Shown: piece by piece, positions 1-64,000 of the stretch
Numbering within the stretch: the stretch's first letter is position 1
How the letters are laid out: the number at the start of each line of letters is the position of its first letter
Assembly (NCBI RefSeq): GCF_044357305.1
Contig: NZ_JBIKPS010000009.1
Span: forward strand, 20,032 to 84,031
Length of the DNA: 64,000 nucleotides
Reading direction: 5' to 3'
From: Flavobacterium sp.
Lineage (GTDB): Bacteria > Bacteroidota > Bacteroidia > Flavobacteriales > Flavobacteriaceae
The notes under the pieces: generated by a model
Database searches by the model: none
What the model was told of the DNA's origin: nothing
What the model saw: the letters and a program-made list of their open reading frames with translations, nothing else
Translations under genes and position numbers: made by a program

Positions 1-1
1 C

Positions 2-190
2 TGTGGCGAAAGCATGTTTTCTAAAGTGCCAAATGCCAGTAAAGTTGCCTTTGTAAAGTTGATTGAATATTTAAAAGCAAACAATTACAAACTTTTAGAT
101 TGCCAAGTACACAACGACCATTTAGAAAAATTAGGTGCTTTTGAAATCTCCAGAGAACTATTCATGAAGATTTTAAAAACTGCAAACTGA
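2..190 (+). CDS. aat: Leucyl/phenylalanyl-tRNA-protein transferase, C-terminal part (runs off window start)
   Basis: Hand translation of frame 2 gives CGESMFSKVPNASKVAFVKL...LLDCQVHNDHLEKLGAFEISRELF..TGA; the GESMFS/ASKVA/LLDCQ/HL..LGA motifs are typical of Aat. Confidence 0.9.
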   Translation, partial: CGESMFSKVPNASKVAFVKLIEYLKANNYKLLDCQVHNDHLEKLGAFEISRELFMKILKTAN

Positions 191-200
191 TCACTGACCA

Positions 201-761
201 CTAATCCCTCGTCCAGCAACCCTCTACATGATCGTTCACCATTCCGGTGGCTTGCATGTGTGCATAAACTACGGTAGTGCCTACAAATTTGAATCCGCGT
301 TTCTTTAAATCTTTACTTATAGCATCCGAAAGTGGGGTAGAAGCAGGAACCTCCTTAAGTGTTTTCGGATTGTTATCTATGGGTTTTCCGTCGGTAAATT
401 TCCAAATATAATTAGAGAAACTCCCGAACTCCTTTTGCACTTCTATAAATGCAATCGCATTAGCAACGGCGGCTCTTACTTTAAGTTTGTTTCTTATAAT
501 TCCGGCATCCAATAGCAATTCCTGAATTTTATCTTCCTCGTATTGCGCTACTTTTTGGTAATCAAAATCGGCAAAAGCCTTACGGAAATTATCTCGTTTT
601 TTCAAAACCATATACCAACTTAGCCCTGCCTGAAAGGTTTCCAATATTAAAAACTCAAAAAGTTGTTGGTCGTCATAAATAGGTTTCCCCCATTCTTCAT
701 CGTGATACTTCCGGTATAAATCATCTTTTTCGCACCAAGCACAACGGTTTTTTGTTTGCAT
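201..761 (-). CDS. tag: DNA-3-methyladenine glycosylase I
   Basis: RCAWC, YHDEEWG, LETFQAGLSW, IIRNKLK, GFKFVG and GMVNDH motifs. The ATG at 761 (MQTKNRC) is preferred over the ORF-track start at 809. Confidence 0.95.
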   Translation of the reverse strand: MQTKNRCAWCEKDDLYRKYHDEEWGKPIYDDQQLFEFLILETFQAGLSWYMVLKKRDNFRKAFADFDYQKVAQYEEDKIQELLLDAGIIRNKLKVRAAVANAIAFIEVQKEFGSFSNYIWKFTDGKPIDNNPKTLKEVPASTPLSDAISKDLKKRGFKFVGTTVVYAHMQATGMVNDHVEGCWTRD

Positions 762-846
762 TTTTAAATTAATTAGATATGGAATTACTTTGATTTTACT
801 ACAGTTCAAATATATTATTTTAAATAGTTACTAAATAAAAAAATAT

Positions 847-899
847 CCATTAAGATATTAAGTTGCATTAAGGCTTAATGAAACTTAATATCTTAATGG
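847..899. repeat. 53-bp near-perfect palindrome built from YATTAAG/CTTAATR boxes
   Basis: ccattaagatattaagttgcattaag-g-cttaatgaaacttaatatcttaatgg; arms match 25/26. Confidence 0.85.
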
Positions 900-917
900 T
901 TTAAAAAAAATTCTCCC

Positions 918-989
918 GCAGATTTCACAGACTACGCAGATTACCATTGATTTTTATAACCTTGAAATTAATAATCGGTGAAATCCGTG
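918..989. repeat. Short CRCAGAYT repeats with inverted AATCSGTG partners
   Basis: cgcagatt, cacagact and cgcagatt at 918-942; aatcggtg and aaatccgtg at 973-989. Confidence 0.65.
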
Positions 990-1005
990 TAAATAGAACA
1001 CTACG

Positions 1006-1047
1006 ACCTACAACCCAAAACCTAGAGCCCAGAACCCAAAACCCAAA
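1006..1047. repeat. 6 x 7-bp tandem repeat (RCCYAVA)
   Basis: acctaca acccaaa acctaga gcccaga acccaaa acccaaa. Confidence 0.75.
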
Positions 1048-1056
1048 TCTTTTCCT

Positions 1057-1064
1057 TATATTTG
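1057..1064 (+). promoter_or_regulatory. Bacteroidota -7 promoter element for the M3 peptidase gene
   Basis: TATATTTG matches TAnnTTTG, 18 nt upstream of the ATG at 1083. Confidence 0.6.
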
Positions 1065-1082
1065 TTTTCAAATGAACAACCT

Positions 1083-3197
1083 ATGAAAAAAATAATAACT
1101 TCCATTTTGATTACTACTACAGTACTAACTATGAATGCACAAAACAGTAAAGACAATGTCCTTTTAAAAGATTGGGCGGGCAATTATGGTGGCGTTCCTG
1201 CTTTTAACCAATACAAAGTTTCCGATTTAAAACCCGCTTTAGAGTTTGCAATGCAAGAAAAGTTGGATGAGGTAAACGCTATTGCCAATAACACCAAGCC
1301 TGCAACTTTTCTAAACACTATTGCTGCTTTGGAAAAAACCGGAAAAAAATTAAATAACGTTTATGCTGTTTACGGGATTTACAGTTCCAATATGAACAGC
1401 CCCGAATTTGAGCCCATAGAAGCCGAAATGGAACCAAAACTGGCCGAAATATCTGATAAAATCAACCAAAACACGAAATTATTTAAACGCATTCAAGCCG
1501 TTTATAATTCGAAAGACAAAGCCAAATTAACCAAAGAACAACAACGATTGGTTAAAGTAGTTTACGATAATTTTGTTTATGCGGGAGCCAAATTAGACGC
1601 TGCGACTAAGGCTAAAGTAAGTCTGTTAAACCAAGAACTAGCAGGATTATTCACCAAGTTCAGTCAGAATTTACTTTCCGAAGAAAACAACCAATACGTC
1701 GAAATAACTTCCGATGCCGACCTTGCAGGTTTAACACCCGAATTAAAAAGTGCTGCCGCTGCAAGTGCAACCGAACACAAACTTTCTAGTTTGGGAGCCG
1801 TTGCCAACACCCGTTCTTCGGTAGAGCCGTTTCTTACATATTCCAGCAACAGAGAATTGCGCGAAAAAGTATGGCGCATGTTTGTGAATCGTGGCGATAA
1901 TGGCAACGCACAAGACAACAATGCACTAATTACGCAAATTCTTACCCTTCGTGCACAACGCTCTAAACTAATGGGATTTGCTTCCCATGCCCATTGGAAA
2001 TTGTCCAATACTATGGCGAAAGATCCTGCCAATGCCATGAAATTAATGATGGACATCTGGAAACCTGCCGTAGCACAAGTGAAAGTTGAAGTTGCCGACA
2101 TGCAAAAAATTGTAGATGCCGAAGGTGGTACCTTTAAAATCCAACCTTGGGATTACCGCTATTATGCTGAAAAAGTTCGAAAAGACAAATACGATCTAGA
2201 CCAAAACCAAGTAAAACAATACCTGCAATTAGACAAATTGCGCGAAGGAATGTTTTGGGTTGCTGGAGAATTATTCGACCTAAAATTTGTAAAAGTTACC
2301 GATGTTCCGGTGTACCAAGAAGACGTTACCGTATACCATGTGATTAATAAAACCAACGGAAAAAATGTAGGTCTTTGGTATTTTGATCCTTATGCACGCA
2401 AAGGAAAACGCTCTGGTGCTTGGATGAACGAATACCGTACCCAAGAAAAATTCAATGGCGAAGTACCAACAATTGTTTCTAATAATGCTAATTTTATCAA
2501 GGCTGCCCCAGGCGAACCCGTACTTATTTCATGGGACGATGCCAGCACTTTATTCCACGAATTTGGTCATGCCCTTCACGGTTTGTGTTCCAACGTAAAC
2601 TATCCAACCCTTGCAGGAACTAATGTTGCCAGAGATTACGTAGAATTCCCATCCCAAATACTAGAAAACTGGCTATCCACACCCGAAGTCTTAAAAAACT
2701 ATGCACTGCACTACAAAACCAACCAGCCAATGCCGCAAGCCTTGTTGGATAAAATTGAAAAAGCATCCCATTTCAATGCAGGTTTCAATACGGTTGAGTT
2801 AATTTCAAGTGCCTTAATCGATATGAAATTACACATGGAAGGAACCAAAACCATTAATCCAGATGCTTTTGAAACCACCATTTTAGCCGAGTTAAACATG
2901 CCGTCCGAAATCGTAATGCGCCATCGCACCCCACAATTTGGGCATATTTTTTCTGGCGACGGATATTCCGCGGGATACTACAGTTACCTGTGGGCCGACG
3001 TAATTTGTACCGACGCCTACGAAGCTTTCACTGAAGCCAAAGGGCCTTACGACAAAGAAGTAGCCAAACGCCTTTTAAAATTCGTTTTCAGCTCCGGAAA
3101 CACCACCGATCAAGGCGATGCCTTCCGTACTTTCCGAGGTAGAGATGCCAAAGTAGACGCCCTTATGCGTTCCAAAGGATTTCCAATGGTTAAGTAA
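1083..3197 (+). CDS. M3 family metallopeptidase (peptidyl-dipeptidase Dcp/oligopeptidase A-like), secreted
   Basis: HEFGHALH zinc motif, RDYVEFPSQ, FGHIF.G.GYSAGYYSY; N-terminal signal peptide MKKIITSILITTTVLTMNA. Start placed at 1083 because the promoter overlaps 1062. Confidence 0.92.
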   Translation: MKKIITSILITTTVLTMNAQNSKDNVLLKDWAGNYGGVPAFNQYKVSDLKPALEFAMQEKLDEVNAIANNTKPATFLNTIAALEKTGKKLNNVYAVYGIYSSNMNSPEFEPIEAEMEPKLAEISDKINQNTKLFKRIQAVYNSKDKAKLTKEQQRLVKVVYDNFVYAGAKLDAATKAKVSLLNQELAGLFTKFSQNLLSEENNQYVEITSDADLAGLTPELKSAAAASATEHKLSSLGAVANTRSSVEPFLTYSSNRELREKVWRMFVNRGDNGNAQDNNALITQILTLRAQRSKLMGFASHAHWKLSNTMAKDPANAMKLMMDIWKPAVAQVKVEVADMQKIVDAEGGTFKIQPWDYRYYAEKVRKDKYDLDQNQVKQYLQLDKLREGMFWVAGELFDLKFVKVTDVPVYQEDVTVYHVINKTNGKNVGLWYFDPYARKGKRSGAWMNEYRTQEKFNGEVPTIVSNNANFIKAAPGEPVLISWDDASTLFHEFGHALHGLCSNVNYPTLAGTNVARDYVEFPSQILENWLSTPEVLKNYALHYKTNQPMPQALLDKIEKASHFNAGFNTVELISSALIDMKLHMEGTKTINPDAFETTILAELNMPSEIVMRHRTPQFGHIFSGDGYSAGYYSYLWADVICTDAYEAFTEAKGPYDKEVAKRLLKFVFSSGNTTDQGDAFRTFRGRDAKVDALMRSKGFPMVK

Positions 3198-3198
3198 T

Positions 3199-3586
3199 GT
3201 CATTGCGAGGAACGAAGCATTCTCATCATTATCCACACTATTTATTAGAAGCGAATGGCTTGCGCATTTTAGTAAACGTCATTCCCGCTATCCATTACAA
3301 TAAAATAGGTCCCGAAAAAAATCGGGACCTATTTTATTTTCATTTCTATCGGGGCTATTTAGTAGTGGTATTGAATAGAGGCAAAATTTCTAAGAAACTT
3401 CCCCACCAAGTTGTCCTTGCTAGGCACGAAGCAATCCCCAGACATAATAAACCCACCAAAATCACTTTTGTTGTTTTCTATTGTTTTAATAAGTAAAACC
3501 TCAAAAACTTTTGTGCCTTTTGTGGTAAAAAATCCGTGCTAATCCGCGTTGCAAAAGCATCCGTTTCATCCGCGTTCCATCCAAAG
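3199..3586. repeat. Composite intergenic repeat mosaic (GTCATTGCGAGG module, CCCGC...CGGGGCTA module with central hairpin, diverged copy of the 300-bp element, AATCCGCG module)
   Basis: Segments align by eye with 26401-26640, 31956-32270 and 33480-33660; perfect 14-bp hairpin at 3302-3335. Confidence 0.8.
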
Positions 3587-3664
3587 CAAAGTATCTAAAT
3601 AATCTCAAAGGTTAAACCCACGGAAACTCCATTATAATAAACCATACCAAAAAAAAGGAAAAAC

Positions 3665-3697
3665 AAAAAACCTCGTTTCCATTAAGAAACGAGGTTC
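3665..3697 (-). terminator. Intrinsic terminator of the rplM-rpsI-rpsB-tsf operon
   Basis: Stem cctcgtttc/gaaacgagg followed by a U-tract on the minus strand. Confidence 0.75.
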
Positions 3698-3710
3698 AAT
3701 ATTTATTTCA

Positions 3711-3738
3711 GTACTTCGTACTTTGTATTTCGTACTTT
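3711..3738. repeat. 4 x 7-bp tandem repeat (GTAYTTY) just after the tsf stop
   Basis: gtacttc gtacttt gtatttc gtacttt. Confidence 0.75.
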
Positions 3739-3742
3739 GGAA

Positions 3743-4567
3743 TTATCCTAAAGCAACTCTACTAAATCCAGTAACAGTTAAACCTCCATCAACCGATTTA
3801 ACATAAGCAGCAACGCTCATAGAACCGTCTTTAATGTAATCTTGGTTAACTAAGGTATTGTCTTTGTAAAAACGTTGGATTTTACCTTTGGCGATATTGT
3901 CTAACATAGCTTCTGGTTTTCCTTCTTGACGCAATTGGTCTTTAGCGATTTCAATTTCTTTTTCAATGATAGATGCATCAACACCAGCTTCGTTTAAAGC
4001 AATTGGGTTCATTGCAGCAGCTTGCATTGCAACGTTTCTTGAAGCTTCTTCAGCACCTTCAACAGTAGCAGAAAGAGCAACTAAAGTAGCAATTTTGTTT
4101 CCAGCGTGAATGTAAGATCCAATAAAAGCACCATTCAATCTTGCGAAAGAAGCTACTTCAATTTTTTCTCCAATTACACCAGTTTGTTCGATTAATTTTT
4201 CAGCAACTGTGATTCCGTTGAAATCAGAAGCTAAAAATTCTTCTTTAGTAGCATAGTTTAATGCTTGGTTAGCTAATTCAGTAGCCAATTTTACGAAACC
4301 TTCGTTTTTTCCAACGAAGTCAGTTTCACAATTTAATGTGATAGCAACACCAGAGGTTTTGTCAGCACTTACAATAGCTATAGCAGCACCTTCAGTAGAT
4401 TCTCTGTCGGATCTGTTAGCAGCAACTTTTTGACCTTTTTTTCTAAGGTTTTCAATTGCTAAATCAAAATCTCCGTCCGATTCTACCAATGCTTTTTTGC
4501 AGTCCATCATACCTGCACCTGTGATAGTTCTTAATTTATTTACGTCTGCAGCAGTAATTGTTGCCAT
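3743..4567 (-). CDS. tsf: Elongation factor Ts
   Basis: LRTITGAGMMDCKKAL, LNCETDFV and NTLVNQDYIKD motifs. Confidence 0.98.
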   Translation of the reverse strand: MATITAADVNKLRTITGAGMMDCKKALVESDGDFDLAIENLRKKGQKVAANRSDRESTEGAAIAIVSADKTSGVAITLNCETDFVGKNEGFVKLATELANQALNYATKEEFLASDFNGITVAEKLIEQTGVIGEKIEVASFARLNGAFIGSYIHAGNKIATLVALSATVEGAEEASRNVAMQAAAMNPIALNEAGVDASIIEKEIEIAKDQLRQEGKPEAMLDNIAKGKIQRFYKDNTLVNQDYIKDGSMSVAAYVKSVDGGLTVTGFSRVALG

Positions 4568-4601
4568 TTTGTTTTTATTTTAAGATTAAAAATTTAAAAG
4601 T

Positions 4602-4696
4602 AAAAATTCCAATTAATAAATCCCAAATTCCAATTTTAATAAATCATCAAATTTTGATGATTATTTGGAACTTGGAATTTACCTTTTGGAATTTTA
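4602..4696. repeat. Inverted stack of AAATTCCAA/TTGGAATTT repeats around a central hairpin
   Basis: Three aaat(t/c)ccaa units, the hairpin aatcatcaa-att-ttgatgatt (4642-4662), then three ttggaa units; fills the rpsB-tsf spacer. Confidence 0.75.
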
Positions 4697-4702
4697 ATTT
4701 AT

Positions 4703-5575
4703 TTATTCTTCTGTTTTAGTTTCTTCAGTAGCTTCTGCTTCTGTAGCCACTTCTACTTCTGCAACTGGTGCCTCAGCAACAGCAACTTCTTCAGTAGCAA
4801 CAACAGCAACTTCTTCTACAACTGCAGCAACTTCTGGAGCAGCAACAACTTCCGCTTCTGGAGATTCTTCTCCGTCTTTTTCAGATGTTCTGTTAGCCAA
4901 TCCGTCTTTTACAGCATCAGTAACTAAAGTTAAAATTTTATCAATTGATTTAGAAGCATCATCATTGGATGGAATAACGTAATCTACTTCACGTGGATCA
5001 GAGTTAGTATCAACCATTGCGAAAACTGGAATGTTTAATTTTTGTGCTTCTTTTATTGCGATGTGTTCAGCTTTGATATCTACTACAAATAATGCAGCAG
5101 GTAATCTAGACATGTCAGAGATAGAACCTAAGTTTTTCTCAAGCTTAGCACGAAGACGATCTACTTGAAGTCTTTCTTTTTTAGAAAGCGTCATGAAAGT
5201 ACCATCTTTTTTCATTCTATCAATAGTAGCCATTTTTTTAACGGCTTTACGGATAGTAACGAAGTTTGTTAACATACCTCCAGGCCATCTTTCAGTGATG
5301 TAAGGCATGTTACAAGCTAATGCTTTTTCTGAAACAATATCTTTTGCTTGTTTTTTGGTAGCTACGAAAAGTATTTTTCTACCAGATGCTGCAATTTTTT
5401 TCATAGCTTCTCCAGCTTCTTCAATTTTTGCAGCAGTTTTATATAGATTAATGATATGAATACCATTACGTTCCATATAAATGTAAGGAGCCATGTTTGG
5501 GTCCCATTTGCGAGTCATGTGTCCAAAGTGAACACCTGCTTCTAATAATTCTTTAACGTCAATTTTGTTTGCCAT
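4703..5575 (-). CDS. rpsB: 30S ribosomal protein S2, with acidic Ala/Val/Glu-rich C-terminal tail
   Basis: LLEAGVHFGH, WDPNM, RWPGGMLTNF and DTNSDP motifs. Confidence 0.98.
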   Translation of the reverse strand: MANKIDVKELLEAGVHFGHMTRKWDPNMAPYIYMERNGIHIINLYKTAAKIEEAGEAMKKIAASGRKILFVATKKQAKDIVSEKALACNMPYITERWPGGMLTNFVTIRKAVKKMATIDRMKKDGTFMTLSKKERLQVDRLRAKLEKNLGSISDMSRLPAALFVVDIKAEHIAIKEAQKLNIPVFAMVDTNSDPREVDYVIPSNDDASKSIDKILTLVTDAVKDGLANRTSEKDGEESPEAEVVAAPEVAAVVEEVAVVATEEVAVAEAPVAEVEVATEAEATEETKTEE

Positions 5576-5730
5576 TGTGTAATAGTTTACGTTCCGTTGA
5601 TTAGCAATGTGTTTTTTTAGTTTAGATGTTTATTCGTTTAGAAGTTTATTTTAAACTCTTAAACTTTTCTGAAACCTTTAACCCATTTAGATGCTAAACT
5701 AATTCCCTTTTGAAAAGGAATATCGACAAC
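5576..5730 (-). promoter_or_regulatory. Putative structured rpsB leader (S2 autoregulation candidate)
   Basis: 220-nt rpsI-rpsB spacer containing a hairpin (ttccttttcaaaagggaa) and possible long-range pairing tttagca..ttgctaa. Its position matches rpsB leaders known in other bacteria; the structure was not computed. Confidence 0.35.
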
Positions 5731-5796
5731 TTTGTTTTAAATTCAATTTTAATTGTAAAAAGGTATTTGAAAAAATATTCGGATAAATTTTGAATA

Positions 5797-6183
5797 TTAA
5801 CGTTTCGAGAATTGGAATCTCTTACGTGCTTTTTTCTGACCGAATTTTTTACGTTCTACCATTCTTGGATCTCTTGTTAGTAATCCTTCTGGTTTTAAGA
5901 TAGCTCTGTTTCCTTCGCCAACTTCACACATTACTCTTGCTAAAGCCATTCTTACAGCTTCTGCTTGTCCTGTTGAACCACCACCGTAAACGTTTACTTT
6001 TACATCATAGTTGTTTACATTTTCTGTCATAGACATTGGTTGTAAAACTTTGTACTGTAAAGTAGCAGTTGGGAAGTAAGTTGCAAATTCTTTTTTGTTT
6101 ACGGTAATAATACCTGTTCCTTCTTGAACATAAACACGTGCAACTGCACATTTTCTTCTACCGATTTTGTGAATAACTCCCAT
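5797..6183 (-). CDS. rpsI: 30S ribosomal protein S9
   Basis: IGRRKCAVARV, GGGSTGQAEAVR and C-terminal KKARKRFQFSKR. Confidence 0.98.
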   Translation of the reverse strand: MGVIHKIGRRKCAVARVYVQEGTGIITVNKKEFATYFPTATLQYKVLQPMSMTENVNNYDVKVNVYGGGSTGQAEAVRMALARVMCEVGEGNRAILKPEGLLTRDPRMVERKKFGQKKARKRFQFSKR

Positions 6184-6638
6184 TACTTTAAGTCGTTAAG
6201 GTTAACGGTTTTTGGTTGTTGAGCGCCATGTTTGTGCTCAGTACCAACATTTACATCTAAATTACGGAATAATTGCGCACCTAATTTATTTTTAGGTAAC
6301 ATTCCTTTTACAGCTTTTTCTACTAGTAATGCAGGGTTTTTTTGTTGCATTACTTTGGCAGTCAAACTTCTTTGCCCTCCTGGATAACCTGTGTGACGAA
6401 TGTAAGTTTTTTCGTCAAGTTTGTTTCCAGTTAAATTAATTTTCTCTGAGTTGATAACAATTACGTTATCTCCACAGTCAACGTGTGGTGAATAACTTGG
6501 CTTGTATTTACCTCTTAAAAGCATCGCGACTTTAGAAGCAAAACGACCTAAGTTATGACCTTCAGCGTCTACAACAATCCACTCTTTAGTAACGGTGGCT
6601 TTGTTGGCAGAAACTGTTTTGTAGCTTAATGCGTCCAT
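6183..6638 (-). CDS. rplM: 50S ribosomal protein L13
   Basis: WIVVDAEG..LGR, PHVDCGDNVIVIN, HTGYPGG and AVKGMLPKNKLG. Confidence 0.98.
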   Translation of the reverse strand: MDALSYKTVSANKATVTKEWIVVDAEGHNLGRFASKVAMLLRGKYKPSYSPHVDCGDNVIVINSEKINLTGNKLDEKTYIRHTGYPGGQRSLTAKVMQQKNPALLVEKAVKGMLPKNKLGAQLFRNLDVNVGTEHKHGAQQPKTVNLNDLK

Positions 6639-6681
6639 AATATTATTTTAATTAAACATTCCATTCCCAATTACGGGAGTG

Positions 6682-6712
6682 CAAAAGTACAATTATTTAT
6701 TATATATACAAA
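6682..6712 (-). promoter_or_regulatory. Housekeeping promoter of the rplM operon
   Basis: Minus strand TTTG-N19-TACTTTTG matches the Bacteroidota -33/-7 consensus. Confidence 0.8.
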
Positions 6713-6776
6713 TAGGTTTCTGTTTTTCTTTTTGGTTGAATTATAGATATATACAAAAGTTATGTAATTTTCTGTT

Positions 6777-6836
6777 TAGCCCTGATTGAACGGTTAGCTC
6801 TGTAACGAAGTGGAAGACTAAAAGTGAAAGCAGGAA
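6777..6836. repeat. REP-like element (TAGCCCTGATT...AAAGCAGGAA), opposite orientation to the CCCGC...CGGGGCTA module
   Basis: Ends resemble the reverse complement of the modules at 3282-3357 and 31990-32089. Confidence 0.5.
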
Positions 6837-6913
6837 AATGGATGGTAAATAATGCCTAATGCTTACGCTTCTTATTATTTTTTTCTTATTTTTACATCTT
6901 ATTTATTTTTCAA

Positions 6914-7936
6914 ATGAAAACGAAAGCTACATTAAAACAGATTGCAAAGGAGTTAGGCGTTTCTGTCTCTACCGTTTCAAAGGCGTTGAACGACAGTCCG
7001 GAAATAAGTGATCCTACTAAAATTAGGGTGCAGGAGTATGCCAAACTTAAAAATTATAAACCAAATATTATTGGTTTGAATTTAAAAAATAGATCTACTA
7101 AAACTATTGGGGTTATTATTCCTAATATTTTGAATTCTTTTTTTGCTAAGGTTTTTACCGGAATTGAGAAAGTAGCGGATGAAAAAGGATATAAAGTGAT
7201 TACGTGCATTAGCAACGAATCTTTAGAAAAAGAAATTGGTGTTTTGGAAATGTTGAGTAACGGAACGATTGATGGTTTTCTTTTGTCGATTTCTAAAGAA
7301 GCTCAGAAAGCTCAAAAATTTGACCATTTTAAATCAATTATTAATGAAGGGACTCCAATTGTAATGTTTGATAGAATTGCAGATGAAGTTAATTGTGATA
7401 AAGTAATTGTAGATGATTTTGATAGTGCTATTAATGCCACTAATCATTTAATTGATACGGGTTGTAAAAATATTGCTTTGTTTTCGACTATTAAGCAATT
7501 GAGTGTGTCGAATTTAAGATCTCAAGGGTTTTATAAGGCATTTGAACAAAAAGGATTAAAGGTTAATGAAGATTTAATCATTCTTACGGATAATATAGAG
7601 GAATTTGACGAGAAAATTCAAGGTTTTTTTGATGCCAATTTGGTGGACGGTGTTTTTGCTTTAGACGAGCATACCTCAGTTAGTACGATGAAGATTGCTC
7701 TAAAGAAGGGGATGAAAATTCCAGAAGACCTTTCGATAATTGGTTTTGCCGATGGAGTTTGGTCTAGACGAATGACGCCAAGTTTATCTACCGTAAGTCA
7801 ACATGGACCAGAGATAGGGGAGGAAGCTGTTAAAATGCTTATCGAAAAGTTAGAAAGTAAAGAAGAAAATTATACGCATAGGACTGTAGTCATTAAGACC
7901 GAGTTGCGACAAAGAGACTCAACTAGGAAATTATAA
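6914..7936 (+). CDS. LacI family transcriptional regulator
   Basis: N-terminal HTH TLKQIAKELGVSVSTVSKALND plus a periplasmic-binding-protein-like domain (IGFAD, PSLSTVSQ). Confidence 0.95.
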   Translation: MKTKATLKQIAKELGVSVSTVSKALNDSPEISDPTKIRVQEYAKLKNYKPNIIGLNLKNRSTKTIGVIIPNILNSFFAKVFTGIEKVADEKGYKVITCISNESLEKEIGVLEMLSNGTIDGFLLSISKEAQKAQKFDHFKSIINEGTPIVMFDRIADEVNCDKVIVDDFDSAINATNHLIDTGCKNIALFSTIKQLSVSNLRSQGFYKAFEQKGLKVNEDLIILTDNIEEFDEKIQGFFDANLVDGVFALDEHTSVSTMKIALKKGMKIPEDLSIIGFADGVWSRRMTPSLSTVSQHGPEIGEEAVKMLIEKLESKEENYTHRTVVIKTELRQRDSTRKL

Positions 7937-8660
7937 CATTCTTTTCTTTGTCATCGTTCCAAGTGATGTAGCCAATTATTGCATTAAAGAAGTAAAAAAC
8001 ATATTTAATGGTGTTGGCAATGTTCAAAATCATAACGCTTTGTACAATTTTAGATAGGTTGTACAATTGCCACATGAACCAGTTGTCTGGGTACATTCGG
8101 CTATTGTTAAATGTGCCTCCAAAACTGATTCCTGCAGGAATTGCTATAGCAAAAAACAATTTCCAATCGATGGGTTTGTCACTAAAACAGGTAAATCCGA
8201 GGTAGTTTAGGATAAGCGAAAGTACCATTCCTAAGAATAAATTTCTGTAAAAAATTCCATCAATACTGTTGAGGACTCTTTTCTTTTTCCAGAATCGATA
8301 CGCAACATAATTCCCTACAAACGATATTGGATAGGTTAAAATTGCTGCGGCATTTCCTAAAAGATAATCGATAGCGCCACTCAAGGCGGTGTTTAAAGCT
8401 CCGATAAAATTCCCGACATTATTTTTTTTGGTTACTAATCGAGTGGATATCATAGAAAATCCAACATTCACTATGGAGAAAATACCTAATGGAAAGGTAT
8501 AGGTAATGCTATTAATGAGTATTGGAATTTCTGTTTTGTGGTATCCTAAAGTTATCGATCCTACCAAAACGATTACCAATCCTATAATATCTAGATATTG
8601 ACTATTAGTAATTGCCTTAATAGTTTGGATAGATTTTTGGGATAAAGAAAATAAAGCCAT
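7923..8660 (-). CDS. PnuC-like (nicotinamide riboside/vitamin) membrane transporter
   Basis: About 7 hydrophobic segments; GNFIGALN, ILTYPISF and PDNWFMWQLYN resemble the PnuC family. The start may be 8660 or 8678. Confidence 0.6.
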   Translation of the reverse strand: MALFSLSQKSIQTIKAITNSQYLDIIGLVIVLVGSITLGYHKTEIPILINSITYTFPLGIFSIVNVGFSMISTRLVTKKNNVGNFIGALNTALSGAIDYLLGNAAAILTYPISFVGNYVAYRFWKKKRVLNSIDGIFYRNLFLGMVLSLILNYLGFTCFSDKPIDWKLFFAIAIPAGISFGGTFNNSRMYPDNWFMWQLYNLSKIVQSVMILNIANTIKYVFYFFNAIIGYITWNDDKEKNVIIS

Positions 8661-8797
8661 TGAGAAATATTTCGGCAAATATATGTAAAATTAAAACAGT
8701 GCTTTATTTTTCTTGACAACTTACACACCATAAACCGATTAGTCCAAAACATTCTTGTGAGAAGCCTATTAATAAGCCTTTTTCATTTTAATTTAAT

Positions 8798-8816
8798 GAG
8801 ATTCCTACGGAATGAC
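8798..8816. repeat. GTCATT-tagged REP-like palindrome (minus orientation)
   Basis: gagattcctacggaatgac is the reverse complement of gtcattccgtaggaatctc. Confidence 0.6.
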
Positions 8817-8864
8817 AAATTGCGTAAACTGCTGTTTGAAAAGGTAATACTTTATTAAATGTTT

Positions 8865-9128
8865 TCAACTGACTAGGTTGCTTTTCGATATTTCGACACT
8901 CTCTGTCCAAAGGGTATAGGGATCGAAATCTATAATTTCTTCTTTTCCCCAAACAATTGTTCCATGTTTTACGACAACTTGGTTGAAAAAGGAAACATCT
9001 TTCAAAGGTTGAAATACTGGGTAATTGAGATAAGGTAGAACTGAGAATTCTTTCCAGATTTTAGTATCAAATTCTAACTCTAATTTATATCCAGATTTTG
9101 GTATTGCAGTTATTATTTTTGGAAACAT
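8865..9128 (-). CDS. DUF2442-family protein (putative antitoxin-like partner)
   Basis: YKLELEF, VFQPLKDVSFFNQV, GTIVWG.EE.IDFDPYTLW pattern; downstream of a DUF4160-like gene. Confidence 0.75.
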   Translation of the reverse strand: MFPKIITAIPKSGYKLELEFDTKIWKEFSVLPYLNYPVFQPLKDVSFFNQVVVKHGTIVWGKEEIIDFDPYTLWTESVEISKSNLVS

Positions 9129-9133
9129 ATCTT

Positions 9134-9403
9134 TTATCGTAAAGGTTCAATTTTAAAAATGGGTTCTCCTTTGATAGCCAGACTCCAGTCGGCCATTAGA
9201 TCTTCTTGTCGAATTTCAATCCAAGCTTTTACAAGTTTGGTTTTGTTAGCAGGTAGTTTCCCTTCTAATAAATCTCCATCAGGTATTGAAAAAACGGCCT
9301 CAAATTCATTATATTTCACATGAATATGAGGAAAATTATGTTGCTTATTATCCAAATAATACATGGAAATTATTAAACCATAAAACAGACTTATTACAGG
9401 CAT
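9134..9403 (-). CDS. DUF4160-family protein
   Basis: MPVISLFYGLIISMYY, HNFPHIHVKY and EDLMADW pattern. Confidence 0.85.
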   Translation of the reverse strand: MPVISLFYGLIISMYYLDNKQHNFPHIHVKYNEFEAVFSIPDGDLLEGKLPANKTKLVKAWIEIRQEDLMADWSLAIKGEPIFKIEPLR

Positions 9404-9463
9404 AATTTTACATTTAAAACAAAGTTACAAAATCTATAATTTAAAATCTATAAAAAATACTTC

Positions 9464-12334
9464 CTAATGCGCTTCTAACCAGTTTTTTCCAGAACCAATT
9501 TCAACTACCAAAGGGACATCTAGTTTAAAAGCATTTTCCATTTCGTGTTTGATCATGGGTTGGATTTTCTCCAATTCGGAATTGTGTACATCAAACACAA
9601 GTTCATCATGTACTTGCAATAGCATTTTGGATTTCCAGTTTTCGGAAGTCAATTTGTTGTAAATATTAATCATGGCAATCTTGATGATATCGGCAGCAGA
9701 ACCCTGAATTGGTGCGTTGACTGCATTTCGTTCGGCACCACTTTTCACCATTTGATTCGCCGAATTTATGTCTTTTAAATAACGTCGTCTTCCTAAAACC
9801 GTTTGCACATAACCATTTTCTCTGGCAAAATCGACTTGGTCTTGCATATAGGATTTCAGTTTTGGATAACTTGCATAATAGGCATCAATTAACTCGGCAC
9901 TTTCTTTTCTTGAAAGCGAAGTTTGATTGGAAAGTCCAAAGGCAGAAACCCCATAGATGATTCCGAAATTTACTGTTTTGGCATTGCTACGTTGTTCTTT
10001 AGTAACTTCTTCCAACGGAATATTAAACACTTTAGCAGCAGTACTTCGGTGAATGTCTTCGTTGTGTTGGAACGCTTTAATCATGTTTTCTTCTCCCGAT
10101 AATGCAGCAATAATTCGCAATTCTATCTGAGAATAATCGGCAGAAACTAAGGTGTAATTTTCATCGCGCGCTATAAATGCTTTTCTAATTAATCGTCCTC
10201 GTTCGGTTCGAATTGGAATGTTTTGTAAGTTCGGATTATTAGAACTCAAACGTCCTGTAGCAGCAACAGTTTGCATATAATCGGTATGCACGCGACCCGT
10301 ATTTTTGTCTACTTGGTTGGGCAAAGCGTCAATGTAAGTGCTTTGTAATTTCACCATTTGACGCCAGTCGAGAATATCTTTTACAATTGGATTGTCGTTG
10401 GCTAAATAGGATAAAATCTCTTCGCCAGTGGCATATTGACCTGTTTTGGTTTTCTTTTGTTTGGCACCACCAATTTTCATTTTATCAAATAAAACGTCGC
10501 CCAATTGTTTTGGAGAAGCCAAATTGAATTTTTCGCCAGCAGTTTCGTATATTTTTTGTTCCAAGGCATTACTTTCTGCAGCCATTTCAACCGACATCGA
10601 TTGTAAGAACGGAACATCCAAATTAATTCCTTCCAATTCCATGGCGGCCAAAACGGGAATTAACGGAATTTCGATCTCTTCAAATAACTTTTTGGTTTCG
10701 GCTTTGTCGAGAATCGGACTGAAATTTTGTTTCAATTGAAAGGTTACATCGGCATCTTCTGCAGCATATTCTTTGATTTCTTCTAAAGAAATATCGCGCA
10801 TCGATTTTTGGTTTTTGCCTTTTTTTCCAATTAAATCTTCAATGGATTTTGGAGCATATTTCAAATAGGTTTCCGATAAAACATTCATATTATGACGCAT
10901 ATCGGGGTTGATTAAATAATGCGCAATCATGGTGTCGAACAATTTTCCTTTGATGTAAACGCCATAATGTGAAAGAATTTTTAAATCGTATTTTATATTC
11001 TGACCTACCTTTTCAATGCTTTCGCTTTCAAAAAACGGCTTGAATTTATCTACTAAAACTTGTGCTTCTTCTCTGTTCTCTGGAAACGGAACGTAAAATG
11101 CTTTTCCTTTTTCATAAGAAAAGGATATTCCAACTAATTCTGCATTCAAAGCGTCAATCCCAGTAGTTTCGGTGTCAAAACATACGGAAGTTTGATTCAT
11201 TAAATTTTGCAAGAGCAATTTTACTGGTAAATCTCCTTGGATAATTTGGTAAAAATGTTCGGTAGTTTCTAATGTTGCGTAAAACGAATTTGGTTTTGCA
11301 TCATCACTTTCCTCATCAGTAAATCCAAATAAATCAAATTGGTCTTCGTTTGATTTTTTTACGGGTGCTTTTTTTATCGTTTTGCTATTGTCATTGCCAG
11401 TGCTTTTTTCATTGCCATTTCCATTCGTGTCAATTTCATCATAATCATTTCCTGTTCCAAATAATTTATCAAACTGGGCTTTCATTTGACGAAATTCCAA
11501 TTCTTGAAACAACACATCGGTTTTTTCAACATCGGGTTTGGATAATTCGTAGTCGGTTGCATCAAAAGTAACTGGACAATCGAGTAGGATGGTGGCCAAT
11601 TTTTTAGACAATATTCCTAGTGCTGCATTGGCTTCAATCTTGTCTTTTATGGCGCCTTTTAATTGGTGTGTATTGGCTAAAAGATTTTCCATAGAGCCAT
11701 ATTCGGCTAAGAATTTCTTTGCTGTTTTTTCTCCCACTCCTGGAAGTCCCGGAATATTATCGGCGGCATCACCCATCATCCCAAGAAAATCAATCACTTG
11801 CTCAGGTCTTTCAATTTCAAATTTGGCCAAGACTTCTGGAATTCCCCAAATTTCAATACCATTTCCCATACGGGCAGGTTTGTACATAAAAATATTTTCG
11901 GAAACCAATTGTGCAAAATCCTTATCTGGTGTAACCATAAAGACTTTAAAATCTTCTTTTTCGGCTTGTTTGGCTAAAGTTCCAATTAAATCATCGGCTT
12001 CAAATCCTGCTTTTTCAATGATTGGAATGTGCATTGCCTTTAACAATTCTTGAATATAAGGCACCGCAATTTTTATGGCTTCGGGAGTTTCGTCGCGATG
12101 TGCTTTGTATTCTTGGTACATTTCATAGCGGTAATCGCTGCCACCTTTATCAAAAGCCACGGCTAAATGATCGGGTTTCTCCCGTTTGATAACATCCATT
12201 AAGGCATTCATAAATCCCATAATGGCCGAAGTATCCATTCCTTTGGAGTTGATTCTCGGGTTTTTTATAAAGGCAAAATAACCGCGAAATATAAGTGCGT
12301 AGGCGTCTAGAAGATAAAGTCGTTTTTGTGACAT
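9464..12334 (-). CDS. polA: DNA polymerase I
   Basis: 5'-3' exonuclease (LLDAYAL, EADDLIG, GDAADNIPG), 3'-5' exonuclease (FDTETT) and polymerase motifs (ADYSQIELR, KTVNFGIIYG, QVHDE). Confidence 0.98.
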   Translation of the reverse strand: MSQKRLYLLDAYALIFRGYFAFIKNPRINSKGMDTSAIMGFMNALMDVIKREKPDHLAVAFDKGGSDYRYEMYQEYKAHRDETPEAIKIAVPYIQELLKAMHIPIIEKAGFEADDLIGTLAKQAEKEDFKVFMVTPDKDFAQLVSENIFMYKPARMGNGIEIWGIPEVLAKFEIERPEQVIDFLGMMGDAADNIPGLPGVGEKTAKKFLAEYGSMENLLANTHQLKGAIKDKIEANAALGILSKKLATILLDCPVTFDATDYELSKPDVEKTDVLFQELEFRQMKAQFDKLFGTGNDYDEIDTNGNGNEKSTGNDNSKTIKKAPVKKSNEDQFDLFGFTDEESDDAKPNSFYATLETTEHFYQIIQGDLPVKLLLQNLMNQTSVCFDTETTGIDALNAELVGISFSYEKGKAFYVPFPENREEAQVLVDKFKPFFESESIEKVGQNIKYDLKILSHYGVYIKGKLFDTMIAHYLINPDMRHNMNVLSETYLKYAPKSIEDLIGKKGKNQKSMRDISLEEIKEYAAEDADVTFQLKQNFSPILDKAETKKLFEEIEIPLIPVLAAMELEGINLDVPFLQSMSVEMAAESNALEQKIYETAGEKFNLASPKQLGDVLFDKMKIGGAKQKKTKTGQYATGEEILSYLANDNPIVKDILDWRQMVKLQSTYIDALPNQVDKNTGRVHTDYMQTVAATGRLSSNNPNLQNIPIRTERGRLIRKAFIARDENYTLVSADYSQIELRIIAALSGEENMIKAFQHNEDIHRSTAAKVFNIPLEEVTKEQRSNAKTVNFGIIYGVSAFGLSNQTSLSRKESAELIDAYYASYPKLKSYMQDQVDFARENGYVQTVLGRRRYLKDINSANQMVKSGAERNAVNAPIQGSAADIIKIAMINIYNKLTSENWKSKMLLQVHDELVFDVHNSELEKIQPMIKHEMENAFKLDVPLVVEIGSGKNWLEAH

Positions 12335-12486
12335 TTTTTTTATTTAAAAAGTAATTGAATTCCAAAACTATTAGAAATGGAGATAAAAAGTGATGCATTA
12401 ATTATTTTCAACCAATTTTATGCAACGGAAACAAAAATAGTTTTTAATAAATTAATATAATAATAAAGATTAACTAAAATTTATGT

Positions 12487-12515
12487 TTTGTAAGAATAAT
12501 CATTTTTTACTTTTG
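12487..12515 (+). promoter_or_regulatory. Promoter of the metallophosphoesterase gene
   Basis: TTTG-N17-TACTTTTG. Confidence 0.65.
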
Positions 12516-12531
12516 CTTAAAATTTCTTTAT

Positions 12532-13767
12532 ATGGTTCTTCGCTTGTCGCTCTTTTTTTTAATTATTGCAATAATAGAGATTTATGCTTTTCAAGCAGTG
12601 AAAACATTTACCAAAGTTAGATGGGTTTTATTAGCATATAGTACAATTTCATTAACAGTTATTCTTTTTATAGCTTATCAATTCACCCAATTTGACCGAA
12701 GCATAGGGCAAACTAAAATGTCCATGATTACTATGGGCTTGTTGTTGTTGGTGTTGATTCCGAAAGTAATAATTACTTTCATTTTACTATTAGAAGATAT
12801 TTTCAGAGTTTTTGCAGGTTCTATGAATCATTTTTCAGGTCCGGCAATTGGTGTTTCTTTCTTGCCAGACCGAAGAAAATTCATCAGTCAAATTGCTTTA
12901 GGATTGGCCGCTATCCCGTTTACTTCTTTAATCTACGGAATGACTTTTGGTAGATACAATTATAAAGTGATTACCCAACAAATATTTTTTCCGGATCTTC
13001 CAGATGCTTTTGATGGTTTCAAAATAACGCACATATCCGATGTGCACAGCGGTAGTTTTGACAATCCCGAAAAAATAAATTACGCTATCGATTTGGTGAA
13101 CGAACAAAACTCGGATATGATTTTGTTTACTGGCGATATCGTAAATACCCATGCCAAAGAAATGCACCCTTGGATTGCTACTTTCAATAGAATTAAGCCT
13201 CATAAATACGGGAAGTTTTCGGTTTTAGGAAACCATGATTATGGCGAATACGTAGATTGGAAATCGGAAAAAGAGAAAGAAGAAAATTTTCATGCAATAA
13301 AAGATTTGTATGGTAAAATAGGTTTTAATTTGATGTTGAACGCGCATGCCTTTGTTTCTAAAGGAGACGATAAAATTGCTATAGTAGGAGTAGAAAATTG
13401 GGGAAAACACTTTAAGAAAGCCGGCGATTTGAATAAAGCATCCGATGGATTGGTAAAAGAAGATTTTAAAATCGTTATGAGTCACGATCCAAGTCATTGG
13501 GATGCCGAAGTGAATACACATCCACAAAATTTTCATTTGATGCTTTCTGGGCATACGCACGGTTTGCAATTTGGAATTGAAATTCCAGGTTATTTAAAAT
13601 GGAGTCCTGCGCAATATGTTTACGACCAATGGGCAGGTTTGTACGAAAAAGCTGGCAAATACATTTATGTAAATAGAGGCTTTGGCTACCATGCCTACCC
13701 TGGAAGAGTAGGAATTATGCCAGAAATTACTGTAATTGAACTAAAAAAAGGCAAAAGTTTAGTATAA
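12532..13767 (+). CDS. Membrane-anchored metallophosphoesterase (YkuE-like)
   Basis: N-terminal TM helices; calcineurin-like motifs ISDVH, GDIV, GNHD, SHDP and GHTH. Confidence 0.9.
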   Translation: MVLRLSLFFLIIAIIEIYAFQAVKTFTKVRWVLLAYSTISLTVILFIAYQFTQFDRSIGQTKMSMITMGLLLLVLIPKVIITFILLLEDIFRVFAGSMNHFSGPAIGVSFLPDRRKFISQIALGLAAIPFTSLIYGMTFGRYNYKVITQQIFFPDLPDAFDGFKITHISDVHSGSFDNPEKINYAIDLVNEQNSDMILFTGDIVNTHAKEMHPWIATFNRIKPHKYGKFSVLGNHDYGEYVDWKSEKEKEENFHAIKDLYGKIGFNLMLNAHAFVSKGDDKIAIVGVENWGKHFKKAGDLNKASDGLVKEDFKIVMSHDPSHWDAEVNTHPQNFHLMLSGHTHGLQFGIEIPGYLKWSPAQYVYDQWAGLYEKAGKYIYVNRGFGYHAYPGRVGIMPEITVIELKKGKSLV

Positions 13768-13840
13768 TTACATAAAAATGCTACATTTGTATTATAATAT
13801 TTCTTTTTTTAGCTAAAGAAAATAAAAATATTTTGGTTTT

Positions 13841-14137
13841 ATGTCAAAATTTGGAGAACTTATCAATGCCCAAGTCCCTGTGTTAATTGACTTTTACACC
13901 GAGTGGAATGAATCTTCTGTTTCAATGCATCCTGTTATTAGAGATGTGGCTGCAGCCCTTGGAGACAAAGCAAAAGTAATTAAAATTGATGTGGATAAAA
14001 ATCAAGAATTGGCCGAGGCACTTCGCATAAAAGGCCTTCCTACCTTGATGATTTACAAAGACGGTCAAATGATTTGGCGCCAATCTGGTGAGCTGGATGC
14101 TAATACCATTATTGGTTTAGTTCAGGAGCAAGTTTAA
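13841..14137 (+). CDS. Thioredoxin-fold protein lacking the CxxC motif
   Basis: PVLIDFYTEW, KIDVDKNQELA, GLPTL and WRQSG are thioredoxin-like; WNESS replaces WCGPC. Confidence 0.85.
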   Translation: MSKFGELINAQVPVLIDFYTEWNESSVSMHPVIRDVAAALGDKAKVIKIDVDKNQELAEALRIKGLPTLMIYKDGQMIWRQSGELDANTIIGLVQEQV

Positions 14138-14164
14138 TTCAACTACTTCTTAAAGTAGTTTGTG

Positions 14165-14803
14165 TTAGGTTAATTCTGCACAAACGAATCCTTTTTGTTG
14201 CAGAAATTCTAAAGTTTTTGGCAAAGCATATTCCAAGTTTGCAAATGCTTTTACACTATCGTGAAAAACGATAATACTCCCGGATTTTACATTTTGCAAT
14301 ACATTTTCTAAACATTGTTCGGGTGTTATTGTTATATCAAAATCTACGCTTAAAACATCCCACATAATTATTTTATAGCCCATCTTTCTCAATATTTTCG
14401 ATTGTGAAGGTTTTATTTTTCCAAAAGGAGGACGAAATAATTGGCAATTCTCATTACTTCTTTTGTAGTATTCTTTTTCAAATAATTTTGCGTTTTCAAT
14501 ATAGTCTTGCGTATTGGTTTTCCATCCATTTAAATGGTTGAAAGTGTGGTTGCCAATAGAATGTCCTTCCTTTACAACTTCTTTAAAAACTTCCGGATAT
14601 TTCCGGATATTATCTCCTATGCAAAAGAAAGTTGCTTTGGCATTGTAATTTTTCAGTTGGTTTAAAGTCCATTGGGTGATTTCTGGTGTTGGGCCATCAT
14701 CGAAAGTTAAGTAGACTTTATTCTCCATATTAGGAACATCCCAAACATAATTTGAAAATAATTTTTTAATAGTCCAATGTGTTTTTACCCAGTGTAACTT
14801 CAT
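14165..14803 (-). CDS. Polysaccharide deacetylase (CE4/NodB)
   Basis: LTFDDGP, GNHTFNH, LFRPPFG, IMWD and IVFHD motifs. Confidence 0.93.
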   Translation of the reverse strand: MKLHWVKTHWTIKKLFSNYVWDVPNMENKVYLTFDDGPTPEITQWTLNQLKNYNAKATFFCIGDNIRKYPEVFKEVVKEGHSIGNHTFNHLNGWKTNTQDYIENAKLFEKEYYKRSNENCQLFRPPFGKIKPSQSKILRKMGYKIIMWDVLSVDFDITITPEQCLENVLQNVKSGSIIVFHDSVKAFANLEYALPKTLEFLQQKGFVCAELT

Positions 14804-14819
14804 GCTTCAAAAATAAATA

Positions 14820-14855
14820 AAAAAAGTGCCAATAAATAAAATCATTGGCACTTTT
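14820..14855 (-). terminator. Intrinsic terminator after the DUF2723 gene
   Basis: Stem aaaagtgccaat/attggcactttt with a U-tract on the minus strand. Confidence 0.55.
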
Positions 14856-14874
14856 AAAATAGTTTTAATTCTTG

Positions 14875-17800
14875 TTATTCATTATCTCTTTGGAAGCGAG
14901 AAAATCTATTGTTATAGGAATTAAATTCGCCTCTGCTTTTATTGTAAAAGTCAATGTCTCCTTGTTTTTTCATGACTTCTAATAAACTTCTGTAACGTTC
15001 AATTGCTGTAACAATATCGGTTGCCATAAAACTTTGATCGGAAGATTTAAACGTGCTGAAATACAACAATTCTTCTTTGTATTTGGTCATTAACTTACTA
15101 ATTAATTCTCGAGCTTTTTCTTTTTCTCCAATTTCATAATAACCCGTTGCAAATGGCTCTAAGGTTAAGTAATAACCATAATAGTCAATTGGCGTTTTGG
15201 TTACCGCCAAATCAATAATATTTCTGGCTTTATCCATTTTACCTTCGGCAATTAATTGTTTCATTAATCGGGACAAGTTGGTTCGATACGAAATAGCATT
15301 TCTTCTAGTTTCAGGATCGTGGTAAATTTTAGTGCTTTCACCATTGCCCCATTGCCATTTCATAGAGATAGTATAGGTTTTATCGGTATCCATTCTTCCC
15401 ATGTCTGGATAATCGTCTTCGTTTACTTTGGTTTTAATTGGAACCAATTTATAAACCATACCATCCATTTGAAGGTAATCTTTCATCCATAAATAATCAT
15501 CATCCCCAAAACTTCCAGGGCTGAAATAAATAGGACGTTTCCAGTTGTTATTGTTTAATATATCAAACATTATTAAACGGTTTTTGTACAATGCACCGCC
15601 TTTAATGTCAATATCAATAAACGGAACAATAGAATCGTTAAGTGCTGGATTTACTATTTTATTAGCAATCACACTATTTTTATCTACTTGAAAACGAACT
15701 TTATTAGTAGGGAAAAAATGAAGTCGGTGACCACTTTCCATTTCTACTTGCGATAAAGTGTCTTCTCTTTTTCCAAAGGCAATAAAGTCTTTAAGATTCC
15801 AACGGCTGTCTACTTTTTTGTTGAAAACAATAGCATCTCTATTGTCAGCAACATACTGTTGGTGGGTGAATGAAATTGGCAAGCCTTCTGCATTATAAGT
15901 TTTCATCTTCATTTGATCAATGTACCAATCGGTCATTAATAAACTAGTATTTACAATTTTCACATCGGTTCTATAGCCTTCAATTTCTTGTGCATACCAC
16001 AGCGGGAAGGTATCATTATCTCCAATGGTAAATAATATTCCGTTTGGATCGCAAGAAGCAAGGTAGTTTTTGGCCATTGCAATTGCAGTATATCTTCCAG
16101 AACGATCGTGGTCGTTCCAGTTTTGAGAAGCCATTAATACTGGAGCTGCTAACAAGCATGCGCCAATAACAATTGGACCTACTAATTTAGACGCTATTTT
16201 TTCTTTTAGCATTTCATAAATGGCATACACTCCAAATCCTATCCAAATGGAGAAGACATAAAAAGATCCAACTAAGGCATAATCTCTCTCGCGGGGTTCA
16301 AAGGGTCTTTCGTTAAGGTATATTTTCAAGGCTAAACCAGTGAATAAAAACAAAGCAAGTAAAACATAGAAGCTTTTTAAATCTCTTTGCGCATGGTACA
16401 TCAATCCTAGTAAACCAAGGAAGAACGGAATGAAGAAGTATAAATTTCTACCTTTATTGTTTAGTACATCTGGACTAACGTTGTCTTGTGAGCCCAAGTG
16501 AATTTCATCAATAAATTTAATGCCACTCATCCAATTTCCATCTAAATTGTCGTATCTACCTTGGTTGTCGTTTTGTCTTCCAACAAAATTCCAAAGTAAA
16601 TAGCGTCCGTACATATAACCAAATTGGTATTCAAACATAAAACTTAAATTGCTCCAAGCAGATGGTTTTTGAACATCTAGATAATCGCCATAGGCTTTTA
16701 AGAATGAAACATAACCTTCGTCGTCTATTTTTTGAGAAGCATACGCTTGTCGGAATTCGGCAACCACATCTACCAATTCTTTTTCTTCGGCATATTCTGG
16801 TTTAATAGTAAATTTAGGAACTCCAGTAAAGTTAATGTACCCTGGAATATTATCGGTGCTCCACATCCTTGGTAATAATGCTTTGTGGGCATCATCGGTA
16901 TTTTGTTCGGCGTTTTTAAATTCATTTACAATTTCATATTTCCCAGTTTGGTCATTTCTTTCGTAGTTGGGAGCTTTATCTAAGTAAGGATTGTTAGGGT
17001 CTAATCCGGCAAATGCATCGGTGTATTGCGGTCCGTAAAATAGTGGATTTGAACCATATTGTTCTCTGTTATAATAAGCCAAAACCTCGGCTGCATCCGA
17101 TGGTTTGTTTTCGTTGATAGGAGTATTGGCATTGGCACGAATAGGCAACATCATCCAGGTGGAGAATCCGATTAATACAAATAAAACACATAAAATAATT
17201 GTGTTGAATGTTGGATGCCCTTTTGCTTTGGTGTATTTTAATCCGAAATAGAAAAAAGCAACTATTATTAATAATGCAACAATAGAACCCGAGTTAAAAG
17301 GCAAGCCCATTTTGTTTACCAGGAAAATTTCTGTATCTCCAAAGAACGCTAGCGTATATGGCAATAAGAGTTTGAATATAAAAAGTAAAACGGCTACAAT
17401 AATAATGTTAGCTAAGATGAAATTGGTAACGGTAACTTTTTTATAGTTTTTAAAGAAATATAAGAATCCTATAGAAGGAATAGTTAACAATGCCATAAAG
17501 TGCACTCCAAAGGATAAACCGACTACAAGGCTTATTAATAAAAGCCATCTATTGCCTCTAGGTTGGTGCATTTCTTGTTCCCAACGCAATCCTAGCCAAA
17601 ACAAAAGGGCTATAAATAAGGTTGCCATGGCATAAACTTCGGCTTCTACAGCATTAAACCAAAAACTATCCGAAAAGGTAAAGGCCAAAGCGCCTACAAA
17701 AGAACTTCCTAAAATTGCTATGCTGTTTTCTTTGTTGATTTCGGAATAAGCTGAAATTAACTTTCTTAATAAAATAGAAGAAGACCAGAATAAAAACAAA

Positions 17801-18075
17801 ATAGTAAACGCACTAGAAAATACTGACATCATGTTCACCATCAAAGCAACAGTTTCTTTGCTAGCTGCAAACATTGCAAAGAACGCTCCAAGCATTTGAA
17901 ACAATGGTGCGCCAGGAGGGTGACCAACTTCCAATTTCGCTGCAGTGGCTATATATTCACCACAATCCCAAAAACTCATGGTAGGTTCTACCGTTAAGGA
18001 ATAGGTTATTAATGCTATGGTAAAAGCTGCCCAACCAGTAATGTTGTTCCACTTTTTAAAGTCAAATGTTGTCAT
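14875..18075 (-). CDS. DUF2723 polytopic membrane protein (GT-C fold, TMEM260-like putative protein O-glycosyltransferase)
   Basis: FWDCGEYIA..KLEVGHPPGAP, FWFNAVEAEVY, ERDYAL.GS and GDNDTFPLWY motifs; many TM segments. Confidence 0.85.
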   Translation of the reverse strand: MTTFDFKKWNNITGWAAFTIALITYSLTVEPTMSFWDCGEYIATAAKLEVGHPPGAPLFQMLGAFFAMFAASKETVALMVNMMSVFSSAFTILFLFWSSSILLRKLISAYSEINKENSIAILGSSFVGALAFTFSDSFWFNAVEAEVYAMATLFIALLFWLGLRWEQEMHQPRGNRWLLLISLVVGLSFGVHFMALLTIPSIGFLYFFKNYKKVTVTNFILANIIIVAVLLFIFKLLLPYTLAFFGDTEIFLVNKMGLPFNSGSIVALLIIVAFFYFGLKYTKAKGHPTFNTIILCVLFVLIGFSTWMMLPIRANANTPINENKPSDAAEVLAYYNREQYGSNPLFYGPQYTDAFAGLDPNNPYLDKAPNYERNDQTGKYEIVNEFKNAEQNTDDAHKALLPRMWSTDNIPGYINFTGVPKFTIKPEYAEEKELVDVVAEFRQAYASQKIDDEGYVSFLKAYGDYLDVQKPSAWSNLSFMFEYQFGYMYGRYLLWNFVGRQNDNQGRYDNLDGNWMSGIKFIDEIHLGSQDNVSPDVLNNKGRNLYFFIPFFLGLLGLMYHAQRDLKSFYVLLALFLFTGLALKIYLNERPFEPRERDYALVGSFYVFSIWIGFGVYAIYEMLKEKIASKLVGPIVIGACLLAAPVLMASQNWNDHDRSGRYTAIAMAKNYLASCDPNGILFTIGDNDTFPLWYAQEIEGYRTDVKIVNTSLLMTDWYIDQMKMKTYNAEGLPISFTHQQYVADNRDAIVFNKKVDSRWNLKDFIAFGKREDTLSQVEMESGHRLHFFPTNKVRFQVDKNSVIANKIVNPALNDSIVPFIDIDIKGGALYKNRLIMFDILNNNNWKRPIYFSPGSFGDDDYLWMKDYLQMDGMVYKLVPIKTKVNEDDYPDMGRMDTDKTYTISMKWQWGNGESTKIYHDPETRRNAISYRTNLSRLMKQLIAEGKMDKARNIIDLAVTKTPIDYYGYYLTLEPFATGYYEIGEKEKARELISKLMTKYKEELLYFSTFKSSDQSFMATDIVTAIERYRSLLEVMKKQGDIDFYNKSRGEFNSYNNRFSRFQRDNE

Positions 18076-18345
18076 ATATAAATGAAGTTAATTTAAGTAC
18101 AAAGAAACTATTTTTTTGCGTAAACCAGCATGGGTTAACAAAATTTTCTAAAATGATTTTAGCTAAAATTTTGAAGAACACCAAAATAGCAAACGCAAAA
18201 AGTTTATTTGCAGTATATTTCAATATTTTTTAAATAATATTCCATTAAATATTTGCTTTAAATGAAATTTATATTAAATTTGCACCCGCATTCAGGCATT
18301 AATAAGGTTCTCTGAGCTTTAAAGAAAATGAATGTTGAGTTAAAT

Positions 18346-18416
18346 TGGTCTATGGTGTAATGGTAACACAACTGTTTTTGGTGCAGTCTTTCAAGGTTCG
18401 AGTCCTTGTAGACCAA
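18346..18416 (+). tRNA. tRNA-Gln(TTG)
   Basis: Cloverleaf with acceptor TGGTCTA/TAGACCA, anticodon arm ACTGT-TTTTGGT-GCAGT and T arm CAAGG-TTCGAGT-CCTTG. Confidence 0.95.
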
Positions 18417-18420
18417 CAAG

Positions 18421-18450
18421 AAGTCCTTCAAATTTTGAAGGACTTTTTTG
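18421..18450 (+). terminator. Terminator after tRNA-Gln
   Basis: aagtccttca-aatt-ttgaaggactt followed by a T-run. Confidence 0.75.
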
Positions 18451-18528
18451 TTTAATATAATTTCTTAAAATTCGTACAAAAAAAGCTCCCAATTTCTTGA
18501 GAGCTTCCTTAATATAAGTGGTGTATTT

Positions 18529-19353
18529 TTAGATTTTAAAAGTCACTACTGGTCGTTTAGCATGGTTTACTAAATCTTCGCTGATACTTCCATTAAAGAA
18601 GTGCGAAAGACCTTTTCTTCCGTGAGTGCTCATTCCAATTAAATCGGCGTCAATGCTGTTTGCAAAATTTAATATTCCTTTTTCAACATTGGTTTCATTA
18701 TATATATGAGTAGCTACTTTTTTAATTTCAAATCCTTTAATGAAATTACTCATAATATCTTCTGCAGCCGAAGTTGATTTAAAATTATTTGGAGTATTTA
18801 CAGTTACTAAGTGTAAGGTTGCGTCAAATTTGTTAGCGAATTCAACCGCTTTCTGGAATGGTTTTTTCACTTCTTCAGAAAAATCAGAAGCAAAAACAAA
18901 ATTGTCTACTTGAAAGTCACCTTCTTCTTTTTTAATAATAAGTACAGGAACATCCGAATTACGAACTACTTTTTCGGCATTGGATCCAATAAACATTTCT
19001 TTGTAGCCACTTGCACCATGGGAACCCATTACAATTAAATCCACATTATTTAATTGACTAATTTTTAAAATTCCGTCAAAAGCCATTTCAAATTGGATAA
19101 TATCCGATACTTTAAGGCCATCTAAATAATCTTCCTCCATTAATTCTTCGAGCCTTCTAATTGCCGCGTCTTTAAAAAACATAATTTCTGGAATATCTTT
19201 ACCACTACCTATAGCATCACTACCTTGGTGAGGCAATTCAAGCATGTGTAATAAAATGATTTCACCATTGTTTTTTTTGGCAATTTGTGCAGCTACTTTT
19301 AAAGCATATTCAGCGTTTTGTGAAAAGTCGGTTGGAATTAAAATTTTTTTCAT
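18529..19353 (-). CDS. Universal stress protein (two Usp domains)
   Basis: KKILIPTDFS, LIVMGSHG, GSNAEKVVR and IGMSTHGRKG motifs. Confidence 0.93.
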   Translation of the reverse strand: MKKILIPTDFSQNAEYALKVAAQIAKKNNGEIILLHMLELPHQGSDAIGSGKDIPEIMFFKDAAIRRLEELMEEDYLDGLKVSDIIQFEMAFDGILKISQLNNVDLIVMGSHGASGYKEMFIGSNAEKVVRNSDVPVLIIKKEEGDFQVDNFVFASDFSEEVKKPFQKAVEFANKFDATLHLVTVNTPNNFKSTSAAEDIMSNFIKGFEIKKVATHIYNETNVEKGILNFANSIDADLIGMSTHGRKGLSHFFNGSISEDLVNHAKRPVVTFKI

Positions 19354-19489
19354 GATTGCGAAAAGATAATATTTTGTTGTTTGTCATTTAATAAAGCATA
19401 AAGGTATGAAAAAAATATAGAAGCCGATGGGTTTTAATATAAAATATTTTTTCTATATTTGCACCATTATTAAACAGAAATGGTATAAT

Positions 19490-19510
19490 GAGGGAAGCAA
19501 TGCTTCCCTC
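19490..19510 (+). promoter_or_regulatory. Hairpin in the rimP-nusA-infB leader
   Basis: gagggaagca-a-tgcttccctc, a perfect 10-bp stem between the TATATTTG promoter (19454-19461) and the ATG at 19524. Confidence 0.55.
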
Positions 19511-19523
19511 TTTTTATAAAAAT

Positions 19524-19991
19524 ATGACATTTAAAGAACAAGTAGCGCAGCTTTTAAACGATAGTTTGTCAGAAAAACCAAGCGTTTTTTTGATAGATAT
19601 TTCAATTTCAGATGCTTATAAAATTGTTGTAACTTTGGATGGGGATAATGGAGTAAATCTTCAAGATTGCATTGATATTGCTAGAGCGATAGAAAATAAT
19701 CTGGATCGAGAAGAACAAGATTTTGCTTTAGAAGTTGCCTCGGTTGGGGTTGGTAGTCCTTTAAAATTGACTAGACAATATATAAAAAATATTGGCAGAA
19801 ATCTTATTGTTAAAACCAATACAACTACTATTGAAGCAGAATTAATAGCGGCAGATGAAACTAAAATTGTTCTTTCTTGGAAAGCAAGAGAGCCCAAAAA
19901 AATAGGAAAAGGGAAAGAGACGGTTCAAAAAACTGAGGAAATACCTTACACAGAGATAAAACAAGCAATTGTTACAGTAAATTTTAATTAA
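19524..19991 (+). CDS. rimP: Ribosome maturation factor RimP
   Basis: [12 protein letters not shown] and RQYIKNIGR; upstream of nusA. The start at 19524 (MTFKEQV) is preferred to 19488. Confidence 0.93.
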
Positions 19992-20002
19992 TTATAGAAT
20001 AG

Positions 20003-21244
20003 ATGGAGAATATTGCATTAATCGACTCGTTCTCAGAGTTTAAAGACGATAAACTTATTGATAGAGTAACGCTTATGGCGATTTTAGAAGATGTTTTTAG
20101 AAATGCTTTAAAAAAGAAGTACGGTTCTGATGACAACTTTGATATTATCATTAACCCCGATAAAGGGGATATGGAAATTTGGAGACGAAGAGTTATCGTT
20201 GCAGATGATGATTTAGATCTAGAAAATGAAGAAATTACCTTAACGGACGCTCGAAAAATAGAATCTGATTTTGAAATTGGAGAAGAAGTTTCGGAAGAAG
20301 TTAAATTAATAGATTTAGGTAGAAGAGCTATTCTAGCGTTACGTCAAAATCTTATTTCTAAAATTCACGAACACGATAATACCAATCTTTACAAACAATT
20401 TAAAGATATTATTGGCGAAATTTATACTGCCGAAGTACACCACGTACGTCCAAGAGTTGTAATTTTAGTGGATGATGACGGAAACGAAATTGTATTGCCT
20501 AAAGAAAAACAAATTCCATCCGATTTCTTCCGCAAAGGAGATAACGTAAAAGGTATTATAGAAAGCGTTGAATTAAAAGGAAATAAACCTCAAATTATTA
20601 TGTCTAGAACTTCTGAAAAGTTCTTAGAAAAATTATTTGAACAAGAAATTCCAGAAGTATTCGATGGTTTAATTATGATTAAAAAAGTAGTTCGAATTCC
20701 TGGTGAAAAAGCAAAAGTAGCTGTAGATTCTTATGACGATAGAATTGATCCAGTTGGTGCTTGTGTTGGTATGAAAGGATCTCGTATTCACGGAATTGTT
20801 CGTGAATTAGGAAACGAAAATATTGACGTTATCAACTACACCACTAATGCTTCTTTATTAATTACAAGAGCCTTGAGCCCAGCTAAAGTTTCTTCAGTTA
20901 AAATTAACGAAGAGACCATGCACGCTGAAGTGTTTTTGAAACTAGAAGAAGTTTCTAAAGCTATTGGTCGTGGCGGTCAAAACATCAAATTAGCTGGTTT
21001 ATTAACTGGTTACGAATTAGATGTTATTAGAGAAGGAAGCACAGTTGAAGATGATGATGTTGAATTAACCGAATTTTCTGATGAAATTGATGGATGGATT
21101 ATTGACGAATTTGCTAAAATTGGCTTAGATACTGCAAGAAGTATCTTGAAACAAGACGTAGCCGATTTAGCGAGAAGAACCGATTTAGAAGAAGAAACAA
21201 TACAAGAAGTAATGCGCATATTGAAAGAGGAGTTTGAAAACTAA
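20003..21244 (+). CDS. nusA: Transcription termination factor NusA
   Basis: S1 and KH domains; [14 protein letters not shown] and AIGRGGQN. Confidence 0.97.
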
Positions 21245-21282
21245 TTTTTCACCAAAATAAAAAAGAATTTATAAAAGATTTT

Positions 21283-24117
21283 ATGTCTGAAGAAAGAAAT
21301 ATTAGAATAAACAAAGTTTTAAGGGAATTAAACATTTCGTTAGAAAGAGCTATCGATTATCTTAAAGATAAGGGTATTGCTATTGATGCAAACCCAAATG
21401 CTAAGATATCCGATAAAGAGTTTGATATTCTACAAAATCAATTTGCCGGTGATAAGGGCAATAAAGAAGCGTCTAAAGGGGTTAGCGAAGAAATAAAGAA
21501 AGAAAAAGAGGCACTTCGTCTAGAAAGAGAAAAAGAAATTGAAGACAAGAAAAAACTAGAAGAAGAGCGTCAACGTCTGGAAGTTATTAAAGCTAAAGCT
21601 GTAGTTTCTAGCCCAAAACAAGTTGGAAAAATTGATTTAAATCCAAAAGCTTCTGTTTCTCCAAAGACTGAATCTGTAAAAATTCCGGAAGTTAAAACTC
21701 CAGAGGTTGCTGCTCCTATAGCAGAACCTGTGGCAGTCAAAACTCCAGAAGTTAAAGTTGCTCCTAAAGCACCTTCCGAAGAAAAGAAAGCGGCTCCAGT
21801 TGTAACTGAAAAACCAACACCAAAAGCGGAAGTTGCTGCGCCTAAGAAAGAAGTAGCAAAAGAAGAAAAAACAATTGCGGTTGAACCAGTTGTTGATGAA
21901 ACTCATACTACGCAATACCAAAGCCTTACAGGACCAATATTAACTGGTCAAAAAATTGATTTAACTCAATTCAACAAACCTAAAAAGAAAGTTGAAACCC
22001 CAAAAATTAACAGCGGAAGTAAGTTAGATCCAAATAAAAACAAACGTAAAAGAATCCCACCAAAACCAGGGGAAGCAAGACCAGGAACTCCTGGAGGAGC
22101 TGCTGGAGGTCCAAGACCACCGGGAACTGGAGGAAAATTTACTGCAAATAAACCAGGCGGTGGCGGTTTTGTTAAAGGAAACCGACCTGCTATTGTTCAA
22201 AAGGTAGAGCCTACAGAAGAAGAGGTTAAAAATCAAATTAAAGAAACGCTAGAAAGACTGCAAGGAAAAGGTTCTAAATCCAAAGCAGCTAAGTACAGAA
22301 GAGATAAAAGAGATACCCACCGTCAGCGTTCTGACGATGAGCAAAGAGCTATCGATGAAGGAAGCAAAACGATCAAAGTAACAGAATTTGTTACTGTTGG
22401 TGAAGTTGCTACCATGATGGATGTGCCAATTACTAAAGTTATTGGAACGTGTATGTCACTTGGAATCATGGTTACCATGAACCAACGTTTGGATGCAGAA
22501 ACCTTAACTATTGTTGCAGATGAATTTGGATATGAAGTAGAATTTATTACTACAGATCTAGAAGATTCTATGGAAGTGGTTGAAGAAAGAGAAGAAGATT
22601 TAGTTACTAGAGCGCCTATCGTAACCGTAATGGGTCACGTCGATCACGGTAAAACTTCGTTATTAGATAACATCCGTAAAGAAAATGTAATTGCAGGAGA
22701 ATCAGGAGGGATCACCCAACATATTGGTGCTTATGCAGTACAATTAGACAACGGACAAAAAATTACCTTCTTAGATACCCCTGGTCACGAGGCGTTTACC
22801 GCAATGCGTGCCCGTGGAGCGCAGGTTACCGATATTGCAATTATTGTGATTGCGGCGGATGATGACATCATGCCACAAACTAAAGAGGCTATCTCCCATG
22901 CTCAAGCAGCTGGAGTACCTATGATATTTGCTATCAATAAGGTAGATAAACCGCATGCAAATCCGGAGAAAATTAAAGAGAAATTAGCAGGAATGAACCT
23001 TCTTGTAGAGGACTGGGGTGGTAAATACCAATCGCATGATATTTCTGCAAAAACGGGATTGGGAGTTAAAGAACTTTTAGAAAAAGTTTTATTAGAAGCA
23101 GAAATATTAGATTTAAAAGCAAATCCAAATAAACCTGCCGTTGGAACTGTTGTGGAAGCACAATTAGATAAAGGTAGAGGATATGTTTCTACTATATTAG
23201 TACAATCTGGAACTTTAAAAGTTGGAGATTATGTATTAGCTGGTAAAAACCACGGTAAGGTAAAAGCAATGTACGATGAAAGAGGAAACAGCGTGAAAGA
23301 AGCTGGTCCTTCTACACCAATGTCTATTTTAGGATTGGACGGAGCGCCTACCGCTGGAGATAAATTCAACGTATTTGAAGATGAAAGAGAAGCGAAGTTA
23401 ATTGCTGCCAAACGTACGCAATTAATGAGAGAGCAATCGGTAAGAACCCAACGTCATATTACTTTGGCAGAAATTGGTCGTCGTATTGCACTTGGACAAT
23501 TTAAAGAATTGAACATTATCCTTAAAGGGGATGTGGATGGTTCTGTAGAAGCATTGTCTAACTCGTTCACTAAATTATCTACGGAAGAAATTCAAATCAA
23601 TATTATCCACAAAGGAGTTGGAGCAATTACCGAAACCGACGTTATGTTGGCTTCTGCTTCCGATGCGATCATTATCGGATTTAACGTTCGTCCTGCAGGA
23701 AATGCAAGACAACTTGCCGATAAAGAAGAAATTGATATCCGTAATTACTCCATTATCTACGATGCAATTGATGACTTGAAGGATGCAATGGAAGGAATGT
23801 TGTCACCAATAATGAAAGAAGAAGTAACCGGTACTGCCGAAATTAGAGAAACATTCAAGATCTCTAAAATTGGAACCATTGCAGGTTGTATGGTTACTGA
23901 TGGTAAAATATTCAGAAACTCTAAAATACGTATTATTCGTGAGGGAGTGGTGGTGTTTACAGGTGAGCTTACCGCATTAAAACGATTCAAAGACGACGTA
24001 AAAGACGTTTCTAAAGGATACGATTGTGGTATTCAAATAAAAAATTACAACGACATAGAGCAGTTGGATATTATTGAAGCTTTCCAGGAAGTAGAAGTAA
24101 AGAGAAAACAAAAATAG
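21283..24117 (+). CDS. infB: Translation initiation factor IF-2
   Basis: [16 protein letters not shown] and INKVD motifs; C-terminal GYDCGI. Confidence 0.98.
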
Positions 24118-24134
24118 TCTATAAGTATAAAGTT

Positions 24135-24163
24135 AAAAATCCCGAGCAATCGGGATTTTTTTT
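24135..24163 (+). terminator. Terminator after infB
   Basis: aaaaatcccga-gcaa-tcgggattttt plus a T-run. Confidence 0.75.
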
Positions 24164-24311
24164 GGACCTATTTTATAGAAGTAAATAATGCAAGATAGGT
24201 GATTTGAATTAGGTACTGTCTTTCGATGAAAGATATAGGAAGCCTTATTTATCCATAAAAAAAGCCCCATTAAGGGACTTTTTTCTTTTATAAATCAGAC
24301 GGGAATGAATT

Positions 24312-25187
24312 TTAGTTTCCGATAACTATGTTATAAGAATTACCGTTCACTGTGTATACAGCCAAGTTATCGCAGTCTCCGTTACCATAATCTAAAGTAG
24401 CAGAATGATTGTTTTTTGTAAATGTAATAACTCCTTCAACAAGTAGTGGTTTTTGTGTATTCATGCAACTCATTTTTGCTTTAAGTGGAGTTGTGATAGT
24501 ACTAGTAACAATTCCAGATGGATGAGTGGTTGTCCAATTTCCGGTTATGCTGTAAATATTATCAGAAAAAACATTTGGTGTACCATAACCTTCAATAATT
24601 TCTCTAGTTCTTGTACCAACTCTATGGTGGATTTCACCATTAATAGTTGTAGCTGTTAAATCCATGTTCATAACCACAATTGGATGACTTGGTGATGTTG
24701 CGGTAGCAACACTCATTGTTCTAGTAAATGATTTATCTCCTTCAATTTTAATAGTGTTATGATAGAAATTAACAAAACTATAATTTACAGTTTGACTTGC
24801 AGCAGTTGGATGATAGGTAAATGTTATAACAATTTTACCACTTACAAAATTATTGTTTGATAAAGTACATCCTGCGCCAAAATCAATTGTTTTAGTCACT
24901 TGGTCTCCATCAACTAAAGCAGTTCCAAAACTTGGTATTCTTGTAATTGTAGCACAAGCTGACAAAGCTACATCACCATTCTTATTTGAAAAAGAATTAG
25001 AATTTATATTGTTATATTGGTCTTCAACAATAGAACTTACATCATCACTTGCTAGATCAATTTTAGAACTAGATTGCGCCTCTTCTTTAGTCATAAAGGA
25101 ATTGTCTGAAGAATCATTTTTGCTACAACTAGCAAAGAAAAAAACAGCACTTAAAGCAGCCATTTTAATAAAAGATTTTGTTTTCAT
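24312..25187 (-). CDS. Hypothetical lipoprotein, probably surface exposed
   Basis: Lipobox FFASC followed by SKNDSSD, resembling the Bacteroidota lipoprotein export signal; Thr/Gly-rich beta-strand sequence with IDFGAGC and LDYGNGDCDN. Confidence 0.8.
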   Translation of the reverse strand: MKTKSFIKMAALSAVFFFASCSKNDSSDNSFMTKEEAQSSSKIDLASDDVSSIVEDQYNNINSNSFSNKNGDVALSACATITRIPSFGTALVDGDQVTKTIDFGAGCTLSNNNFVSGKIVITFTYHPTAASQTVNYSFVNFYHNTIKIEGDKSFTRTMSVATATSPSHPIVVMNMDLTATTINGEIHHRVGTRTREIIEGYGTPNVFSDNIYSITGNWTTTHPSGIVTSTITTPLKAKMSCMNTQKPLLVEGVITFTKNNHSATLDYGNGDCDNLAVYTVNGNSYNIVIGN

Positions 25188-25296
25188 AGATATAAATTTA
25201 GAATGTTATTTAAATAAGACTAGGTCAAATATAAATGGTTTAATCTTAAGATAAAAATTTATTTCAGATACTTTGATTATCGTATCTTTGAACGCA

Positions 25297-26274
25297 ATGA
25301 ATATTATTTCACAAATAAAACAACCCATTCAACTAGAAATGGAACTTTTTGAAAAAAAGTTCTACGAATCGATGTCTTCTAAGGTAGCGTTGCTTAATAG
25401 AATTACCTATTATATTGTGAACCGAAAAGGGAAACAAATGCGACCAATGTTTGTTTTCTTGACTGCCAAAATGATTTCTGGCGGGATGGTTAATGAACGA
25501 ACTTACAGAGGCGCTTGTGTTATTGAACTTATTCACACTGCAACATTGGTGCACGATGATGTGGTAGATGACAGTAACAGAAGAAGAGGATTTTTCTCTA
25601 TCAATGCCCTTTGGAAAAATAAAATTGCCGTTTTAGTTGGTGATTATTTACTTTCCAAAGGATTATTACTTTCTATAGATCATGGCGATTTTGATTTACT
25701 CCGAATTATCTCGGTTGCTGTGCGAGAAATGAGTGAAGGCGAATTACTTCAAATAGAAAAAGCACGACGATTAGATATTACGGAGGACATTTACTACGAA
25801 ATCATCCGCCAAAAAACAGCAACACTTATTGCTGCTTGTTGCGCCTTAGGAGCCAAATCCGTTTCGGAAGATGAATTTCAGGTGGAAACAATGCGTAAAT
25901 TTGGAGAACTCATAGGAATGGCTTTTCAAATAAAAGACGATTTATTCGATTATACCGATGAAGCCATAGGGAAACCAACTGGAATTGACATCAAAGAACA
26001 AAAAATGACTTTGCCGTTAATTCATGCTTTGAATAATTGTACCGATAAAGAAAAAAGCTGGTGCATCAATTCCATAAAAAACCACAACAAGGATAAAAAA
26101 CGAGTAAAAGAGGTAATCCAATTTGTGAAAGACCAAAACGGATTACACTATGCCGAACAAAAAATGGAGGAATTCCAGCACGAAGCACTCGCTTTAATTC
26201 AAAGCTTCCCCAATTCTATTTATAAAGATAGTTTGATTCTGATGGTGAACTATGTGATTGAAAGGAAAAAATAG
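25297..26274 (+). CDS. Polyprenyl diphosphate synthase (long-chain, probably for the menaquinone side chain)
   Basis: GKQMRP, HDDVVD..RRG, FQIKDD and GKPTG.D motifs. A TATCTTTG promoter at 25283-25290 supports the start at 25297. Confidence 0.93.
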   Translation: MNIISQIKQPIQLEMELFEKKFYESMSSKVALLNRITYYIVNRKGKQMRPMFVFLTAKMISGGMVNERTYRGACVIELIHTATLVHDDVVDDSNRRRGFFSINALWKNKIAVLVGDYLLSKGLLLSIDHGDFDLLRIISVAVREMSEGELLQIEKARRLDITEDIYYEIIRQKTATLIAACCALGAKSVSEDEFQVETMRKFGELIGMAFQIKDDLFDYTDEAIGKPTGIDIKEQKMTLPLIHALNNCTDKEKSWCINSIKNHNKDKKRVKEVIQFVKDQNGLHYAEQKMEEFQHEALALIQSFPNSIYKDSLILMVNYVIERKK

Positions 26275-26400
26275 TGTTCTGTATTCATTTTAAAGTGTTT
26301 TTTCAAAACCTGACAGGTTTTAAGTTACTTAATTGAAACAGTTTTTTTCTTATATTACCGAGCTTTTGCCTACTATTATTTAGTTTCCGAGATTTTATGA

Positions 26401-26457
26401 CTTTAGATGGAACGCGGATTGAACAGATGCTTTGCAACGCGGATCCAATAGCGGATT
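26401..26457. repeat. CGCGGAT repeat module, inverted relative to 3531-3586
   Basis: gatggaacgcggat..gatgctttgcaacgcggat matches the reverse complement of 3531-3586. Confidence 0.8.
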
Positions 26458-26516
26458 TGCAATCTGTGCCCACTATCAAAATCAAAAAAAAGAGTAACAT
26501 AAAAAAGTTTTTTTGT

Positions 26517-26639
26517 CTGAAGCGAAAGGCATGCGCATTTTAGTAAAGGCAATTCCCGCTTTTCGTTGCAATCTGTCATTGCGAGGAACGAAGCAATCTC
26601 ATAACAAAAATTGATATACGCAATGCCAGGATTTCCACT
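26517..26639. repeat. ~120-bp direct repeat, copy 1 (contains the GTCATTGCGAGG module)
   Basis: Aligns with 31956-32076 with about 7 differences by eye. Confidence 0.9.
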
Positions 26640-26721
26640 GCAAATAAAATTCATCGAACTCCGCTAAAAAAAATAGCAAAGTGAGATAATCGGGGCTAGA
26701 TTGGTTTTGTCTTTTGTGAAA

Positions 26722-28110
26722 TTAGTTGTCCAAATTAGCCATGATTTTAAACATTTCAACATTAGAAGTAAAATACCTATTCTCCATGCTTAATTCCGAT
26801 AATTGGGAACCCACCAAATTGTTTTCTCTTGAATTTATCAAAAACAGAGAGCTTTCTCCAAATGTAAACAATCGCTCTTCGGAGGTTAACATAGCATCGT
26901 AATCTTTAACCAAAGCCGAAATTAATTTGCGCTGTTTTACCAAAGAGTTGATTTCAATTTGTTGGGAAACAATTTTATTTTTTAATTGTACCCGTTCTAA
27001 ATCTAATGCAAATTGTGCATCTTGAATTTTAAATTTAGCCATTTGCAATCCGCCACGCTCTTTTCTTAAAAATAATGGATAACTAAAGTTTACGCCAATT
27101 TTAAAATTATCAAAGTTCGTAGAATTCCAATAACTAGGTTCCGATAAATAATGGTATCCCAAGTCTATTTTTGGCAATAAATTATTTCTTTTAAGATTGC
27201 GCTCCACTTCCAGTAGGGCAATTTTACTTTGTAAGGCATTTATTTTAGGATGATTTTCAATAGAAGTACTGGGCACTAGTAAATCATTAGTTTTTAAAGT
27301 TTCCTGAATAGTCAGTTCTAGTTTTTCTTCTGGAGTAATTCCATCTTGAATTTCCAAGGGCACATTGTTTTCTAACCATAAATAATTAGACAATTCAAGT
27401 TTGGATTTAGCTAATTTTAATTGGGAATCTTCTAAATTTAATTTTCTATTTCGTACTGTAATTCCAGCTTCAATGCTGTCTATTGCCGACTTGTCGCCAT
27501 TTTCAATTAAACTCGATACGGCATTATAGCGAACCTCGGCATTTTTTAAATAATTTTCATAAAGCTGCACTTGACTATAATTTAGTTTCCAATTAAAATA
27601 GGCTATCGAAGCAGCATACAAAACCTCAATAGATTGTAATTTTCGTTCTGCTTGACTCCATTGCAATTGAATTTTAGCCTTTTGCAAATCAGCCATTCGT
27701 TGATTGATTAATAATCCTTGTCCCAACGGAATGTTAATACCTAAAGAGCTTAAGCCTTTGTTTGGCAAAGTGTTTTCTGGGTTTAAATAAATCCCTTCGC
27801 TATTGTCAAAACCTGCTTTAACTTCAATTCCATACCAAGTTGGGATTTTGAAACTACTATTTAAAATTGAATAATAGGTTTTATCTTTAAATTGTTTTTT
27901 GTCAAAATCTACTTCTATTTTAGGGTCAAATCCTCCGCGGGCCATCATCAAATTAGCTTGCGCAGTATTGATTTGTAGATTTGCGCTTTTTACCATAGGG
28001 TGGTATTTTTTTACAAAACCTAAAAATTCATTGTAAGTAAGTTCATTGTCCTTTTTTTCTTGTCCAATCAAGGAAATGCTTATCAATAGAAAAACTAAAA
28101 TTTTCTTCAT
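26722..28110 (-). CDS. TolC family outer membrane efflux protein
   Basis: Signal peptide, two helical repeats, C-terminal GESSLFLINSRE; downstream of HlyD. Confidence 0.9.
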   Translation of the reverse strand: MKKILVFLLISISLIGQEKKDNELTYNEFLGFVKKYHPMVKSANLQINTAQANLMMARGGFDPKIEVDFDKKQFKDKTYYSILNSSFKIPTWYGIEVKAGFDNSEGIYLNPENTLPNKGLSSLGINIPLGQGLLINQRMADLQKAKIQLQWSQAERKLQSIEVLYAASIAYFNWKLNYSQVQLYENYLKNAEVRYNAVSSLIENGDKSAIDSIEAGITVRNRKLNLEDSQLKLAKSKLELSNYLWLENNVPLEIQDGITPEEKLELTIQETLKTNDLLVPSTSIENHPKINALQSKIALLEVERNLKRNNLLPKIDLGYHYLSEPSYWNSTNFDNFKIGVNFSYPLFLRKERGGLQMAKFKIQDAQFALDLERVQLKNKIVSQQIEINSLVKQRKLISALVKDYDAMLTSEERLFTFGESSLFLINSRENNLVGSQLSELSMENRYFTSNVEMFKIMANLDN

Positions 28111-29456
28111 TACTTTTTTTCTTTAGTTATTTCCCCTTTTGGTTGGTAATAATTAGGCGGAAAACCATTAAGGGTTCTCCATAATTCATACCAAATTGGT
28201 ACATTTTCAAGTAAAGCTAATGTTTGAGCACCCGACCCCATACTAATTTGCTTTGGCCAAGAATCTTCATTTTTGTCTGGGGCAATTAAAACTCTAAATT
28301 TTCCATTCGGGCTTATGTAATTTTCAATAGCTACAATTTTTCCTCCAAAAGTTCCATAACTCATATTTGGCCAACCTGAAAAAACCACGGTAGGCCATCC
28401 ATCAAACCAAATTCTAACTTTTTCTCCTTTGTGAATTAAGGGTAAATCATTCGGCATTACATAGGTTTCTACTGCAATGTCATATTTGGAAGGCATGATA
28501 CTTACCAGTTGCGTTCCTTCTTTAATGGTTTCGCCAATTCCAGATTGTAAAGTGCGGTTTATATAACCATCTTGCGGCGCTTTTATATAATACATGCCAT
28601 TTCGAATTTGGTAATTTACATACTGATTTTGTAGTTTATTTACTTGCGCTTCGGTATCGTATTGGCTACTCATTGCGGTGTATTGATCACTTTGAGCTTT
28701 GGAACTTTTTTCGGCGTATTCTGCATTAATTCTATTTACTTCTACTTTGGTATTTATTAGTTCATTTTTACTGGTTAGAAATTTATTTTCTTGAGTAATA
28801 ATCTTAGCTTCCACCTCCTGTAATTTCAATCTTTTTTCTTCAACATCGGTTAAGGGCTTCAATCCTTCTTTGTTTAAGGTTACCGATCGATTGAACTGTG
28901 TAGTTGCAATTTTGAATTGGGTTTTTACAGCAACCAAATCCATACTGTCGCTTTTTACTTTCAAAACGGATTGTCTAATTTTATTTTGTGCTTGTTGTTG
29001 TTTTAATACTTTTTCATTTTCAATTGCATTAATTTGTTCGGATAGGGTGTTTACTTTACTGCCATACGATTTTGCTGCCATTTTTTTTGCATCCACTTGG
29101 CTTTTTGTATTTTGAACTAAATTAGGATCAAAATAGTCTTCTTTTACTTCAGAAATAAAAATGATGGTATCTCCTTTTTTCACGTAGTCTCCTTCTTGTA
29201 CATACCATTTTTCAATTCGGCCTGCAATTGCAGAATGTATGGTCTGTGGACGTTGATCTGGCTTTAAAGTTGTAACAGCTCCTGAACCAGAGATATTTTG
29301 TGTCCATGGAAGAAATAAAATTGCTATCCCAAAAAGAGAGACATAGAGGATTATTTTATTTAAAATTCTGTAATGAGGTCGATTACTTAAATTTTTGACA
29401 GAAGTATATTGATCAATATTTTCTGTTATCGGATTTTTTTCAGATATATTTAGCAT
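28110..29456 (-). CDS. HlyD family membrane fusion protein
   Basis: One TM helix, IAGRIEKWYVQEGDYVKKGD lipoyl-like half motif, long coiled coil, IKAPQDG. Confidence 0.92.
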   Translation of the reverse strand: MLNISEKNPITENIDQYTSVKNLSNRPHYRILNKIILYVSLFGIAILFLPWTQNISGSGAVTTLKPDQRPQTIHSAIAGRIEKWYVQEGDYVKKGDTIIFISEVKEDYFDPNLVQNTKSQVDAKKMAAKSYGSKVNTLSEQINAIENEKVLKQQQAQNKIRQSVLKVKSDSMDLVAVKTQFKIATTQFNRSVTLNKEGLKPLTDVEEKRLKLQEVEAKIITQENKFLTSKNELINTKVEVNRINAEYAEKSSKAQSDQYTAMSSQYDTEAQVNKLQNQYVNYQIRNGMYYIKAPQDGYINRTLQSGIGETIKEGTQLVSIMPSKYDIAVETYVMPNDLPLIHKGEKVRIWFDGWPTVVFSGWPNMSYGTFGGKIVAIENYISPNGKFRVLIAPDKNEDSWPKQISMGSGAQTLALLENVPIWYELWRTLNGFPPNYYQPKGEITKEKK

Positions 29457-29461
29457 GGCAA

Positions 29462-31126
29462 TTATTTATTGTTGTCGGTAATTACTTTCCCATCTTTCAT
29501 AGCTATTACTCGGGTACATTTTTGTTTCCAATAGTTATTTTTGGAAGAGACAATAACAGTCCATTTATTTTTTGCATCCGTTATAAAGTCGATTATTTCC
29601 ATAGCTGCTTTTTCATCCATTTTGTCCAGAGGATCTTCATAGAATAATACTTTTGGTTTATTTATAATACTTCGAGCCAAAATTATTTTTTGTGCATTAG
29701 AAGAAGATAATTGTCTGCCATCGGGGAAGATTTTTGTGCTTAAACCTTCGGGTAATGATTTGATAAACGAACTTAATTGTGCATTTTCAATCGCCCATTT
29801 TAGGTCTTCATGAGAAAGGTTAGGACTATTAAACGTTATGTTTTCTAGTATTGTTCCTTCAAATGGCATTTCACCTTGAATAATTGTTCCAATTTGCGAT
29901 CGATAATTATTAAAATCTATTTTTCTATAAGTGTCATCATTTATAAAAAACGATCCTGAAATTGGTTGTAAAAACCCAGATAGAATTCGTATTAAAGTCG
30001 TTTTTCCTGATCCATTAGGGCCTTCGAGAAATATTTTTTCCGATTGATCTATTTTTAAATTTATAGTATTCAATATATCATTGCTGGAATCTGGAAATTT
30101 GAAACTTAAGTTTTCTGCTTCAATGCAAATATTGGTGAAACAATAATCTTGCTCTTTTGTTGTTGGTTTTTCAATGTTTAAATCTACAATTTGTCCAATT
30201 TTTTCAACCGAAGTAAGCACATCGTACAAGCTTTCTAATCCAACAATAATTTTTTCAACAGAATTTATTACCAGTAAAATAATTATTTCAGCAGCTACAA
30301 ATTGCCCAATATTCATTTCTTGATTTAGTACTAAATAGCCACCAATTAAAAGCAAACTAGCCGTAATAATAACTTTAAATCCTATTAGTTGAACAAATTG
30401 CCTTTTGATGATTTTAAAATGTTTTTCTCTATGCGATAAATATTCTTCTACAAGAGAGTCATTTTTTTGAAGAGCAAATTCAAAGTTTTCTTTTTTTCGA
30501 AAACTAAAATTATTTCGAGCTATTTCTTGAAGCCAACCCGCAACTTTATATTTGTACTTAGATTCTTTTAAACTGGTTGAGAGTCCAGAATTGTAAGAAA
30601 ATTTAAAAATAGAGTAAAGCAATAGTAACAGAAATATTCCAAAAAACACAAAAAAGGAATGGTATAAAGAAAGTAAAATTATTCCGAAAATAATTTGCAA
30701 TATTGCGGTAGAAAAATCAATTAATAGTTTTGAAGTTCCTTTTTGAATCGTTAAAGTATCAAAAAAACGATTGGCTAATTCGGGTGGATATTTATCGTAT
30801 AATTCTTCAAAAGTGATTTTAGGCAAACGATATCCAAATTCAAACGAGGAACGAACAAATATTTTTTGTTGAAGGTTTTCGGTAATTCGTAGTTGCATTA
30901 AAGACAAAATTCCAACTAAGGCTACACCAATTACAACTACAAAAATAAGCACAAACCAAGAAATACTTGTTCGTCCTGCCTGAATTAAATTGATTATAGC
31001 TTGAATCCCTAAAGGTAAAGAAAGACTTACCAATCCGGAAAAAATGGCATAGAAAAAAATCTGTGAGATGTCTCTTTTATCTAATTTTAATAAATTAAAA
31101 TAACGTTTTAATGGCGATGGATTCAT
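29462..31126 (-). CDS. Type I secretion-like ABC transporter (TMD+NBD) with degenerate catalytic motifs
   Basis: Six-TM domain with IGQFVAAE; Walker A GPNGSGKTT; signature LSSSN, Walker B LFYED and switch region VSSK. Confidence 0.88.
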   Translation of the reverse strand: MNPSPLKRYFNLLKLDKRDISQIFFYAIFSGLVSLSLPLGIQAIINLIQAGRTSISWFVLIFVVVIGVALVGILSLMQLRITENLQQKIFVRSSFEFGYRLPKITFEELYDKYPPELANRFFDTLTIQKGTSKLLIDFSTAILQIIFGIILLSLYHSFFVFFGIFLLLLLYSIFKFSYNSGLSTSLKESKYKYKVAGWLQEIARNNFSFRKKENFEFALQKNDSLVEEYLSHREKHFKIIKRQFVQLIGFKVIITASLLLIGGYLVLNQEMNIGQFVAAEIIILLVINSVEKIIVGLESLYDVLTSVEKIGQIVDLNIEKPTTKEQDYCFTNICIEAENLSFKFPDSSNDILNTINLKIDQSEKIFLEGPNGSGKTTLIRILSGFLQPISGSFFINDDTYRKIDFNNYRSQIGTIIQGEMPFEGTILENITFNSPNLSHEDLKWAIENAQLSSFIKSLPEGLSTKIFPDGRQLSSSNAQKIILARSIINKPKVLFYEDPLDKMDEKAAMEIIDFITDAKNKWTVIVSSKNNYWKQKCTRVIAMKDGKVITDNNK

Positions 31127-31132
31127 AATGCT

Positions 31133-31804
31133 TTATCTTAAAGTAGTTTCAATTAAATTGAGGTAAAAGGCGGTTGGAGAATTATCTTTATCACAATCTG
31201 TTATTGTTTTTAAATGATCTTTTAAAAAATGTTGGTGTAATGCTCCTTCAATTATTGACGAGGCTAATGTTTTTGCAAAAATATAATTTGGGTTTACCTC
31301 ATGTATCATTTCTATTATTCTATTTATTACTCTTTTGTAAATTAGGAAGAAACCTTCTTTATTTTCCTCATCTATTTCTTTGGTAATAATGGTTTTAGTA
31401 AATTCCTGAATGATTATTTTATTCAAAATAGACTCGTTAATATGCAACGTGGTGCTGTCATCTTCCACCTTTTCAGTCACTATGGTAATAGCCTTTTTCA
31501 ATCGCTCCATAGGATTTGAAACATTATTTGTAGCAAAAACCATTTTGTATTCTATCCAACCCCAATACCAAGACGATAGGTATAGCATTAGTTTGTGTTT
31601 GTTTTCAAAATAGCGATAGATAGAGCTTTCGTTAGATTGAATTCGTTCTCCCAATTTTTTGAAGGTAAAATTTTCAAAGCCTATTTCATCAATTAAAAGA
31701 ATACTTTGTTCGATAATTTTTTTTCCTAATTCAGAGGTCTCCGGATTTTTAACATATAGTTTTGAATTCACCGAAATTATAATATTAGAAAGCATGTTTT
31801 GCAT
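31133..31804 (-). CDS. TetR/AcrR family transcriptional regulator
   Basis: GFENFTFKKLG..IQSNESSIYRYFENK helix-turn-helix. Confidence 0.9.
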   Translation of the reverse strand: MQNMLSNIIISVNSKLYVKNPETSELGKKIIEQSILLIDEIGFENFTFKKLGERIQSNESSIYRYFENKHKLMLYLSSWYWGWIEYKMVFATNNVSNPMERLKKAITIVTEKVEDDSTTLHINESILNKIIIQEFTKTIITKEIDEENKEGFFLIYKRVINRIIEMIHEVNPNYIFAKTLASSIIEGALHQHFLKDHLKTITDCDKDNSPTAFYLNLIETTLR

Positions 31805-31955
31805 AAAATGATATATTTATACGCAAAGATAATAGTAATACTATTAAAAAAGAAATTTTAACTTTTAATTATAACAAAAGAGATTCAAATTAATGAACCT
31901 CTTTTGTTTTTCTATATCCTAATCGGTTTTTAAACCTCTTAGTTATTTTTTTTAA

Positions 31956-32076
31956 CTGAAGCGAATGGCTTGCGCATTTTAGAAAATGCAATTCCCGCTT
32001 TTCGTTGCAATCTGTCATTGCGAGGGACGAAGCAATCTCATAACAAATTGATATACGCAATGCCAGGATTTCCACT
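31956..32076. repeat. ~120-bp direct repeat, copy 2
   Basis: Near-identical to 26517-26639. Confidence 0.9.
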
Positions 32077-32090
32077 TTAATCGGGGCTAT

Positions 32091-32391
32091 TTAGCAATGG
32101 TATTGAATAGAGGCACTATTTCTAAGAAACTTCTGCTTCAAGTTGTCATTCTGACCAAGGAAGAATCCCAAACAAAACATAAAAAAACCACCAAAATCAC
32201 TTTTGATGGTTTCTGTTATTTCAATAAGTAAAACCGTTGTGTTACTTCGTGCAACCTTTGTGGCTCTTTGTGTTACAGTATAAAGTACTTTCACAAAGTT
32301 TCACTAAGAATTAAACTGTAATAGCTTGAGTTTATTTGCAAATCCGCCTATCGTTTTATTGATCCGAAGTCAGGAGACTTCGGATAGCGGG
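32091..32391. repeat. ~300-bp direct repeat, copy A
   Basis: About 11 differences from 33480-33780 by eye; ends in the hairpin atccgaagtc-agga-gacttcggat followed by agcggg. Confidence 0.95.
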
Positions 32392-32429
32392 GGAGCTAGA
32401 CAGGTTTTGTCTTTTGTAAAATCATTAGT

Positions 32430-32463
32430 TTACAACAACGAATGTTTTGTCATTACTTCTGGT
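32430..32463 (-). pseudogene. Relic duplicate of the gpmI 3' end (encodes PEVMTKHSLL-stop)
   Basis: 31/34 nt identical to 38678-38711 in the same orientation. Confidence 0.85.
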
Positions 32464-32502
32464 ATTTTTAAACACAAATTTAATTAGAAGAAGTAGGATA
32501 GA

Positions 32503-33111
32503 TTATGCCTTCAATAGAATTAAATCATAATACATTAAACGAGTTTCTAATTTGGAATTAGTAGCTATTCCTGTAAACTCTTTTTCTTGTTCTTCACTAC
32601 TAAATAAAGGAATAAATTCGTTGTCAGAATAATATTTTAAAGGTCCAGATTCGTTATAAGAATCCACAACAATAAAACGGCAGCCAGTTTTATTTGAACC
32701 ATCAATGAACCAAGATTTAATAAAATCCATCAATTGTTTGCCTATTCTTTCCGTTTCCTCTTTTAGGAATCGGTAGTTTTTATTTACCCCAAGTCTTCCA
32801 ATTAAAACAGCAGGATAGGATTTCATTTGTTTCTGTCTCGGAATGTTTTGAATTATTTTTTTCTTTCGTGCATTAGGTAAAAGAAATGTTTTTATACTAT
32901 CGTTGGAAATAGTGAAAGCACACACAATAATTTCTGGAGTTGCATCTAAAGTAAAACAATAGGTTTTGCCCAATAATTCAGAGGAATAATTTAAGGCGTC
33001 ATTACAGAAAAAATCATTTAAATCGGTATTGTCACAATCAAAAGGTAGACATGAATTAATGACTTCGCTGTTATAGATTTTCAGCGTGCATTTATCGAGA
33101 AGAAAGCCCAA
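32503..33111 (-). CDS. GNAT-fold acetyltransferase, toxin-like
   Basis: FDCDNTDLNDFF, YPAVLIGRLGV and GCRFIVVDSY..YY..NEF resemble AtaT/TacT-type GNATs; TTG start. Confidence 0.8.
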   Translation of the reverse strand: MGFLLDKCTLKIYNSEVINSCLPFDCDNTDLNDFFCNDALNYSSELLGKTYCFTLDATPEIIVCAFTISNDSIKTFLLPNARKKKIIQNIPRQKQMKSYPAVLIGRLGVNKNYRFLKEETERIGKQLMDFIKSWFIDGSNKTGCRFIVVDSYNESGPLKYYSDNEFIPLFSSEEQEKEFTGIATNSKLETRLMYYDLILLKA

Positions 33112-33118
33112 TGTATAA

Positions 33119-33274
33119 TTATATTTTCGCTTTCGCTAAAATTTTAGACGCAACAACCGATTGCTTAGAAAAATCTACAGAAGATTTTTTTGCAGTATTT
33201 AAAGCAACTGCCGAAGTAAAAACTTGTGCAGGTTTGTCTCTTAAAACAGGTATTGATTTGATTGCAATAGCCAT
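33119..33274 (-). CDS. 51-aa protein upstream of the GNAT gene (putative antitoxin); missing from the ORF track
   Basis: Hand translation MAIAIKSIPVLRDKPAQVFTSAVALNTAKKSSVDFSKQSVVASKILAKAKI; a TACTTTTG promoter at 33296-33303; 7 nt to the GNAT start. Confidence 0.75.
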   Translation of the reverse strand: MAIAIKSIPVLRDKPAQVFTSAVALNTAKKSSVDFSKQSVVASKILAKAKI

Positions 33275-33443
33275 AATTAAATTAGTTTAATAATGCAAAA
33301 GTAAATTAATCATTAAAAATAACAATACAATGAACTAAAATTTAACAATATCTCCCCGCCAGTGTCATCCAACATAGGAGAAATCTCATAATAGTGACAG
33401 TATATCTGATAGCCTTGCGGGTGCCTATCCTCGAGATTTATTG

Positions 33444-33467
33444 ATCCGAAGTCTGGAGACTTCGGAT
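33444..33467. repeat. REP-like hairpin ATCCGAAGTC-N4-GACTTCGGAT (also at 32362-32385 and 33751-33774)
   Basis: Perfect 10-bp stem; three copies, each followed by AGCGGG. Confidence 0.85.
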
Positions 33468-33479
33468 AGCGGGAGCTAG

Positions 33480-33780
33480 TTAGCAATGGTATTGAATAGA
33501 GGCACTATTTCTAAGAAACTTCTGCTTCAAGTTGTCATTCTGACGAAGCAAGAATCCCAAACAAAACATAAAAAAACCACCAAAATCACTTTTGATGGTT
33601 TCTGTTATTTCAATAAGTAAAACCTTTGTGTTACTTCGTGCAACCTTTGTGGCTCTTTGTGTTACAGTATAAAGTTCTTTCACAAAGTTTCACTAAGATT
33701 TAAACTGCAATAGCTTGAGTTTATTTACAAATCTGCCTATCGTTTTATTGATCCGAAGTCAGGAGACTTCAGATAGCGGG
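33480..33780. repeat. ~300-bp direct repeat, copy B
   Basis: Offset of 1389 nt from copy A. Confidence 0.95.
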
Positions 33781-33781
33781 A

Positions 33782-33991
33782 GGTCAGTATAGAGTTTCGG
33801 TAAGACCTTATTGAGCTTCGGTAGGTCAGTATAGAGTTTCGGTAAGACCTTATAGAGCTACGGTAGGTCAATATAGGTTTTCGGTAGGTCAGTATAGAGT
33901 TTCGGTAGGTCAGTATAGAGCTTCGGTAGGTCAATATAGGTTTTCGGTAAGACCTTATAGAGCTTCGGTAAGTCAATATAGAGTTTCGGTA
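33782..33991. repeat. 10 x 21-bp tandem array
   Basis: Consensus GGTCAGT-ATAGAGT-TTCGGTA with recurring variants; every unit ends in CGGTA. Confidence 0.95.
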
Positions 33992-34050
33992 AGGCTTAAT
34001 GCTTTTTACATAAGGCTTAATGCTTTTTACATAAGGCTTAATGCCTTATA
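33991..34050. repeat. Second 21-bp tandem repeat, about 2.8 copies
   Basis: aaggcttaatgctttttacat twice, then aaggcttaatgccttata. Confidence 0.9.
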
Positions 34051-34127
34051 ATTTTGTTTTTTTTGCCACAGATTCTCACGGATGCCACGGATTTTTTAGA
34101 ATGCCACCGTTTTGACATTTAAACGTA

Positions 34128-34158
34128 AAAGCCACAAACGAATTTGTGGCCTTTAAAA
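34128..34158 (-). terminator. Probable terminator after the T9SS gene
   Basis: Stem gccacaaa/tttgtggc with a U-tract on the minus strand. Confidence 0.55.
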
Positions 34159-34176
34159 AAATACTAACTGAAACTT

Positions 34177-35862
34177 TTATTGTTTTACAATTTTAAAAAC
34201 CTGTTCTTTATTTTCAGTTTCTGCCTTAATAATATAATTGCCAGAAGGCAAAATAGTTAAATCCATATTGAACTCACTACTGTTCTTAAACTGATTAATT
34301 AACAATTGCCCAAGCACATTATAAACAGAAATTTGTTTTAGTATCTCATTAGATTTTATCGTTATAAAATCCTTAACTGGATTCGGGTTGAAATCAATCG
34401 TTAGTAATTGATTTTGATTAACTCCTAAACCTAGTGTTACAGTTATTGCTAATCTTGGACCTTCGCAACCATTAACTGTTTGACTAACATAATAAGTTGT
34501 ACCAGAAACTAAGGGAGTTGTATTTGAAATGGCACTATTTCCAGCGGAAGTGCTATACCATTGAATATTCGTCCCGGTCACAATAAGATTAGCTAGTGTG
34601 TTACCAGTACTAAATGTTTGACTTGAAGTTCCAGTCGGAGCACTCGTTGTATTTAGTATTGTAGCGCTTGTAGTTGAAGAACAGGAACCATTAGTAATTA
34701 CACAAGTATAACTTCCAGAAGCAGTAGCAGAATAAGTAGCTGACGTTGCTCCTGAAATAGTCACTCCGTCCTTTTTCCACTGATAACTGTTAGATGAGCC
34801 TGCAGGCACTGTTAATAGTTGAGACCCACAAAAAGAATTTGTTCCGTTAGGACTCATTACAAAAGAACTTGATAATACCGTTACATCCGATGTTTTTGTA
34901 CAACCTGATGAACTGTCTGTAACTTTAACGGCATAACTACCCGTAGCAGTAGGTAAATAATTGATATTTATTCCACTTACAATAGTATTTCCATTTAAAG
35001 TCCACTGATAGGTTAAATTAGTTCCTGAATTAGCAACCAAATTAAAATTACTTGAAGCACATACCAAAACCTGCCCAGAAGGAGTCATTGTTGCAATTGG
35101 TAATGGTTTAAATGTAATATTTATTGCGTCTGTATAAGTTGTGTTATCTAATGTCGCAGAAACACCATAATCGCCCGCTAATGTTGGAGTAAAGGTAACA
35201 GATTGTCCGTGAGTGCCATCAAACCAAGTAGGAGTAAATCCATTTGGCCCTGCATAATTTAGGGTTACAGGTGTATCAGGACAAATTTGTAACGCATCAC
35301 CTTCTTGAACTAAATTGGCATTAGGGTTCGCTCCATATGGAAAAACCACTTTTTTAAATAAAGGTCCCCAATTATTATTTACATCTTTTGCACGAATGTT
35401 AAATAATATTGGTCCTGAAGCAATATCCCAAGTGGCTTGAGTTCTAAAAATGGTTTCTACAGCCTCGTCAAGTGCACCGTCAAAAGCTACAATAGTAGTT
35501 CCGCTGCCTTCTCCTGGATCAAAATTACCAAAGAAATATTCAAACTTAGTAAGTTTTATTTGTCTTGAATTAGAAGTATTTGGCATAACAAACATAACTT
35601 TTTTGAAAATGGGACCCCATAAGTTACTTCCATCTTTTACCCTAATATTAAATAATACAGGTCCAATATTTGTTTGAGTATTAACATAATTTGCAATTAT
35701 ACTTTCCACCCTTTCATTAAACACTCCATCTTCTGCAATTAATATTGTACCGTTACCATTTCCAGGGTCAATAGTTCCCCAAAAATATTCTGCTGCAGTA
35801 ATTTTTTGCTGTGCATTAATACAACTGCCTACTAATAAAAATAATAGTATTAACTTTTTCAT
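34177..35862 (-). CDS. T9SS type-A CTD protein with two EYF..DPG.G.GT repeats and Ig-like domains
   Basis: Signal peptide; duplicated ~80-aa N-terminal unit; Thr/Ser-rich Ig-like modules; CTD FNPNPVKD..ISVYNVLGQ..LPSGNYIIK..VFKIVKQ. Confidence 0.88.
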   Translation of the reverse strand: MKKLILLFLLVGSCINAQQKITAAEYFWGTIDPGNGNGTILIAEDGVFNERVESIIANYVNTQTNIGPVLFNIRVKDGSNLWGPIFKKVMFVMPNTSNSRQIKLTKFEYFFGNFDPGEGSGTTIVAFDGALDEAVETIFRTQATWDIASGPILFNIRAKDVNNNWGPLFKKVVFPYGANPNANLVQEGDALQICPDTPVTLNYAGPNGFTPTWFDGTHGQSVTFTPTLAGDYGVSATLDNTTYTDAINITFKPLPIATMTPSGQVLVCASSNFNLVANSGTNLTYQWTLNGNTIVSGININYLPTATGSYAVKVTDSSSGCTKTSDVTVLSSSFVMSPNGTNSFCGSQLLTVPAGSSNSYQWKKDGVTISGATSATYSATASGSYTCVITNGSCSSTTSATILNTTSAPTGTSSQTFSTGNTLANLIVTGTNIQWYSTSAGNSAISNTTPLVSGTTYYVSQTVNGCEGPRLAITVTLGLGVNQNQLLTIDFNPNPVKDFITIKSNEILKQISVYNVLGQLLINQFKNSSEFNMDLTILPSGNYIIKAETENKEQVFKIVKQ

Positions 35863-35867
35863 ACTAC

Positions 35868-37208
35868 TTAATTTTTATGGTATCCTTTAGCTTTAATATC
35901 TATACTTTGACCAGGAAACAAATCCGTTGGCATATCTAAATCAAAAATAAACGCTTTGCTATTATTCGAGTTTGATGTCGGATTGTAATTTAATAGTGAA
36001 TATGGACCTCCATTTCTTCCCCTATCATTAATTGTTAAATCAATGTCGTAAAATTGGTGATTAGGATTTCCTCCATCAATTTCGTTAGCTGGTCCTTGAA
36101 TATTTGTTAAATTTAAAGGAGAACCAGATGTAGGGTTAATGAATGCTGTTTGAAGTCCATTATATGAAAAATCAAAAAATCCTGGAACGTTAATATTGGG
36201 AAAATTATTAGACCCTAAAGAAACCCAGCCATAACACATGAAATTAGGAGGCATGGTTGGATTGTTTTGCCCATTTATATAATACCATCCACTAGGTCCA
36301 TTACAACACCAGTTCCATGAAGGCATCCATTCATTGTAGCTCATAGGTGAGTTTGGCAAAGTAGTATAACTTTGTTGATAAAATAAACCACAATTACCAC
36401 TAGATGCTGTCACAAACCCATTAATAAATTTATTACTAGAAAAAATAATATTGTATCTTGGCACACTTGAAATGGAAAAATTTAACACACAATTATCTGT
36501 AAATTCATTATTTGTTATGTAGTTTTTTATATTTTCATTTGCATTCCATCTTCTAAAAGATAAATCCCGCATAGAATTATTTGCTACTACCACAGGATAA
36601 TCATTATTGAAAACCCCAATCAAAAACTGTACTTGATTTGCTATTATTAAATTACGTTCAGTTATGTTAGGATTATCTTGAGGCTCATCCATTAGAGAAA
36701 TTTGTTTTGTTATATTCTTTATTACATTACCATTTCTAAAAATAATCCCGTTTGTAATTTGATTTTCAATAAAATTCACTTGATAATAATCATTATCAAA
36801 CGATAAATATTCCGAACTACAATTTATAATACTTATTTTACTTCTGTTTGAAGCTATGCCTCCTATTATTGGACTAGCATTAAATGAATAAATACCTAAA
36901 TTAAATCCTATTATTTCTAATTTCATTCCTGCAAAACCACTAATAATAATATTTGCATTGAAATTAATTGTTGTGCCAGGAGTTTGGGGCATTATCTGTA
37001 GTGATTTTGAAATTGTTAACTCTGGTTCATTATAGGTTGTAGAAGCAATAATTATTCTATCCCCGTTTACTGCAGCATTTACAGCGGAAGTAATTGAAGT
37101 GAATAAAGTAGTTCCATTACCTGCGGAAAGGTTGGGGTCAACAAAACGGTCTGTAGCAAAAATGCTGGTAGCCGTAAGAAAAGTTAAAATTGTAAAGATT
37201 TTTTTCAT
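35868..37208 (-). CDS. Secreted protein with a predicted right-handed beta-helix; no T9SS CTD
   Basis: Signal peptide; FTSITSAVNAAVNGDRIII..YNE start typical of parallel beta-helices; Asn-rich; IDGGNP..DIDLTINDRG.NGG near the C-terminus. Confidence 0.7.
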   Translation of the reverse strand: MKKIFTILTFLTATSIFATDRFVDPNLSAGNGTTLFTSITSAVNAAVNGDRIIIASTTYNEPELTISKSLQIMPQTPGTTINFNANIIISGFAGMKLEIIGFNLGIYSFNASPIIGGIASNRSKISIINCSSEYLSFDNDYYQVNFIENQITNGIIFRNGNVIKNITKQISLMDEPQDNPNITERNLIIANQVQFLIGVFNNDYPVVVANNSMRDLSFRRWNANENIKNYITNNEFTDNCVLNFSISSVPRYNIIFSSNKFINGFVTASSGNCGLFYQQSYTTLPNSPMSYNEWMPSWNWCCNGPSGWYYINGQNNPTMPPNFMCYGWVSLGSNNFPNINVPGFFDFSYNGLQTAFINPTSGSPLNLTNIQGPANEIDGGNPNHQFYDIDLTINDRGRNGGPYSLLNYNPTSNSNNSKAFIFDLDMPTDLFPGQSIDIKAKGYHKN

Positions 37209-37274
37209 GGTTATTTTATGTAAAATTGATTTTTTTTATTCGTGTATAATTTTGGAAAGCTTAAATAGACAACA

Positions 37275-37595
37275 TTAATTATTACGGTCACAGAAAACTA
37301 AAGATTTACATATTCGTTTACTTTTTGGACATTTTCTTAAACCTAAAGAAAAGGATTTGTTTTTTATAAGTTGACTAACTACATTATTTACTGACTGACA
37401 AGTGTTTGCATGACCTATTACATTTTTATGAGTTCTTATCCAAACATCGAGTGATTTTGGTTTTGGATGTAGACTTAAGATTACTTTATTTGATCCTATA
37501 ATCATATATTCAATTTTGCTTTCTTTGAAGTGTGCTATTAAATCCTGAATAGGAATTGTTTTATTATTAGCATGTGGTAATATTATTTGTTCCAT
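37275..37595 (-). CDS. Hypothetical 106-aa basic protein with C-terminal CPxSxRxC
   Basis: ATG start, no competing ORF, same strand as the downstream pair; TAAGTTTG promoter-like box at 37693-37700. Confidence 0.65.
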   Translation of the reverse strand: MEQIILPHANNKTIPIQDLIAHFKESKIEYMIIGSNKVILSLHPKPKSLDVWIRTHKNVIGHANTCQSVNNVVSQLIKNKSFSLGLRKCPKSKRICKSLVFCDRNN

Positions 37596-37783
37596 TTTCC
37601 ATTTTTTATTAATTAGCCCGCCTAATGAGTTTCGTATAAATATTTTTACATTTATTTATTGTCTTGAAATAGTTGCTTTACGTAATTTCCTACAAACTTA
37701 CAATTGGAATTAAGAAAAAAACTTTTGTAAAATTTCTTTAATTGAATAAAAACGTCTAATTTTGAACTATTAATACTTTTATC

Positions 37784-38134
37784 ATGATACAACAAGCAGA
37801 AATTAAGATTAAACAAATAAGAGAGTTGAAAAATATTACACAAGAATATGTGGCTCAAAAGTTGGGCTTATCTACTCGGGCGTATAGTAAAATAGAATCG
37901 GGTGAAACGCAATTAACCATCAATAGGTTAAATGAAATTTCTGAGGCATTAGGTGTTGGTTCTATGGAAGTATTGGGTTTTGATGATAAACAGGTTTTTA
38001 ACAATTGCAAACAAGATGGGTATATTGGAATAAATCATATTAATATTCCAGATAAATTAATTCAGCAATACGAAGAAACTATTCAGTCTCTTAAAGAACA
38101 AATACAATTAATGAAATTGCTACAAGATAAATAA
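37784..38134 (+). CDS. XRE family HTH transcriptional regulator
   Basis: IKQIRELKNITQEYVAQKLGLSTRAYSKIESG HTH with a C-terminal coiled coil. Confidence 0.92.
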   Translation: MIQQAEIKIKQIRELKNITQEYVAQKLGLSTRAYSKIESGETQLTINRLNEISEALGVGSMEVLGFDDKQVFNNCKQDGYIGINHINIPDKLIQQYEETIQSLKEQIQLMKLLQDK

Positions 38135-38299
38135 TTTTTTAAGTTACTCTTACAGTGCCAAATATATTCCGTTACAGTAGGAATCTCATAAATAGAGTCA
38201 GTAAATCCTATTGTATTATCTGTTTTTTTTGTATAACTTTGGGATGTATTCGTTAACAGCTTGTTAGTGAAAACGGCAGGTAGTATTAAATTAAAAATA

Positions 38300-38542
38300 A
38301 TGGAAGCACAACAATTACAAACCGATAAGGTAAATATAATCAACTGGATTAATCAGTTACAAGATAATTCACTTATTGAGCAAATAAAATCCATGATGGT
38401 ATCTGATATTTGTTTGTTGTCCAATGAACAAAAAAACGCTATAGACGAAGCCTTAAAATCTATAGAAAAAGAAGGAACTACTCCGCACAATGCTGTAATG
38501 GAAGAAACTAAAAAACGTTTCCCTCACCTTTATAATAGATAA
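38300..38542 (+). CDS. Small protein resembling addiction-module antitoxins
   Basis: KVNIINWINQLQD..LIEQIK, LSNEQKNAIDEAL.SIE and PHNAVM pattern; TAACTTTG promoter at 38234-38241. Confidence 0.65.
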   Translation: MEAQQLQTDKVNIINWINQLQDNSLIEQIKSMMVSDICLLSNEQKNAIDEALKSIEKEGTTPHNAVMEETKKRFPHLYNR

Positions 38543-38548
38543 ATTCGG

Positions 38549-38608
38549 ATGGAGATTTCTTGGTCGAAACTAGCAAAAATCGATGCTAGAATAATTATCA
38601 AGATGTAG
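38549..38608 (+). pseudogene. Truncated RelE/ParE-like toxin stub
   Basis: MEISWSKLAKI resembles the start of RelE/ParE toxins (compare MTVIWTSIAKK at 52452); stops after 19 codons. Confidence 0.5.
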
Positions 38609-38623
38609 GTAAATTTACTTTAT

Positions 38624-38652
38624 AAAAAAAACTGGCAATTGCCAGTTTTTTT
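38624..38652. terminator. Bidirectional terminator
   Basis: aaaaaaaactggcaattgccagttttttt. Confidence 0.8.
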
Positions 38653-38677
38653 ATACTATTAATATTTTAATACTATT

Positions 38678-40195
38678 CTACAACAACGAATGTCTTGTCA
38701 TTACGTCTGGTTTTGCAACCCCCATTAATTCTAAAATAGTAGGAGCAATATCCCCAAGAACGCCATCGTGAATGGTTTTCAATTCTTTATCTACCAAAAT
38801 AATGGGCACAGGGTTGGTAGTATGCGCCGTATTTGGTGAACCATCTGGGTTAATCATCGTTTCGCAATTTCCGTGGTCGGCAATGATTATCGTGGTGTAA
38901 TTGTTTTCAAGAGCCGCCTCAACAACTTCTTTTACACAAGCATCTACCGCTTCGCAAGCTTTTATAGCAGCAGCCATTACGCCAGTATGTCCCACCATAT
39001 CGCCATTGGCAAAATTTAGGCATACAAAATCTACTTCTCCTTTTTTAAGTTCGGGAATTAAAGCATCTTTCAATTCAAAGGCGCTCATTTCGGGTTGTAA
39101 ATCGTAGGTGGCTACTTTTGGAGAATTGCGTAAAATTCTAGTTTCTCCCACAAACGGAATCTCTCTTCCGCCAGAAAAGAAAAACGTAACGTGAGGGTAT
39201 TTTTCGGTTTCGGCAATACGAATTTGGGTTTTACCCGCCTTTTCTAAAATCTCTCCTAGCGTTTCGGTAAGGTTGTCTTTGTCGTAAATTACATGAACGT
39301 TTTGGTACGTATCATCATAATTGGTCATGGTAACATAATACAAATTCATTTTGTGCATGTTGAATTCGTGCATATCTTTTTGCGAAAGCACTTCGGTCAA
39401 CTCCCGACCTCTATCCGTTCGGAAATTAAAGAAAATAACCACATCGTCTTCTTCTATTTTTGCTAATGGAACGCCATTGGCATCTACCATAACAATAGGT
39501 TGCAAGAATTCATCGGTTACATTTTCGGCATAACTTTTTTGGATGCTTTCTACAGCATTAATAGAGGGAGTTCCTTCATTTTCAACCAATACATCGTACG
39601 CCAATTTTACTCGTTCCCAACGTTTGTCCCGGTCCATAGCATAATAACGACCAATGATGGTAGCAATTTTTGCATTGGAACCTTTCATGTGGTTTTCCAA
39701 ATTGGCAATATCTTTCGCAGCCGATTTAGGGTCTACGTCGCGCCCATCGGTAAAGGCATGTACGAATACTTTTTGCAAACCAAAGTCTTTGGCAGCATCC
39801 AACAATCCGTACAAATGCGAAGTATGTGAGTGCACGCCGCCATTAGAAACTAATCCTAAAAAATGTACTTTTTTGTTGTGGTCTTTGGCATATTGAAACG
39901 CATCCAAAAGAGGCTTTTCTTGGTTCATGGTTTTATTTTGAACCGCCAAATTTATCTTAGCCAAATCTTGGTATACAATTCGTCCGGCACCCAAATTCAT
40001 GTGGCCTACTTCGGAATTTCCCATTTGTCCTTCGGGCAATCCAACATTTAAACCATCGGTTCTAAGTTGTGCGCTAGGGTATTTGGTATATAAACTATTT
40101 ATAAAAGGAATAGTAGCATTATCTATAGCAGATACTTTTGGATCGGGAGATTTCCCCCATCCGTCTAGAATCATTAAAATTACTTTCTTGTTCAT
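38678..40195 (-). CDS. gpmI: 2,3-bisphosphoglycerate-independent phosphoglycerate mutase
   Basis: ILDGWG, GQMGNSEVGH, GRYYAMDRD, AETEKYPH, DMVGHTG, ADHGN and HTTNPVP motifs. Confidence 0.97.
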   Translation of the reverse strand: MNKKVILMILDGWGKSPDPKVSAIDNATIPFINSLYTKYPSAQLRTDGLNVGLPEGQMGNSEVGHMNLGAGRIVYQDLAKINLAVQNKTMNQEKPLLDAFQYAKDHNKKVHFLGLVSNGGVHSHTSHLYGLLDAAKDFGLQKVFVHAFTDGRDVDPKSAAKDIANLENHMKGSNAKIATIIGRYYAMDRDKRWERVKLAYDVLVENEGTPSINAVESIQKSYAENVTDEFLQPIVMVDANGVPLAKIEEDDVVIFFNFRTDRGRELTEVLSQKDMHEFNMHKMNLYYVTMTNYDDTYQNVHVIYDKDNLTETLGEILEKAGKTQIRIAETEKYPHVTFFFSGGREIPFVGETRILRNSPKVATYDLQPEMSAFELKDALIPELKKGEVDFVCLNFANGDMVGHTGVMAAAIKACEAVDACVKEVVEAALENNYTTIIIADHGNCETMINPDGSPNTAHTTNPVPIILVDKELKTIHDGVLGDIAPTILELMGVAKPDVMTRHSLL

Positions 40196-40324
40196 GAGAT
40201 TTTATTTTTTACAAAGATACTCATTTGCAAAATCGCAACTTAAAAGAAGGGGTTAAATTTTAACTAAAAACAACGAAAACGTTTTAGTGTTTGTTAAGAA
40301 TTTACAAAGCTATTAGTTTTAGTA

Positions 40325-42745
40325 CTAATGTTTTATTCTATTGTAATCGATAAAATAACGAACACTAATGGAAAGCACATTGTTTAAACTATCGGCTCTA
40401 AATAAATTTTTGAAATTTTGTCCATAGTCTTGACTAAAATCTGCATCGGGATAATAAGAAGAACTATTTCGGTACAAAACAGAAATTTGGCTTCCGGGAG
40501 CAAACCACCAAGAATACGATAAATCGAGATTCCAAGAATTGTAATACCGATCTTGGTTGGTAGTATAGGTCGTGTTATCGGTTAAGGTGCCGTTTTCTTG
40601 TAGGGTCATGAATTTATTGTTCAAGGCATAACTCCAATAATGACGCACGGATAAATTGAAGTTCATTACATTATTTATAGAATATTTTCCTTGCAATGCG
40701 TTGCTGTAAGTGGTTCTATTTCTTCGAGCAAAAATAGTGTTGCTGCTATCGTCAAATGCTACCCAGCCCACATTATTGTTTTGGTAATTATACGAAAACG
40801 AATAACTCAAAGAAAATTTATCGCTAAAACGGTATCTAGGGGTAATAGATGCATTAAGGTTGTATCGGTTTTTTTCATTGATAATTGAAAATGAAGGATT
40901 AAAATCTAACGCAAATTTTCGGTTGTAATTGGTAGAAAGATAGAACCAAGGGTTTATGAATTCCGGTTGAACAACGTATTTCATTTCAAAATCGGATCTT
41001 GGTTCGTAAAAATCGGATGTTTTCAAAGGTCTCAAACTAAATCCGATTCCATAGTAGTCGTTTTTCTTATTGGTAGTATTTATATCTAAAGAAAAATTGG
41101 CGTTTTGTAATCGATCCGTTCGATTGTCAAATTCTACGTATTCATTTAAATTAAAGTAAAAACTGTTGAATCGTTTGGTTGGATTTAATATACGGTAACT
41201 TTGGTTGGTATAAATATTGTGGTAATGGGTTTGGTAATTGATTCCCAAATCGTTTGGATCATAATCTTTTGAATAGAATTCCGATCCTATGGAATATCTA
41301 AATTTGCCACTAGTTTCTGCAAGATTTAGAGACATTTCATGTCCTTTTTTATTTTCGGAAGTGCCAAAATCATTTACATAACTGTATTTGTAATCTCCTG
41401 AAACGTTGAAGGTGTTTTTTGTGGTATTCAAATCGAAAACCAACGCAGAAACATTAGCATCCCTAAATTCACCATTTCGGGTTACGTTAGTATTTACAAG
41501 GGAAACTGAGGAGTTTTTTCTAAAGCGTTGGTTCAAAACCAACACATTGTAATTTGCTAAAGGCTCAACCAATTCTTTTCGTTCTGCACCAGTAGCCGTG
41601 TTTTTTATTTCGGCAAATGTTTTATCGGTAACCGCATTTAACACTCCAATTCCCAAACCACTTTTAGTCCTTCCAGAAATTTTTAAAGCGTTTAAAAGGT
41701 TAACTGTTGCTGGGTTTTTGGTAAAAATTTCATCCGTTCCAAGATTTGCATAAGTAGATGGTCCGCCTCCAATTCGTCGGGAATAAAAAATGTTGCCTTT
41801 ACTAAATAGGTCGGTTCCTTCGGTAAAGAAAGGTCGGTTTTCACTAAATTGTTGCTCGAACGGACTTAAGTTCAGTACTATATTATCGTATGCTGTTTGG
41901 CCAAAATCGGGAACCATAATAGCATCTAATGTAAAAGCATCGTTAATGCCATATTTAATGTCCAATCCCCCTTTAAGTTTTCCAGTGGTTTGTTCTTTTG
42001 TGCTATTAACATAATAGGAAGCATAAGGAATTAAAAACAATCGGGTAGGGGTTTCTATGTTTTCGATACCATCTAAAATTCCGGCCTGAACGCTTTCATT
42101 ATTAATTTTATTATCAATTAAATTCCAGCTAAATTGCTGCCGATCGCGACTTACATCTCTAAAGAAATTCAATCCCCAAGTTTGTTTTTTATCCGAAGAA
42201 AACCGAACGGCAGCATACGGAATTTTCATTTCCACCACCCATCCATAACTCGTGATTTCTACATGACTATCCCAAATGGCATTCCAAGAGTAATCTTCTC
42301 CATTGGTACTGGTATAAATACAATCCAATTGTACTCCAGCTGCACTAACAATAAATCGCGATTCTTGTTGGCTGTCGTTATAACCATTAAGGAAAACCGC
42401 AAACATATCGGCGGTGGCCCAATCGTCTCTAGAAGTTAATTCTTTTCTGATTTTTGTTGGTTCATTATCGTATAAAATTGCTCCAATGTATATAGCATCA
42501 TTGTCATAAACAACTTTAACTTCCGTTTTGCGGTCTTTGGATTCGGGTTTGCCATTATCGGGCGAGGTCATGGTGAAATTGGTTGCAATCTCTGCATTTG
42601 CCCAAATCGGTTCGGTTAACTTTCCGTCTATAGCGATTTTTTCGGCACAAAATTTGGTATGTAATGTTTTCTTAGGAGTTTGGGAAAATCCAAAGAATCC
42701 TATTAATAAAAATATAAAACAAAGATTTAAAGATAATTTGTGCAT
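40325..42745 (-). CDS. DUF5916 protein (CBM9-like domain plus outer-membrane beta-barrel)
   Basis: IDGKLTEPIW, PDFGQ, ENRPFFTEG..F and FYSRRIGG motifs. Confidence 0.82.
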   Translation of the reverse strand: MHKLSLNLCFIFLLIGFFGFSQTPKKTLHTKFCAEKIAIDGKLTEPIWANAEIATNFTMTSPDNGKPESKDRKTEVKVVYDNDAIYIGAILYDNEPTKIRKELTSRDDWATADMFAVFLNGYNDSQQESRFIVSAAGVQLDCIYTSTNGEDYSWNAIWDSHVEITSYGWVVEMKIPYAAVRFSSDKKQTWGLNFFRDVSRDRQQFSWNLIDNKINNESVQAGILDGIENIETPTRLFLIPYASYYVNSTKEQTTGKLKGGLDIKYGINDAFTLDAIMVPDFGQTAYDNIVLNLSPFEQQFSENRPFFTEGTDLFSKGNIFYSRRIGGGPSTYANLGTDEIFTKNPATVNLLNALKISGRTKSGLGIGVLNAVTDKTFAEIKNTATGAERKELVEPLANYNVLVLNQRFRKNSSVSLVNTNVTRNGEFRDANVSALVFDLNTTKNTFNVSGDYKYSYVNDFGTSENKKGHEMSLNLAETSGKFRYSIGSEFYSKDYDPNDLGINYQTHYHNIYTNQSYRILNPTKRFNSFYFNLNEYVEFDNRTDRLQNANFSLDINTTNKKNDYYGIGFSLRPLKTSDFYEPRSDFEMKYVVQPEFINPWFYLSTNYNRKFALDFNPSFSIINEKNRYNLNASITPRYRFSDKFSLSYSFSYNYQNNNVGWVAFDDSSNTIFARRNRTTYSNALQGKYSINNVMNFNLSVRHYWSYALNNKFMTLQENGTLTDNTTYTTNQDRYYNSWNLDLSYSWWFAPGSQISVLYRNSSSYYPDADFSQDYGQNFKNLFRADSLNNVLSISVRYFIDYNRIKH

Positions 42746-43041
42746 AGTATAAATTTCAATCGGCGAAGTTAAAATGTCCTGTCGTACAATAGACTATAAA
42801 AATTGTTAATTGTTACAGTTTTATAATTTTTTTTCTGAACAAATCCCTTGTGATTAAACCCTTTTTAGGCAAATTAAGTAAATATAGAAATTTGAAAAAC
42901 AGCATAAGTATTTTTCTTTTTCTGTATTTTGTCGAATAATATAGCGCTTAATCGTTAAATATTATACAATTAACTTGACATCACTTTTTTGAGGTAGTAT
43001 CTTTGAAAAAAGCAAAAAATAATCTTAACCTACTTAATATT

Positions 43042-43743
43042 ATGAAATTAATTACATTTTTAGGTCTTACCTTATTAGGTCTCTTTTTTATTGTTCCAAA
43101 TTTTAAAAAAGAAATACATCCCAAGAAAATTGTTATGGCTTCTTCCTCCAAGAAGGTGGTTACGGTTTATAACACTTTGAATGCAAATCATTTTCAGCTT
43201 CCAAATATGGAAAGCTTCTCTCAAGCATTAAAAGGATTTTATTCTTTTAAAGACAAAGGATTCTTTCAAAAGGATTTTCTTACCATTATTGACTTTAGTT
43301 TGAGCTCTAGAGTGAAACGCCTTTGGATTATTGATATGGTTCAAAACAAAATAATATTGAATAGTTTAGTTGCACATGGCAAAAATTCGGGGGAAGATTA
43401 TGCGGATCAATTTTCTAACACTAACGAATCTAATAAAAGCAGTCTTGGTTTTTATGCAACAGGTGAAGTGTACCAAGGAAAACATGGGTTGTCTCTAAAA
43501 TTGGATGGTTTAGAAAAAGGGGTGAACGATAATGCTCGACAACGGGCTATTGTAATTCATGGAGCCGATTACGTTTCGGATAACTTTTTGAAAAATCACA
43601 GCCGATTAGGTAAAAGTCATGGCTGCCCTGCAGTGCCAATGGCATTAAGTAAAAAAATTATCGAAACTATAAAAAATAAATCGTGTTTGTTTATTTACCA
43701 TTCCTCCAAAAACAATAGTACAACTACTAAACTATTATCTTAA
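43042..43743 (+). CDS. Murein L,D-transpeptidase catalytic-domain protein (YkuD_2-like)
   Basis: IIDFSLSS..KRLW, VAHGKNSG, SSLGFY and IHGADY..LGKSHGCPA. The start may be 43003 or 43042. Confidence 0.85.
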   Translation: MKLITFLGLTLLGLFFIVPNFKKEIHPKKIVMASSSKKVVTVYNTLNANHFQLPNMESFSQALKGFYSFKDKGFFQKDFLTIIDFSLSSRVKRLWIIDMVQNKIILNSLVAHGKNSGEDYADQFSNTNESNKSSLGFYATGEVYQGKHGLSLKLDGLEKGVNDNARQRAIVIHGADYVSDNFLKNHSRLGKSHGCPAVPMALSKKIIETIKNKSCLFIYHSSKNNSTTTKLLS

Positions 43744-45435
43744 TTTATTATATAAATCGGCATCCAAACAATAAATATCTTCTCTGAAATTGAGCACGCC
43801 ATTGGACTCCCAGGCAGTCCAATATAATTGGTGTAAGCGAATATTTTCATTGACTTTAATCACAATGGTTTTTAGCTCGGGTTTTGGAAAGGTTTTCTTT
43901 TCTATAATTAAATCTGGATTTTTAGCTAAAAGTTTGGCGTTTTTTAAATCAATTTCCTGTTGTTTTTTTCTTTGCAGTTTGCGATAATAGGTAATATCCG
44001 TTGTGTCTTTTATTCTATGAAGCGGCCATTTGATGGTGTCGTTTAAAATATAGGCAGCCATTTCAAGTGGTTTTTCCAATCGAACGCAACCCGAACTTAA
44101 GGATCGGAAGGAATAGGAGAAAAAATCACGATGATTAGTGTCGTGCAAATACACCGAATAGTGGTTAGGAAAATTAATTTTCATCGATCCTAAAGAGTTG
44201 TTTTTACTTGGTTTCTGTACGTATTTATATTTGCCAGCATCTTCCATTTTCCAAGTCCATGGATTGATTTCGTTATTCTTTTGATCTAAAATAACCAATC
44301 CTTTTTTCCTAAAAGCACTTCGGTCTTTAATCGCATCGGGATAAATATCTTCTTTTAAAATGGTAGGTGGAACCGTCCAATTTGGGTTCAAGTTAATGTT
44401 GGATATTTTAGATTCTAATACGGGAGTTTTTCGGGTATCTCTTCCCACTACCACGCGTTGCGATTGCAGTGTATCCTTATTTTTTACTGCAACAATAGAA
44501 TAATCGGGAATGTTTATCAATAAATAATGTTCTCCAAAATCACTGGCAAACCATCTCCAACGTTCTAAGTTGGCAATTACTTGTTCTATTCGTTGGTTTC
44601 TACTAAAATTAAGGGCATCAATGGTGCTACGGCCAATTACGGCATCCGGTTTAAGTCCATGTCTGGCTTGGAAAATCTTAACCGCTTCTTGTGTTTTTTT
44701 AGTGTAAAGTAGAGATAAAATGGTGTCTTTTTCAGCCATGTCTCCCCAGTACATTAACCTTTTCTTAATTAATGGTAGGTATTTATTCTTCTTGTTTGGA
44801 ACTATTCGTTCTTTTAAATCAACAAGTTCGGTAAGGTTGTCTTCTGGAAATTGCTTTAAAATTTTTAAACTAGCTTTTAATCTTTGGTACATCCAATGCT
44901 TTGGTTTGCAATTTTCTATAGCAGTTTTTAAATTGTCATTGTCCAAACCATCCCCTAAAATGGCATTAATTGGGACTTTTTTTTCTTCCAAATCCCAATT
45001 AGCATACAATAATTTTGGATTTAGTTTCCCTTTGCTGAGGTGGTTGATGTAGCGTTGTGCACTTCGTGTAAGCAGAATGTCGTATTTTGTTAAGGAAGAA
45101 TCCGGCAAATTTTCTCGCTTCTCTTCTAAAGAATATAACTCTTTATAATTGTAGTCTTCTGGTTCCAAGCCTTCATTCTCGGCAGTGGCAATTTCTTGAA
45201 GGAATTGGTCTCGATCGGATTGAGAATTCCAAACCGTTTCAAATTGGTGCTTGCGGTAAAATTCAATGAGGTGTTCGTTCTTAGTATCAATGATTGTTGT
45301 TGAGTCGATACTTATTTTGCTTTTGGCAAATAAATGAAAATCAAGAAAGGAAGCTTCAGAAGTAGAACTGTTAGAGCTAGTTTTATTGCAGCTGGATAAA
45401 ATAACGATAAAGGATAATAGGTAGATTTTATTCAT
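43735..45435 (-). CDS. L,D-transpeptidase lipoprotein (YcbB/LdtD-like) with peptidoglycan-binding domain
   Basis: Lipobox LSSC; AVKIFQARHGL..D..IG; NLERWRW; YLHDT..SSGCVR catalytic motif. The ATG at 45435 overlaps the upstream stop. Confidence 0.9.
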   Translation of the reverse strand: MNKIYLLSFIVILSSCNKTSSNSSTSEASFLDFHLFAKSKISIDSTTIIDTKNEHLIEFYRKHQFETVWNSQSDRDQFLQEIATAENEGLEPEDYNYKELYSLEEKRENLPDSSLTKYDILLTRSAQRYINHLSKGKLNPKLLYANWDLEEKKVPINAILGDGLDNDNLKTAIENCKPKHWMYQRLKASLKILKQFPEDNLTELVDLKERIVPNKKNKYLPLIKKRLMYWGDMAEKDTILSLLYTKKTQEAVKIFQARHGLKPDAVIGRSTIDALNFSRNQRIEQVIANLERWRWFASDFGEHYLLINIPDYSIVAVKNKDTLQSQRVVVGRDTRKTPVLESKISNINLNPNWTVPPTILKEDIYPDAIKDRSAFRKKGLVILDQKNNEINPWTWKMEDAGKYKYVQKPSKNNSLGSMKINFPNHYSVYLHDTNHRDFFSYSFRSLSSGCVRLEKPLEMAAYILNDTIKWPLHRIKDTTDITYYRKLQRKKQQEIDLKNAKLLAKNPDLIIEKKTFPKPELKTIVIKVNENIRLHQLYWTAWESNGVLNFREDIYCLDADLYNKLR

Positions 45436-45880
45436 AAGGGTAATCAATTTCTTTTTTCATTAAATAATGAAGCCCGATATCTGTAATAGTGAAAGGGTCT
45501 CCAATTTTTTTATAATGTAATTTTTCGTAAAAAGAAACGGCATTTTCGCGTGCGTTAAACCAAATTAGATTGCCTTTTTGGTTTTGGATGAATTCTTCGC
45601 AGTGGTTCACTAATTTTTGACCAAAACCTCGTTTTTGAAATTTGGGTAGAATTGCCATTCCTCTTATCTGAAATTGATTTGGGGATATAAAAGTAGTATT
45701 TTTATTATTAAAAACAGAAACAACGCCAATTAATTTTTCGTCAATAAATAAGCCGAAATGTATAGTAGTTTCTAGGGTGTCACCATCAAACTGACAACTT
45801 TCTATTGGTTTTCCAGGTCTTAAAACTGGTTGGCGAACCAAAAAAGTCTCTATTGCACTGATATCTTTGATGATTTCCAT
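45428..45880 (-). CDS. GNAT N-acetyltransferase (YjcF/ElaA-like)
   Basis: RQPVLRPG, QIRGMA...QKRGFG and WFNARENAVSFY..Y motifs. Confidence 0.9.
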   Translation of the reverse strand: MEIIKDISAIETFLVRQPVLRPGKPIESCQFDGDTLETTIHFGLFIDEKLIGVVSVFNNKNTTFISPNQFQIRGMAILPKFQKRGFGQKLVNHCEEFIQNQKGNLIWFNARENAVSFYEKLHYKKIGDPFTITDIGLHYLMKKEIDYPYE

Positions 45881-46025
45881 GTTTTTTTTAATTTTAAATA
45901 ATTGGTAACAATTTAATAATAAAACTTTTACGAGGCAGTAAAGTTATAAAATATACTAGTTGCTTAAAAATCTTAAAAAAAATTTGCATCTAAAGAAACA
46001 AATCCATTATATTTGCACTCACAAT

Positions 46026-46098
<73 letters not shown>

Positions 46099-46102
46099 CT
46101 GC

Positions 46103-46134
46103 AAAAACCCGATTCGTTTGATTCGGGTTTTTTT
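46103..46134. terminator. Bidirectional terminator between tRNA-Gly and pepE
   Basis: aaaaacccga...tcgggttttttt. Confidence 0.7.
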
Positions 46135-46141
46135 ATTGTCT

Positions 46142-46843
46142 TTATTTTCCTAAATTAGTTTCGGGAAGTAACTCTATAGGAGCATTGTTTTGAGTAAACC
46201 ATCTAGCGGTTAACGTTCCTTTCAAAATTATTGCATTCCCTTTTACCTCCAGCCAACTGCCTTCGCGCAATCCTAAAACGGGAATATCGTTAAATGCATG
46301 AAATTCTTTAATTCGGGTTTCTCGAGTTTCTCCCATGTGCTTGCTTTGGGTATCGGCATCTAAATAATGCGGATTCAAATTAAACGGTATAGCGCCCAAG
46401 GTTGTAAAACTTGGTGGGTAAATAATAGGCATATCGTTAGTAGTTTGCATCGAAATTCCAGTGATATTACTACCTGCACTAGTCCCTAAATAAGGAGTTC
46501 CATTTGTAATAGCATTAGATAAAGCTTCCATGGTTTTGTTTTGATACAGCTGTGTTACCAATAAGAAGGTATTTCCGCCACCAGTAAAAATGCCTTCTGC
46601 GGTTGCAAGAGCTTCCGCTGGATTATCAAAAGTATGTAAACCGACTACTTTTTTATTAATTTTTGAAAATGCCTTTTGAACCGTTTCAGTATATTCATCA
46701 TGGGTAATTCCACCCGGACGTGCATACGGAACGAAAACAATAGTTTCGCAATTAGCAAAATGATTTTCTAAAACGGGCATTAAATAGTGTAAATAGTCTC
46801 CTCCATGAAGGGTGGAAGTACTTGCTATAATTAGGTTTTTCAT
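46142..46843 (-). CDS. pepE: Dipeptidase PepE (peptidase S51)
   Basis: FTGGGNTF, YLGTSAGSN, FNLNPHY and GETRETRIKEF motifs. Confidence 0.93.
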   Translation of the reverse strand: MKNLIIASTSTLHGGDYLHYLMPVLENHFANCETIVFVPYARPGGITHDEYTETVQKAFSKINKKVVGLHTFDNPAEALATAEGIFTGGGNTFLLVTQLYQNKTMEALSNAITNGTPYLGTSAGSNITGISMQTTNDMPIIYPPSFTTLGAIPFNLNPHYLDADTQSKHMGETRETRIKEFHAFNDIPVLGLREGSWLEVKGNAIILKGTLTARWFTQNNAPIELLPETNLGK

Positions 46844-46966
46844 TTGTTATTTAAATTTAAGGCAAATTTACAAATTAATAATTAACATAGATTTACAATT
46901 GTATTGGCCTTTTTTTTGGAATACTTTTGGATACTTTTGTCCAATAAATTAACAATTCCTTTTGTT

Positions 46967-47692
46967 TTGAAAATCATTAAATTTAACTTTCTTTTACTTT
47001 TTTTAGTAACTTTTGCTCAAGGGCAAACGGCTTCTATTTCTAAAATAATAAACGGAAAAGTAACATCAAGTTACAATGATTTAGAAAGTATTTATTTGAT
47101 AAACCTTAAAACAGAAAAATCTACTTTAACAGAAAAAGGAGGGTATTTTTCTATTCATGCTAATGTTGGCGATACTTTACTATTTTCTTCGGTTCAATTT
47201 AAAGCATTGAAAGTGGCATTAAAAGAAAGTGATTTCACAAGTAATCTTTTCTTTGTGAAAATGGAGCCCATAGTTAGGTTTTTAGATGAGGTAAAAATTA
47301 ACGAATTTAAAAATATTAATGCTGTTTCTTTGGGAATCATTTCTCCATTTACCAAACATTATACCCCTGCCGAACGAAAGTTATATACTGCAACTTCTGG
47401 GGGTGGAATAGATCCCATATTAAACTGGATGTCTGGACGGACTGCAATGCTTAAAAAAGAAAAAGAAGTCGAGAAAAAAGAAACCTTAATGGATAAAGTG
47501 GAAAGGTGGTACGAAACTAAATACTTTACCCAAACCTTAAAAATTCCAGAAGATTATGTAAAAGGATTTGAATATTATATAGTAGAAGACGCAAAATTTG
47601 CTCAAGCGGTAAAATCTAAAAACAAAACGATGGCAACTTTTATTATGAATGAATTAGCGGTGCGGTATAAAGGTCTTTTGCTAGAGAAATAA
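46967..47692 (+). CDS. Hypothetical exported protein with a carboxypeptidase-regulatory-like (Ig) domain
   Basis: INGKV..TLTEKGGYFSI..GDTLLFSSVQF and LDEVKI. Start uncertain (46904 or TTG 46967). Confidence 0.7.
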   Translation: MKIIKFNFLLLFLVTFAQGQTASISKIINGKVTSSYNDLESIYLINLKTEKSTLTEKGGYFSIHANVGDTLLFSSVQFKALKVALKESDFTSNLFFVKMEPIVRFLDEVKINEFKNINAVSLGIISPFTKHYTPAERKLYTATSGGGIDPILNWMSGRTAMLKKEKEVEKKETLMDKVERWYETKYFTQTLKIPEDYVKGFEYYIVEDAKFAQAVKSKNKTMATFIMNELAVRYKGLLLEK

Positions 47693-47750
47693 ATTTAAAC
47701 TATTTTTGGATTTCAAGATTAATAAAAATAAGCAGTAAAGTCCCATTAGA

Positions 47751-48251
47751 ATGTCAAAATATTTCCGTTTCCTCCTATTATTAATGTTATTTGTGAGTTT
47801 GTCTTCTATGGGAATTCATAAATTTTATATGGCTATTTATCAAATAGATTATGTGCCTCAAAAGAAACGAATTCAAATTACTTCTCGCATTTTTGTAGAC
47901 GATTTAAACGCTGCTATGGAGAAAAAATATCATGTAAAGTCCAATTTAGGAACAGGTCAAGAAACTGCCTTAGATGAAGTAAACATGAAGAAATATCTTG
48001 CTGAAAAATTCTTTTTGAAAGTAAATGGAGTAGTAAAACCAATGGCTTTTTTAAGCAAAGAAGTAGAAGCAAATGTGCTAATTTGTTATTTCAGAATTTC
48101 CGATGTTTCGAAAATTACCAATTTAGAAATTGAAAATAGTGCGTTAACCGAATGGAATTCCGAACAACAAAATATTATCCAAACCACAATAAATGGCCAA
48201 AAACAAAGTGAAGTATTGACTTTCGAAAATTCTAAACGAGTGTTAAAATAA
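47751..48251 (+). CDS. DUF6702-like exported protein
   Basis: HKFYMAIYQIDY, IQITSRIFVDDL and EQQNII; upstream of the M1 peptidase. Confidence 0.7.
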   Translation: MSKYFRFLLLLMLFVSLSSMGIHKFYMAIYQIDYVPQKKRIQITSRIFVDDLNAAMEKKYHVKSNLGTGQETALDEVNMKKYLAEKFFLKVNGVVKPMAFLSKEVEANVLICYFRISDVSKITNLEIENSALTEWNSEQQNIIQTTINGQKQSEVLTFENSKRVLK

Positions 48252-48310
48252 TTGCAAAATATTATTTTTCATTAAAAACAATTACTTTTATACTCTTAAA
48301 AAAATTAGGT

Positions 48311-50560
48311 ATGAAGTATTGCTCCACTTTAATTAAATTGATTTTTCTGTTTTTTTCTATAGGAATTATAGCACAAGAAACCCCAAAACAGGCTACTCTA
48401 AGTGAAAAAAATCCAGATAAATTTCAACAAATGTATGATTTATTGGCAACTCCCAATATGTATCGTACCGCTTCTGGAGCACCAGGACCAGAATATTATC
48501 AGCAACAAGCCGATTATAAAATGGATGTGGAGTTGGACGATAAAAACACCAAACTTTACGGACAAGAAACTATTACCTACACGAATAATGCCAAAGAATC
48601 GCTAGATTATCTTTGGGTTCAATTAGATCAAAACCAACAATCGCGTAAGTCGCTTACACCATTGGTAGAAAGCAATAAAACCGATCCTGCAATGGGAGTT
48701 CAAGGTTTTTCTAGAAAATATTTAGAAGCCGATTTTGATGGTGGTTTTAATATAGAATTTGTAAAAGATGCCTTAGGAAAACCAATGCAATACAGTATTA
48801 ATCAAACGATGATGCGTATCGAATTGCCTAAAGTTTTAAAACATGGAGAGAAGATTTCCTTTTCTATTAAATGGTGGTACAACATCAATAATTATACTTT
48901 AGATGGAGGTCGTTCGGGCTACGAACATTTTGATACCGATGGAAATAATTTATATGTTATTGCTCAATTTTACCCAAGAATGGCGGTTTATAATGATGTG
49001 GAAGGGTGGCAAAACATGCAATTTTGGGGTTCAGGAGAATTCGCTTTGCCTTTCGGAAATTTTGAAGTAAACATTACCGTTCCTGCAGATCATATTTTGG
49101 AAGCCACCGGAAACTTATTGAATAGAGCAGAAGTTTTTACTCCGGCACAATTAGCGCGTTATGCACAAGCAGAAAAATCATTCGATAACCCTGTAATTGT
49201 GGTGACGCAAGCGGAAGCCGAAGCAGCTGAAAAAGGATTTTCTGACAAGAAAAAAACTTGGAAATTCAAAGCGGATAATGTTCGTGATTTTGGGATATCC
49301 ACTTCTAGAAAATTTATTTATGATGCTATGGCGGTTAAAACCGGAAGTACTACGTCAATGGCAATTTCGTTATATCCTAAAGAGGGGAATCCACTTTGGG
49401 AGCAATATTCTACTAGAATTATCGCCCATACTTTAAAAAGTTATTCTAGTTATACTTTTGATTATCCCTACCCAAAAGCAATTTCAATCAATGCTAGAGA
49501 CCAAGGGATGGAATATCCAATGATTTGTTGGAATTACGGTCGTCCCGATGCACAAGGCAAATACAACGACCAAACTAAATACGGAATGTTGGGTGTGATT
49601 TGTCATGAAGTTGGACACAATTTTTTTCCAATGATTATCAATTCGGATGAGCGCCAATGGACATGGATGGACGAAGGTTTGAACTCGTTTATGGAATTTT
49701 TAGCCGAAAAATCATTTGACCCAAATTTTCCACTTCGTCGCGGACCTGCTAAAAATATTGTGCCTTACATGAGTGGTGATCAAAAAGGATTGGAACCTAT
49801 TATGACCAATTCTGAAAGTATTCGCCAGTTTGGAAATAACGCTTACGGAAAACCAGCAACAGCTTTGAACATCCTTCGGGAAACGGTTATGGGGCATGAG
49901 TTGTTTGATTATGCATTTAAAACCTATGCCAACCGTTGGAAATTCAAACATCCAACACCAGAAGATTTCTTTAGAACTATGGAAGATGCTTCGGCAGTAG
50001 ATTTGGATTGGTTTTGGAGAGGTTGGTTTTATACCACCGACGCCAATGATATCGGAATAAAAGAAGTGAAAAAGTATTATGTAAGCAACGAGCCTTCTAA
50101 AGAAGTTACGGAATTCATGAAGAAGCAAAGACGCCGTGATACCAATCCTGGGCCAATGGTTTACATGATTGAAGAGGGTAGTGAAGACTATAAGCCAGAA
50201 TTAAACAAGCCTTTTAAAATTACCGATTATACTGCTTTGAATGACTATGTTACTTCGCATTTTAATGCCGAAGAGCGTGCTAAACTAAACGAACCGAAGT
50301 ATTTTTATCAAGTTACGTTTAATAAACCAGGCGCACTAGTAATGCCAATTATTGTAGAATTAACTTACGAAGATGGTACTACGGAAATTCAAAAATTTCC
50401 GGCGCAAATCTGGAGAATGAATGATAAAGAGGTAAATAGAACCTTTGCATCGCAAAAGGCAATTGTGAAAATTCAATTGGATCCAAAGTTGGAAACTGCC
50501 GATATTGATGTAACCAATAATACTTGGCCAAAAGAAGAAGTAAAATCGAAATTTGATTAA
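48311..50560 (+). CDS. M1 family zinc aminopeptidase
   Basis: GMEYP, HEVGH..WMDEG (HEXXH-X18-E) and AYGKP motifs. Confidence 0.92.
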   Translation: MKYCSTLIKLIFLFFSIGIIAQETPKQATLSEKNPDKFQQMYDLLATPNMYRTASGAPGPEYYQQQADYKMDVELDDKNTKLYGQETITYTNNAKESLDYLWVQLDQNQQSRKSLTPLVESNKTDPAMGVQGFSRKYLEADFDGGFNIEFVKDALGKPMQYSINQTMMRIELPKVLKHGEKISFSIKWWYNINNYTLDGGRSGYEHFDTDGNNLYVIAQFYPRMAVYNDVEGWQNMQFWGSGEFALPFGNFEVNITVPADHILEATGNLLNRAEVFTPAQLARYAQAEKSFDNPVIVVTQAEAEAAEKGFSDKKKTWKFKADNVRDFGISTSRKFIYDAMAVKTGSTTSMAISLYPKEGNPLWEQYSTRIIAHTLKSYSSYTFDYPYPKAISINARDQGMEYPMICWNYGRPDAQGKYNDQTKYGMLGVICHEVGHNFFPMIINSDERQWTWMDEGLNSFMEFLAEKSFDPNFPLRRGPAKNIVPYMSGDQKGLEPIMTNSESIRQFGNNAYGKPATALNILRETVMGHELFDYAFKTYANRWKFKHPTPEDFFRTMEDASAVDLDWFWRGWFYTTDANDIGIKEVKKYYVSNEPSKEVTEFMKKQRRRDTNPGPMVYMIEEGSEDYKPELNKPFKITDYTALNDYVTSHFNAEERAKLNEPKYFYQVTFNKPGALVMPIIVELTYEDGTTEIQKFPAQIWRMNDKEVNRTFASQKAIVKIQLDPKLETADIDVTNNTWPKEEVKSKFD

Positions 50561-50601
50561 GAACTTTGTACCTTTGCAATGCTATATAAAATTAAATAAT
50601 C

Positions 50602-50949
50602 ATGTTTGGAAGTGAGTTCTTTTTCATTATAATTGTCGCTTTTTTATTGTTTGGTTCTAAAAATTTACCAGACGTAGTGCGAGGTTATGCTAAAATTTTA
50701 GCAACCCTAAAAAATGCTACTAATGAAATTAAAAACGAAATACAAAAAAGTGTTGATGTCAAGGATATTAATGCTTCTATAAAAAATATAACAGGAAATT
50801 TCACTCAAGAAGTAGATGATGTAAAAACTTCGGTTGCTTCTTCTACTGCCAATTTTGGAAAGAATATTTTAGAAGAAATTCCAACCAATATAACTCAAAT
50901 TAAAGAGGAAGTAGAAGACGTTACCGGACCGATAAAACGCCAAATGTAA
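50602..50949 (+). CDS. tatA: TatA/TatB family Sec-independent translocase subunit
   Basis: N-terminal TM with E, LLFGSKNLP hinge and an amphipathic helix. Confidence 0.8.
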   Translation: MFGSEFFFIIIVAFLLFGSKNLPDVVRGYAKILATLKNATNEIKNEIQKSVDVKDINASIKNITGNFTQEVDDVKTSVASSTANFGKNILEEIPTNITQIKEEVEDVTGPIKRQM

Positions 50950-51503
50950 TGCTCGAAAAAATCATTGCTTTAGATAAAAAGGTGTTTATTTTTTTGAACG
51001 GATTGGGTTCGCCAACTTTCGATGGACTTTGGTTACTAATTACAAAACAAGCTTATTGGACGCCATTTTTCTTGCTTTTGGCTTATTTGCTTTACAAGAA
51101 AATAGGTGCTAAAAATCTTGGAGTTGTAGTTCTATTTATTGCCGTTATTTTGTTTTGTTGCAATACTTCGGTTGAATTTTTCAAATCTACCTTTCATCGT
51201 TTGCGACCTTGCAACGATCCTGAAATTAATGGAATCATCCGAATAGTGCACCAGTCGGATTCGTTTAGTTTTTTCTCTGGGCATGCTTCTAATTCTATGG
51301 CAACAATGCTATTCTTGTATTTTATTTTAAGAAAATACTACAAATATGCCCTTCTAATATTTCTCTATCCGTTGATTTTTGCTTACAGCCGAATTTATCT
51401 TGGAGTTCATTTTCCTACCGATATTGTAACTGGATATTTCTTTGGAGCAACTTTTGGAATTGTTTTTTATTTCTTTTACCAAAAGTATTTTAATAAATAT
51501 TAA
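50949..51503 (+). CDS. PAP2 family phosphatase
   Basis: K..FHRLRP, SFFSGH and SRIYLGVHFPTD motifs. Confidence 0.92.
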   Translation: MLEKIIALDKKVFIFLNGLGSPTFDGLWLLITKQAYWTPFFLLLAYLLYKKIGAKNLGVVVLFIAVILFCCNTSVEFFKSTFHRLRPCNDPEINGIIRIVHQSDSFSFFSGHASNSMATMLFLYFILRKYYKYALLIFLYPLIFAYSRIYLGVHFPTDIVTGYFFGATFGIVFYFFYQKYFNKY

Positions 51504-52141
51504 AGTACTCTCGAAACCGTTAGTCCATCCCGAATTGGCAATAAAACGGTTTCTACTCTAGGGTCGTTGTTCACGATTTGATTGTATTCTAATAGTACTT
51601 TTGTGCTTGTATCTTTCGGATTCAATTCTTCTAAAACTTTGCCACTCCACAATACATTGTCCGAAAGGATGATGCCTCCGGTATTCATTATGGGAACAAT
51701 CAAATTAAAATAATGGATGTAATTTTCTTTATCGGCATCTATAAAAACCAAGTCGTATTTTTTATTTAATGTTGGAATAATTTCTATAGCATTACCCAAA
51801 TGTGCAGTGATTTGGTTTTTCCATGGCGATAAATCGAAATATTTCTGTTGGATAGAAACTAATTCTTCTTTGATATCAATAGTATCCAAAGTCCCCTCTT
51901 TTTGCAATCCTTCAGCTAAGCACAAAGCAGCGTAACCAGTATATGTGCCAATTTCAAGAATGTTTTTAGGATGTATTATTTTAGATAGCATACTTAAAAC
52001 TCTACCTTGAAAATGACCGCTTAACATTCGAGGTTGAAGAATTTTCTGATGGGTTTCTTTAAATAATTGCACCAACAAATTGGGTTCGATTTGCGAATGT
52101 TGTTCTACGTAGGCTTCTAATTCTTCGGATATGAAATGCAT
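51500..52141 (-). CDS. SAM-dependent O-methyltransferase (caffeoyl-CoA OMT-like)
   Basis: LEIGTYTGY, DLVFIDADK, DNVLWSG and LPIRDGL motifs. Confidence 0.92.
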   Translation of the reverse strand: MHFISEELEAYVEQHSQIEPNLLVQLFKETHQKILQPRMLSGHFQGRVLSMLSKIIHPKNILEIGTYTGYAALCLAEGLQKEGTLDTIDIKEELVSIQQKYFDLSPWKNQITAHLGNAIEIIPTLNKKYDLVFIDADKENYIHYFNLIVPIMNTGGIILSDNVLWSGKVLEELNPKDTSTKVLLEYNQIVNNDPRVETVLLPIRDGLTVSRVL

Positions 52142-52143
52142 GG

Positions 52144-52452
52144 TTAGTTTGGCTTTGATAAGATTTTTTTTATTTTATTTGGATTTTGGAGGCTATTCCA
52201 AAAAAGATATACAACTATTTCAGATGCCTTTATTTTATAATAAAAACTAACATTTTTGTGAATAAATCCTTTTCGGTAATTTTCATCAAACTCCCATTTT
52301 TCAAAAATAGTGGGTTGACTTGAAATTAGTGCCATTACTTTTTCAACTTCTAGAATAAAATCTTGTGCAATTTTTAAATTCCAAATTTTTAATAAAAATT
52401 CTATATTTTCAGCATAAGACTTTTTCGCAATGGATGTCCAAATTACGGTCAT
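52144..52452 (-). CDS. RelE/ParE family toxin
   Basis: VIWTSIAKKSY, F..EVEK..ALI...P, YRKG, FYYKI and FWNSLQNP; 4-nt overlap with the upstream gene. Confidence 0.8.
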   Translation of the reverse strand: MTVIWTSIAKKSYAENIEFLLKIWNLKIAQDFILEVEKVMALISSQPTIFEKWEFDENYRKGFIHKNVSFYYKIKASEIVVYLFWNSLQNPNKIKKILSKPN

Positions 52453-52679
52453 TCACTAAAATATTTTGATTTACTTTCGTTTAAAATATTCAAATAGGGT
52501 TCCGTTTTACCTTCTTCATACTCCTTTTCACTAAGTTCTAAAAATTCTTTTATAATTGCAATAGAATCAATAGTGTCATTAGAATATTTTTCTAAAATTT
52601 CCGATATACGAATCAAAACTTCCTCGTTAGAATTTTCAATTTGTTGGTGGATTTTATTTTTTAATTCTAGGATGTCCAT
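52449..52679 (-). CDS. Cognate acidic antitoxin
   Basis: 76 aa, acidic, ELSEKEYEEGKT motif; coupled to the toxin gene. Confidence 0.7.
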   Translation of the reverse strand: MDILELKNKIHQQIENSNEEVLIRISEILEKYSNDTIDSIAIIKEFLELSEKEYEEGKTEPYLNILNESKSKYFSE

Positions 52680-52728
52680 AATAAAATTGTTTTACACAAA
52701 AATACTAAATTGTTTTTACCTTTACACC

Positions 52729-53769
52729 ATGATGGAGAAAAAAGACATTAGAGCTATTTCTAAAGAAGAACTACGAGATTTTTTTGTTGCCAATGGCGAT
52801 AAGCCTTTTCGTGGCAATCAAGTTTATGAATGGTTGTGGAGTAAAGGTGCTCATAGTTTTGAAGACATGACCAATGTTTCTAAGGAAACTCGCGCCATGC
52901 TAGAAGCTAATTTTGTAATCAACCACATCAAAGTGGATACTATGCAACGCAGTGCCGATGGAACAGTTAAAAATGCGGTGCGTCTTCACGATGGTTTGGT
53001 TGTTGAAAGTGTCTTAATTCCTACCAAAACAAGAACTACGGCTTGCGTATCCTCGCAAGTAGGTTGTAGTTTGGATTGTAATTTTTGCGCCACTGCTCGT
53101 TTAAAACGAATGCGAAATCTAGAGCCTGGCGAAATTTACGACCAAGTTCTCGCAATAGATAACGAAAGTAAATTGTATCACAACCGCCCACTTTCCAATA
53201 TCGTTTTTATGGGAATGGGAGAGCCGTTGATGAATTACAACAACGTCATAAAAGCAATTGATAGAATTACTTCGGAAGAAGGTCTAGGGATGTCGCCCAA
53301 ACGAATTACTGTTTCTACCTCTGGAATTCCAAAGATGATTAAGAAAATGGCGGATGATGCCGTGAAATTCAATCTGGCAGTTTCTTTACACTCGGGCATT
53401 GATGAAGTAAGAGCCAGAATTATGCCTTTTAGTAAAAATTTTCCGTTAGCAGATTTACGCGAATCATTAGAATATTGGTATCAAAAAACCAAAAGCAAAA
53501 TCACTTACGAATATGTAGTTTGGGGCGGAATTAACGACACCAAAGAAGCGGTTGACGCTCTTGTTAAATTCTGTAAATATGTGCCTTGTAAGGTGAATTT
53601 AATTGAATACAACCCAATTGATGATGGTGAATTCCAACAAGCATCCGATGAAGCAATAAATTTGTATATCCAAGAATTGACTAAAAACAATATAGTAGCC
53701 AAAGTGCGAAGAAGTCGTGGTAAAGATATTGATGCCGCTTGTGGTCAATTGGCTAATAAAGAAGCATAA
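52729..53769 (+). CDS. rlmN: 23S rRNA m2A2503 methyltransferase RlmN
   Basis: CVSSQVGCSLDCNFC, MGMGEP and DIDAACGQL. The ORF-track start at 52573 overlaps the antitoxin and is too long. Confidence 0.96.
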   Translation: MMEKKDIRAISKEELRDFFVANGDKPFRGNQVYEWLWSKGAHSFEDMTNVSKETRAMLEANFVINHIKVDTMQRSADGTVKNAVRLHDGLVVESVLIPTKTRTTACVSSQVGCSLDCNFCATARLKRMRNLEPGEIYDQVLAIDNESKLYHNRPLSNIVFMGMGEPLMNYNNVIKAIDRITSEEGLGMSPKRITVSTSGIPKMIKKMADDAVKFNLAVSLHSGIDEVRARIMPFSKNFPLADLRESLEYWYQKTKSKITYEYVVWGGINDTKEAVDALVKFCKYVPCKVNLIEYNPIDDGEFQQASDEAINLYIQELTKNNIVAKVRRSRGKDIDAACGQLANKEA

Positions 53770-53795
53770 AAAAAAAGTCCCAATTGGGACTTTTT
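53768..53795. terminator. Bidirectional terminator
   Basis: aaaaagtcccaattgggacttttt. Confidence 0.8.
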
Positions 53796-53799
53796 ATTT

Positions 53800-54189
53800 T
53801 TACTTATTTGGCTTAATCAATATTGCATTAGGATATTTCTTCTTTAAAATATTTAAATTTCTTTCGGCTTCAATTCTTGTTTTAAAATTCCCAATCCACA
53901 CTTTATAGATAGGAGTACTGAAAACAATGGTAGCATCGTAGTTTTTATTCTCCTTTTTAAATTGAATTAATGTTTTTTTAGACTCCTCGCTAGAGCCATT
54001 AAAAATTTGAATTTTATATTGGTTATTTATTGTAATTGAGGAGTTTACTTTTCTTTTCTCGCTCAATAATTGCTCCAATTTTGGGTCTTGGGTTACAGTT
54101 ACTTCTTGAGCGATTAATGTGTTAAAATTTGAAAATACAAGAAGAATAAAAAGGGCTTTTAAAAACATTTTTTCTGTTAAAAATTTCAT
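53800..54189 (-). CDS. SPOR domain protein
   Basis: Signal peptide; YKIQIF, YKVWIGNFKTRIEAER and YPNAILIK motifs. Confidence 0.85.
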   Translation of the reverse strand: MKFLTEKMFLKALFILLVFSNFNTLIAQEVTVTQDPKLEQLLSEKRKVNSSITINNQYKIQIFNGSSEESKKTLIQFKKENKNYDATIVFSTPIYKVWIGNFKTRIEAERNLNILKKKYPNAILIKPNK

Positions 54190-54290
54190 AATGGTTTGAT
54201 TTTAATGCAAATGTAAGACTTATAAGAATAAGGGAAAATATTTTTTTTATTTAGAATTAATATAAATTGAAAATTTAGATATTATTAGGT

Positions 54291-54320
54291 TTTGAGAATA
54301 GTTCATATATTGTATTTTTG
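54291..54320 (+). promoter_or_regulatory. Promoter of the act operon
   Basis: TTTG-N18-TATTTTTG; a divergent TACATTTG for the SPOR gene lies at about 54208-54215. Confidence 0.6.
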
Positions 54321-54401
54321 CTCAAGTTTTAAAAAAGTGTAGAGGCATTTCTTACAAAACAGAAAAGTCCTGCCGAAATTTAGTCGATAATCATTTATAA
54401 T

Positions 54402-55742
54402 ATGAAAAAAGTGGGTAACCATAATTCGATTTCCAGAATTTATTCATTCGGATTAGCAGTAATGCTAACATTCTCCTTGTCAACATTTGCTCAAACAGCA
54501 GCAGCACCAGCAGTAAAAGCGGATGCTGCAGCAGTAAAAGTCGATGCAGCTGCACCAGCAACAGGAGGAGCAGATGCAACAAAAGGAAAAGAATTATTCA
54601 ATTCAAACTGTGCAGCTTGTCATAATTTAGACAGGAAAATGACTGGTCCAGCTCTTAGAGGTGTTTCAGCAAAATATGACAAACCTTGGCTTTACAAGTG
54701 GATAAACAATAGTTCTGCTTTGATTAAATCAGGTGACGCTAAAGCGGTTAAGGTGTATGAGGAAAATAATAAAGCAGTAATGACGGCTTTTCCTCAACTT
54801 TCAACAGTTGATATTGATAATATCATTGCCTATACTGATGAAGTAAAAGCAGAAGCTCCTATTGTAGCAGCTGTTTCTGGTGCAAAAACTGGAGATGAAA
54901 GCGGAATAACCAATGGAGTAATCCTAGGTGCTTTAGCTTTAGTAATGCTTATGTTGGTAGTTATGCTGTTTTTAGTTAACAATGTGTTGTCTAAAATTGC
55001 AAAAGCTAACGGAATAGAAGTTGCTCAAAAAGAAGCTACAATGCCAATTTGGAAAGCTTTTGCGAAAAACCAATTCTTAATGGTAGTGTCAGCAATTGTA
55101 TTTCTTTTAGGAAGTGCCTTCTTCGTATACGGTTTCTTAATGCAAGTTGGTGTTGACCAAGACTACGCTCCTATTCAGCCAATTCATTATTCCCATAGAA
55201 TTCACGCTGGAAATAACAAGATAGATTGTAAATATTGTCACTCTTCTGCTCGAGTAAGTAAAAATGCTGGAATCCCTTCTTTAAATGTATGTATGAATTG
55301 TCATAAAAACATTGCTGAAGTTTCCGATACTACTTCAACTGTAGATGGACACACTAAAGCATTCTATGATGGTGAAATCAAAAAATTATATACTGCAGTA
55401 GGTTGGGATGGTACTAAATATACCGGAAAAACGCAACCAGTTAAATGGGTTAGAATTCACAACTTACCTGACTTTGCTTACTTTAATCACTCCCAACACG
55501 TAACTGTTGCTGGAATTGAATGTCAAAAATGTCATGGACCAGTTCAAACTTACGAGGTACAAAAACAATTTGCTCCTTTAACAATGGGTTGGTGTATTGA
55601 TTGTCACCGTCAAACCGAAGTTAAAATGGAAGGAAATGCTTATTACGATAAAATTCATAAAGAACTTTCTAAAAAATATGGTGTAGACAAATTGACTGCA
55701 GCACAAATGGGAGGTTTAGAATGTGGTAAATGCCATTATTAA
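54402..55742 (+). CDS. actA: Alternative complex III multiheme cytochrome c ActA
   Basis: Six CxxCH motifs (CAACH, CKYCH, CMNCH, CQKCH, CIDCH, CGKCH); first gene of the act cluster. Confidence 0.92.
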   Translation: MKKVGNHNSISRIYSFGLAVMLTFSLSTFAQTAAAPAVKADAAAVKVDAAAPATGGADATKGKELFNSNCAACHNLDRKMTGPALRGVSAKYDKPWLYKWINNSSALIKSGDAKAVKVYEENNKAVMTAFPQLSTVDIDNIIAYTDEVKAEAPIVAAVSGAKTGDESGITNGVILGALALVMLMLVVMLFLVNNVLSKIAKANGIEVAQKEATMPIWKAFAKNQFLMVVSAIVFLLGSAFFVYGFLMQVGVDQDYAPIQPIHYSHRIHAGNNKIDCKYCHSSARVSKNAGIPSLNVCMNCHKNIAEVSDTTSTVDGHTKAFYDGEIKKLYTAVGWDGTKYTGKTQPVKWVRIHNLPDFAYFNHSQHVTVAGIECQKCHGPVQTYEVQKQFAPLTMGWCIDCHRQTEVKMEGNAYYDKIHKELSKKYGVDKLTAAQMGGLECGKCHY

Positions 55743-55817
55743 GTTTATAAGGGTTATTAGTTTAGAAGTTTATTTATTATACACTCCTAAACTAATAAAC
55801 AAATAAACTCATAACCA
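55742..55817. repeat. Inverted stack of GTTTA/TAAAC repeats between actA and actB
   Basis: Perfect 12-bp inverted repeat ttattagtttag (55754-55765) / ctaaactaataa (55787-55798) with flanking sub-repeats. Confidence 0.65.
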
Positions 55818-55853
55818 ATTTAAAATTAATTAAGAAGCTAATATTTATATACG

Positions 55854-58800
55854 ATGTCATCTAACAAAAAATACTGGAAAAGTGTTGAGGAACTAAACGA
55901 AAATAGTTCTATTGTTGAGACGCTTAGAAATAATGAATTTATTGAAGAGATTCCTACTTCGGATTTCCTTTCAGATAAAGACTCATTATCTTCTTCATCA
56001 ACTACTCGTCGTGATTTCTTAAAGTACGTTGGTTTCACAACTGCTGCTGCATCGCTAGCTGCATGTGAAGGTCCAGTTCATAAATCAATTCCGTATGTGG
56101 TTCAGCCAGATACAATCATCCCTGGTATTGCAGATTTTTATGCAACTACTATGTTTGATGGATATGATTTTGCAAATCTTTTAGTAAAAACTAGAGAAGG
56201 CCGTCCAATCAAAATTGAAAACAATACAATTGAAGGTGCTAAATTTGCTGCAAACGCAAGAGTTCACGCTTCTGTATTGTCTTTATACGATAGTATGCGT
56301 CTTAAATCTCCAAAAATAGATGCAAAATCTGCTTCTTGGAGTGAAGTAGATGCTAACATTAAAGCTAGTCTAACAGAGGCTAAAAGCACTGGTAAACAAG
56401 TTGTATTGTTAACCAATACTTTAGCAAGTCCTTCTTCTGAAAAATTAATCGCTGATTTTATCGCTAAGAATCCTACTGCAAAACACGTTGTGTATGATGC
56501 AGTTTCAGAATCTCCTGCTTTAGATGCTTTCGAAACCGTATACGGAGAAAGAGCTTTAGCAGATTACGATTTTTCAAAAGCTAACACCATCGTTTCGCTA
56601 GATGCAGATTTCTTAGGAGATTGGCAAGGTGGAAGCTACGATTCTGGTTATGCTAAAGGAAGAATTCCACAAGCAGGAAAAATGTCTAAGCATTTTCAAT
56701 TTGAAGCGAACATGACTCTTTCGGGAGCTGCTGCGGATAAAAGAGTGCCAATGTCTATAGCTAGTCAAAAACAAGCTTTAGTAAAAATATATAATGTAGT
56801 TACTGGTTCATCCGTTGTTACAGGAAAAATTGAAAATGAAGCAGAAGTTGTAAAAGCTGCCAACCAATTAAAAGCGGCTGGAAGTAAAGGACTTTTAGTT
56901 TCTGGAATTCAAGATAAAAATGCTCAATTGTTAGTAATAGCAATTAATCAAGTTATCAAAAGTGAAGCTTTATTAACTGCAGGTGCAAGATTAATCCGTA
57001 AAGGATCTAACGAAAAAGTAGCTCAGTTAGTTGCAGATATGAATGCTGGTGCAGTTCACACATTAATTATGAGTGGCGTGAATCCGGTTTATACTTTAGC
57101 AAACAGTAACTCTTTTGTAGCTGGTCTTAAAAAAGTAAAAACTTCAGTTGCATTTTCTTTGAGAGAAGATGAAACCGCAGAAGTTGTAAAAATTGCTGCT
57201 GCTGCTCCTCACTATTTAGAATCTTGGAACGATCATACGTTAACTAAAGGAACATATTCTTTGGTGCAACCAACTATCCGACCTTTATTTAATACCAAAC
57301 AATTTCAAGAAGCATTAATGAATTGGAATGGTGTTGCAGGAACTTATTACGATTATGTAAAAGGAACTTCTGCTGCCTTTCTTTCAGGAAATTCTTGGAA
57401 CAAAGTATTGCACGATGGTTTATTAGTAACAGGATCTTCCGTAATTGCTGGAGGTACTGCTGATTATGCTGCTGCTGCAAATGCTTTAGCAAAAGCAACT
57501 CCTTCTAAAGATTTTGAATTAGTATTATATACTAAAACAGGTTTAGGTGATGGACAACAAGCGAACAACCCATGGTTGCAAGAGTTTCCAGATCCAATTA
57601 CTAGAGTTTCTTGGGATAATTATGTTACTGTTTCGCAAGCAGATGCTACTAAATTACTTTTAGAAAACAAAATAGTTGCTAATGGTGGTCTTAACGGAAG
57701 TTATGCTACTTTAACAGTTAATGGCGTTAAATTAGAAAACGTACCAGTAATTGTACAGCCAGGTCAAGCAAAAGGAACTTTAGGTTTAGCGCTTGGATAT
57801 GGTAAAAAAGCCTCTTTAAAAGAAGAAATGCAAGTAGGTATCAATGCCTACGCATTATATAACAACTTTAACAACGTTCAGTCGGCTACGCTAACTAAAG
57901 GAAATGGAGAACACGAGTTTGCTTGTGTACAATCTCAAAAAACTTTAATGGGTAGAGGCGATATTGTTAGAGAAACTACACTTGAAATTTTCAATACTAA
58001 AGAAGTTAAAGAATGGAATCCAGTTCCTATGGTTTCTTTAGATCATAAAGAAGTAGAAGCTTCTACAGTAGATTTATGGGAATCTTTTGATCGTTCTATC
58101 GGACATCACTTTAACCTATCTATCGACTTAAATGCTTGTACTGGATGTGGGGCTTGCGTTATTGCATGTCACGCAGAAAACAACGTTCCTGTTGTAGGTA
58201 AATCGGAAGTGCGAAGAAGTCGTGATATGCACTGGTTGCGTATTGATAGATATTATTCTTCGGAAGATACTTTCGCAGGAGATAATGAGAAAAAAGAAAA
58301 TTTCGACGGATTATTTGGAGCAAAAGGTTCTCTAGGTGGTTTTGGAAGCATGGAACATCCTGCGGACAATCCTCAAGTAGCTTTCCAACCAGTAATGTGT
58401 CAACATTGTAACCATGCTCCATGTGAAACAGTTTGTCCAGTTGCGGCAACCTCTCACGGGCGTCAAGGTCAAAATCAAATGGCTTACAACAGATGTGTTG
58501 GTACTCGTTATTGTGCTAACAACTGTCCTTATAAAGTACGTCGTTTCAACTGGTTCTTGTATAACAAAAACAGCGAATTTGATTATCATATGAATGATGA
58601 TTTAGGACGTATGGTTATCAATCCAGATGTTAACGTTCGTTCTCGTGGAGTAATGGAAAAATGTTCTATGTGTATTCAAATGACACAAAAAACTATTCTA
58701 GATGCTAAACGTGACGGAAGAGTAATAAAAGATGGTGAATTCCAAACCGCTTGTTCGAATGCTTGTTCTAACGGAGCAATGAAATTTGGCGATATAAATG

Positions 58801-58913
58801 ATAAAGAATCTAATGTTGCCGATTTATTGGAAGACAAAAGAATGTATCATTTATTAGAGCATGTTGGTACAAAACCAAACGTTATCTACCACGTAAAAGT
58901 TAGAAATACCTAG
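55854..58913 (+). CDS. actB: ACIII ActB (Tat-exported molybdopterin-oxidoreductase-like plus Fe-S protein)
   Basis: YWKS..E and TRRDFLK Tat motif; CTGCGAC, CQHCNHAPC, CVGTRYCANNCP and KCSMC clusters. Confidence 0.94.
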   Translation: MSSNKKYWKSVEELNENSSIVETLRNNEFIEEIPTSDFLSDKDSLSSSSTTRRDFLKYVGFTTAAASLAACEGPVHKSIPYVVQPDTIIPGIADFYATTMFDGYDFANLLVKTREGRPIKIENNTIEGAKFAANARVHASVLSLYDSMRLKSPKIDAKSASWSEVDANIKASLTEAKSTGKQVVLLTNTLASPSSEKLIADFIAKNPTAKHVVYDAVSESPALDAFETVYGERALADYDFSKANTIVSLDADFLGDWQGGSYDSGYAKGRIPQAGKMSKHFQFEANMTLSGAAADKRVPMSIASQKQALVKIYNVVTGSSVVTGKIENEAEVVKAANQLKAAGSKGLLVSGIQDKNAQLLVIAINQVIKSEALLTAGARLIRKGSNEKVAQLVADMNAGAVHTLIMSGVNPVYTLANSNSFVAGLKKVKTSVAFSLREDETAEVVKIAAAAPHYLESWNDHTLTKGTYSLVQPTIRPLFNTKQFQEALMNWNGVAGTYYDYVKGTSAAFLSGNSWNKVLHDGLLVTGSSVIAGGTADYAAAANALAKATPSKDFELVLYTKTGLGDGQQANNPWLQEFPDPITRVSWDNYVTVSQADATKLLLENKIVANGGLNGSYATLTVNGVKLENVPVIVQPGQAKGTLGLALGYGKKASLKEEMQVGINAYALYNNFNNVQSATLTKGNGEHEFACVQSQKTLMGRGDIVRETTLEIFNTKEVKEWNPVPMVSLDHKEVEASTVDLWESFDRSIGHHFNLSIDLNACTGCGACVIACHAENNVPVVGKSEVRRSRDMHWLRIDRYYSSEDTFAGDNEKKENFDGLFGAKGSLGGFGSMEHPADNPQVAFQPVMCQHCNHAPCETVCPVAATSHGRQGQNQMAYNRCVGTRYCANNCPYKVRRFNWFLYNKNSEFDYHMNDDLGRMVINPDVNVRSRGVMEKCSMCIQMTQKTILDAKRDGRVIKDGEFQTACSNACSNGAMKFGDINDKESNVADLLEDKRMYHLLEHVGTKPNVIYHVKVRNT

Positions 58914-58948
58914 TTAAAAAGAATTATTAAGAAACAAGATAAAGGATT

Positions 58949-60358
58949 ATGTCGTCTCACTACGAAGCACCCATTAGAAAACCATTAGTTATTGGTGATA
59001 AAAGTTATCACGATGTGACTGTAGATGTTGCCGCCCCAGTTGAGGGTAGAGCAAACAAACAATGGTGGACCGTTTTTTCAATCGCATTAGCAGCTTTCCT
59101 TTGGGGAATAGGTTGTATCGTTTATACTGTATCTACTGGTATTGGTTCTTGGGGACTAAACAAAACAGTAGGTTGGGCTTGGGATATTACCAATTTCGTT
59201 TGGTGGGTTGGTATCGGTCACGCAGGAACATTAATTTCTGCAGTATTGTTACTTTTCCGTCAAAAATGGAGAATGGCTATTAACCGTTCTGCGGAAGCTA
59301 TGACTATCTTCTCGGTAGTACAAGCGGGTTTATTCCCAATTATCCACATGGGTCGTCCATGGTTGGCTTACTGGGTAGTTCCAATTCCTAACCAATTCGG
59401 TTCTTTATGGGTAAACTTTAATTCCCCATTACTTTGGGACGTGTTTGCAATTTCAACGTACCTTTCGGTATCTTTAGTATTCTGGTGGACTGGTCTACTT
59501 CCTGATTTTGCTATGCTAAGAGATCGAGCTGTAACTCCTTTCAATAAAAAAGTATACTCTATATTAAGTTTCGGATGGAGCGGTAGAGCTAAAGATTGGC
59601 AGCGTTTTGAAGAAGTATCTTTAGTACTTGCAGGTTTAGCTACTCCATTAGTATTGTCTGTGCATACTATTGTATCAATGGACTTTGCTACTTCTATCGT
59701 ACCAGGTTGGCATACTACAATTTTCCCTCCTTACTTTGTTGCTGGAGCGGTATTCTCAGGATTTGCAATGGTAAATACCTTGTTGATCATCATGAGAAAA
59801 GTATCTAATTTAGAAGCTTATATCACTATTCAACATATTGAATTAATGAATATTGTAATAATGATTACAGGTTCTATTGTTGGGGTTGCTTATATTACGG
59901 AATTATTCGTAGCGTGGTACTCTGGTGTAGAATACGAACAATATGCATTCTTGAATAGAGCTACTGGACCTTACTGGTGGGCCTATTGGTCGATGATGAC
60001 TTGTAACGTTTTCTCTCCACAATTCATGTGGTCTAAAAAATTAAGAACTAGTATCATGTTCTCCTTTATCATCTCTATTGTAGTAAATATAGGAATGTGG
60101 TTTGAGCGTTTTGTAATTATAGTTACCTCTTTACACAGAGATTACCTACCGTCTTCTTGGACGATGTTCTCTCCAACATTTATTGATATCGGTATTTTTA
60201 CAGGTACTATTGGTTTCTTCTTTGTTTTATTCTTATTATATGCTAGAACTTTCCCTGTGATTGCTCAAGCAGAGGTGAAAACAATATTGAAATCTTCGGG
60301 AGAATTTTACAAAAAGAATAGAGAAAAAGAAGAGAATAATCATTCAGATAAACACTAA
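58949..60358 (+). CDS. actC: ACIII ActC (NrfD family membrane subunit)
   Basis: WAWDITNFVWWVGIGHAGTLISA, HMGRPW and SVHTIVSMDF motifs. Confidence 0.95.
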   Translation: MSSHYEAPIRKPLVIGDKSYHDVTVDVAAPVEGRANKQWWTVFSIALAAFLWGIGCIVYTVSTGIGSWGLNKTVGWAWDITNFVWWVGIGHAGTLISAVLLLFRQKWRMAINRSAEAMTIFSVVQAGLFPIIHMGRPWLAYWVVPIPNQFGSLWVNFNSPLLWDVFAISTYLSVSLVFWWTGLLPDFAMLRDRAVTPFNKKVYSILSFGWSGRAKDWQRFEEVSLVLAGLATPLVLSVHTIVSMDFATSIVPGWHTTIFPPYFVAGAVFSGFAMVNTLLIIMRKVSNLEAYITIQHIELMNIVIMITGSIVGVAYITELFVAWYSGVEYEQYAFLNRATGPYWWAYWSMMTCNVFSPQFMWSKKLRTSIMFSFIISIVVNIGMWFERFVIIVTSLHRDYLPSSWTMFSPTFIDIGIFTGTIGFFFVLFLLYARTFPVIAQAEVKTILKSSGEFYKKNREKEENNHSDKH

Positions 60359-60366
60359 TAGTTGTT

Positions 60367-60894
60367 ATGAGTAGTAATAAATTTATACACGCTATATACA
60401 ATGATGATGACATTTTGATGGATGCTGTAAAGCAAACCAGAAAAGCACACCATCATATTGAAGAAGTTTTTACTCCATTTCCGGTTCACGGATTGGATAA
60501 AGCAATGGGATTGCCAGCAACAAGATTGGCTATATGTGCCTTCATCTATGGATGTATTGGTCTTACAGTAGCAATAACCATGATGGATTTCATCATGATT
60601 CAAGATTGGCCACAAGATATTGGTGGAAAACCAAGTATGAGTTACATTCAAAATATGCCTGCTTTTGTACCAGTAATGTTTGAAATGACCGTATTTTTTG
60701 CAGCCCACTTAATGGTTATTACTTTTTACATGAGAAGTAAATTATGGCCTTTTAAACAAGCTGAGAATCCAGATGTTAGAACTACAGATGACCACTTCTT
60801 AATGGAAGTAGCTGTTAATGATAATGAAGAAGAATTAACTTCTTTCTTAAAAGGTACAGGGGCAGTTGAAGTTAAAGTAATCGAAAAGAACTAA
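60367..60894 (+). CDS. actD: ACIII ActD (DUF3341)
   Basis: FTPFPVHGLD, WPQDIGGKP and PAFVPVMFE motifs. Confidence 0.92.
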   Translation: MSSNKFIHAIYNDDDILMDAVKQTRKAHHHIEEVFTPFPVHGLDKAMGLPATRLAICAFIYGCIGLTVAITMMDFIMIQDWPQDIGGKPSMSYIQNMPAFVPVMFEMTVFFAAHLMVITFYMRSKLWPFKQAENPDVRTTDDHFLMEVAVNDNEEELTSFLKGTGAVEVKVIEKN

Positions 60895-60900
60895 ACAGAC

Positions 60901-61461
60901 ATGAAAAGTTTATTAAAAATAGCATTAGTATTGGGAATAGTAATTTCCTTTTCTTCTTGTAAGGATAATAACTCTCCTAATTATCAATACATGCCTAATA
61001 TGTATGAATCGGTAGCTTACGAGACCTATTCAGAATCTACAGCATTCAATTCTCCAACAGGACTTAAAGGTAAAGAAGGACAATTGCCTCCAGTAGGAAC
61101 TGTTAAAAGAGGATATATCCCTTACGATTATCCAAACACACCAGAAGCCTATTTAGCAGTTAAAGCTGCTGATTTAAAGTCGCCATTTGAAGGTGAAGTA
61201 GATATGGAAAAAGCGCAAGCACTTTATGAAATCTATTGTGCTATCTGTCATGGAAATGAAGGAAATGGTAAAGGAAATTTAGTTACACAAGGTAAATTTT
61301 TAGGTGTTCCTAGTTATGCTGATAGAGTAATTAATGAAGGAAGTATTAATCATGTGATAAATTACGGACTTAATTCAATGGGATCTTATTCCAATCAATT
61401 AAGCCAACAAGAACGTTGGATGGTTTCTACTTATGTAATGAAACTTAAAGGACAATTATAA
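60901..61461 (+). CDS. actE: ACIII ActE monoheme cytochrome c lipoprotein
   Basis: Lipobox FSSC, YMPNMYES, CAICHG and SMGSY. Confidence 0.92.
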   Translation: MKSLLKIALVLGIVISFSSCKDNNSPNYQYMPNMYESVAYETYSESTAFNSPTGLKGKEGQLPPVGTVKRGYIPYDYPNTPEAYLAVKAADLKSPFEGEVDMEKAQALYEIYCAICHGNEGNGKGNLVTQGKFLGVPSYADRVINEGSINHVINYGLNSMGSYSNQLSQQERWMVSTYVMKLKGQL

Positions 61462-61464
61462 TAC

Positions 61465-62976
61465 TTGAACAAACAGATTCTTATAGATATGTATACATTT
61501 TCAAAAAAATTAAAAACCACAGCACTTATTCTAATGGCCTTAGGATTAGTTGGTATTGTGTATGGTTTTTTAGCTGCACCAAATACTGTTGAAGAAGCAG
61601 AAAAAATAGTTGCAGCAAGTCATCATGGTGAACATAAAGCAGAAGGTGTTACTCACGACGCGAAGGCTTTAGAATTACCAACTCATGAAGTTACTACTAC
61701 AGAAGAGCACGCTAAAAGTGAAACTACCACCGAAGTAAAAGATACTTTAGTAGAGCCTATAGACACCACTGCAGCTGTTGCAGCTGTTGCCGTTGAAAAA
61801 ATAGAACCTGCTCACGAATCAGAAGCTGAAGTTGCTAAAGAACATAAAGAGCATGTGGAACATGTTTTTCACCAATTGCAAAACAAACCTTGGGCCGCAT
61901 TGTATGTAGCTTGTATATTCTTTATGTTGATCTCTCTAGGAGTACTTGCATTTTATGCCATTCAACAAGTTGCACAAGCAGGTTGGTCTCCAGTGTTATT
62001 TAGAGTAATGCAAGGTATTACAGCTTACTTACCAGTTGGTTCTGTAATCTTTTTCCTTCTTTTAGTTGTAACTGGATTACACGTTTTTGAATCCAATCAT
62101 CTTTTTGCTTGGATGGAAAAGGGAATTACGGAAGTTGGAAACCCTAACTTCGATGCAATGATAGCCGGAAAATCTGGATATTTAAATTTTGCTTTCTGGA
62201 TTTCTAGAGCTGCAATCTTTTTATTAGGTTGGAACTTATACCGTTATATCTCTAGAAAAAATTGTTTGTCTCAAGATGAGTCTAGTGACAATACTTTCTA
62301 CAAAAAGAACTTTAAATTATCTGCAGGTTTCTTAGTATTCTTTATTGTATCGGAATCTATTATGTCTTGGGATTGGTTAATGTCATTTGATCCACACTGG
62401 TTCAGTACCTTATTCGGATGGTATGTATTTGCTAGTTTCTTTGTAAGTGCTATTACTACAATTTCTATGGTAACTTTATACTTAAAATCTAAAGGATATT
62501 TAGAACATGTAAATTCAAGTCATATTCACGATTTATCTAAATTCATGTTCGGATTTAGTGTATTCTGGACGTACTTATGGTTCTCACAATTCATGTTGAT
62601 TTGGTATGCAAATATCCCTGAGGAGATTACTTACTTCAAAACTAGAATTGATATCTATACAGTACCATTTTGGGGAGCTGTTGTTATGAACTTCATATTC
62701 CCTATATTGGTTCTTATCAATACGGACTTCAAACGAATTGCTCCAATTATCGTTGGTGCAGGAGTTGTAATCTTATGTGGACACTATATTGATTTCTTTA
62801 ATATGGTCATGCCAGCAACAGTTGGAGACCAATGGTTCATTGGTGTGTCAGAAATTGCATCTGTATTATTCTTTTTAGGTTTGTTTATTTATGTTGTATT
62901 TACTGCTTTAACCAAAGCACCTCTTACACCTAAACGTAACCCATTCATAGAAGAAAGTAAACATTTTCATTATTAA
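61465..62976 (+). CDS. actF: ACIII ActF membrane subunit
   Basis: AGWSPVLFRVM, WDWLMSFDPHWFSTLFGW and FSQFMLIWYANIPEE motifs. Confidence 0.92.
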   Translation: MNKQILIDMYTFSKKLKTTALILMALGLVGIVYGFLAAPNTVEEAEKIVAASHHGEHKAEGVTHDAKALELPTHEVTTTEEHAKSETTTEVKDTLVEPIDTTAAVAAVAVEKIEPAHESEAEVAKEHKEHVEHVFHQLQNKPWAALYVACIFFMLISLGVLAFYAIQQVAQAGWSPVLFRVMQGITAYLPVGSVIFFLLLVVTGLHVFESNHLFAWMEKGITEVGNPNFDAMIAGKSGYLNFAFWISRAAIFLLGWNLYRYISRKNCLSQDESSDNTFYKKNFKLSAGFLVFFIVSESIMSWDWLMSFDPHWFSTLFGWYVFASFFVSAITTISMVTLYLKSKGYLEHVNSSHIHDLSKFMFGFSVFWTYLWFSQFMLIWYANIPEEITYFKTRIDIYTVPFWGAVVMNFIFPILVLINTDFKRIAPIIVGAGVVILCGHYIDFFNMVMPATVGDQWFIGVSEIASVLFFLGLFIYVVFTALTKAPLTPKRNPFIEESKHFHY

Positions 62977-62995
62977 TATTTAAAGTAAACAACAA

Positions 62996-64000
62996 ATGAC
63001 GAGTTTATTAGTAATTCTTGTTTTAGTTTTATTATCGGTTGCACTTTGGCAACTAACTAAAATTTTTGATTTGACTCAAGTTGGAAAAACCAAAGAGAAT
63101 TCTCAGGTGGCCGACGATAACGACAATAAAGTTAATGGGTATTTATCTTTTGCCTTTTTAGCGTTTATTTATTTAATAACAATATATTGTTTTGTTTATT
63201 ATGGAAAATTTCCATTAATGAGTAATGCAGCTTCTGTTCATGGTAAAGATGTTGATCAATTAATGTGGATTTCAATGATCCTAATTTTCATTGTTCAAAC
63301 AATTACTCAAGGATTGTTGTTTTACTTTTCATACAAATACTATGGAAGAAAAGGTCAAGTAGCTAGTTATTTTTCAGACAACAATAAATTAGAATTTATT
63401 TGGAGTTCTATTCCAGCTATTGTTTTAGCAGTTTTAATTTTCTTTGGTTTATATTCTTGGACAGACATTATGTTTGTTAATGAAAAAGTTGAGAAACCAA
63501 TTGTTATTGAAATCTACGCCCAACAATTTAAATGGACTGCTAGATATTCTGGAACGGATAATGTTCTTGGAAAAGCAAATGTTAGATTAATTGAAGGTGT
63601 TAACTCACTGGGTGTTGATTTGGCCGATCCTAATGCACAAGATGATATTCTTGCCGATGAGATTCATATTCCAAAAGGAAAAAAAGTTATTTTTAAATTA
63701 CGTTCACAAGATGTATTGCACTCTATGTATATGCCTCATTTTAGAGCTCAAATGAATTGCGTTCCAGGAATGGTAACTCAGTTTGCTTTTATACCTTCTG
63801 TTACAACAGCAGAAATGAGAGAAAATACTGACATGATTGAAAAAGTAGCGAACATAAATAAAATAAGAGAAGATAAAAGTGTAGAATTAATTGCAGATGG
63901 TAAAACTGCTTTAGATCCTTACACTTTTGATTACCTTTTATTATGTAATAAAATTTGTGGAGCCTCTCATTACAACATGCAAATGAAAGTGATAGTAGAT
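62996..64000 (+). CDS. coxB: Cytochrome c oxidase subunit II (runs off window end; missing from the ORF track)
   Basis: Hand translation MTSLLVILVLVLL..LEFIWSSIP..AQQFKW..SQDVLHS..QMNCVPG..CNKICGASHYNM gives the CuA ligands. Confidence 0.95.
   Translation, partial: MTSLLVILVLVLLSVALWQLTKIFDLTQVGKTKENSQVADDNDNKVNGYLSFAFLAFIYLITIYCFVYYGKFPLMSNAASVHGKDVDQLMWISMILIFIVQTITQGLLFYFSYKYYGRKGQVASYFSDNNKLEFIWSSIPAIVLAVLIFFGLYSWTDIMFVNEKVEKPIVIEIYAQQFKWTARYSGTDNVLGKANVRLIEGVNSLGVDLADPNAQDDILADEIHIPKGKKVIFKLRSQDVLHSMYMPHFRAQMNCVPGMVTQFAFIPSVTTAEMRENTDMIEKVANINKIREDKSVELIADGKTALDPYTFDYLLLCNKICGASHYNMQMKVIVD

Follow-up and report, generated by a model that had tools for sequence, protein, structure and literature searches.

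Why do the same short junction sequences recur on both sides of an exporter operon in a Flavobacterium genome, once with a long element between them and once without? The question arises in the window, the whole stretch of 64,000 nt that was analysed, from Flavobacterium sp. GCF_044357305.1 (contig NZ_JBIKPS010000009.1, positions 20,032-84,031, forward strand). Positions 26688-26717 read aatcggggcta|gattggttttgtcttttgt. The string aatcggggcta is found again at 32079-32089, and about 309 nt further on gggggagcta|gacaggttttgtcttttgt occupies 32390-32417. An earlier note on this DNA read the two places as an empty and a filled site and proposed that gene cassettes accumulate here; every string that it quoted is present where it was reported. 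The region is probably a mosaic of short hairpin-forming intergenic repeats around Rfam Flavo-1, arranged like BIMEs, that drive rearrangement without accretion of cassettes.

The junction as part of a known repeat

The GGGGCTA junction is the conserved end of Flavo-1 (RF01705), a hairpin element already described from Flavobacterium, where it is repeated many times. On the minus strand it forms the 5' head (UAGCCCCGAU) of the element, and UAGCCCCGAUU corresponds to positions 4-14 of the Flavo-1 model in the window matches. The string ATCGGGGCTA occurs three times in the window against 0.03 expected, a count reached in none of 100 shuffles.

Two copies in the window exceed the gathering score of the covariance model, which is 42 bits (31987-32092, 58.1 bits; 3277-3360, 56.1 bits). 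The genome holds at least 86 matches, 79 of them at or above that score. A TAGCC head is present in 73 of the 86 copies and a tail in 41, and the hairpin measures 66-144 nt. Read on the minus strand, the full unit consists of a leader (v1 or v2), 4 nt, the TAGCC head, a long imperfect hairpin with a variable apical loop, and a tail, sometimes followed by a REP-like hairpin ('ext'). Leader, head, hairpin, tail and ext occur in a limited set of orders, as in a BIME-like mosaic.

The flank acaaaagacaaaacc is leader v1, the commonest leader (23 of 86 copies, 22 with the 4-nt spacing). As the earlier note observed, acaaaagacaaaacc..ctagc lies 3' of both the tolC stop codon and the stop codon of a gpmI relic. 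Its expectations that the modules would be dispersed and share boundaries are also borne out: genome-wide mapping shows scattered copies, and 22 of about 39 alignments of the neighbouring module end at 32089/32090, a sharp boundary at ...GGGGCTA. Further occurrences of GGGGCTA or GGGAGCTA lie at 3350-3357, 32392-32398 and 33471-33478. The recurring GGG(A)GCTA strings are thus real, but those of the GGGAGCTA type at 32394 and 33471 are part of a separate hairpin module (CCGCTATCCGAAGTCTCCTGACTTCGG), which has a TAGC head in 2 of its 15 genome copies, these two local ones only.

Only two Flavo-1 copies lie inside long ORFs. A stop codon is found at a median distance of 39-59 nt on the tail side, and the copies have no uniform orientation to their neighbouring genes: in co-directional spacers 35 are antisense and 10 sense, and a further 20 are convergent and 16 divergent. 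Copies per genome range from 0 to at least 64 within the genus. Loop types are lineage-specific: orthologous copies can have replaced loops between flanks that are about 90% identical. The best non-local identity among copies of the modules is about 87%, and no near-identical dispersed copies were found.

Repeat units on either side of the operon

The exporter operon lies on the minus strand and encodes a TolC-like outer membrane protein (26722-28110), an HlyD-family membrane fusion protein (28110-29456), an ABC exporter (29462-31126) and a TetR regulator (31133-31804). Beyond tolC, leader v1 (tttcacaaaagacaaaaccaatc; 26699-26721, minus strand) abuts the tolC stop codon. It belongs to Flavo-1 copy A1 (26548-26698, minus strand), which is matched over 26548-26655 at 34.4 bits. 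A1 falls under the gathering score because an internal insertion of 44-46 nt (about 26644-26689), between the TAGCCCCGATT head and the stem, displaces the head; this type of insertion is found elsewhere only at C47:549 and C25:110041. The tail module of A1 (26508-26547; ttactaaaatgcgcatgcctttcgcttc on the minus strand) is followed by an F module of aacgcggat-type repeats on the plus strand (26401-26500), which has about 8-13 copies in the genome and also lies beside a composite on contig C47. The adjoining spacer (26275-26400) is unique, with repeat depth 0. It is a remnant of the ancestral spacer downstream of polyprenyl synthase, the other half of which lies on contig C11, upstream of a gene for a 186-aa protein.

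On the tetR side, an ext hairpin (about 31918-31944) and the tail module of A2 (together 31915-31986, minus strand) lie between tetR and Flavo-1 copy A2 (31987-32092, minus strand), which is 93% identical to A1 over 132 nt. The apical loop of A2 carries a tgtcattgcgagg..gcaatctc motif; the orthologous copy in the sister species G062 has a REP-doublet loop. Leader v1 of the A2 unit (32399-32421, minus strand) is separated from A2 by the B1 composite.

A lineage-specific insertion

B1 is a 309-nt composite (32086-32398, minus strand) with GCTA at both joints (32086-32089 and 32395-32398), which may be a 4-nt duplication or a shared target. Along the minus strand, a CCGAAGTC hairpin is followed by a cacaaag module, a terminator-like hairpin of 14 bp (32214-32183) and finally leader v2. 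At the orthologous position G062 reads ...acaaaagacaaaacctgtcTAGCCCCGATTGCAG, with leader and TAGC|CCCGATT uninterrupted and B1 absent. In the genome of the window (G000) these flanks enclose B1, which sits between TAGC and CCCGATT. The element of about 300 bp is thus an insertion at the joint, as the earlier note held, and a true orthologous empty site exists in G062; the site at 26688, taken for the empty one, is a paralogous canonical copy at another place. On the comparison of these two close genomes, from which the direction is judged, B1 is a genuine lineage-specific insertion at the head of a Flavo-1 copy. Alternatively, B1 may be the ancestral state, and G062 may have lost it by a precise deletion between GCTA(Y)CCC repeats. 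Neither empty-B1 nor deletion variants were seen in metagenome unitigs.

Only three full-length B copies exist in G000. They are 94-96% identical to one another and about 89% identical to the single B copy of G062, whose orthologue is B2 (33472-33782, minus strand; identity 96% with B1 and 94% with the C47 copy). The left joints of the other B copies are AAGC, GACC and TTAT, not TAGC, and terminal inverted repeats were not seen in B. The composite is also a mosaic in its own right, its parts having separate genomic distributions.

The neighbourhood of gpmI

The T1SS-like exporter operon was first read as an added cassette. In five congeners (G018, G005, G003, G011 and G002), however, gpmI is directly followed by tetR-ABC-HlyD-TolC, and the operon is therefore, on this comparative evidence, the ancestral neighbour of gpmI in the genus. 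In G018 and G005 the entire spacer between gpmI and tetR is homologous to 31805-31905 (minus strand), the stretch with the ancestral gpmI terminator hairpin and the tetR promoter/operator.

Beyond leader v1 of A2 lies a 38-nt relic of the gpmI 3' end (32430-32467, minus strand), which is also found in G062. Relative to the conserved terminator and promoter, it stands where gpmI ends in G018 and G005. The relic is about 88% identical to 38678-38714, the end of the intact gpmI (505 aa; 38678-40195, minus strand). The 6.2-kb stretch between the two (32468-38677) thus has the gpmI 3' end directly duplicated at its far border, as in 3'-end integrative islands. This stretch holds a 202-aa ORF with a small upstream ORF (32503-33275, minus strand). 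The 202-aa ORF was called GNAT in the earlier note and has no Pfam match at E<=1e-3; the G062 copy is 96% identical in amino acids and has the same context. Pfam scans of the island's ORFs identify an HTH_3 protein and one with a T9SS C-terminal domain, the others being unknowns; no integrase is among them, and no recombinase domain is found among the ORFs from 18.5 to 42.7 kb. With no recombinase gene at the array and its largest 'cassette' ancestral, the locus does not resemble an integron-like or recombinase-driven cassette array.

The spacer downstream of gpmI is a hotspot of variable content across the genus, and island content already differs between G000 and G062, whose gpmI products are 98% identical in amino acids. 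The claim that content varies at this locus thus holds between species; at strain level (99.2% identity) content is invariant.

Rearrangements at Flavo-1 copies

Genes downstream of tolC in G005 and G018 match C11:95056->84591 of G000, and in six or seven congeners polyprenyl synthase is followed by genes that match C11 from 95392 onwards. Both spacers are repeat-free in those relatives. The corresponding junction on C11 consists of achY, ext, a tail and the last 16 nt of a Flavo-1, followed by unique DNA. Gene order thus indicates that a reciprocal exchange, one break of which fell inside a Flavo-1 copy, placed polyprenyl synthase beside TolC, and not, as had been proposed, that the interval between polyprenyl synthase and gpmI grew by addition. 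The window junction (26401-26721) has a complete Flavo-1, a tail and an F module, unlike a simple reciprocal product, and an extra step is therefore needed, such as templated repair from a C47-like composite.

In G062, relic, leader, Flavo-1, tail and ext are joined directly to achY, and the exporter operon is gone, the gap running precisely from the site of one flanking Flavo-1 copy to that of the other. The change in the sister lineage is a loss between flanking repeats, where the earlier note had assumed a gain. No ABC orthologue was found anywhere in the G062 assembly. Since this assembly is 92% complete, the operon may lie in an unassembled part, but it is absent from its ancestral position regardless.

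A second, fully reciprocal exchange between two Flavo-1 copies is found elsewhere, where the arrangement is A-el-B and C-el-D in G000 but A-el-D and C-el-B in G062. Of 30 Flavo-1 loci in G062, at least 5 switch to another G000 contig or region at the element.

Proposed history

The ancestral order would have been duf5916-gpmI-tetR-ABC-HlyD-TolC, convergent with an acetyl-CoA hydrolase block, and polyprenyl synthase would have stood elsewhere, followed by the gene for the 186-aa protein. Before G000 and G062 split, an island probably entered the gpmI 3' end, leaving the 38-nt relic, and Flavo-1 units probably colonised the spacers on either side of the exporter operon. The operon would then have been lost in G062 between two direct Flavo-1 copies. 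In G000, B1 would have arrived by copying at TAGC|CCCG, inside the head of one Flavo-1 copy, and afterwards a reciprocal exchange, with one break inside the other copy, would have joined polyprenyl synthase to TolC. The direction assigned to some of these changes is provisional and comes from only two close genomes.

In the mechanism suggested by this history, the repeats would serve as substrates and fragile sites for recombination and repair. Flavo-1 copies may recombine with one another, giving deletions and inversions. Copy interiors may also be overwritten from paralogues, which would give rise to lineage-specific loop types and locally near-identical copies. Recombination between copies leaves the spread of units to new spacers unexplained. 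A trans-acting enzyme is likely to lie behind their arrival at new sites, and the evidence does not point to Y1/RAYT.

Alternative explanations

In the model of the earlier note, the modules are REP-like substrates of a trans-acting Y1 HUH enzyme (RAYT or IS200/IS605-type) that inserts 3' of TAGC/GCTA, and gene cassettes accumulate as a result. Several features agree with it. B1 lies exactly 3' of TAGC, itself ends in TAGC and has a subterminal hairpin 12 nt inside its left joint, and Flavo-1 is a long imperfect palindrome whose conserved unpaired head recalls GTAG-headed REPs. The genome encodes 5-6 PF01797 proteins, one of which (C10:330739-331290) is flanked by arrays of its own hairpins in the classical RAYT/REP arrangement, and REP doublets occur inside the Flavo-1 loops of G062. 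Y1 genes thus exist, but no Flavo-1, B or F module flanks any of the six PF01797 loci or comes within 4 kb of it, and the hairpins that flank Y1 genes (C48, C10) share no sequence relationship with these modules. Of 40 REP-like palindromes, only 4 have a Flavo-1 copy within 90 nt. Nor does Y1 presence track Flavo-1 load: with counts above 64 entered as at least 64 and Y1 matches of E>1e-8 left out, 61 congeners show no association between the two (Spearman rho 0.18, p=0.16; Mann-Whitney p=0.24). No Y1 match at E<=1e-8 is found in twelve genomes that have 50 or more Flavo-1 copies, and Y1 is present in two of the three Flavo-1-free genomes. TAGC targeting is a single event not shared by the other B copies, the exporter 'cassette' is ancestral, and dispersed near-identical copies are lacking, all of which makes the Y1 model improbable. 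A related idea is that Flavo-1 hairpins are dedicated recombination or mobilisation sites, like attC or REP, whose folded single strands are recognised by a trans-acting enzyme other than a canonical Y1/RAYT. This is unlikely, although it would explain the precise TAGC-head joints, the replacement of loops in situ and copy numbers from 0 to more than 64 in one genus; operons bracketed by two copies, such as the TetR-ABC-HlyD-TolC exporter, would then be excisable and re-insertable.

In Rfam, Flavo-1 is classed among sRNA genes without a known function (RF01705; Weinberg et al. 2010, PMC2864571). The copies might accordingly be functional structured RNAs, either sRNA genes or cis-regulatory 3'/5' UTR elements, arranged by selection on RNA and not by repeat dynamics at the DNA level. 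The covariance model with its 79 high-scoring copies, their closeness to gene ends, the terminator-like hairpin in B, and 5' transcribed regions of F. psychrophilum, some of which coincide with Flavo-1 matches (PMC9723704), fit such a role. It is nevertheless a doubtful account of the arrangement, given the range of copy number in one genus, the mixed orientation, the replaced loops between conserved flanks and the copies at rearrangement breakpoints; the F. psychrophilum matches, too, lie sense, antisense or outside transcribed regions (PMC9723704). An RNA role for some copies may be compatible with a rearranging mosaic of DNA repeats. Finally, the side-by-side repeats could be collapsed or chimeric in a 49-contig draft, as contigs in G000 and related assemblies often end in these repeats. 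Such an artefact is extremely improbable: an independent ENA metagenome contig is collinear with 22473-33780 at 99.16% identity, unitigs from four lake metagenomes match 26610-32017 and 32363-33509 perfectly (100% identity) and cross the joint of B1, leader and relic, and the arrangement around B2, the 202-aa ORF, the relic and the leader is unchanged in G062.

Comparison with known systems

The copies in the window share the UAGCC head and the hairpin of Rfam Flavo-1, the head being the junction discussed above. Flavo-1 has been a candidate sRNA since 2010, and one transcriptome study failed to assign it to transcripts with any consistency. It is read here not as an sRNA gene but as a dispersed DNA repeat, with modular leaders and tails, nested insertions, lineage-specific loops and recombination between copies. 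This modular grammar, the range of 0 to at least 64 copies in the genus and the positions of breakpoints point to a DNA-level repeat comparable to REP/BIME.

Like enterobacterial REP/BIME, Flavo-1 is a high-copy extragenic imperfect palindrome with a conserved unpaired head, occurs in limited orders with other short modules, lies near gene 3' ends and is a substrate of rearrangement. Enterobacterial REPs are about 35 nt long and have a GTAG head, against 66-144 nt and TAGCC here. Unlike in REP/RAYT (REPIN) systems, no RAYT at the six PF01797 loci is flanked by the same repeats in inverted orientation, and RAYT and repeat do not co-occur across the 61 congeners.

IS200/IS605-type PATEs and MITEs resemble B1 in being short non-coding units inserted precisely at a 4-nt sequence, with a subterminal hairpin. 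B differs in having one dated insertion, no terminal inverted repeats, only three full-length copies and a mosaic structure, and target duplication at B1 is not clear beyond the shared GCTA. The stretch 32468-38677 differs from 3'-end integrative islands in having no integrase and in content that already differs between G000 and G062; it resembles them in the 38-nt gpmI duplication and in a gpmI-tetR spacer whose content varies across species.

Flavo-1 is found at reciprocal exchanges, at one operon-sized deletion and at one precisely dated nested insertion, which offers a testable account of where synteny breaks fall in IS-poor Flavobacterium genomes. The locus also calls for caution: direct repeats around an operon, and joints that look empty and filled, can arise by repeat colonisation and recombination around ancestral genes, without cassette capture.

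Other repeats in the window

In a third composite (3198-3590, minus strand), the Flavo-1 copy at 3277-3360 has v2, the alternative form, as its leader; the composite also includes a tgtcat motif, a terminator-like hairpin, a ttgtg..ctttgtgg module and, at 3530-3590, an F module in inverted orientation. A CCGAAGTC hairpin module (33437-33475, minus strand), with TAGC before it, directly follows leader v2 of B2. A 21-nt tandem array spans 33777-34028; contigs C11, C13 and C16 have related arrays at their ends, and the C47 composite has two of the units next to it. Together with B, F and the hairpin module, the 21-mer array turns up in varying combinations in the window and on contigs C47, C4, C14 and C33.

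Identity of the junction repeats

The repeats at this locus are members of the Flavo-1 family (Rfam RF01705). They behave as mosaic elements of the BIME kind, colonised by further modules and homogenised within a lineage, and as recombination breakpoints, including in the apparent loss of a bracketed operon in a sister species.

An earlier note had described empty and filled sites joined at GGG(A)GCTA junctions. Its junction strings are indeed present: positions 26688-26717 read aatcggggcta followed directly by gattggttttgtcttttgt, and aatcggggcta at 32079-32089 is separated by about 309 nt from gggggagcta and gacaggttttgtcttttgt. The window contains the string ATCGGGGCTA at three positions (3348, 26689, and 32080), against 0.03 occurrences expected. 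Rfam reports three minus-strand Flavo-1 matches: 31987-32092 with 58 bits, 3277-3360 with 56 bits, and 26548-26655, which at 34 bits falls short of the threshold. The Flavo-1 covariance model starts with uuuUAGCCccGAUu; aatcggggcta is therefore the unpaired and conserved 5' head of Flavo-1 read in reverse complement.

The genome of this strain (G000; 3.28 Mb, 49 contigs, 33% G+C) contains 86 Flavo-1 matches, of which 79 exceed the gathering score. The TAGCC head is present in 73 of the 86. A leader of version v1 (tttcacaaaagacataacc) precedes 23 copies, with an identical 4-nt spacing in 22 of these, and version v2 (ctctattcaataccattgct) precedes five. A tail (aaaatgcccaagccattcgct) follows 41 copies, and 18 end in TAGCT and a run of A. 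Judged by these leader counts, the supposed flank acaaaagacaaaacc is leader v1, and the supposed empty site at 26688 is just the canonical leader v1 and head. The copy there has an internal insertion of 44-46 nt, seen otherwise only at C47:549 and C25:110041. The plus-strand start of the roughly 300-nt element (tttagcaatggtattgaatagagg...) is leader v2, and the genome-wide alignment depth profile has a sharp edge at 32089/32090, where 22 of about 39 alignments stop.

Across 61 congeners, Flavo-1 ranges from no copies (three genomes) to at least 64, the ceiling of the scoring; among relatives, G009 has 11, G014 has 15, and G004 has 3. Relative to crude ORF calls, copies in co-directional spacers are antisense in 35 cases and sense in 10, with 20 more in convergent and 16 in divergent spacers; by the same calls, the tail end usually lies 39-59 nt from a stop codon. 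Flavo-1 is only a candidate RNA in Weinberg et al. (PMC2864571), and the one transcriptome study mentioning it places matches sense, antisense or outside transcribed regions (PMC9723704).

Seven Flavo-1-scoring sequences outside the window lack the TAGCC head (C35:1730, C43:150212, C38:13971, C26:20147, C42:26575, C2:19005, and C22:1957). All share GTGTTGCGTGAGGGATGG...CAGCCCGACCCGAAGGGGCACGCCAT and are probably a distinct structured element caught by the Flavo-1 model. Within 26717-26727, the TAA of the leader v1 consensus (..attcTAAtttcacaaaag..) falls on the same bases as the tolC stop codon (26722-26724), so the leader abuts the stop codon or may supply it.

Mosaic modules

Flavo-1 is accompanied by other repeats. 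A 300-nt pair (32083-32382 and 33472-33771) is 96% identical, and a pair of 100-130 nt (26508-26639 and 31947-32076) is 93% identical. A 39-nt hairpin module has three copies in the window, positions 33777-34028 are occupied by a tandem array of a 21-nt unit, and these modules recur as partial copies at 3198-3590.

The roughly 300-nt element, B, is itself a mosaic. Its only full-length copies are the two in the window, B1 (32086-32398) and B2 (33472-33782), and one at C47:173-511. One half, consisting of leader v2 and a terminator hairpin, is found again beside Flavo-1 at four further loci, and the middle part recurs six times on C36. In both B1 and B2 the minus strand includes a terminator-like hairpin of 14 bp.

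Two simpler descriptions were rejected. TAGC does not head the CCGAAGTC hairpin module in general: it is present in only 2 of 15 genome copies, both in the window. Nor are the F modules, repeats of the aacgcggat type, terminal inverted repeats of one large MITE, as no single copy has both arms. Arrays related to the 21-nt repeat lie at the ends of contigs C11, C13, and C16; they are therefore multi-locus and break the assembly.

Candidate mobilizing enzymes

A RAYT-type enzyme acting in trans had been suggested as the mobilizer. G000 has six matches to PF01797, the family of these Y1 proteins, and with all six loci and their flanks checked, none has Flavo-1 within 4 kb. The gene on C48 (153 aa) is flanked by an inverted pair of its own. 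At C10:330400-331500, a 183-aa Y1-like gene has its own hairpins (caaggtttccaaaaccttgtagg and cctgcaaggtttccaaaaccttgtagg), three on one side and two on the other, and caaggtttccaaaaccttgtagg has 13-29 copies in the genome. Gene and hairpins together form a textbook case of a RAYT with its REPs, here in a Flavobacterium-like genome and with a repeat distinct from Flavo-1. A link between the RAYT-flanking hairpins and Flavo-1 was rejected, since of 40 REP-like palindromes just 4 have a Flavo-1 copy within 90 nt. Among the 61 congeners, Flavo-1 load is not associated with the presence of Y1 at E≤1e-8 (Mann-Whitney p=0.24, Spearman rho=0.18): no Y1 match occurs in twelve genomes that carry at least 50 copies, and two of the three copy-free genomes have one. 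Adjacency, hairpin proximity and the survey of congeners thus lend the RAYT proposal no support.

When about 2,560 crude ORFs of G000 were clustered, no multi-copy transposase family was found. Only T9SS-tail and other non-transposase families recur, and the genome is therefore IS-poor. A literature search for RAYT or REP in Flavobacterium returned nothing relevant.

About 9.5 kb before the first base of the window, C34:6753-10541 encodes a 1262-aa ORF resembling a type IIG restriction-modification enzyme, in which a Y1_Tnp-like segment is embedded (PF01797 E=3e-11, motif ...KDHIHIVLV...). Comparable long ORFs with the same weak match occur in G062 (839 aa) and G038 (1197 aa).

Gene order and the insertion site

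The locus begins with polyprenyl synthase (25273-26274, plus strand). The exporter operon follows on the minus strand at 26722-31804, with genes for a TolC-like outer membrane protein, an HlyD-family protein, an ABC exporter and TetR. Next comes a 202-aa ORF (32503-33111), called GNAT in the earlier note, which has no Pfam match at E≤1e-3. A T9SS-tail protein with an unknown partner and an HTH_3 protein lie between this ORF and intact gpmI (38678-40195, minus strand), beyond which is DUF5916.

G018 and G005 have these genes in the order DUF5916-gpmI-tetR-ABC-HlyD-TolC, and their gpmI-tetR spacer is about 125 nt long. G011, G003, and G002 keep the order, but 1.5, 5.2, and 8.7 kb of unrelated genes, respectively, separate gpmI from tetR. 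This shared order makes the exporter operon ancestral and places the variation in the gpmI-tetR spacer. In G018 this spacer comprises a terminator hairpin and the tetR promoter/operator and is homologous to window 31805-31905; thus the 38-nt duplicated gpmI end at 32430-32467, the relic, marks the original end of gpmI. On this comparison, a 6.2-kb island entered the gpmI 3' end, and a Flavo-1 unit lies between the old gpmI stop codon and the old terminator.

Relatives of the 202-aa ORF are rare (11 of 151 genomes of the genus), and the only close one (96% amino acid identity) is in the sister species G062, which was found by searching with this ORF. The G062 gpmI protein is 98% identical, and across more than 12 kb G062 matches the window at 87-92% DNA identity. 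G062 also has the relic and a portion of the island; the T9SS pair and the 21-nt array are missing, with a pseudogenised lipoprotein-like gene instead.

At the orthologous site, G062 reads gpmI-relic ... gatttcacaaaagacaaaacctgtc TAGCCCCGATTGCAGTG..., whereas G000 reads ...gattttacaaaagacaaaacctgtc TAGC [TCCCCCGCTATCC ... CATTGCTAAATAGC] CCCGATTAAAGTGG.... Thus either B1 is an insertion of 309 nt, bounded at each joint by GCTA (32086-32089 and 32395-32398), or G062 underwent a precise deletion. The filled site at a GCTA joint is therefore borne out by an orthologous empty site in G062, but 26688 is not that site. The three G000 copies of B are 94-96% identical to one another and about 89% identical to the single G062 copy, the orthologue of B2, which fits duplication or conversion within G000 after the split. 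Flavo-1 loop types are also lineage-specific. The apical loop of the orthologous copy is a REP-like doublet (aaacctgtcaggttttcgaaacctgacaggttt) in G062 and a tgtcattgcgagg..gcaatctc motif in G000. Doublet loops occur in 7 of 25 G062 copies versus 0 of 86 in G000, and tgtcat-motif loops in 21 of 86 G000 copies versus 3 of 25.

Several minor features were seen around this spacer. In G062, L034 (C10) has at 21540-22525 a lipoprotein-like gene with in-frame stops, followed by two tandem CCGAAGTC hairpin units. In G009, gpmI is followed at L005 (C37) 11512-12038 by a small ORF and a PIN-like ORF, possibly a toxin-antitoxin pair, and then by the contig end; this is a further case of variable content at the gpmI hotspot. 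Upstream of tetR, a palindrome (aatagtattactatt; window 31830-31850 and the gpmI-tetR spacers of L010 and L016), likely a TetR operator, is conserved in G000, G018, and G005.

Variation among strains

Strains were compared by exact-protein look-up of TetR, which returned six contigs, all collinear with the window. One ENA metagenome contig is collinear with 22473-33780 at 99.16% identity, and five shorter ones concur. Four lake metagenomes yielded unitigs that match 26610-32017 and 32363-33509 with 100% identity. No variant without B1 or without the bracketed genes was seen among these unitigs, which is weak evidence of absence since Logan unitigs drop rare variants. The metagenome joints 26694>33475 and 32392>33918 were rejected as empty or filled variants; they represent the paralogous C47 composite.

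Exchange, operon loss and breakpoints

In G005 and G018, an acetyl-CoA hydrolase/map block lies downstream of tolC; its G000 equivalent is at C11:95056->84591. Likewise, a 186-aa gene and its neighbours lie downstream of polyprenyl synthase in G014, G016, G003, G011, G002, G005, and G009, and in G000 they are found at C11:95392->. G000 has therefore undergone a reciprocal exchange between the two spacers. Both ancestral spacers, after tolC and after polyprenyl synthase, were examined in relatives and have no repeats. The interval had been explained by stepwise accretion of cassettes; instead, the exporter operon is ancestral and polyprenyl synthase arrived by reciprocal exchange.

At the C11 junction, the hydrolase stop codon is followed by the ext hairpin, the tail, and the last 16 nt of Flavo-1 (GAAAGCGGGAATTGCC), which directly adjoin unique sequence upstream of the 186-aa gene. 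One of the breaks therefore fell within a Flavo-1 copy. At the window junction (26275-26721), a unique spacer of 126 nt precedes F, tail, Flavo-1 with a 46-nt insertion, and leader v1. This arrangement resembles the C47 composite and therefore likely involved copying from a paralogue.

In G062, relic, leader, Flavo-1, tail and ext lead directly into the hydrolase block, and no ABC orthologue was found in this genome (92% complete). The exporter operon thus appears to have been lost in the sister species, and the missing segment runs precisely from one to the other of the sites at which two direct Flavo-1 copies flank the operon in G000.

Thirty G062 Flavo-1 loci were fetched and mapped onto G000. 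Most are orthologous copies shared with G000, and in at least five the match jumps to another contig or region of G000 at the Flavo-1 element. In one pair the exchange is fully reciprocal: A-element-B (C25:99336) and C-element-D (C26:~16870) in G000 correspond to A-element-D (L045) and C-element-B (L057) in G062, with the Flavo-1 tails remaining with flanks B and D.

Follow-up and report, generated by a model that had tools for sequence, protein, structure and literature searches.

A mosaic accessory-gene island between two copies of the gpmI 3' end in a freshwater Flavobacterium, read as a possible remnant of an integrated element

How did a block of accessory genes of 6.2 kb come to sit within the last 35 bases of gpmI in a freshwater Flavobacterium? 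A sequence-only reading of the window (the whole stretch of 64 kb that was analyzed, from source genome G000) had proposed that the gpmI 3' end is an integration site and that the block is an integrase-free island bounded by a duplicated gene end. The features on which this proposal turns are the following.

38678..40195, minus strand: gpmI, 2,3-bisphosphoglycerate-independent phosphoglycerate mutase, intact, 505 aa (Pfam iPGM_N 4.3e-83, Metalloenzyme 1.2e-78)
38678..38711, minus strand: gpmI-side copy of the 34-nt gene end, attL-like, stop codon included (repeat comparison)
32464..38677, unstranded: inserted segment of 6214 nt between the two copies, missing in the empty-site relative
32430..32463, minus strand: relic copy of the gpmI 3' end, attR-like, ancestral Glu codon kept (31/34 to the gene end)

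The duplication was confirmed. The two copies of 34 nt, at 32430-32463 (TTACAACAACGAATGTTTTGTCATTACTTCTGGT) and 38678-38711 (CTACAACAACGAATGTCTTGTCATTACGTCTGGT), lie in the same orientation and are identical at 31 of 34 positions, and ungapped extension gives 41 nt at 88 % (32426-32466 versus 38674-38714). The duplication spans the last ~35 nt of the gene including its stop codon, and gpmI is still intact. At up to 3 mismatches the 34-mer matches only these two places within the window, and no match was obtained in any of 100 dinucleotide shuffles. A search of the whole genome with the relic returned the gpmI end as its sole match, with no third copy, and the sequence is thus not a dispersed repeat. 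The relic reads (I)PEVMTKHSLL-stop against KPDVMTRHSLL-stop for the gene, as had been described. The differences had been called conservative; however, the Glu (GAA) codon is found in gpmI of all close relatives and the Asp in gpmI of G000 is derived, and these changes are therefore not a sign of selection. Orthologues of gpmI are present in 39 of 41 relatives.

A relative with gpmI joined directly to the flank at 32429 was found. In L034 (genome G418, MAG CANFZM01) the gene ends in ...CAGAAGTAATGACAAGACATTCGTTGTTGTAG and continues directly as ACTAGTGATTTCACAAAAGACAAAACC, an exact join to the flank of the relic. The gpmI gene of CANFZM01 is 93 % identical to that of G000, and no XRE, toxin-antitoxin (TA), GNAT-like or T9SS DNA was found anywhere in its genome. 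The relic and its flank in a further island-bearing MAG (G066) are identical to the true gpmI end and flank of L034, and the relic is the displaced old gpmI end of the lineage. Its left border fades over a few bases (AA-T-ACCAG against AAAACCAG), and the two copies could at first have been identical over about 35 nt. The flank itself is not unique sequence: a dispersed Flavo-1-type repeat begins there.

32392..32429, minus strand: first part of the dispersed Flavo-1-type repeat, directly after the relic stop (sequence comparison)
32083..32391, unstranded: ~300-nt dispersed element, inserted into the Flavo-1-type repeat (29 genome matches)
31987..32092, minus strand: rest of the Flavo-1-type repeat (Rfam Flavo-1 RNA motif RF01705)
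31823..31907, minus strand: genus-type gpmI terminator hairpin (31877-31905) and TetR promoter/operator (homology to congeners)
31133..31804, minus strand: TetR-family regulator, first gene of a TetR-ABC-HlyD-TolC operon (TetR_N)

The Flavo-1 motif (RF01705) at the repeat beside the relic scores 58.1 bits against a gathering threshold of 42 (E 6e-11) over the full model length, and the module of 32392-32429 recurs after the tolC stop at 26688-26730. The segment 31823..31907 has its homologue in the short spacer between gpmI and TetR of congeners, several of which carry the TetR gene directly after gpmI (gaps of 119-132 bp in six).

Between the two copies the island holds the following features, listed from gpmI towards the relic.

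38632..38645, unstranded: palindromic hairpin CTGGCAATTGCCAG, flanked by a run of A and a run of T (read from the sequence)
38549..38625, plus strand: remains of a putative RelE/ParE-family toxin gene that has lost 211 nt internally at about 38583/38584 (alignment)
38300..38542, plus strand: putative antitoxin, 80 aa from ATG 38300 (ORF of 93 aa from TTG 38261)
37784..38134, plus strand: XRE-family HTH regulator, 116 aa (Pfam HTH_3 1e-15)
37275..37595, minus strand: 106-aa ORF, no assigned function
35868..37208, minus strand: 446-aa ORF, variable cargo (no family match)
34177..35862, minus strand: secreted protein of 561 aa, variable cargo, sorting domain of T9SS type at the C-terminus (Por_Secre_tail 1.4e-11, TIGR04183 4.7e-13)
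33735..34050, unstranded: 21-nt tandem repeat arrays
33472..33780, unstranded: second copy of the ~300-nt dispersed element, 96 % identical to 32083-32391
33119..33274, minus strand: 51-aa ORF, upstream partner of the 202-aa gene
32503..33111, minus strand: 202-aa GNAT-like protein, stop 39 nt from the relic (NCBI names of homologues)

The hairpin at 38632..38645 is kept in all island-bearing relatives and is, as read from the sequence, a bidirectional terminator common to gpmI and to the XRE-antitoxin-toxin operon that converges on it. In G000 the putative toxin gene is broken, whereas it is intact (95 aa) in G066, L037, L041, L059 and L060; NCBI/JGI give the names RelE/ParE to its homologues, PF05016 is matched by more remote ones, and the 95-aa protein itself has no Pfam match. 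In every variant the putative antitoxin gene immediately precedes the ParE-family gene, and its 93-aa ORF has no Pfam or NCBIfam match. Neither has the 202-aa protein, which owes the GNAT label only to the NCBI names of its homologues (3062 in number, several of them named N-acetyltransferase/GNAT). The gene content given in the sequence-only reading therefore holds in broad terms, with 'GNAT' and 'antitoxin' lacking a profile match and the toxin remnant added; of the 'T9SS pair' the 561-aa protein has a sorting domain and the 446-aa protein has none. An XRE protein identical to that of the island adjoins gpmI on 20 environmental contigs. The GC content of the island (28-37 %) is the same as that of its flanks.

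The island had been viewed as one unit of 6.2 kb. Judged by comparison of its variants it is instead a mosaic: the XRE-antitoxin-ParE end by gpmI is constant, the relic end holds the 51-aa/GNAT-like pair, and the cargo in the middle changes. G066 has the same relic and the same boundaries around an island of about 3.7 kb without the T9SS pair, the 446-aa ORF included; in G419 the pair is located elsewhere, with the homologue of the 446-aa ORF on another contig. At the position of the 106-aa ORF, L046 and L041 carry unrelated OGG-like ORFs of 222 or 244 aa. The gpmI genes of G000 and G066 differ by about 7 %, and the relic and boundaries common to both point to a single event; the insertion is old, older than about 7-9 % gpmI divergence. 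The XRE-TA genes lie beside gpmI in every other sampled lineage of the clade (G000, L059, L060, G066, L037 and L041), and the outgroup L035 has kept a 48-nt fragment of the XRE 3' end at 98 % identity. The empty site of L034 is therefore most simply a secondary loss, which would have been exact between the two copies. This inference of loss versus gain is less secure because of recombination within the island: the tree of the XRE region conflicts with the trees of the flanks. The locus as a whole is prone to recombination, with cargo swapped between lineages, incongruent trees and many imprecise deletions, and the relic is missing in L059 and L046 through clear secondary deletions.

The claim that the island is free of an integrase was borne out by all variants studied. 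No integrase or other recombinase was found in at least 8 island variants, and no PF00589 or other recombinase domain in the islands of G000, L029, L041, L043, L046 and L059. A home-made tyrosine-recombinase HMM, which recovers all 11 clear tyrosine recombinases of the own genome (all on other contigs), detected none near the island and none in the gpmI downstream flanks, up to 12 kb, of 60 congeners. A twelfth, weaker match lies on the same contig at about 48 kb from the island. Integrase-bearing elements at gpmI, which the sequence-only reading had suggested looking for in relatives, were thus not seen in these 60 flanks, and gpmI is a candidate attachment site for a recombinase. No duplicated gpmI end beside the gene was found outside the source lineage among 401 congeners. 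The gpmI-end sequence had no match in viral contigs, and phage and plasmid collections contained none to the segment that begins with the XRE gene and reaches the end of gpmI. Neither a circle junction nor an exact attL x attR joint was present in the assembled Logan contigs of 4 lake metagenome runs; such contigs drop rare forms.

Taken together, insertion at the gpmI 3' end is largely supported. Since no inserting recombinase was found, the best reading of the island is that of an integrated element which is old and has been decayed and remodelled. We give about an even chance to a CIME-like remnant of a circular element that integrated Campbell-style. One crossover in the about 35 nt shared with the gpmI 3' end, presumably made by a site-specific recombinase, would have left two direct copies of the ~35-nt stretch. 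The gpmI-side copy, together with the bidirectional terminator of the element, would now complete the gene, and the far-side copy is the original gene end of the chromosome, with the original Flavo-1-type repeat still downstream. The attP of the element would have been situated where two operons converge, XRE-antitoxin-ParE from one side and the 51-aa/GNAT-like pair from the other. Both island ends are indeed small TA-like modules converging on the core and the shared terminator, a layout that is sensible as attP. In favour of this reading is also the setting of the 51-aa/202-aa pair elsewhere. The pair is kept together in L104-L109; in L104 it is found at the distal end of an int-HTH_17-AAA_25 element, and in L106 a GIY-YIG ORF separates it from a tRNA-Val gene at a distance of about 540 nt. 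Against the reading stand the lack of a recombinase in the variants and congener flanks covered, the restriction of the duplicated gene end to one lineage, the missing matches in the viral, phage and plasmid sets, the lack of a circle junction in the lake contigs and a GC content no different from that of the flanks. A recombination module, if there was any, would have been lost later. Middle cargo may then have been turned over through recombination among lineages, small repeats would have inserted beside the relic, many imprecise deletions would have eaten into the island, and one lineage would have lost it exactly between the two copies.

The main rival is a one-off homology-facilitated illegitimate recombination, which might have produced the same structure but which we consider rather unlikely. 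A linear donor fragment from another Flavobacterium would have brought the 3' part of the donor gpmI and, behind it, the native terminator, ParE-antitoxin-XRE and further genes up to the GNAT-like pair. Anchored by homology inside gpmI, it would have been joined illegitimately at its far end 35 nt before the recipient stop, stranding the last 35 nt of the recipient as the relic, with no element, attP or integrase involved. Such events are known from Acinetobacter, Pseudomonas stutzeri and Streptococcus pneumoniae as laboratory events with known donors, and their products resemble the gpmI island in having foreign DNA beside a homologous anchor gene and a recipient piece stranded at the joint. 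Gene integrity is kept automatically. The lack of a recombinase at the locus in any variant or congener examined, the single origin among 401 congeners, the native composition of the island, the recombination-prone locus and the left border of the relic, which fades in a way that would suit a microhomology joint, all agree with this route. However, unlike for the laboratory products, no donor arrangement is known: a relic-free donor-type arrangement was not found, the relic having been lost by secondary deletion in L059 and L046. The exact loss in L034 would need RecA recombination between the 35-nt copies, which is possible. Moreover, where just the terminal segment of a gene is duplicated beside an island, site-specific integration is by far the more frequent cause, as is established for attB sites in tRNA genes and gene 3' ends.

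RecA could also have integrated a circle (a plasmid or excised DNA) carrying an earlier-acquired gpmI fragment, with no dedicated recombinase and with the loss in L034 as the reverse homologous event. This would yield the same final structure as the favoured integration, fits the missing integrase, and the copies could first have been identical over about 35 nt. Yet this length lies close to the minimum that RecA needs to recombine efficiently, and no plasmid with island DNA was found in plasmid collections; we regard this route as quite unlikely. Very improbable is a target-site duplication by a transposase- or casposase-like enzyme cutting with a stagger of about 35-41 nt. The copies may have been identical at first, in line with this, but there are no terminal inverted repeats at the island ends, no variant contains a transposase or Cas1 gene, and such a length is unusual among known transposons. 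That genomes of the lineage lack such enzyme families already speaks against this route. Chance similarity or an assembly artefact can be discounted almost entirely. Chance is refuted by the shuffles, and an artefact by independent assemblies, namely the MAG G066 and several lake metagenomes in which the same arrangement was assembled at 99.9-100 % identity (L043), and by even contig depth across the island in four lake runs.

CIMEs are cis-mobilizable elements that keep attL and attR without integration and transfer genes, being derived from, and mobilizable by, an ICE or IME of the same att specificity (Guedon et al. 2017, PMC5704250). The gpmI island is likewise without integration or transfer genes, and its attL/attR-like direct repeats contain the 3' end of a restored housekeeping gene, here one of glycolysis. 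CIMEs of streptococci occur, for example, at the fda 3' end in Streptococcus thermophilus. In contrast, no cognate ICE or IME of the same site specificity is known for gpmI or was found in the 60 congener flanks, a limited sample, and derivation of the island from such an element is what we infer. Furthermore, its host belongs to a different phylum, and cargo turnover and repeat invasions blur the unit. Where tyrosine recombinases have inserted islands and prophages in the 3' ends of tRNA or protein genes, the last tens of bases of the target are similarly duplicated, relatives have an exact empty site, and TA modules and an XRE regulator lie close to the island ends; unlike these, the gpmI island has no integrase and no compositional anomaly, and nothing in it points to recent mobility. 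In aquatic bacteria, flexible genomic islands occupy the same chromosomal position in all strains, with conserved borders and strain-specific, exchanged cargo. The gpmI island shares the constant position and borders and the cargo exchange by recombination, but at one of its borders it carries a duplicated gene end, a record of the insertion that founded it.

In an abundant lineage of freshwater Flavobacterium, an exact empty site together with several natural variants thus documents the founding and remodelling of a variable region by a core glycolytic gene. For now this is a neat case of an island in decay, which is of a familiar kind and brings no new mechanism. A literature search found no paper treating gpmI as an integration site, and if a recombinase does act on it, the two would make up a new attB/integrase pair, in bacteria for which genetic tools are scarce. 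It is improbable that the island is still mobile without its own integrase, the 35-nt gpmI end serving as attachment site for a recombinase encoded elsewhere in these freshwater Flavobacterium genomes, or an unrecognised mechanism being tied to the end modules, with L034 as the product of active excision and not of a rare homologous deletion.

The sequence-only reading had described a duplicated 3' end of gpmI on either side of an integrase-free island. The two direct copies (32430-32463 and 38678-38711, 31 of 34 positions identical) bound an insert at 32464-38677. They were the sole matches in the window when up to three mismatches were allowed, and dinucleotide shuffles gave 0. In the whole 3.28-Mb genome (G000) the gpmI end was the only match to the detached copy, the relic, and ungapped extension of the duplicated end gave 41 nt at 88 %. 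The duplication was thereby confirmed, and the relic translates as had been read. The three changes between relic and gpmI are also present, but do not serve as a sign of selection: all close relatives carry Glu (GAA) in gpmI where that of G000 has Asp, so that the relic represents the older state and the G000 gene has changed.

38678-40195, reverse strand: gpmI (Pfam)

A scan of 401 congeners with a degenerate gpmI-end pattern found the end twice on the same contig and strand in G000 and in G066 (MAG CANGCT01) only. A second match in G400 was unrelated sequence. The second gpmI end in G356 is no relic: this congener has the gpmI-DUF5916 locus twice, complete each time and on separate contigs (C2:28149 and C6:1431964; L031 and L032), which reflects a duplication or else a mixed assembly. 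Contig C145 of G066 (L030/L038), on which another gpmI 3' part is followed by different sequence, was rejected as an empty site. This gpmI part is 94 % identical to that of G000; C145 is probably a second strain in one MAG bin, the contamination of which is 7 %.

The G066 island measures 3.7 kb and lacks the T9SS pair, the 106-aa ORF and the 21-nt arrays of G000. Its order is:

gpmI, intact ParE-family toxin, antitoxin, XRE, Fib_succ_major ORF, repeats, 51-aa ORF, 202-aa GNAT-like ORF, relic, Flavo-1-type repeat

The empty site that had been predicted among relatives was found in L034 (MAG CANFZM01, genome G418). Its gpmI, 93 % identical, ends in ...CAGAAGTAATGACAAGACATTCGTTGTTGTAG and is followed directly by ACTAGTGATTTCACAAAAGACAAAACC; this gpmI end and flank equal the G066 relic and flank base for base. 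XRE, TA, GNAT-like and T9SS DNA are all absent from the whole L034 genome. The empty site shows that the relic is the original gpmI end, and that the current last ~35 nt of gpmI, with the terminator behind it, arrived with the inserted DNA. The main proposal, insertion at the gpmI end, holds with L034 as the empty site; as a present-day integration site, gpmI would be no more than a candidate.

If an incoming DNA circle recombined once with the chromosome, in a stretch of ~35 nt common to both, the island structure would be the expected product. On such a circle this stretch, next to a bidirectional terminator, would be flanked by two small operons that converge on it, a location plausible for an attP; the circle junction would read GNAT tail, 35-nt core, AATAGTATT, terminator. 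The 51-aa/202-aa pair at the relic end (32503-33274) has 3062 homologues (70-98 % identity) across Flavobacteriaceae genera, and homology ends at the start and stop codons (loci L104-L109). Neither protein matched Pfam or NCBIfam. Elsewhere the pair occurs in mobile or variable DNA or close to it: at the distal end of an int-HTH_17-AAA_25 element (L104), ~540 nt from a tRNA-Val gene (L106) and adjoining DpnI/Dam genes (L109). No convincing att repeat was found around the L104 int-to-GNAT element. Because of the crossover-type structure and these surroundings of the pair, the favoured reading is an integrated element that has decayed and resembles a CIME as defined in PMC5704250, with about even chances of being correct. 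The island has the flanking repeat and the empty site of integrative islands, but not their integrase. In its workings the island resembles a CIME; a search for a cognate element with an integrase found none, and the island is not assigned to the CIMEs with confidence.

The main rival is homology-facilitated illegitimate recombination, which requires no element at all. It fits the complete absence of a recombinase, a single origin and a recombination-prone locus; sequence alone does not separate it from a decayed element, and we consider it possible but rather doubtful. A RecA-driven Campbell event is a minor option and appears improbable, and a long target-site duplication is more improbable by far.

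The statement that the island has no integrase was upheld in every variant, profile searches finding no encoded recombinase gene. Of the tyrosine recombinases in the G000 genome, 11 are clear and lie on contigs other than that of the island; a twelfth, weaker match is on the island contig, ~48 kb away. Five such genes lie within ~62 kb (C30:144204-206740), possibly as one or more integrated elements. An HMM built from the 11 recombinases, which recovers all 11 as a control, gave no match downstream of gpmI in 60 congeners, for 40 of which the flank covered 12 kb, so that the integrase-bearing elements suggested for this position were not encountered there. The gpmI-end pattern was not found in viral contigs, nor the XRE-to-gpmI-end stretch in phage and plasmid collections; a scan of metagenome contigs matched a single, unrelated locus. 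Island depth was even on contigs from four lake metagenomes, among which neither the circle junction nor an exact skip was seen, contigs being prone to hide rare forms. Island composition is the same as that of the flanks, and no tRNA gene lies near it. A literature search gave no publication in which gpmI is described as an integration site.

XRE-TA lies beside gpmI in all other lineages sampled from the clade (G000, L059, L060, G066, L037/G420 and L041). In the outgroup L035/G419 (C16) a 48-nt piece of the XRE 3' end (98 % identity) lies about 125-170 nt past gpmI. This outgroup gpmI is only 91 % identical, and there is no other island remnant at that spot. L034 pairs with G066 in gpmI trees (support 93/95 and 88/95 in two trees) and in a 3.8-kb flank tree of six taxa (97/96); a flank tree with eight taxa did not resolve the pairing. 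The trees lend partial support to what may be a secondary loss in L034. The history is most simply read as a single, old insertion, after which the L034 lineage would have lost the island exactly between the two copies, by a crossover located within AGAAGTAATGACAAGACA. Sliding-window identity along gpmI between G066 and L034 revealed no step marking a donor segment. The tree of the XRE-antitoxin region (37700-38560) places L059 with L037 (100/100) and conflicts with both flanks (gpmI and the DUF5916 side), which place L059 with G000 (100/100). The conflict shows clear recombination between lineages inside the island, by which the reading of a single insertion and exact loss is weakened.

The island is a mosaic. 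Terminator, ParE, antitoxin and XRE make up the gpmI-side end in all variants, and the 51-aa/202-aa pair forms the far end.

Middle cargo of the island variants
G000: 106 aa, 446 aa and T9SS 561 aa
L046: 222-aa OGG-like, 446 and 561
L041: 244, 417 and 562
L059: Fib_succ_major and Lcl_C ORFs
G066: single Fib_succ_major ORF

The 106-aa ORF is not a truncated OGG-like protein, showing no similarity to it. In G419 the T9SS pair is on a different contig. Deletions are frequent; they have removed 32387-32492, relic included, in L046, and 32395-32980, relic plus most of the GNAT-like gene, in L059. The RelE/ParE-family toxin gene of G000 (38549-38625) has lost 211 nt from its interior, at about 38583/38584, beside an intact antitoxin and XRE gene; the 95-aa toxin is kept in G066, L037, L041, L059 and L060. 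Two more deletion joints were found on low-depth contigs of the lake runs. A joint 31866>38610 in run X5 was rejected as a native gpmI-TetR adjacency and is a deletion derivative, because the 3' end of ParE is still there, along with filler similar to the tandem-repeat unit.

31133-31804: TetR gene, which follows gpmI at short spacing in six congeners

The gpmI-TetR distance is 119-132 bp in these six, 0.9-8.7 kb in others and 6.9 kb in G000. The short spacer consists of a terminator hairpin and the TetR promoter/operator, and its counterpart is retained in the window at 31823-31907, beside TetR; only dispersed repeats lie between the relic and this old terminator. More distant congeners also have gpmI-TetR inserts (G003, 5.2 kb; G002, 8.7 kb; G011, G013, G023, L039 and L033). 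These have no integrase and no gpmI-end copy of their own, and were rejected as islands, being ordinary genes in plain gene-order differences. The weak alignment of the terminator (38610-38677) with the gpmI downstream regions of G013/G014 is AT-rich similarity, the stretch being partly the ParE gene 3' end.

31987-32092 and 26508-26639: ~120-nt Flavo-1-type repeat (Rfam Flavo-1 RNA motif, 58 bits), either side of the TetR-ABC-HlyD-TolC operon
32083-32391 and 33472-33780: ~300-nt element, copies 96 % alike, flanking the relic and the 51-aa/202-aa pair on both sides

Past the relic, G066 (L029, C10 9000-19001) and L034 carry no TetR operon at this place; acetyl-CoA hydrolase and map follow, and then the stretch up to rimP-nusA. 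G000 has the TetR operon, then polyprenyl synthetase and infB-nusA (20000-26700), in opposite orientation. These different neighbours imply that the region has been rearranged, with a break at the Flavo-1 repeats.

The repeat next to the relic matches RF01705 (58 bits). Its first module (ACAAAAGACAWAACC...) begins directly after stop codons (gpmI relic, tolC) and has at least 18 genome copies. An integrase at C1:26818-28053, ~330 nt from a copy of this module, is a coincidence, since the module belongs to so numerous a family. The ~300-nt element, which interrupts the Flavo-1-type repeat, has 29 genome matches, and its region contains three copies of a 39-nt hairpin module (ATCCGAAGTC..GACTTCGGAT).

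What the first reader, a model, noticed from the sequence alone, without database searches (positions are those of the whole stretch)
34177..37208. Uncharacterised two-gene secreted module: CTD-less beta-helix protein plus a T9SS partner
Seen in sequence: the genes are 5 nt apart. The upstream protein has a signal peptide but no T9SS CTD. The downstream protein has a type-A CTD, Ig-like stalk domains and two N-terminal EYF(W/F)G..DPG.G.GT..LFNIR.KD..N.WGP.FKK repeats. Established: T9SS cargo normally needs its own CTD. Inference: the duplicated module may bind the beta-helix protein (perhaps its beta-rich C-terminus) and carry or display it, a piggy-back secretion or adhesin pair.
Basis: partly seen in the sequence, partly recalled or inferred. 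Interest (0 to 1): 0.62.

Follow-up and report, generated by a model that had tools for sequence, protein, structure and literature searches.

The report
Split beta-helix head and T9SS stalk
A secreted beta-helix protein with no export tag is always encoded directly upstream of, or fused to, a type IX secretion surface protein that starts with an undescribed "EYF" repeat, so the two probably form one head-and-stalk surface structure, and the untagged head may leave the cell by riding on its partner.

Summary
Two minus-strand genes lie 5 nt apart. A (35868-37208, 446 aa) has a signal peptide and a right-handed beta-helix, and no Pfam or NCBIfam hit. B (34177-35862, 561 aa) has a signal peptide, two ~80-aa EYF repeats, Ig-like domains and a type A T9SS CTD.

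The proposed co-occurrence test passes in both directions. All 30 evaluable A loci from species genomes have an EYF-array gene directly downstream or fused. In 401 species of the genus, 25 of 28 evaluable EYF loci have an A gene directly upstream, down to about 25% identity. Minimal partners are only signal peptide + one EYF + CTD.

At least three natural fusions exist (signal peptide, A, short linker, one EYF, Ig-like domains, CTD), in two separate branches of the A tree.

A's C-terminal tail and EYF2 are the best-conserved parts of the two proteins (81-84% and 83%). The tail is poorly modelled in A alone (pLDDT about 45-54) and well modelled in a fusion (77-95). That comparison is confounded.

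Best reading: a two-polypeptide head-and-stalk surface protein. Piggy-back export of A through the T9SS is plausible but untested. I found no described precedent. In this genome the pair sits in a 6.2-kb inserted island.

The parts
35868..37208 (-). Gene A: 446-aa secreted right-handed beta-helix protein (the 'head'), with no CTD
   Evidence: ORF. No Pfam or NCBIfam hit. AF2 beta-helix model. Foldseek matches only beta-helix folds. Single copy in the genome.
37155..37208 (-). A signal peptide (aa 1-18, MKKIFTILTFLTATSIFA, SPI type)
   Evidence: Read from the sequence. M1, K2, A18 and D20 are conserved in 96-98% of 56 homologs.
36075..37154 (-). A beta-helix body (aa 19-378), comprising a conserved N-terminal cap (19-70), a variable helix and hypervariable Cys-rich loops (271-340)
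   Evidence: AF2 pLDDT is mostly above 85. Identity among 7 orthologs is 82% for the cap, 53% for the helix and 23% for the loops.
35871..36074 (-). A C-terminal tail (aa 379-446: GGNPNHxYYDIDLTINDRGxxGGPYS...AFIFDLDMPTDLFPGQxIDIKAKGYHKN), the candidate docking element
   Evidence: It is the best-conserved part of A at 81-84% identity, and is conserved across the deep family (G380 P382 D388 D390 D395 G397 G400 G401 N407 P427). Block-mean pLDDT is about 45-54 in A alone, 38 for the last six residues, and 77-95 for the equivalent residues in the fusion model. It is not homologous to EYF.
35863..35867 (-). 5-nt intergenic spacer (gtagt) between A's stop codon and B's start codon
   Evidence: Spacing is -4 to +26 nt in most related loci.
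34177..35862 (-). Gene B: 561-aa T9SS type A cargo (the 'stalk' or anchor)
35806..35862 (-). B signal peptide (aa 1-19, ...CINA|QQ). The Cys is not conserved in partners, so the peptide is SPI type
   Evidence: Read from the sequence. The N-termini of 18 partners are compared.
35563..35805 (-). EYF repeat 1 (aa 20-100)
   Evidence: Repeat HMM. 68% identity among orthologs. No Pfam, NCBIfam or PDB sequence match.
35314..35562 (-). EYF repeat 2 (aa 101-183, 'QATW ... VFPYGxNPNA' type), the repeat type that the natural fusions retain
   Evidence: 83% identity among orthologs, the best-conserved part of B. It is the only repeat kept in the fusions L025, L037 and P0247.
34393..35313 (-). Ig-like / PKD-like stalk domains (aa 184-490)
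   Evidence: Sub-threshold PKD, PKD_3, PKD_4 and Ig_2 hits. Orthologs are tagged PF00801, PF13895 and PF19081. The fusion model shows a beta-sandwich after EYF, and Foldseek finds tandem Ig domains.
34180..34386 (-). T9SS type A C-terminal sorting domain (aa 493-561)
   Evidence: TIGR04183 at 48.9 bits against a cut-off of 23, and PF18962 at 45 bits. 19 of 21 partner C-termini carry it.
32426..32466 (.). Left copy of the 41-nt direct repeat (a duplicated gpmI 3' end) that bounds the island carrying A and B
   Evidence: 88% identity to 38674-38714. Relatives have TetR directly beside gpmI.
38674..38714 (.). Right copy of the 41-nt direct repeat, at the true 3' end of gpmI

Best explanation
A and B are the two halves of one cell-surface protein.

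Shown:
- A is a Sec-exported right-handed beta-helix without any T9SS sorting domain.
- B is a Sec-exported T9SS type A cargo. Its mature N-terminus is an array of EYF domains (small Ig-like sandwiches), followed by an Ig-like stalk and the CTD.
- The two genes are obligately linked or fused.

Inferred:
- In the periplasm, A's conserved ~70-residue C-terminal tail docks non-covalently on an EYF domain. The most likely target is the last, EYF2-type repeat.
- The T9SS recognises B's CTD and carries the folded A-B complex across the outer membrane.
- A then sits as a variable 'head' on the B stalk, on the cell surface or released.
- The head is more likely a binding or adhesion module than an enzyme. 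Its body and loops vary fast, and no acidic catalytic cluster is conserved.

In this genome the cassette arrived within a 6.2-kb inserted island.

The confidence of 0.55 is for the whole statement. Taken separately, I put about 0.75 on A and B forming one physical unit, and about 0.4 on A being exported by riding on B through the T9SS.
For: 1. Linkage from the A side. All 30 evaluable A loci from species genomes carry an EYF-array gene directly downstream on the same strand, or fused to A. Three further loci end at a contig edge. The same holds for 13 of 13 A-bearing species of the genus and for one other genus, down to 25% identity. It also holds for two metagenome loci at 23-32% identity.
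2. Linkage from the EYF side. EYF occurs in 31 of 401 species of the genus, and 25 of 28 evaluable loci have an A-family gene directly upstream. One more upstream ORF is a remote A-like beta-helix.
3. A and B are the only genes conserved across these loci.
4. Natural fusions. L025 (1098 aa), L037 (1517 aa) and P0247 (1332 aa) each have a signal peptide, complete A, a 10-16-aa linker, one EYF, Ig-like domains and a CTD. They sit in two separate places in the A tree.
5. Minimal partners are only signal peptide + one EYF + CTD, 178 aa in all. That architecture fits an adaptor.
6. 19 of 21 partner C-termini carry TIGR04183, and the genome encodes SprA.
7. A's tail (81-84%) and EYF2 (83%) are the most conserved segments. 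The helix is 53%, the loops 23% and the CTD 35%.
8. AF2 block-mean pLDDT for the tail is about 45-54 in A alone, 38 for the last six residues. The equivalent residues score 77-95 in the fusion model, where two tail strands directly precede five EYF strands, and pTM is 0.80 for 610 residues.
9. T9SS exports folded proteins (PMC9251779).
Against: - No experiment or transcript data exist.
- I found no described case of non-covalent co-export through the T9SS, so the export step has no precedent.
- The pLDDT comparison is confounded. The two models use different proteins and different alignments, no control model could be run, and neither PAE nor coordinates were returned. No interface was observed.
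- One A gene faces 1-8 EYF repeats, which a simple 1:1 complex does not explain.
- Two of 21 partners lack a CTD: L021 ends in another module and L023 in dockerin-like repeats.
- Divergent EYF-like repeats also occur inside giant proteins without an A gene (L087 and a 1665-aa ORF in G634).
- A fusion of a catalytic or binding module with a small beta-sandwich is also what ordinary modular enzymes look like.
Confidence: 0.55

Rival explanations
1. The coupling is functional, not physical. EYF is a carbohydrate-binding-type module on a surface protein, and A is a beta-helix glycan-active enzyme or binding protein for the same substrate. A works in the periplasm or leaves the cell by another route. 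The two are co-regulated and are sometimes fused, like catalytic module + CBM architectures.
For: - Foldseek places A nearest to pectin methylesterases, PL6 alginate lyases, RbmB and tailspikes.
- EYF is a small beta-sandwich with conserved aromatic residues that occurs in tandem arrays, as CBMs do.
- EYF-like repeats occur in other protein contexts.
Against: - No acidic catalytic cluster is conserved on the helix across the family. The conserved residues are the cap, the Asn ladder, K68, R122 and the tail.
- A has no Pfam lyase or hydrolase hit at all.
- In the fusions A is exported, while in split form it would be periplasmic, so the same substrate would have to be in different compartments.
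- The most conserved segments are the tail and EYF2, not a putative active site.
- 178-aa partners made only of EYF + CTD are odd as glycan binders that always need one specific neighbour.
Confidence: 0.17
2. Extracellular docking in the cohesin-dockerin style. A reaches the outside independently, for example in vesicles or through an unrecognised signal, and then clips onto EYF arrays of surface-anchored B. The result is a multivalent scaffold.
For: - Arrays of 1-8 EYF repeats face a single A gene.
- The partner's C-terminal anchor is exchangeable: a CTD in 19 of 21, a dockerin-like end in L023 and another module in L021.
- The tail carries a conserved D-x-D-x-T-x-N-D-x-G motif.
Against: - No export route for A is evident.
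- A has no dockerin hit and B has no cohesin hit in Pfam at E<=1.
- The fusions retain only one EYF.
Confidence: 0.1
3. A is a periplasmic maturation factor for the EYF domain (a chaperone, foldase or modifying enzyme) and is not part of the final surface structure.
For: The adjacency is strict, A comes first in the gene order, and A lacks any CTD.
Against: - In the fusions the complete A, including its tail, is the N-terminal domain of the exported protein, with no evident cleavage module.
- A's body and loops diverge fast (23-53% identity), as expected for an exposed surface rather than a conserved enzyme or chaperone.
Confidence: 0.06

Closest known systems
T9SS type A CTD surface and secreted proteins of Bacteroidota (TIGR04183 / PF18962 cargo, such as RemA-type adhesins with Ig-like stalks)
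   Same: B has a Sec signal peptide, Ig-like/PKD-like stalk domains and a type A CTD above the curated cut-off. The genome has SprA. The fused relatives are ordinary single-chain cargo with a beta-helix head.
   Different: Here the head is a separate polypeptide with its own signal peptide and no CTD. It is strictly linked to an N-terminal repeat that neither the local Pfam copy nor NCBIfam 20.0 describes.
Hitch-hiker (piggy-back) co-export, as described for Tat substrates and peroxisomal import (PMC9251779)
   Same: Proposed logic: a folded protein without a targeting signal is carried by a partner that has one, through a machine that accepts folded cargo.
   Different: The machinery is different (T9SS, outer membrane). 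I found no reported T9SS case, and binding and co-export are not shown here.
Cohesin-dockerin scaffoldin systems
   Same: Tandem arrays of a small beta-sandwich sit on an anchored protein. They face a conserved C-terminal tail, rich in Asp, Asn and Gly, on a partner that lacks its own anchor. The anchor on the scaffold side is exchangeable.
   Different: Neither protein has a Pfam dockerin or cohesin match. The tail is not a duplicated EF-hand pair. The genes are strictly adjacent, one to one, and the fusions keep a single repeat.
T9SS type B CTD cargo with a cognate PorP/SprF-like gene next door
   Same: A dedicated neighbouring gene is needed for one specific T9SS cargo, and the pair is inherited together.
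   Different: A is a soluble beta-helix encoded upstream, not an outer-membrane beta-barrel encoded downstream. B carries a type A CTD, not type B.
Right-handed parallel beta-helix proteins (pectin methylesterase, PL6 lyases, RbmB, phage tailspikes)
   Same: The fold of A residues 20-372.
   Different: The matches are weak (E>=4e-3, TM<=0.34, 10-14% identity). No family HMM hits A, and no conserved catalytic acids are present.

Membership tests
T9SS type A CTD cargo (protein B) | C-terminal type A sorting domain (TIGR04183 / PF18962) above the curated cut-off | tested here: met
   TIGR04183 scores 48.9 bits against a cut-off of 23 at residues 493-561, and PF18962 scores 45 against 27. 19 of 21 partner C-termini match.
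T9SS type A CTD cargo (protein B) | N-terminal Sec signal peptide | tested here: met
   MKKLILLFLLVGSCINA|QQ, read from the sequence. All 18 partners inspected have an h-region ending in ..AQ or similar, with no conserved Cys. No signal-peptide predictor was available.
T9SS type A CTD cargo (protein B) | T9SS machinery encoded in the same genome | tested here: met
   PF14349 (SprA_N) matches a 2448-aa ORF at 448 bits on contig C36. Other components were not searched.
T9SS type A CTD cargo (protein B) | Secretion depends on the CTD and on the T9SS | not testable with these tools
   Needs mutants and secretome analysis.
T9SS cargo (protein A) | Any recognised CTD (type A TIGR04183, type B TIGR04131, type C NF033708) | tested here: not met
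   A has no NCBIfam or Pfam family at E<=1. In the fusions A's C-terminus is internal, so it cannot act as a C-terminal signal there.
Right-handed parallel beta-helix (pectate-lyase-like fold), protein A | Three-sheet right-handed beta-helix fold | tested here: met
   The AF2 model has pLDDT mostly above 85 over residues 20-372, with about 12 coils of short strands. All Foldseek PDB matches are beta-helix proteins, with probabilities up to 0.99 but E>=4e-3.
Polysaccharide lyase / glycoside hydrolase beta-helix enzymes (PL1, PL6, PL9, CE8, GH28) | Family HMM match and conserved catalytic residues | tested here: not met
   No Pfam hit. Across 56 homologs the conserved residues are the cap, the Asn ladder, K68, R122 and the tail, with no conserved acidic cluster on the helix.
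Cohesin-dockerin | Dockerin (PF00404-type duplicated Ca loops) on the cargo and a cohesin domain on the scaffold | tested here: not met
   No dockerin or cohesin family appears in the Pfam scans of A or B at E<=1. The resemblance is architectural only.
A-EYF cassette (the unit defined here) | An A-family beta-helix gene directly upstream of, or fused to, a gene whose mature N-terminus is an EYF array | tested here: met
   The window pair has a 5-nt gap. The rule holds in 30 of 30 evaluable A loci and 25 of 28 evaluable EYF loci.

The most novel reading that the evidence does not exclude
The EYF domain is a dedicated docking domain. Through it, a T9SS cargo carries a folded, CTD-less beta-helix protein across the outer membrane and displays it. 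This would be the first hitch-hiker (non-covalent co-export) route for the type IX secretion system. Multi-EYF arrays would act as scaffolds that display several heads.
Probability: 0.35. Interest if true: 0.8.

Novelty: new variant of a known kind. Interest (0 to 1): 0.62.

Why it matters
T9SS cargo is defined by its own C-terminal domain. A widespread cassette in which an untagged protein is strictly tied to a tagged adaptor would change that picture. The family has 1088 representatives at 50% clustering, mostly from uncultured freshwater Bacteroidota. If the head really rides on its partner, T9SS secretomes predicted from CTDs alone are incomplete.

The cassette also offers a small natural docking pair (a ~70-aa tail and an ~80-aa EYF domain) for surface display. 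It defines a domain family absent from the local Pfam copy and NCBIfam 20.0. The natural fusions supply a built-in control, which makes the hypothesis directly testable.

Tried and rejected
- A tail as a degenerate EYF repeat. MAFFT tended to align ...PGQ..IDIKAKG onto PGxG...NIRxKD, but hhalign of 58 tails against 47 repeats gave probability 0.2%, so the idea is rejected.
- P0121 (five EYF repeats plus a C-terminal PF13229 beta-helix) as a Rosetta stone. BLASTP against A gave only E=0.11, so I did not use it.
- Phage origin. The collagen and Peptidase_S74 neighbours in L021 prompted the question, but a scan of viral contigs with the A profile found no relative.
- Lipoprotein anchoring of B through Cys14. 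The Cys is not conserved in partners.
- A third conserved gene. Only lineage-specific neighbours were found: the atp operon in 10-13 loci, and XRE plus a 106-aa ORF in close Flavobacterium relatives.
- Literature on T9SS piggy-back or hitch-hiker export. Nothing relevant turned up.
- Pfam accession PF27503, tagged on five multi-EYF proteins, is not in the local Pfam copy, so I could not read its definition. It may already describe EYF.
- My first alignment for the fusion model (A3) misplaced the A tails and was discarded. A4 was checked before use.
Full report
**1. What is there**

The window has two minus-strand ORFs. A lies at 35868-37208 (446 aa) and B at 34177-35862 (561 aa). The junction reads AAT TAA gtagt ATG, a 5-nt gap with no terminator-like site between the genes.

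A begins with an SPI-type signal peptide (MKKIFTILTFLTATSIFA|TDRF). It has no Pfam or NCBIfam match at E<=1. B has a signal peptide and two ~80-aa repeats of the form EYF[WF]G..DPG.G.G ... LFNIR.KD..N.WGP.FKK, at residues 21-100 and 104-183. These are followed by near-threshold PKD/Ig matches and a type A T9SS sorting domain (TIGR04183, 48.9 bits against a cut-off of 23, residues 493-561). The repeat is also visible in the DNA.

The AlphaFold2 model of A, built from 63 homologs, is a right-handed beta-helix over residues 20-372. Its pLDDT is mostly 86-98, with dips to about 70 in the loops near 271-310. Foldseek finds only beta-helix proteins such as pectin methylesterase, PL6 lyases, RbmB and tailspikes. 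The matches are weak, with best E 4e-3 and TM at most 0.34. The genome encodes SprA, so a T9SS is present.

**2. The pair is a conserved cassette**

A is rare. It is single-copy in this genome. A single-sequence query found it in 13 of 401 species of the genus and in 1 of 300 other genera of the family. The genus is Flavobacterium, judging by the names on near-identical proteins and loci.

In all 14 of those genomes the gene immediately downstream starts with the B repeat module. This holds even where A is only 25-35% identical. A scan of one genome per species returned 33 loci. All are MAGs, mostly freshwater: Flavobacterium, Crocinitomicaceae, other Flavobacteriales, Chitinophagaceae, Aquirufa, Polaribacter and Paludibacter. 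Using my own HMMs for A and for the repeat, all 30 evaluable loci have an EYF-array gene directly downstream on the same strand or fused to A. The other three loci end at a contig edge.

Two multi-repeat proteins picked from the repeat search, P0132 and P0141, also have an A homolog directly upstream, at 23% and 32% identity.

The reverse test gives the same answer. The repeat occurs in 31 of 401 species of the genus, and those 31 include all 13 A-positive species. With a broader A profile, 25 of 28 evaluable repeat loci have an A-family gene directly upstream, with E-values of 1e-44 to 1e-178. One further upstream ORF (L088) is a remote A-like beta-helix, at hhalign probability 90%. The true exceptions are divergent EYF-like repeats inside giant proteins (L087 and a 1665-aa ORF in G634).

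No other gene is conserved across the loci. The repeat number runs from 1 to 8. The smallest partners, at 178 aa, are only signal peptide + one EYF + CTD. Of 21 partner C-termini, 19 carry TIGR04183. L021 ends in a different module and L023 in dockerin-like repeats.

**3. Natural fusions**

Two loci, L025 (1098 aa) and L037 (1517 aa), encode a single chain. Each has a signal peptide, complete A including its C-terminal tail, a 10-15-aa linker, one EYF repeat, Ig-like domains and a type A CTD.

A profile search of 1.84 billion representative proteins found 1088 A-family members at E<=0.001, of which 310 score 1e-10 or better. Nearly all of the best 150 are 370-480 aa. The search also found the fusions P0242 (the L025 type), P0244 (the L037 type) and a third, P0247 (1332 aa), with the same architecture.

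In a FastTree of A domains, the L037 fusion lies apart from the L025/P0247 group, and that group has the stand-alone protein P0030 nested within it. This implies at least two fusion or fission events. Branch supports were not assessed.

The single repeat kept in all fusions is the EYF2 type ('QATW', 'VFPYGxNPNA'). In these lineages the head is exported as part of a T9SS cargo. That argues that A acts outside the cell, in the same molecule or complex as the EYF-stalk protein.

**4. Where the contact might be**

I compared seven ortholog pairs region by region.

| Protein | Region | Identity to the window protein |
|---|---|---|
| A | N-terminal cap (19-70) | 82% |
| A | Helix (71-270) | 53% |
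| A | Loops (271-340) | 23% |
| A | Tail (379-408 and 409-446) | 84% and 81% |
| B | EYF1 | 68% |
| B | EYF2 | 83% |
| B | Ig-like region | 62-69% |
| B | CTD | 35% |

The tail also holds most of the residues conserved across the whole deep family.

In the model of A alone, the tail has block-mean pLDDT of about 45-54, and 38 for the last six residues. In a model of the natural fusion L037 (residues 1-610, 103-row alignment checked for correct placement), the equivalent residues score 77-95. Two tail strands (409-415 and 427-434) run straight into five EYF strands, the linker scores 77, and pTM is 0.80. Foldseek on that model returns tandem Ig-like sandwiches.

This fits a tail that folds against an EYF domain, but it is not proof. 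The two models differ in protein and in alignment, I had no structure jobs left for a control, and neither PAE nor coordinates were returned. The tail is not itself an EYF repeat.

**5. Mechanism**

The best-supported reading is a two-polypeptide head-and-stalk surface protein.

- Shown: the strict bidirectional linkage, the fusions, the domain content, the absence of a CTD on A and its presence on B, and the presence of a T9SS.
- Inferred: that A's tail docks on EYF (probably the last repeat) in the periplasm, that B's CTD takes the folded complex through the T9SS, and that A is then displayed or released.

T9SS is known to move folded proteins (PMC9251779). I found no report of non-covalent co-export through it. 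The head's fast-evolving body, its hypervariable Cys-rich loops and its lack of a conserved acidic cluster point to a binding or adhesion role rather than catalysis. That point is weak.

The rivals are:
- substrate-level coupling of a glycan-active beta-helix with a CBM-like surface protein;
- cohesin-dockerin-style docking outside the cell after independent export;
- A as a periplasmic maturation factor for EYF.

The fusions and the conservation pattern count against the first and third of these. The absence of any export route for A counts against the second.

**6. Context in this genome**

The pair lies in a 6.2-kb segment bounded by 41-nt direct repeats of the gpmI 3' end, at 32426-32466 and 38674-38714 (88% identical). 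Three relatives (G305, G317 and G318) have the TetR gene directly beside gpmI, about 125 nt apart. That is an empty site.

The cassette's patchy distribution across orders fits horizontal transfer. No relative was found in viral contigs. In close Flavobacterium relatives, an XRE regulator and a 106-aa ORF travel with the pair.

**7. Novelty and limits**

Public sources name both proteins only 'hypothetical protein' or 'T9SS type A sorting domain-containing protein'. The EYF domain has no match in the local Pfam copy, in NCBIfam 20.0 or among PDB sequences. A newer Pfam accession, PF27503, tagged on five multi-repeat proteins, could not be read.

Other agents' notes in this scan describe the same kind of pair in other genomes and reach a similar reading. 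I treat those as leads only; my tests here were independent of them.

I class the finding as a new variant of a known kind: T9SS surface cargo split into an untagged head and a tagged EYF stalk. The categorically new element, hitch-hiker export through the T9SS, is still unproven.

Noticed in passing
window 32426-32466 and 38674-38714 (island about 32467-38673): A 41-nt direct repeat (88% identical) duplicates the 3' end of gpmI. It bounds a 6.2-kb integrase-free insert carrying orf202, repeats, B, A, orf106, an XRE gene and orf93. Relatives G305, G317 and G318 have TetR directly beside gpmI, which is an empty site.
   Followed up: partly
window 31987-32092 (-): A Flavo-1 sRNA (RF01705, 58 bits against a gathering score of 42) lies between the TetR gene and the left island boundary, abutting the 300-nt repeat.
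   Followed up: no
window 32083-32382 and 33472-33771: A 300-nt direct repeat (96% identical) flanks the 202-aa ORF at 32503-33111. There are also three copies of a 39-nt hairpin-bearing motif (TTTATTGATCCGAAGTC.GGAGACTTCGGATAGCGGG) at 32355, 33437 and 33744.
   Followed up: no
window 33783-34044: A 21-nt tandem array lies about 130 nt downstream of B's stop codon: about 10 copies of GTCAATATAGAGTTTCGGTAA, then 2.6 copies of TAAGGCTTAATGCTTTTTACA. Its function is unknown.
   Followed up: no
window 37275-37595 (-) and 37784-38134 (+): A 106-aa ORF without a signal peptide and a divergent XRE-family regulator lie just upstream of A. Both are conserved next to the pair in close Flavobacterium relatives only (60-89% identity), so they may be a local regulator and accessory gene.
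   Followed up: partly
L021:1-11047: In one lake-metagenome contig the A-EYF pair (six repeats, no CTD) lies between collagen-like/PTL_trimer and collagen/Peptidase_S74 proteins and a 945-aa Laminin_G_3 protein. The Laminin_G_3 protein shares the partner's unusual C-terminal module (...W.PCNW.PQ.VP...LTVNNGANLQI..CP).
   Followed up: no
L023:6001-8568: This EYF partner (four repeats) ends in dockerin-like repeats (DLNGDGNTDLLD) instead of a T9SS CTD. The anchor end of the stalk protein is therefore exchangeable.
   Followed up: no
L086 and L088 (genus genomes G667 and G697): A more divergent repeat type (AEYYFDTDPGxG ... GxHxLFIRxKDxxNxWS) is also preceded by beta-helix-like ORFs that my A profile does not detect. 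The pairing rule may extend to a wider superfamily.
   Followed up: partly
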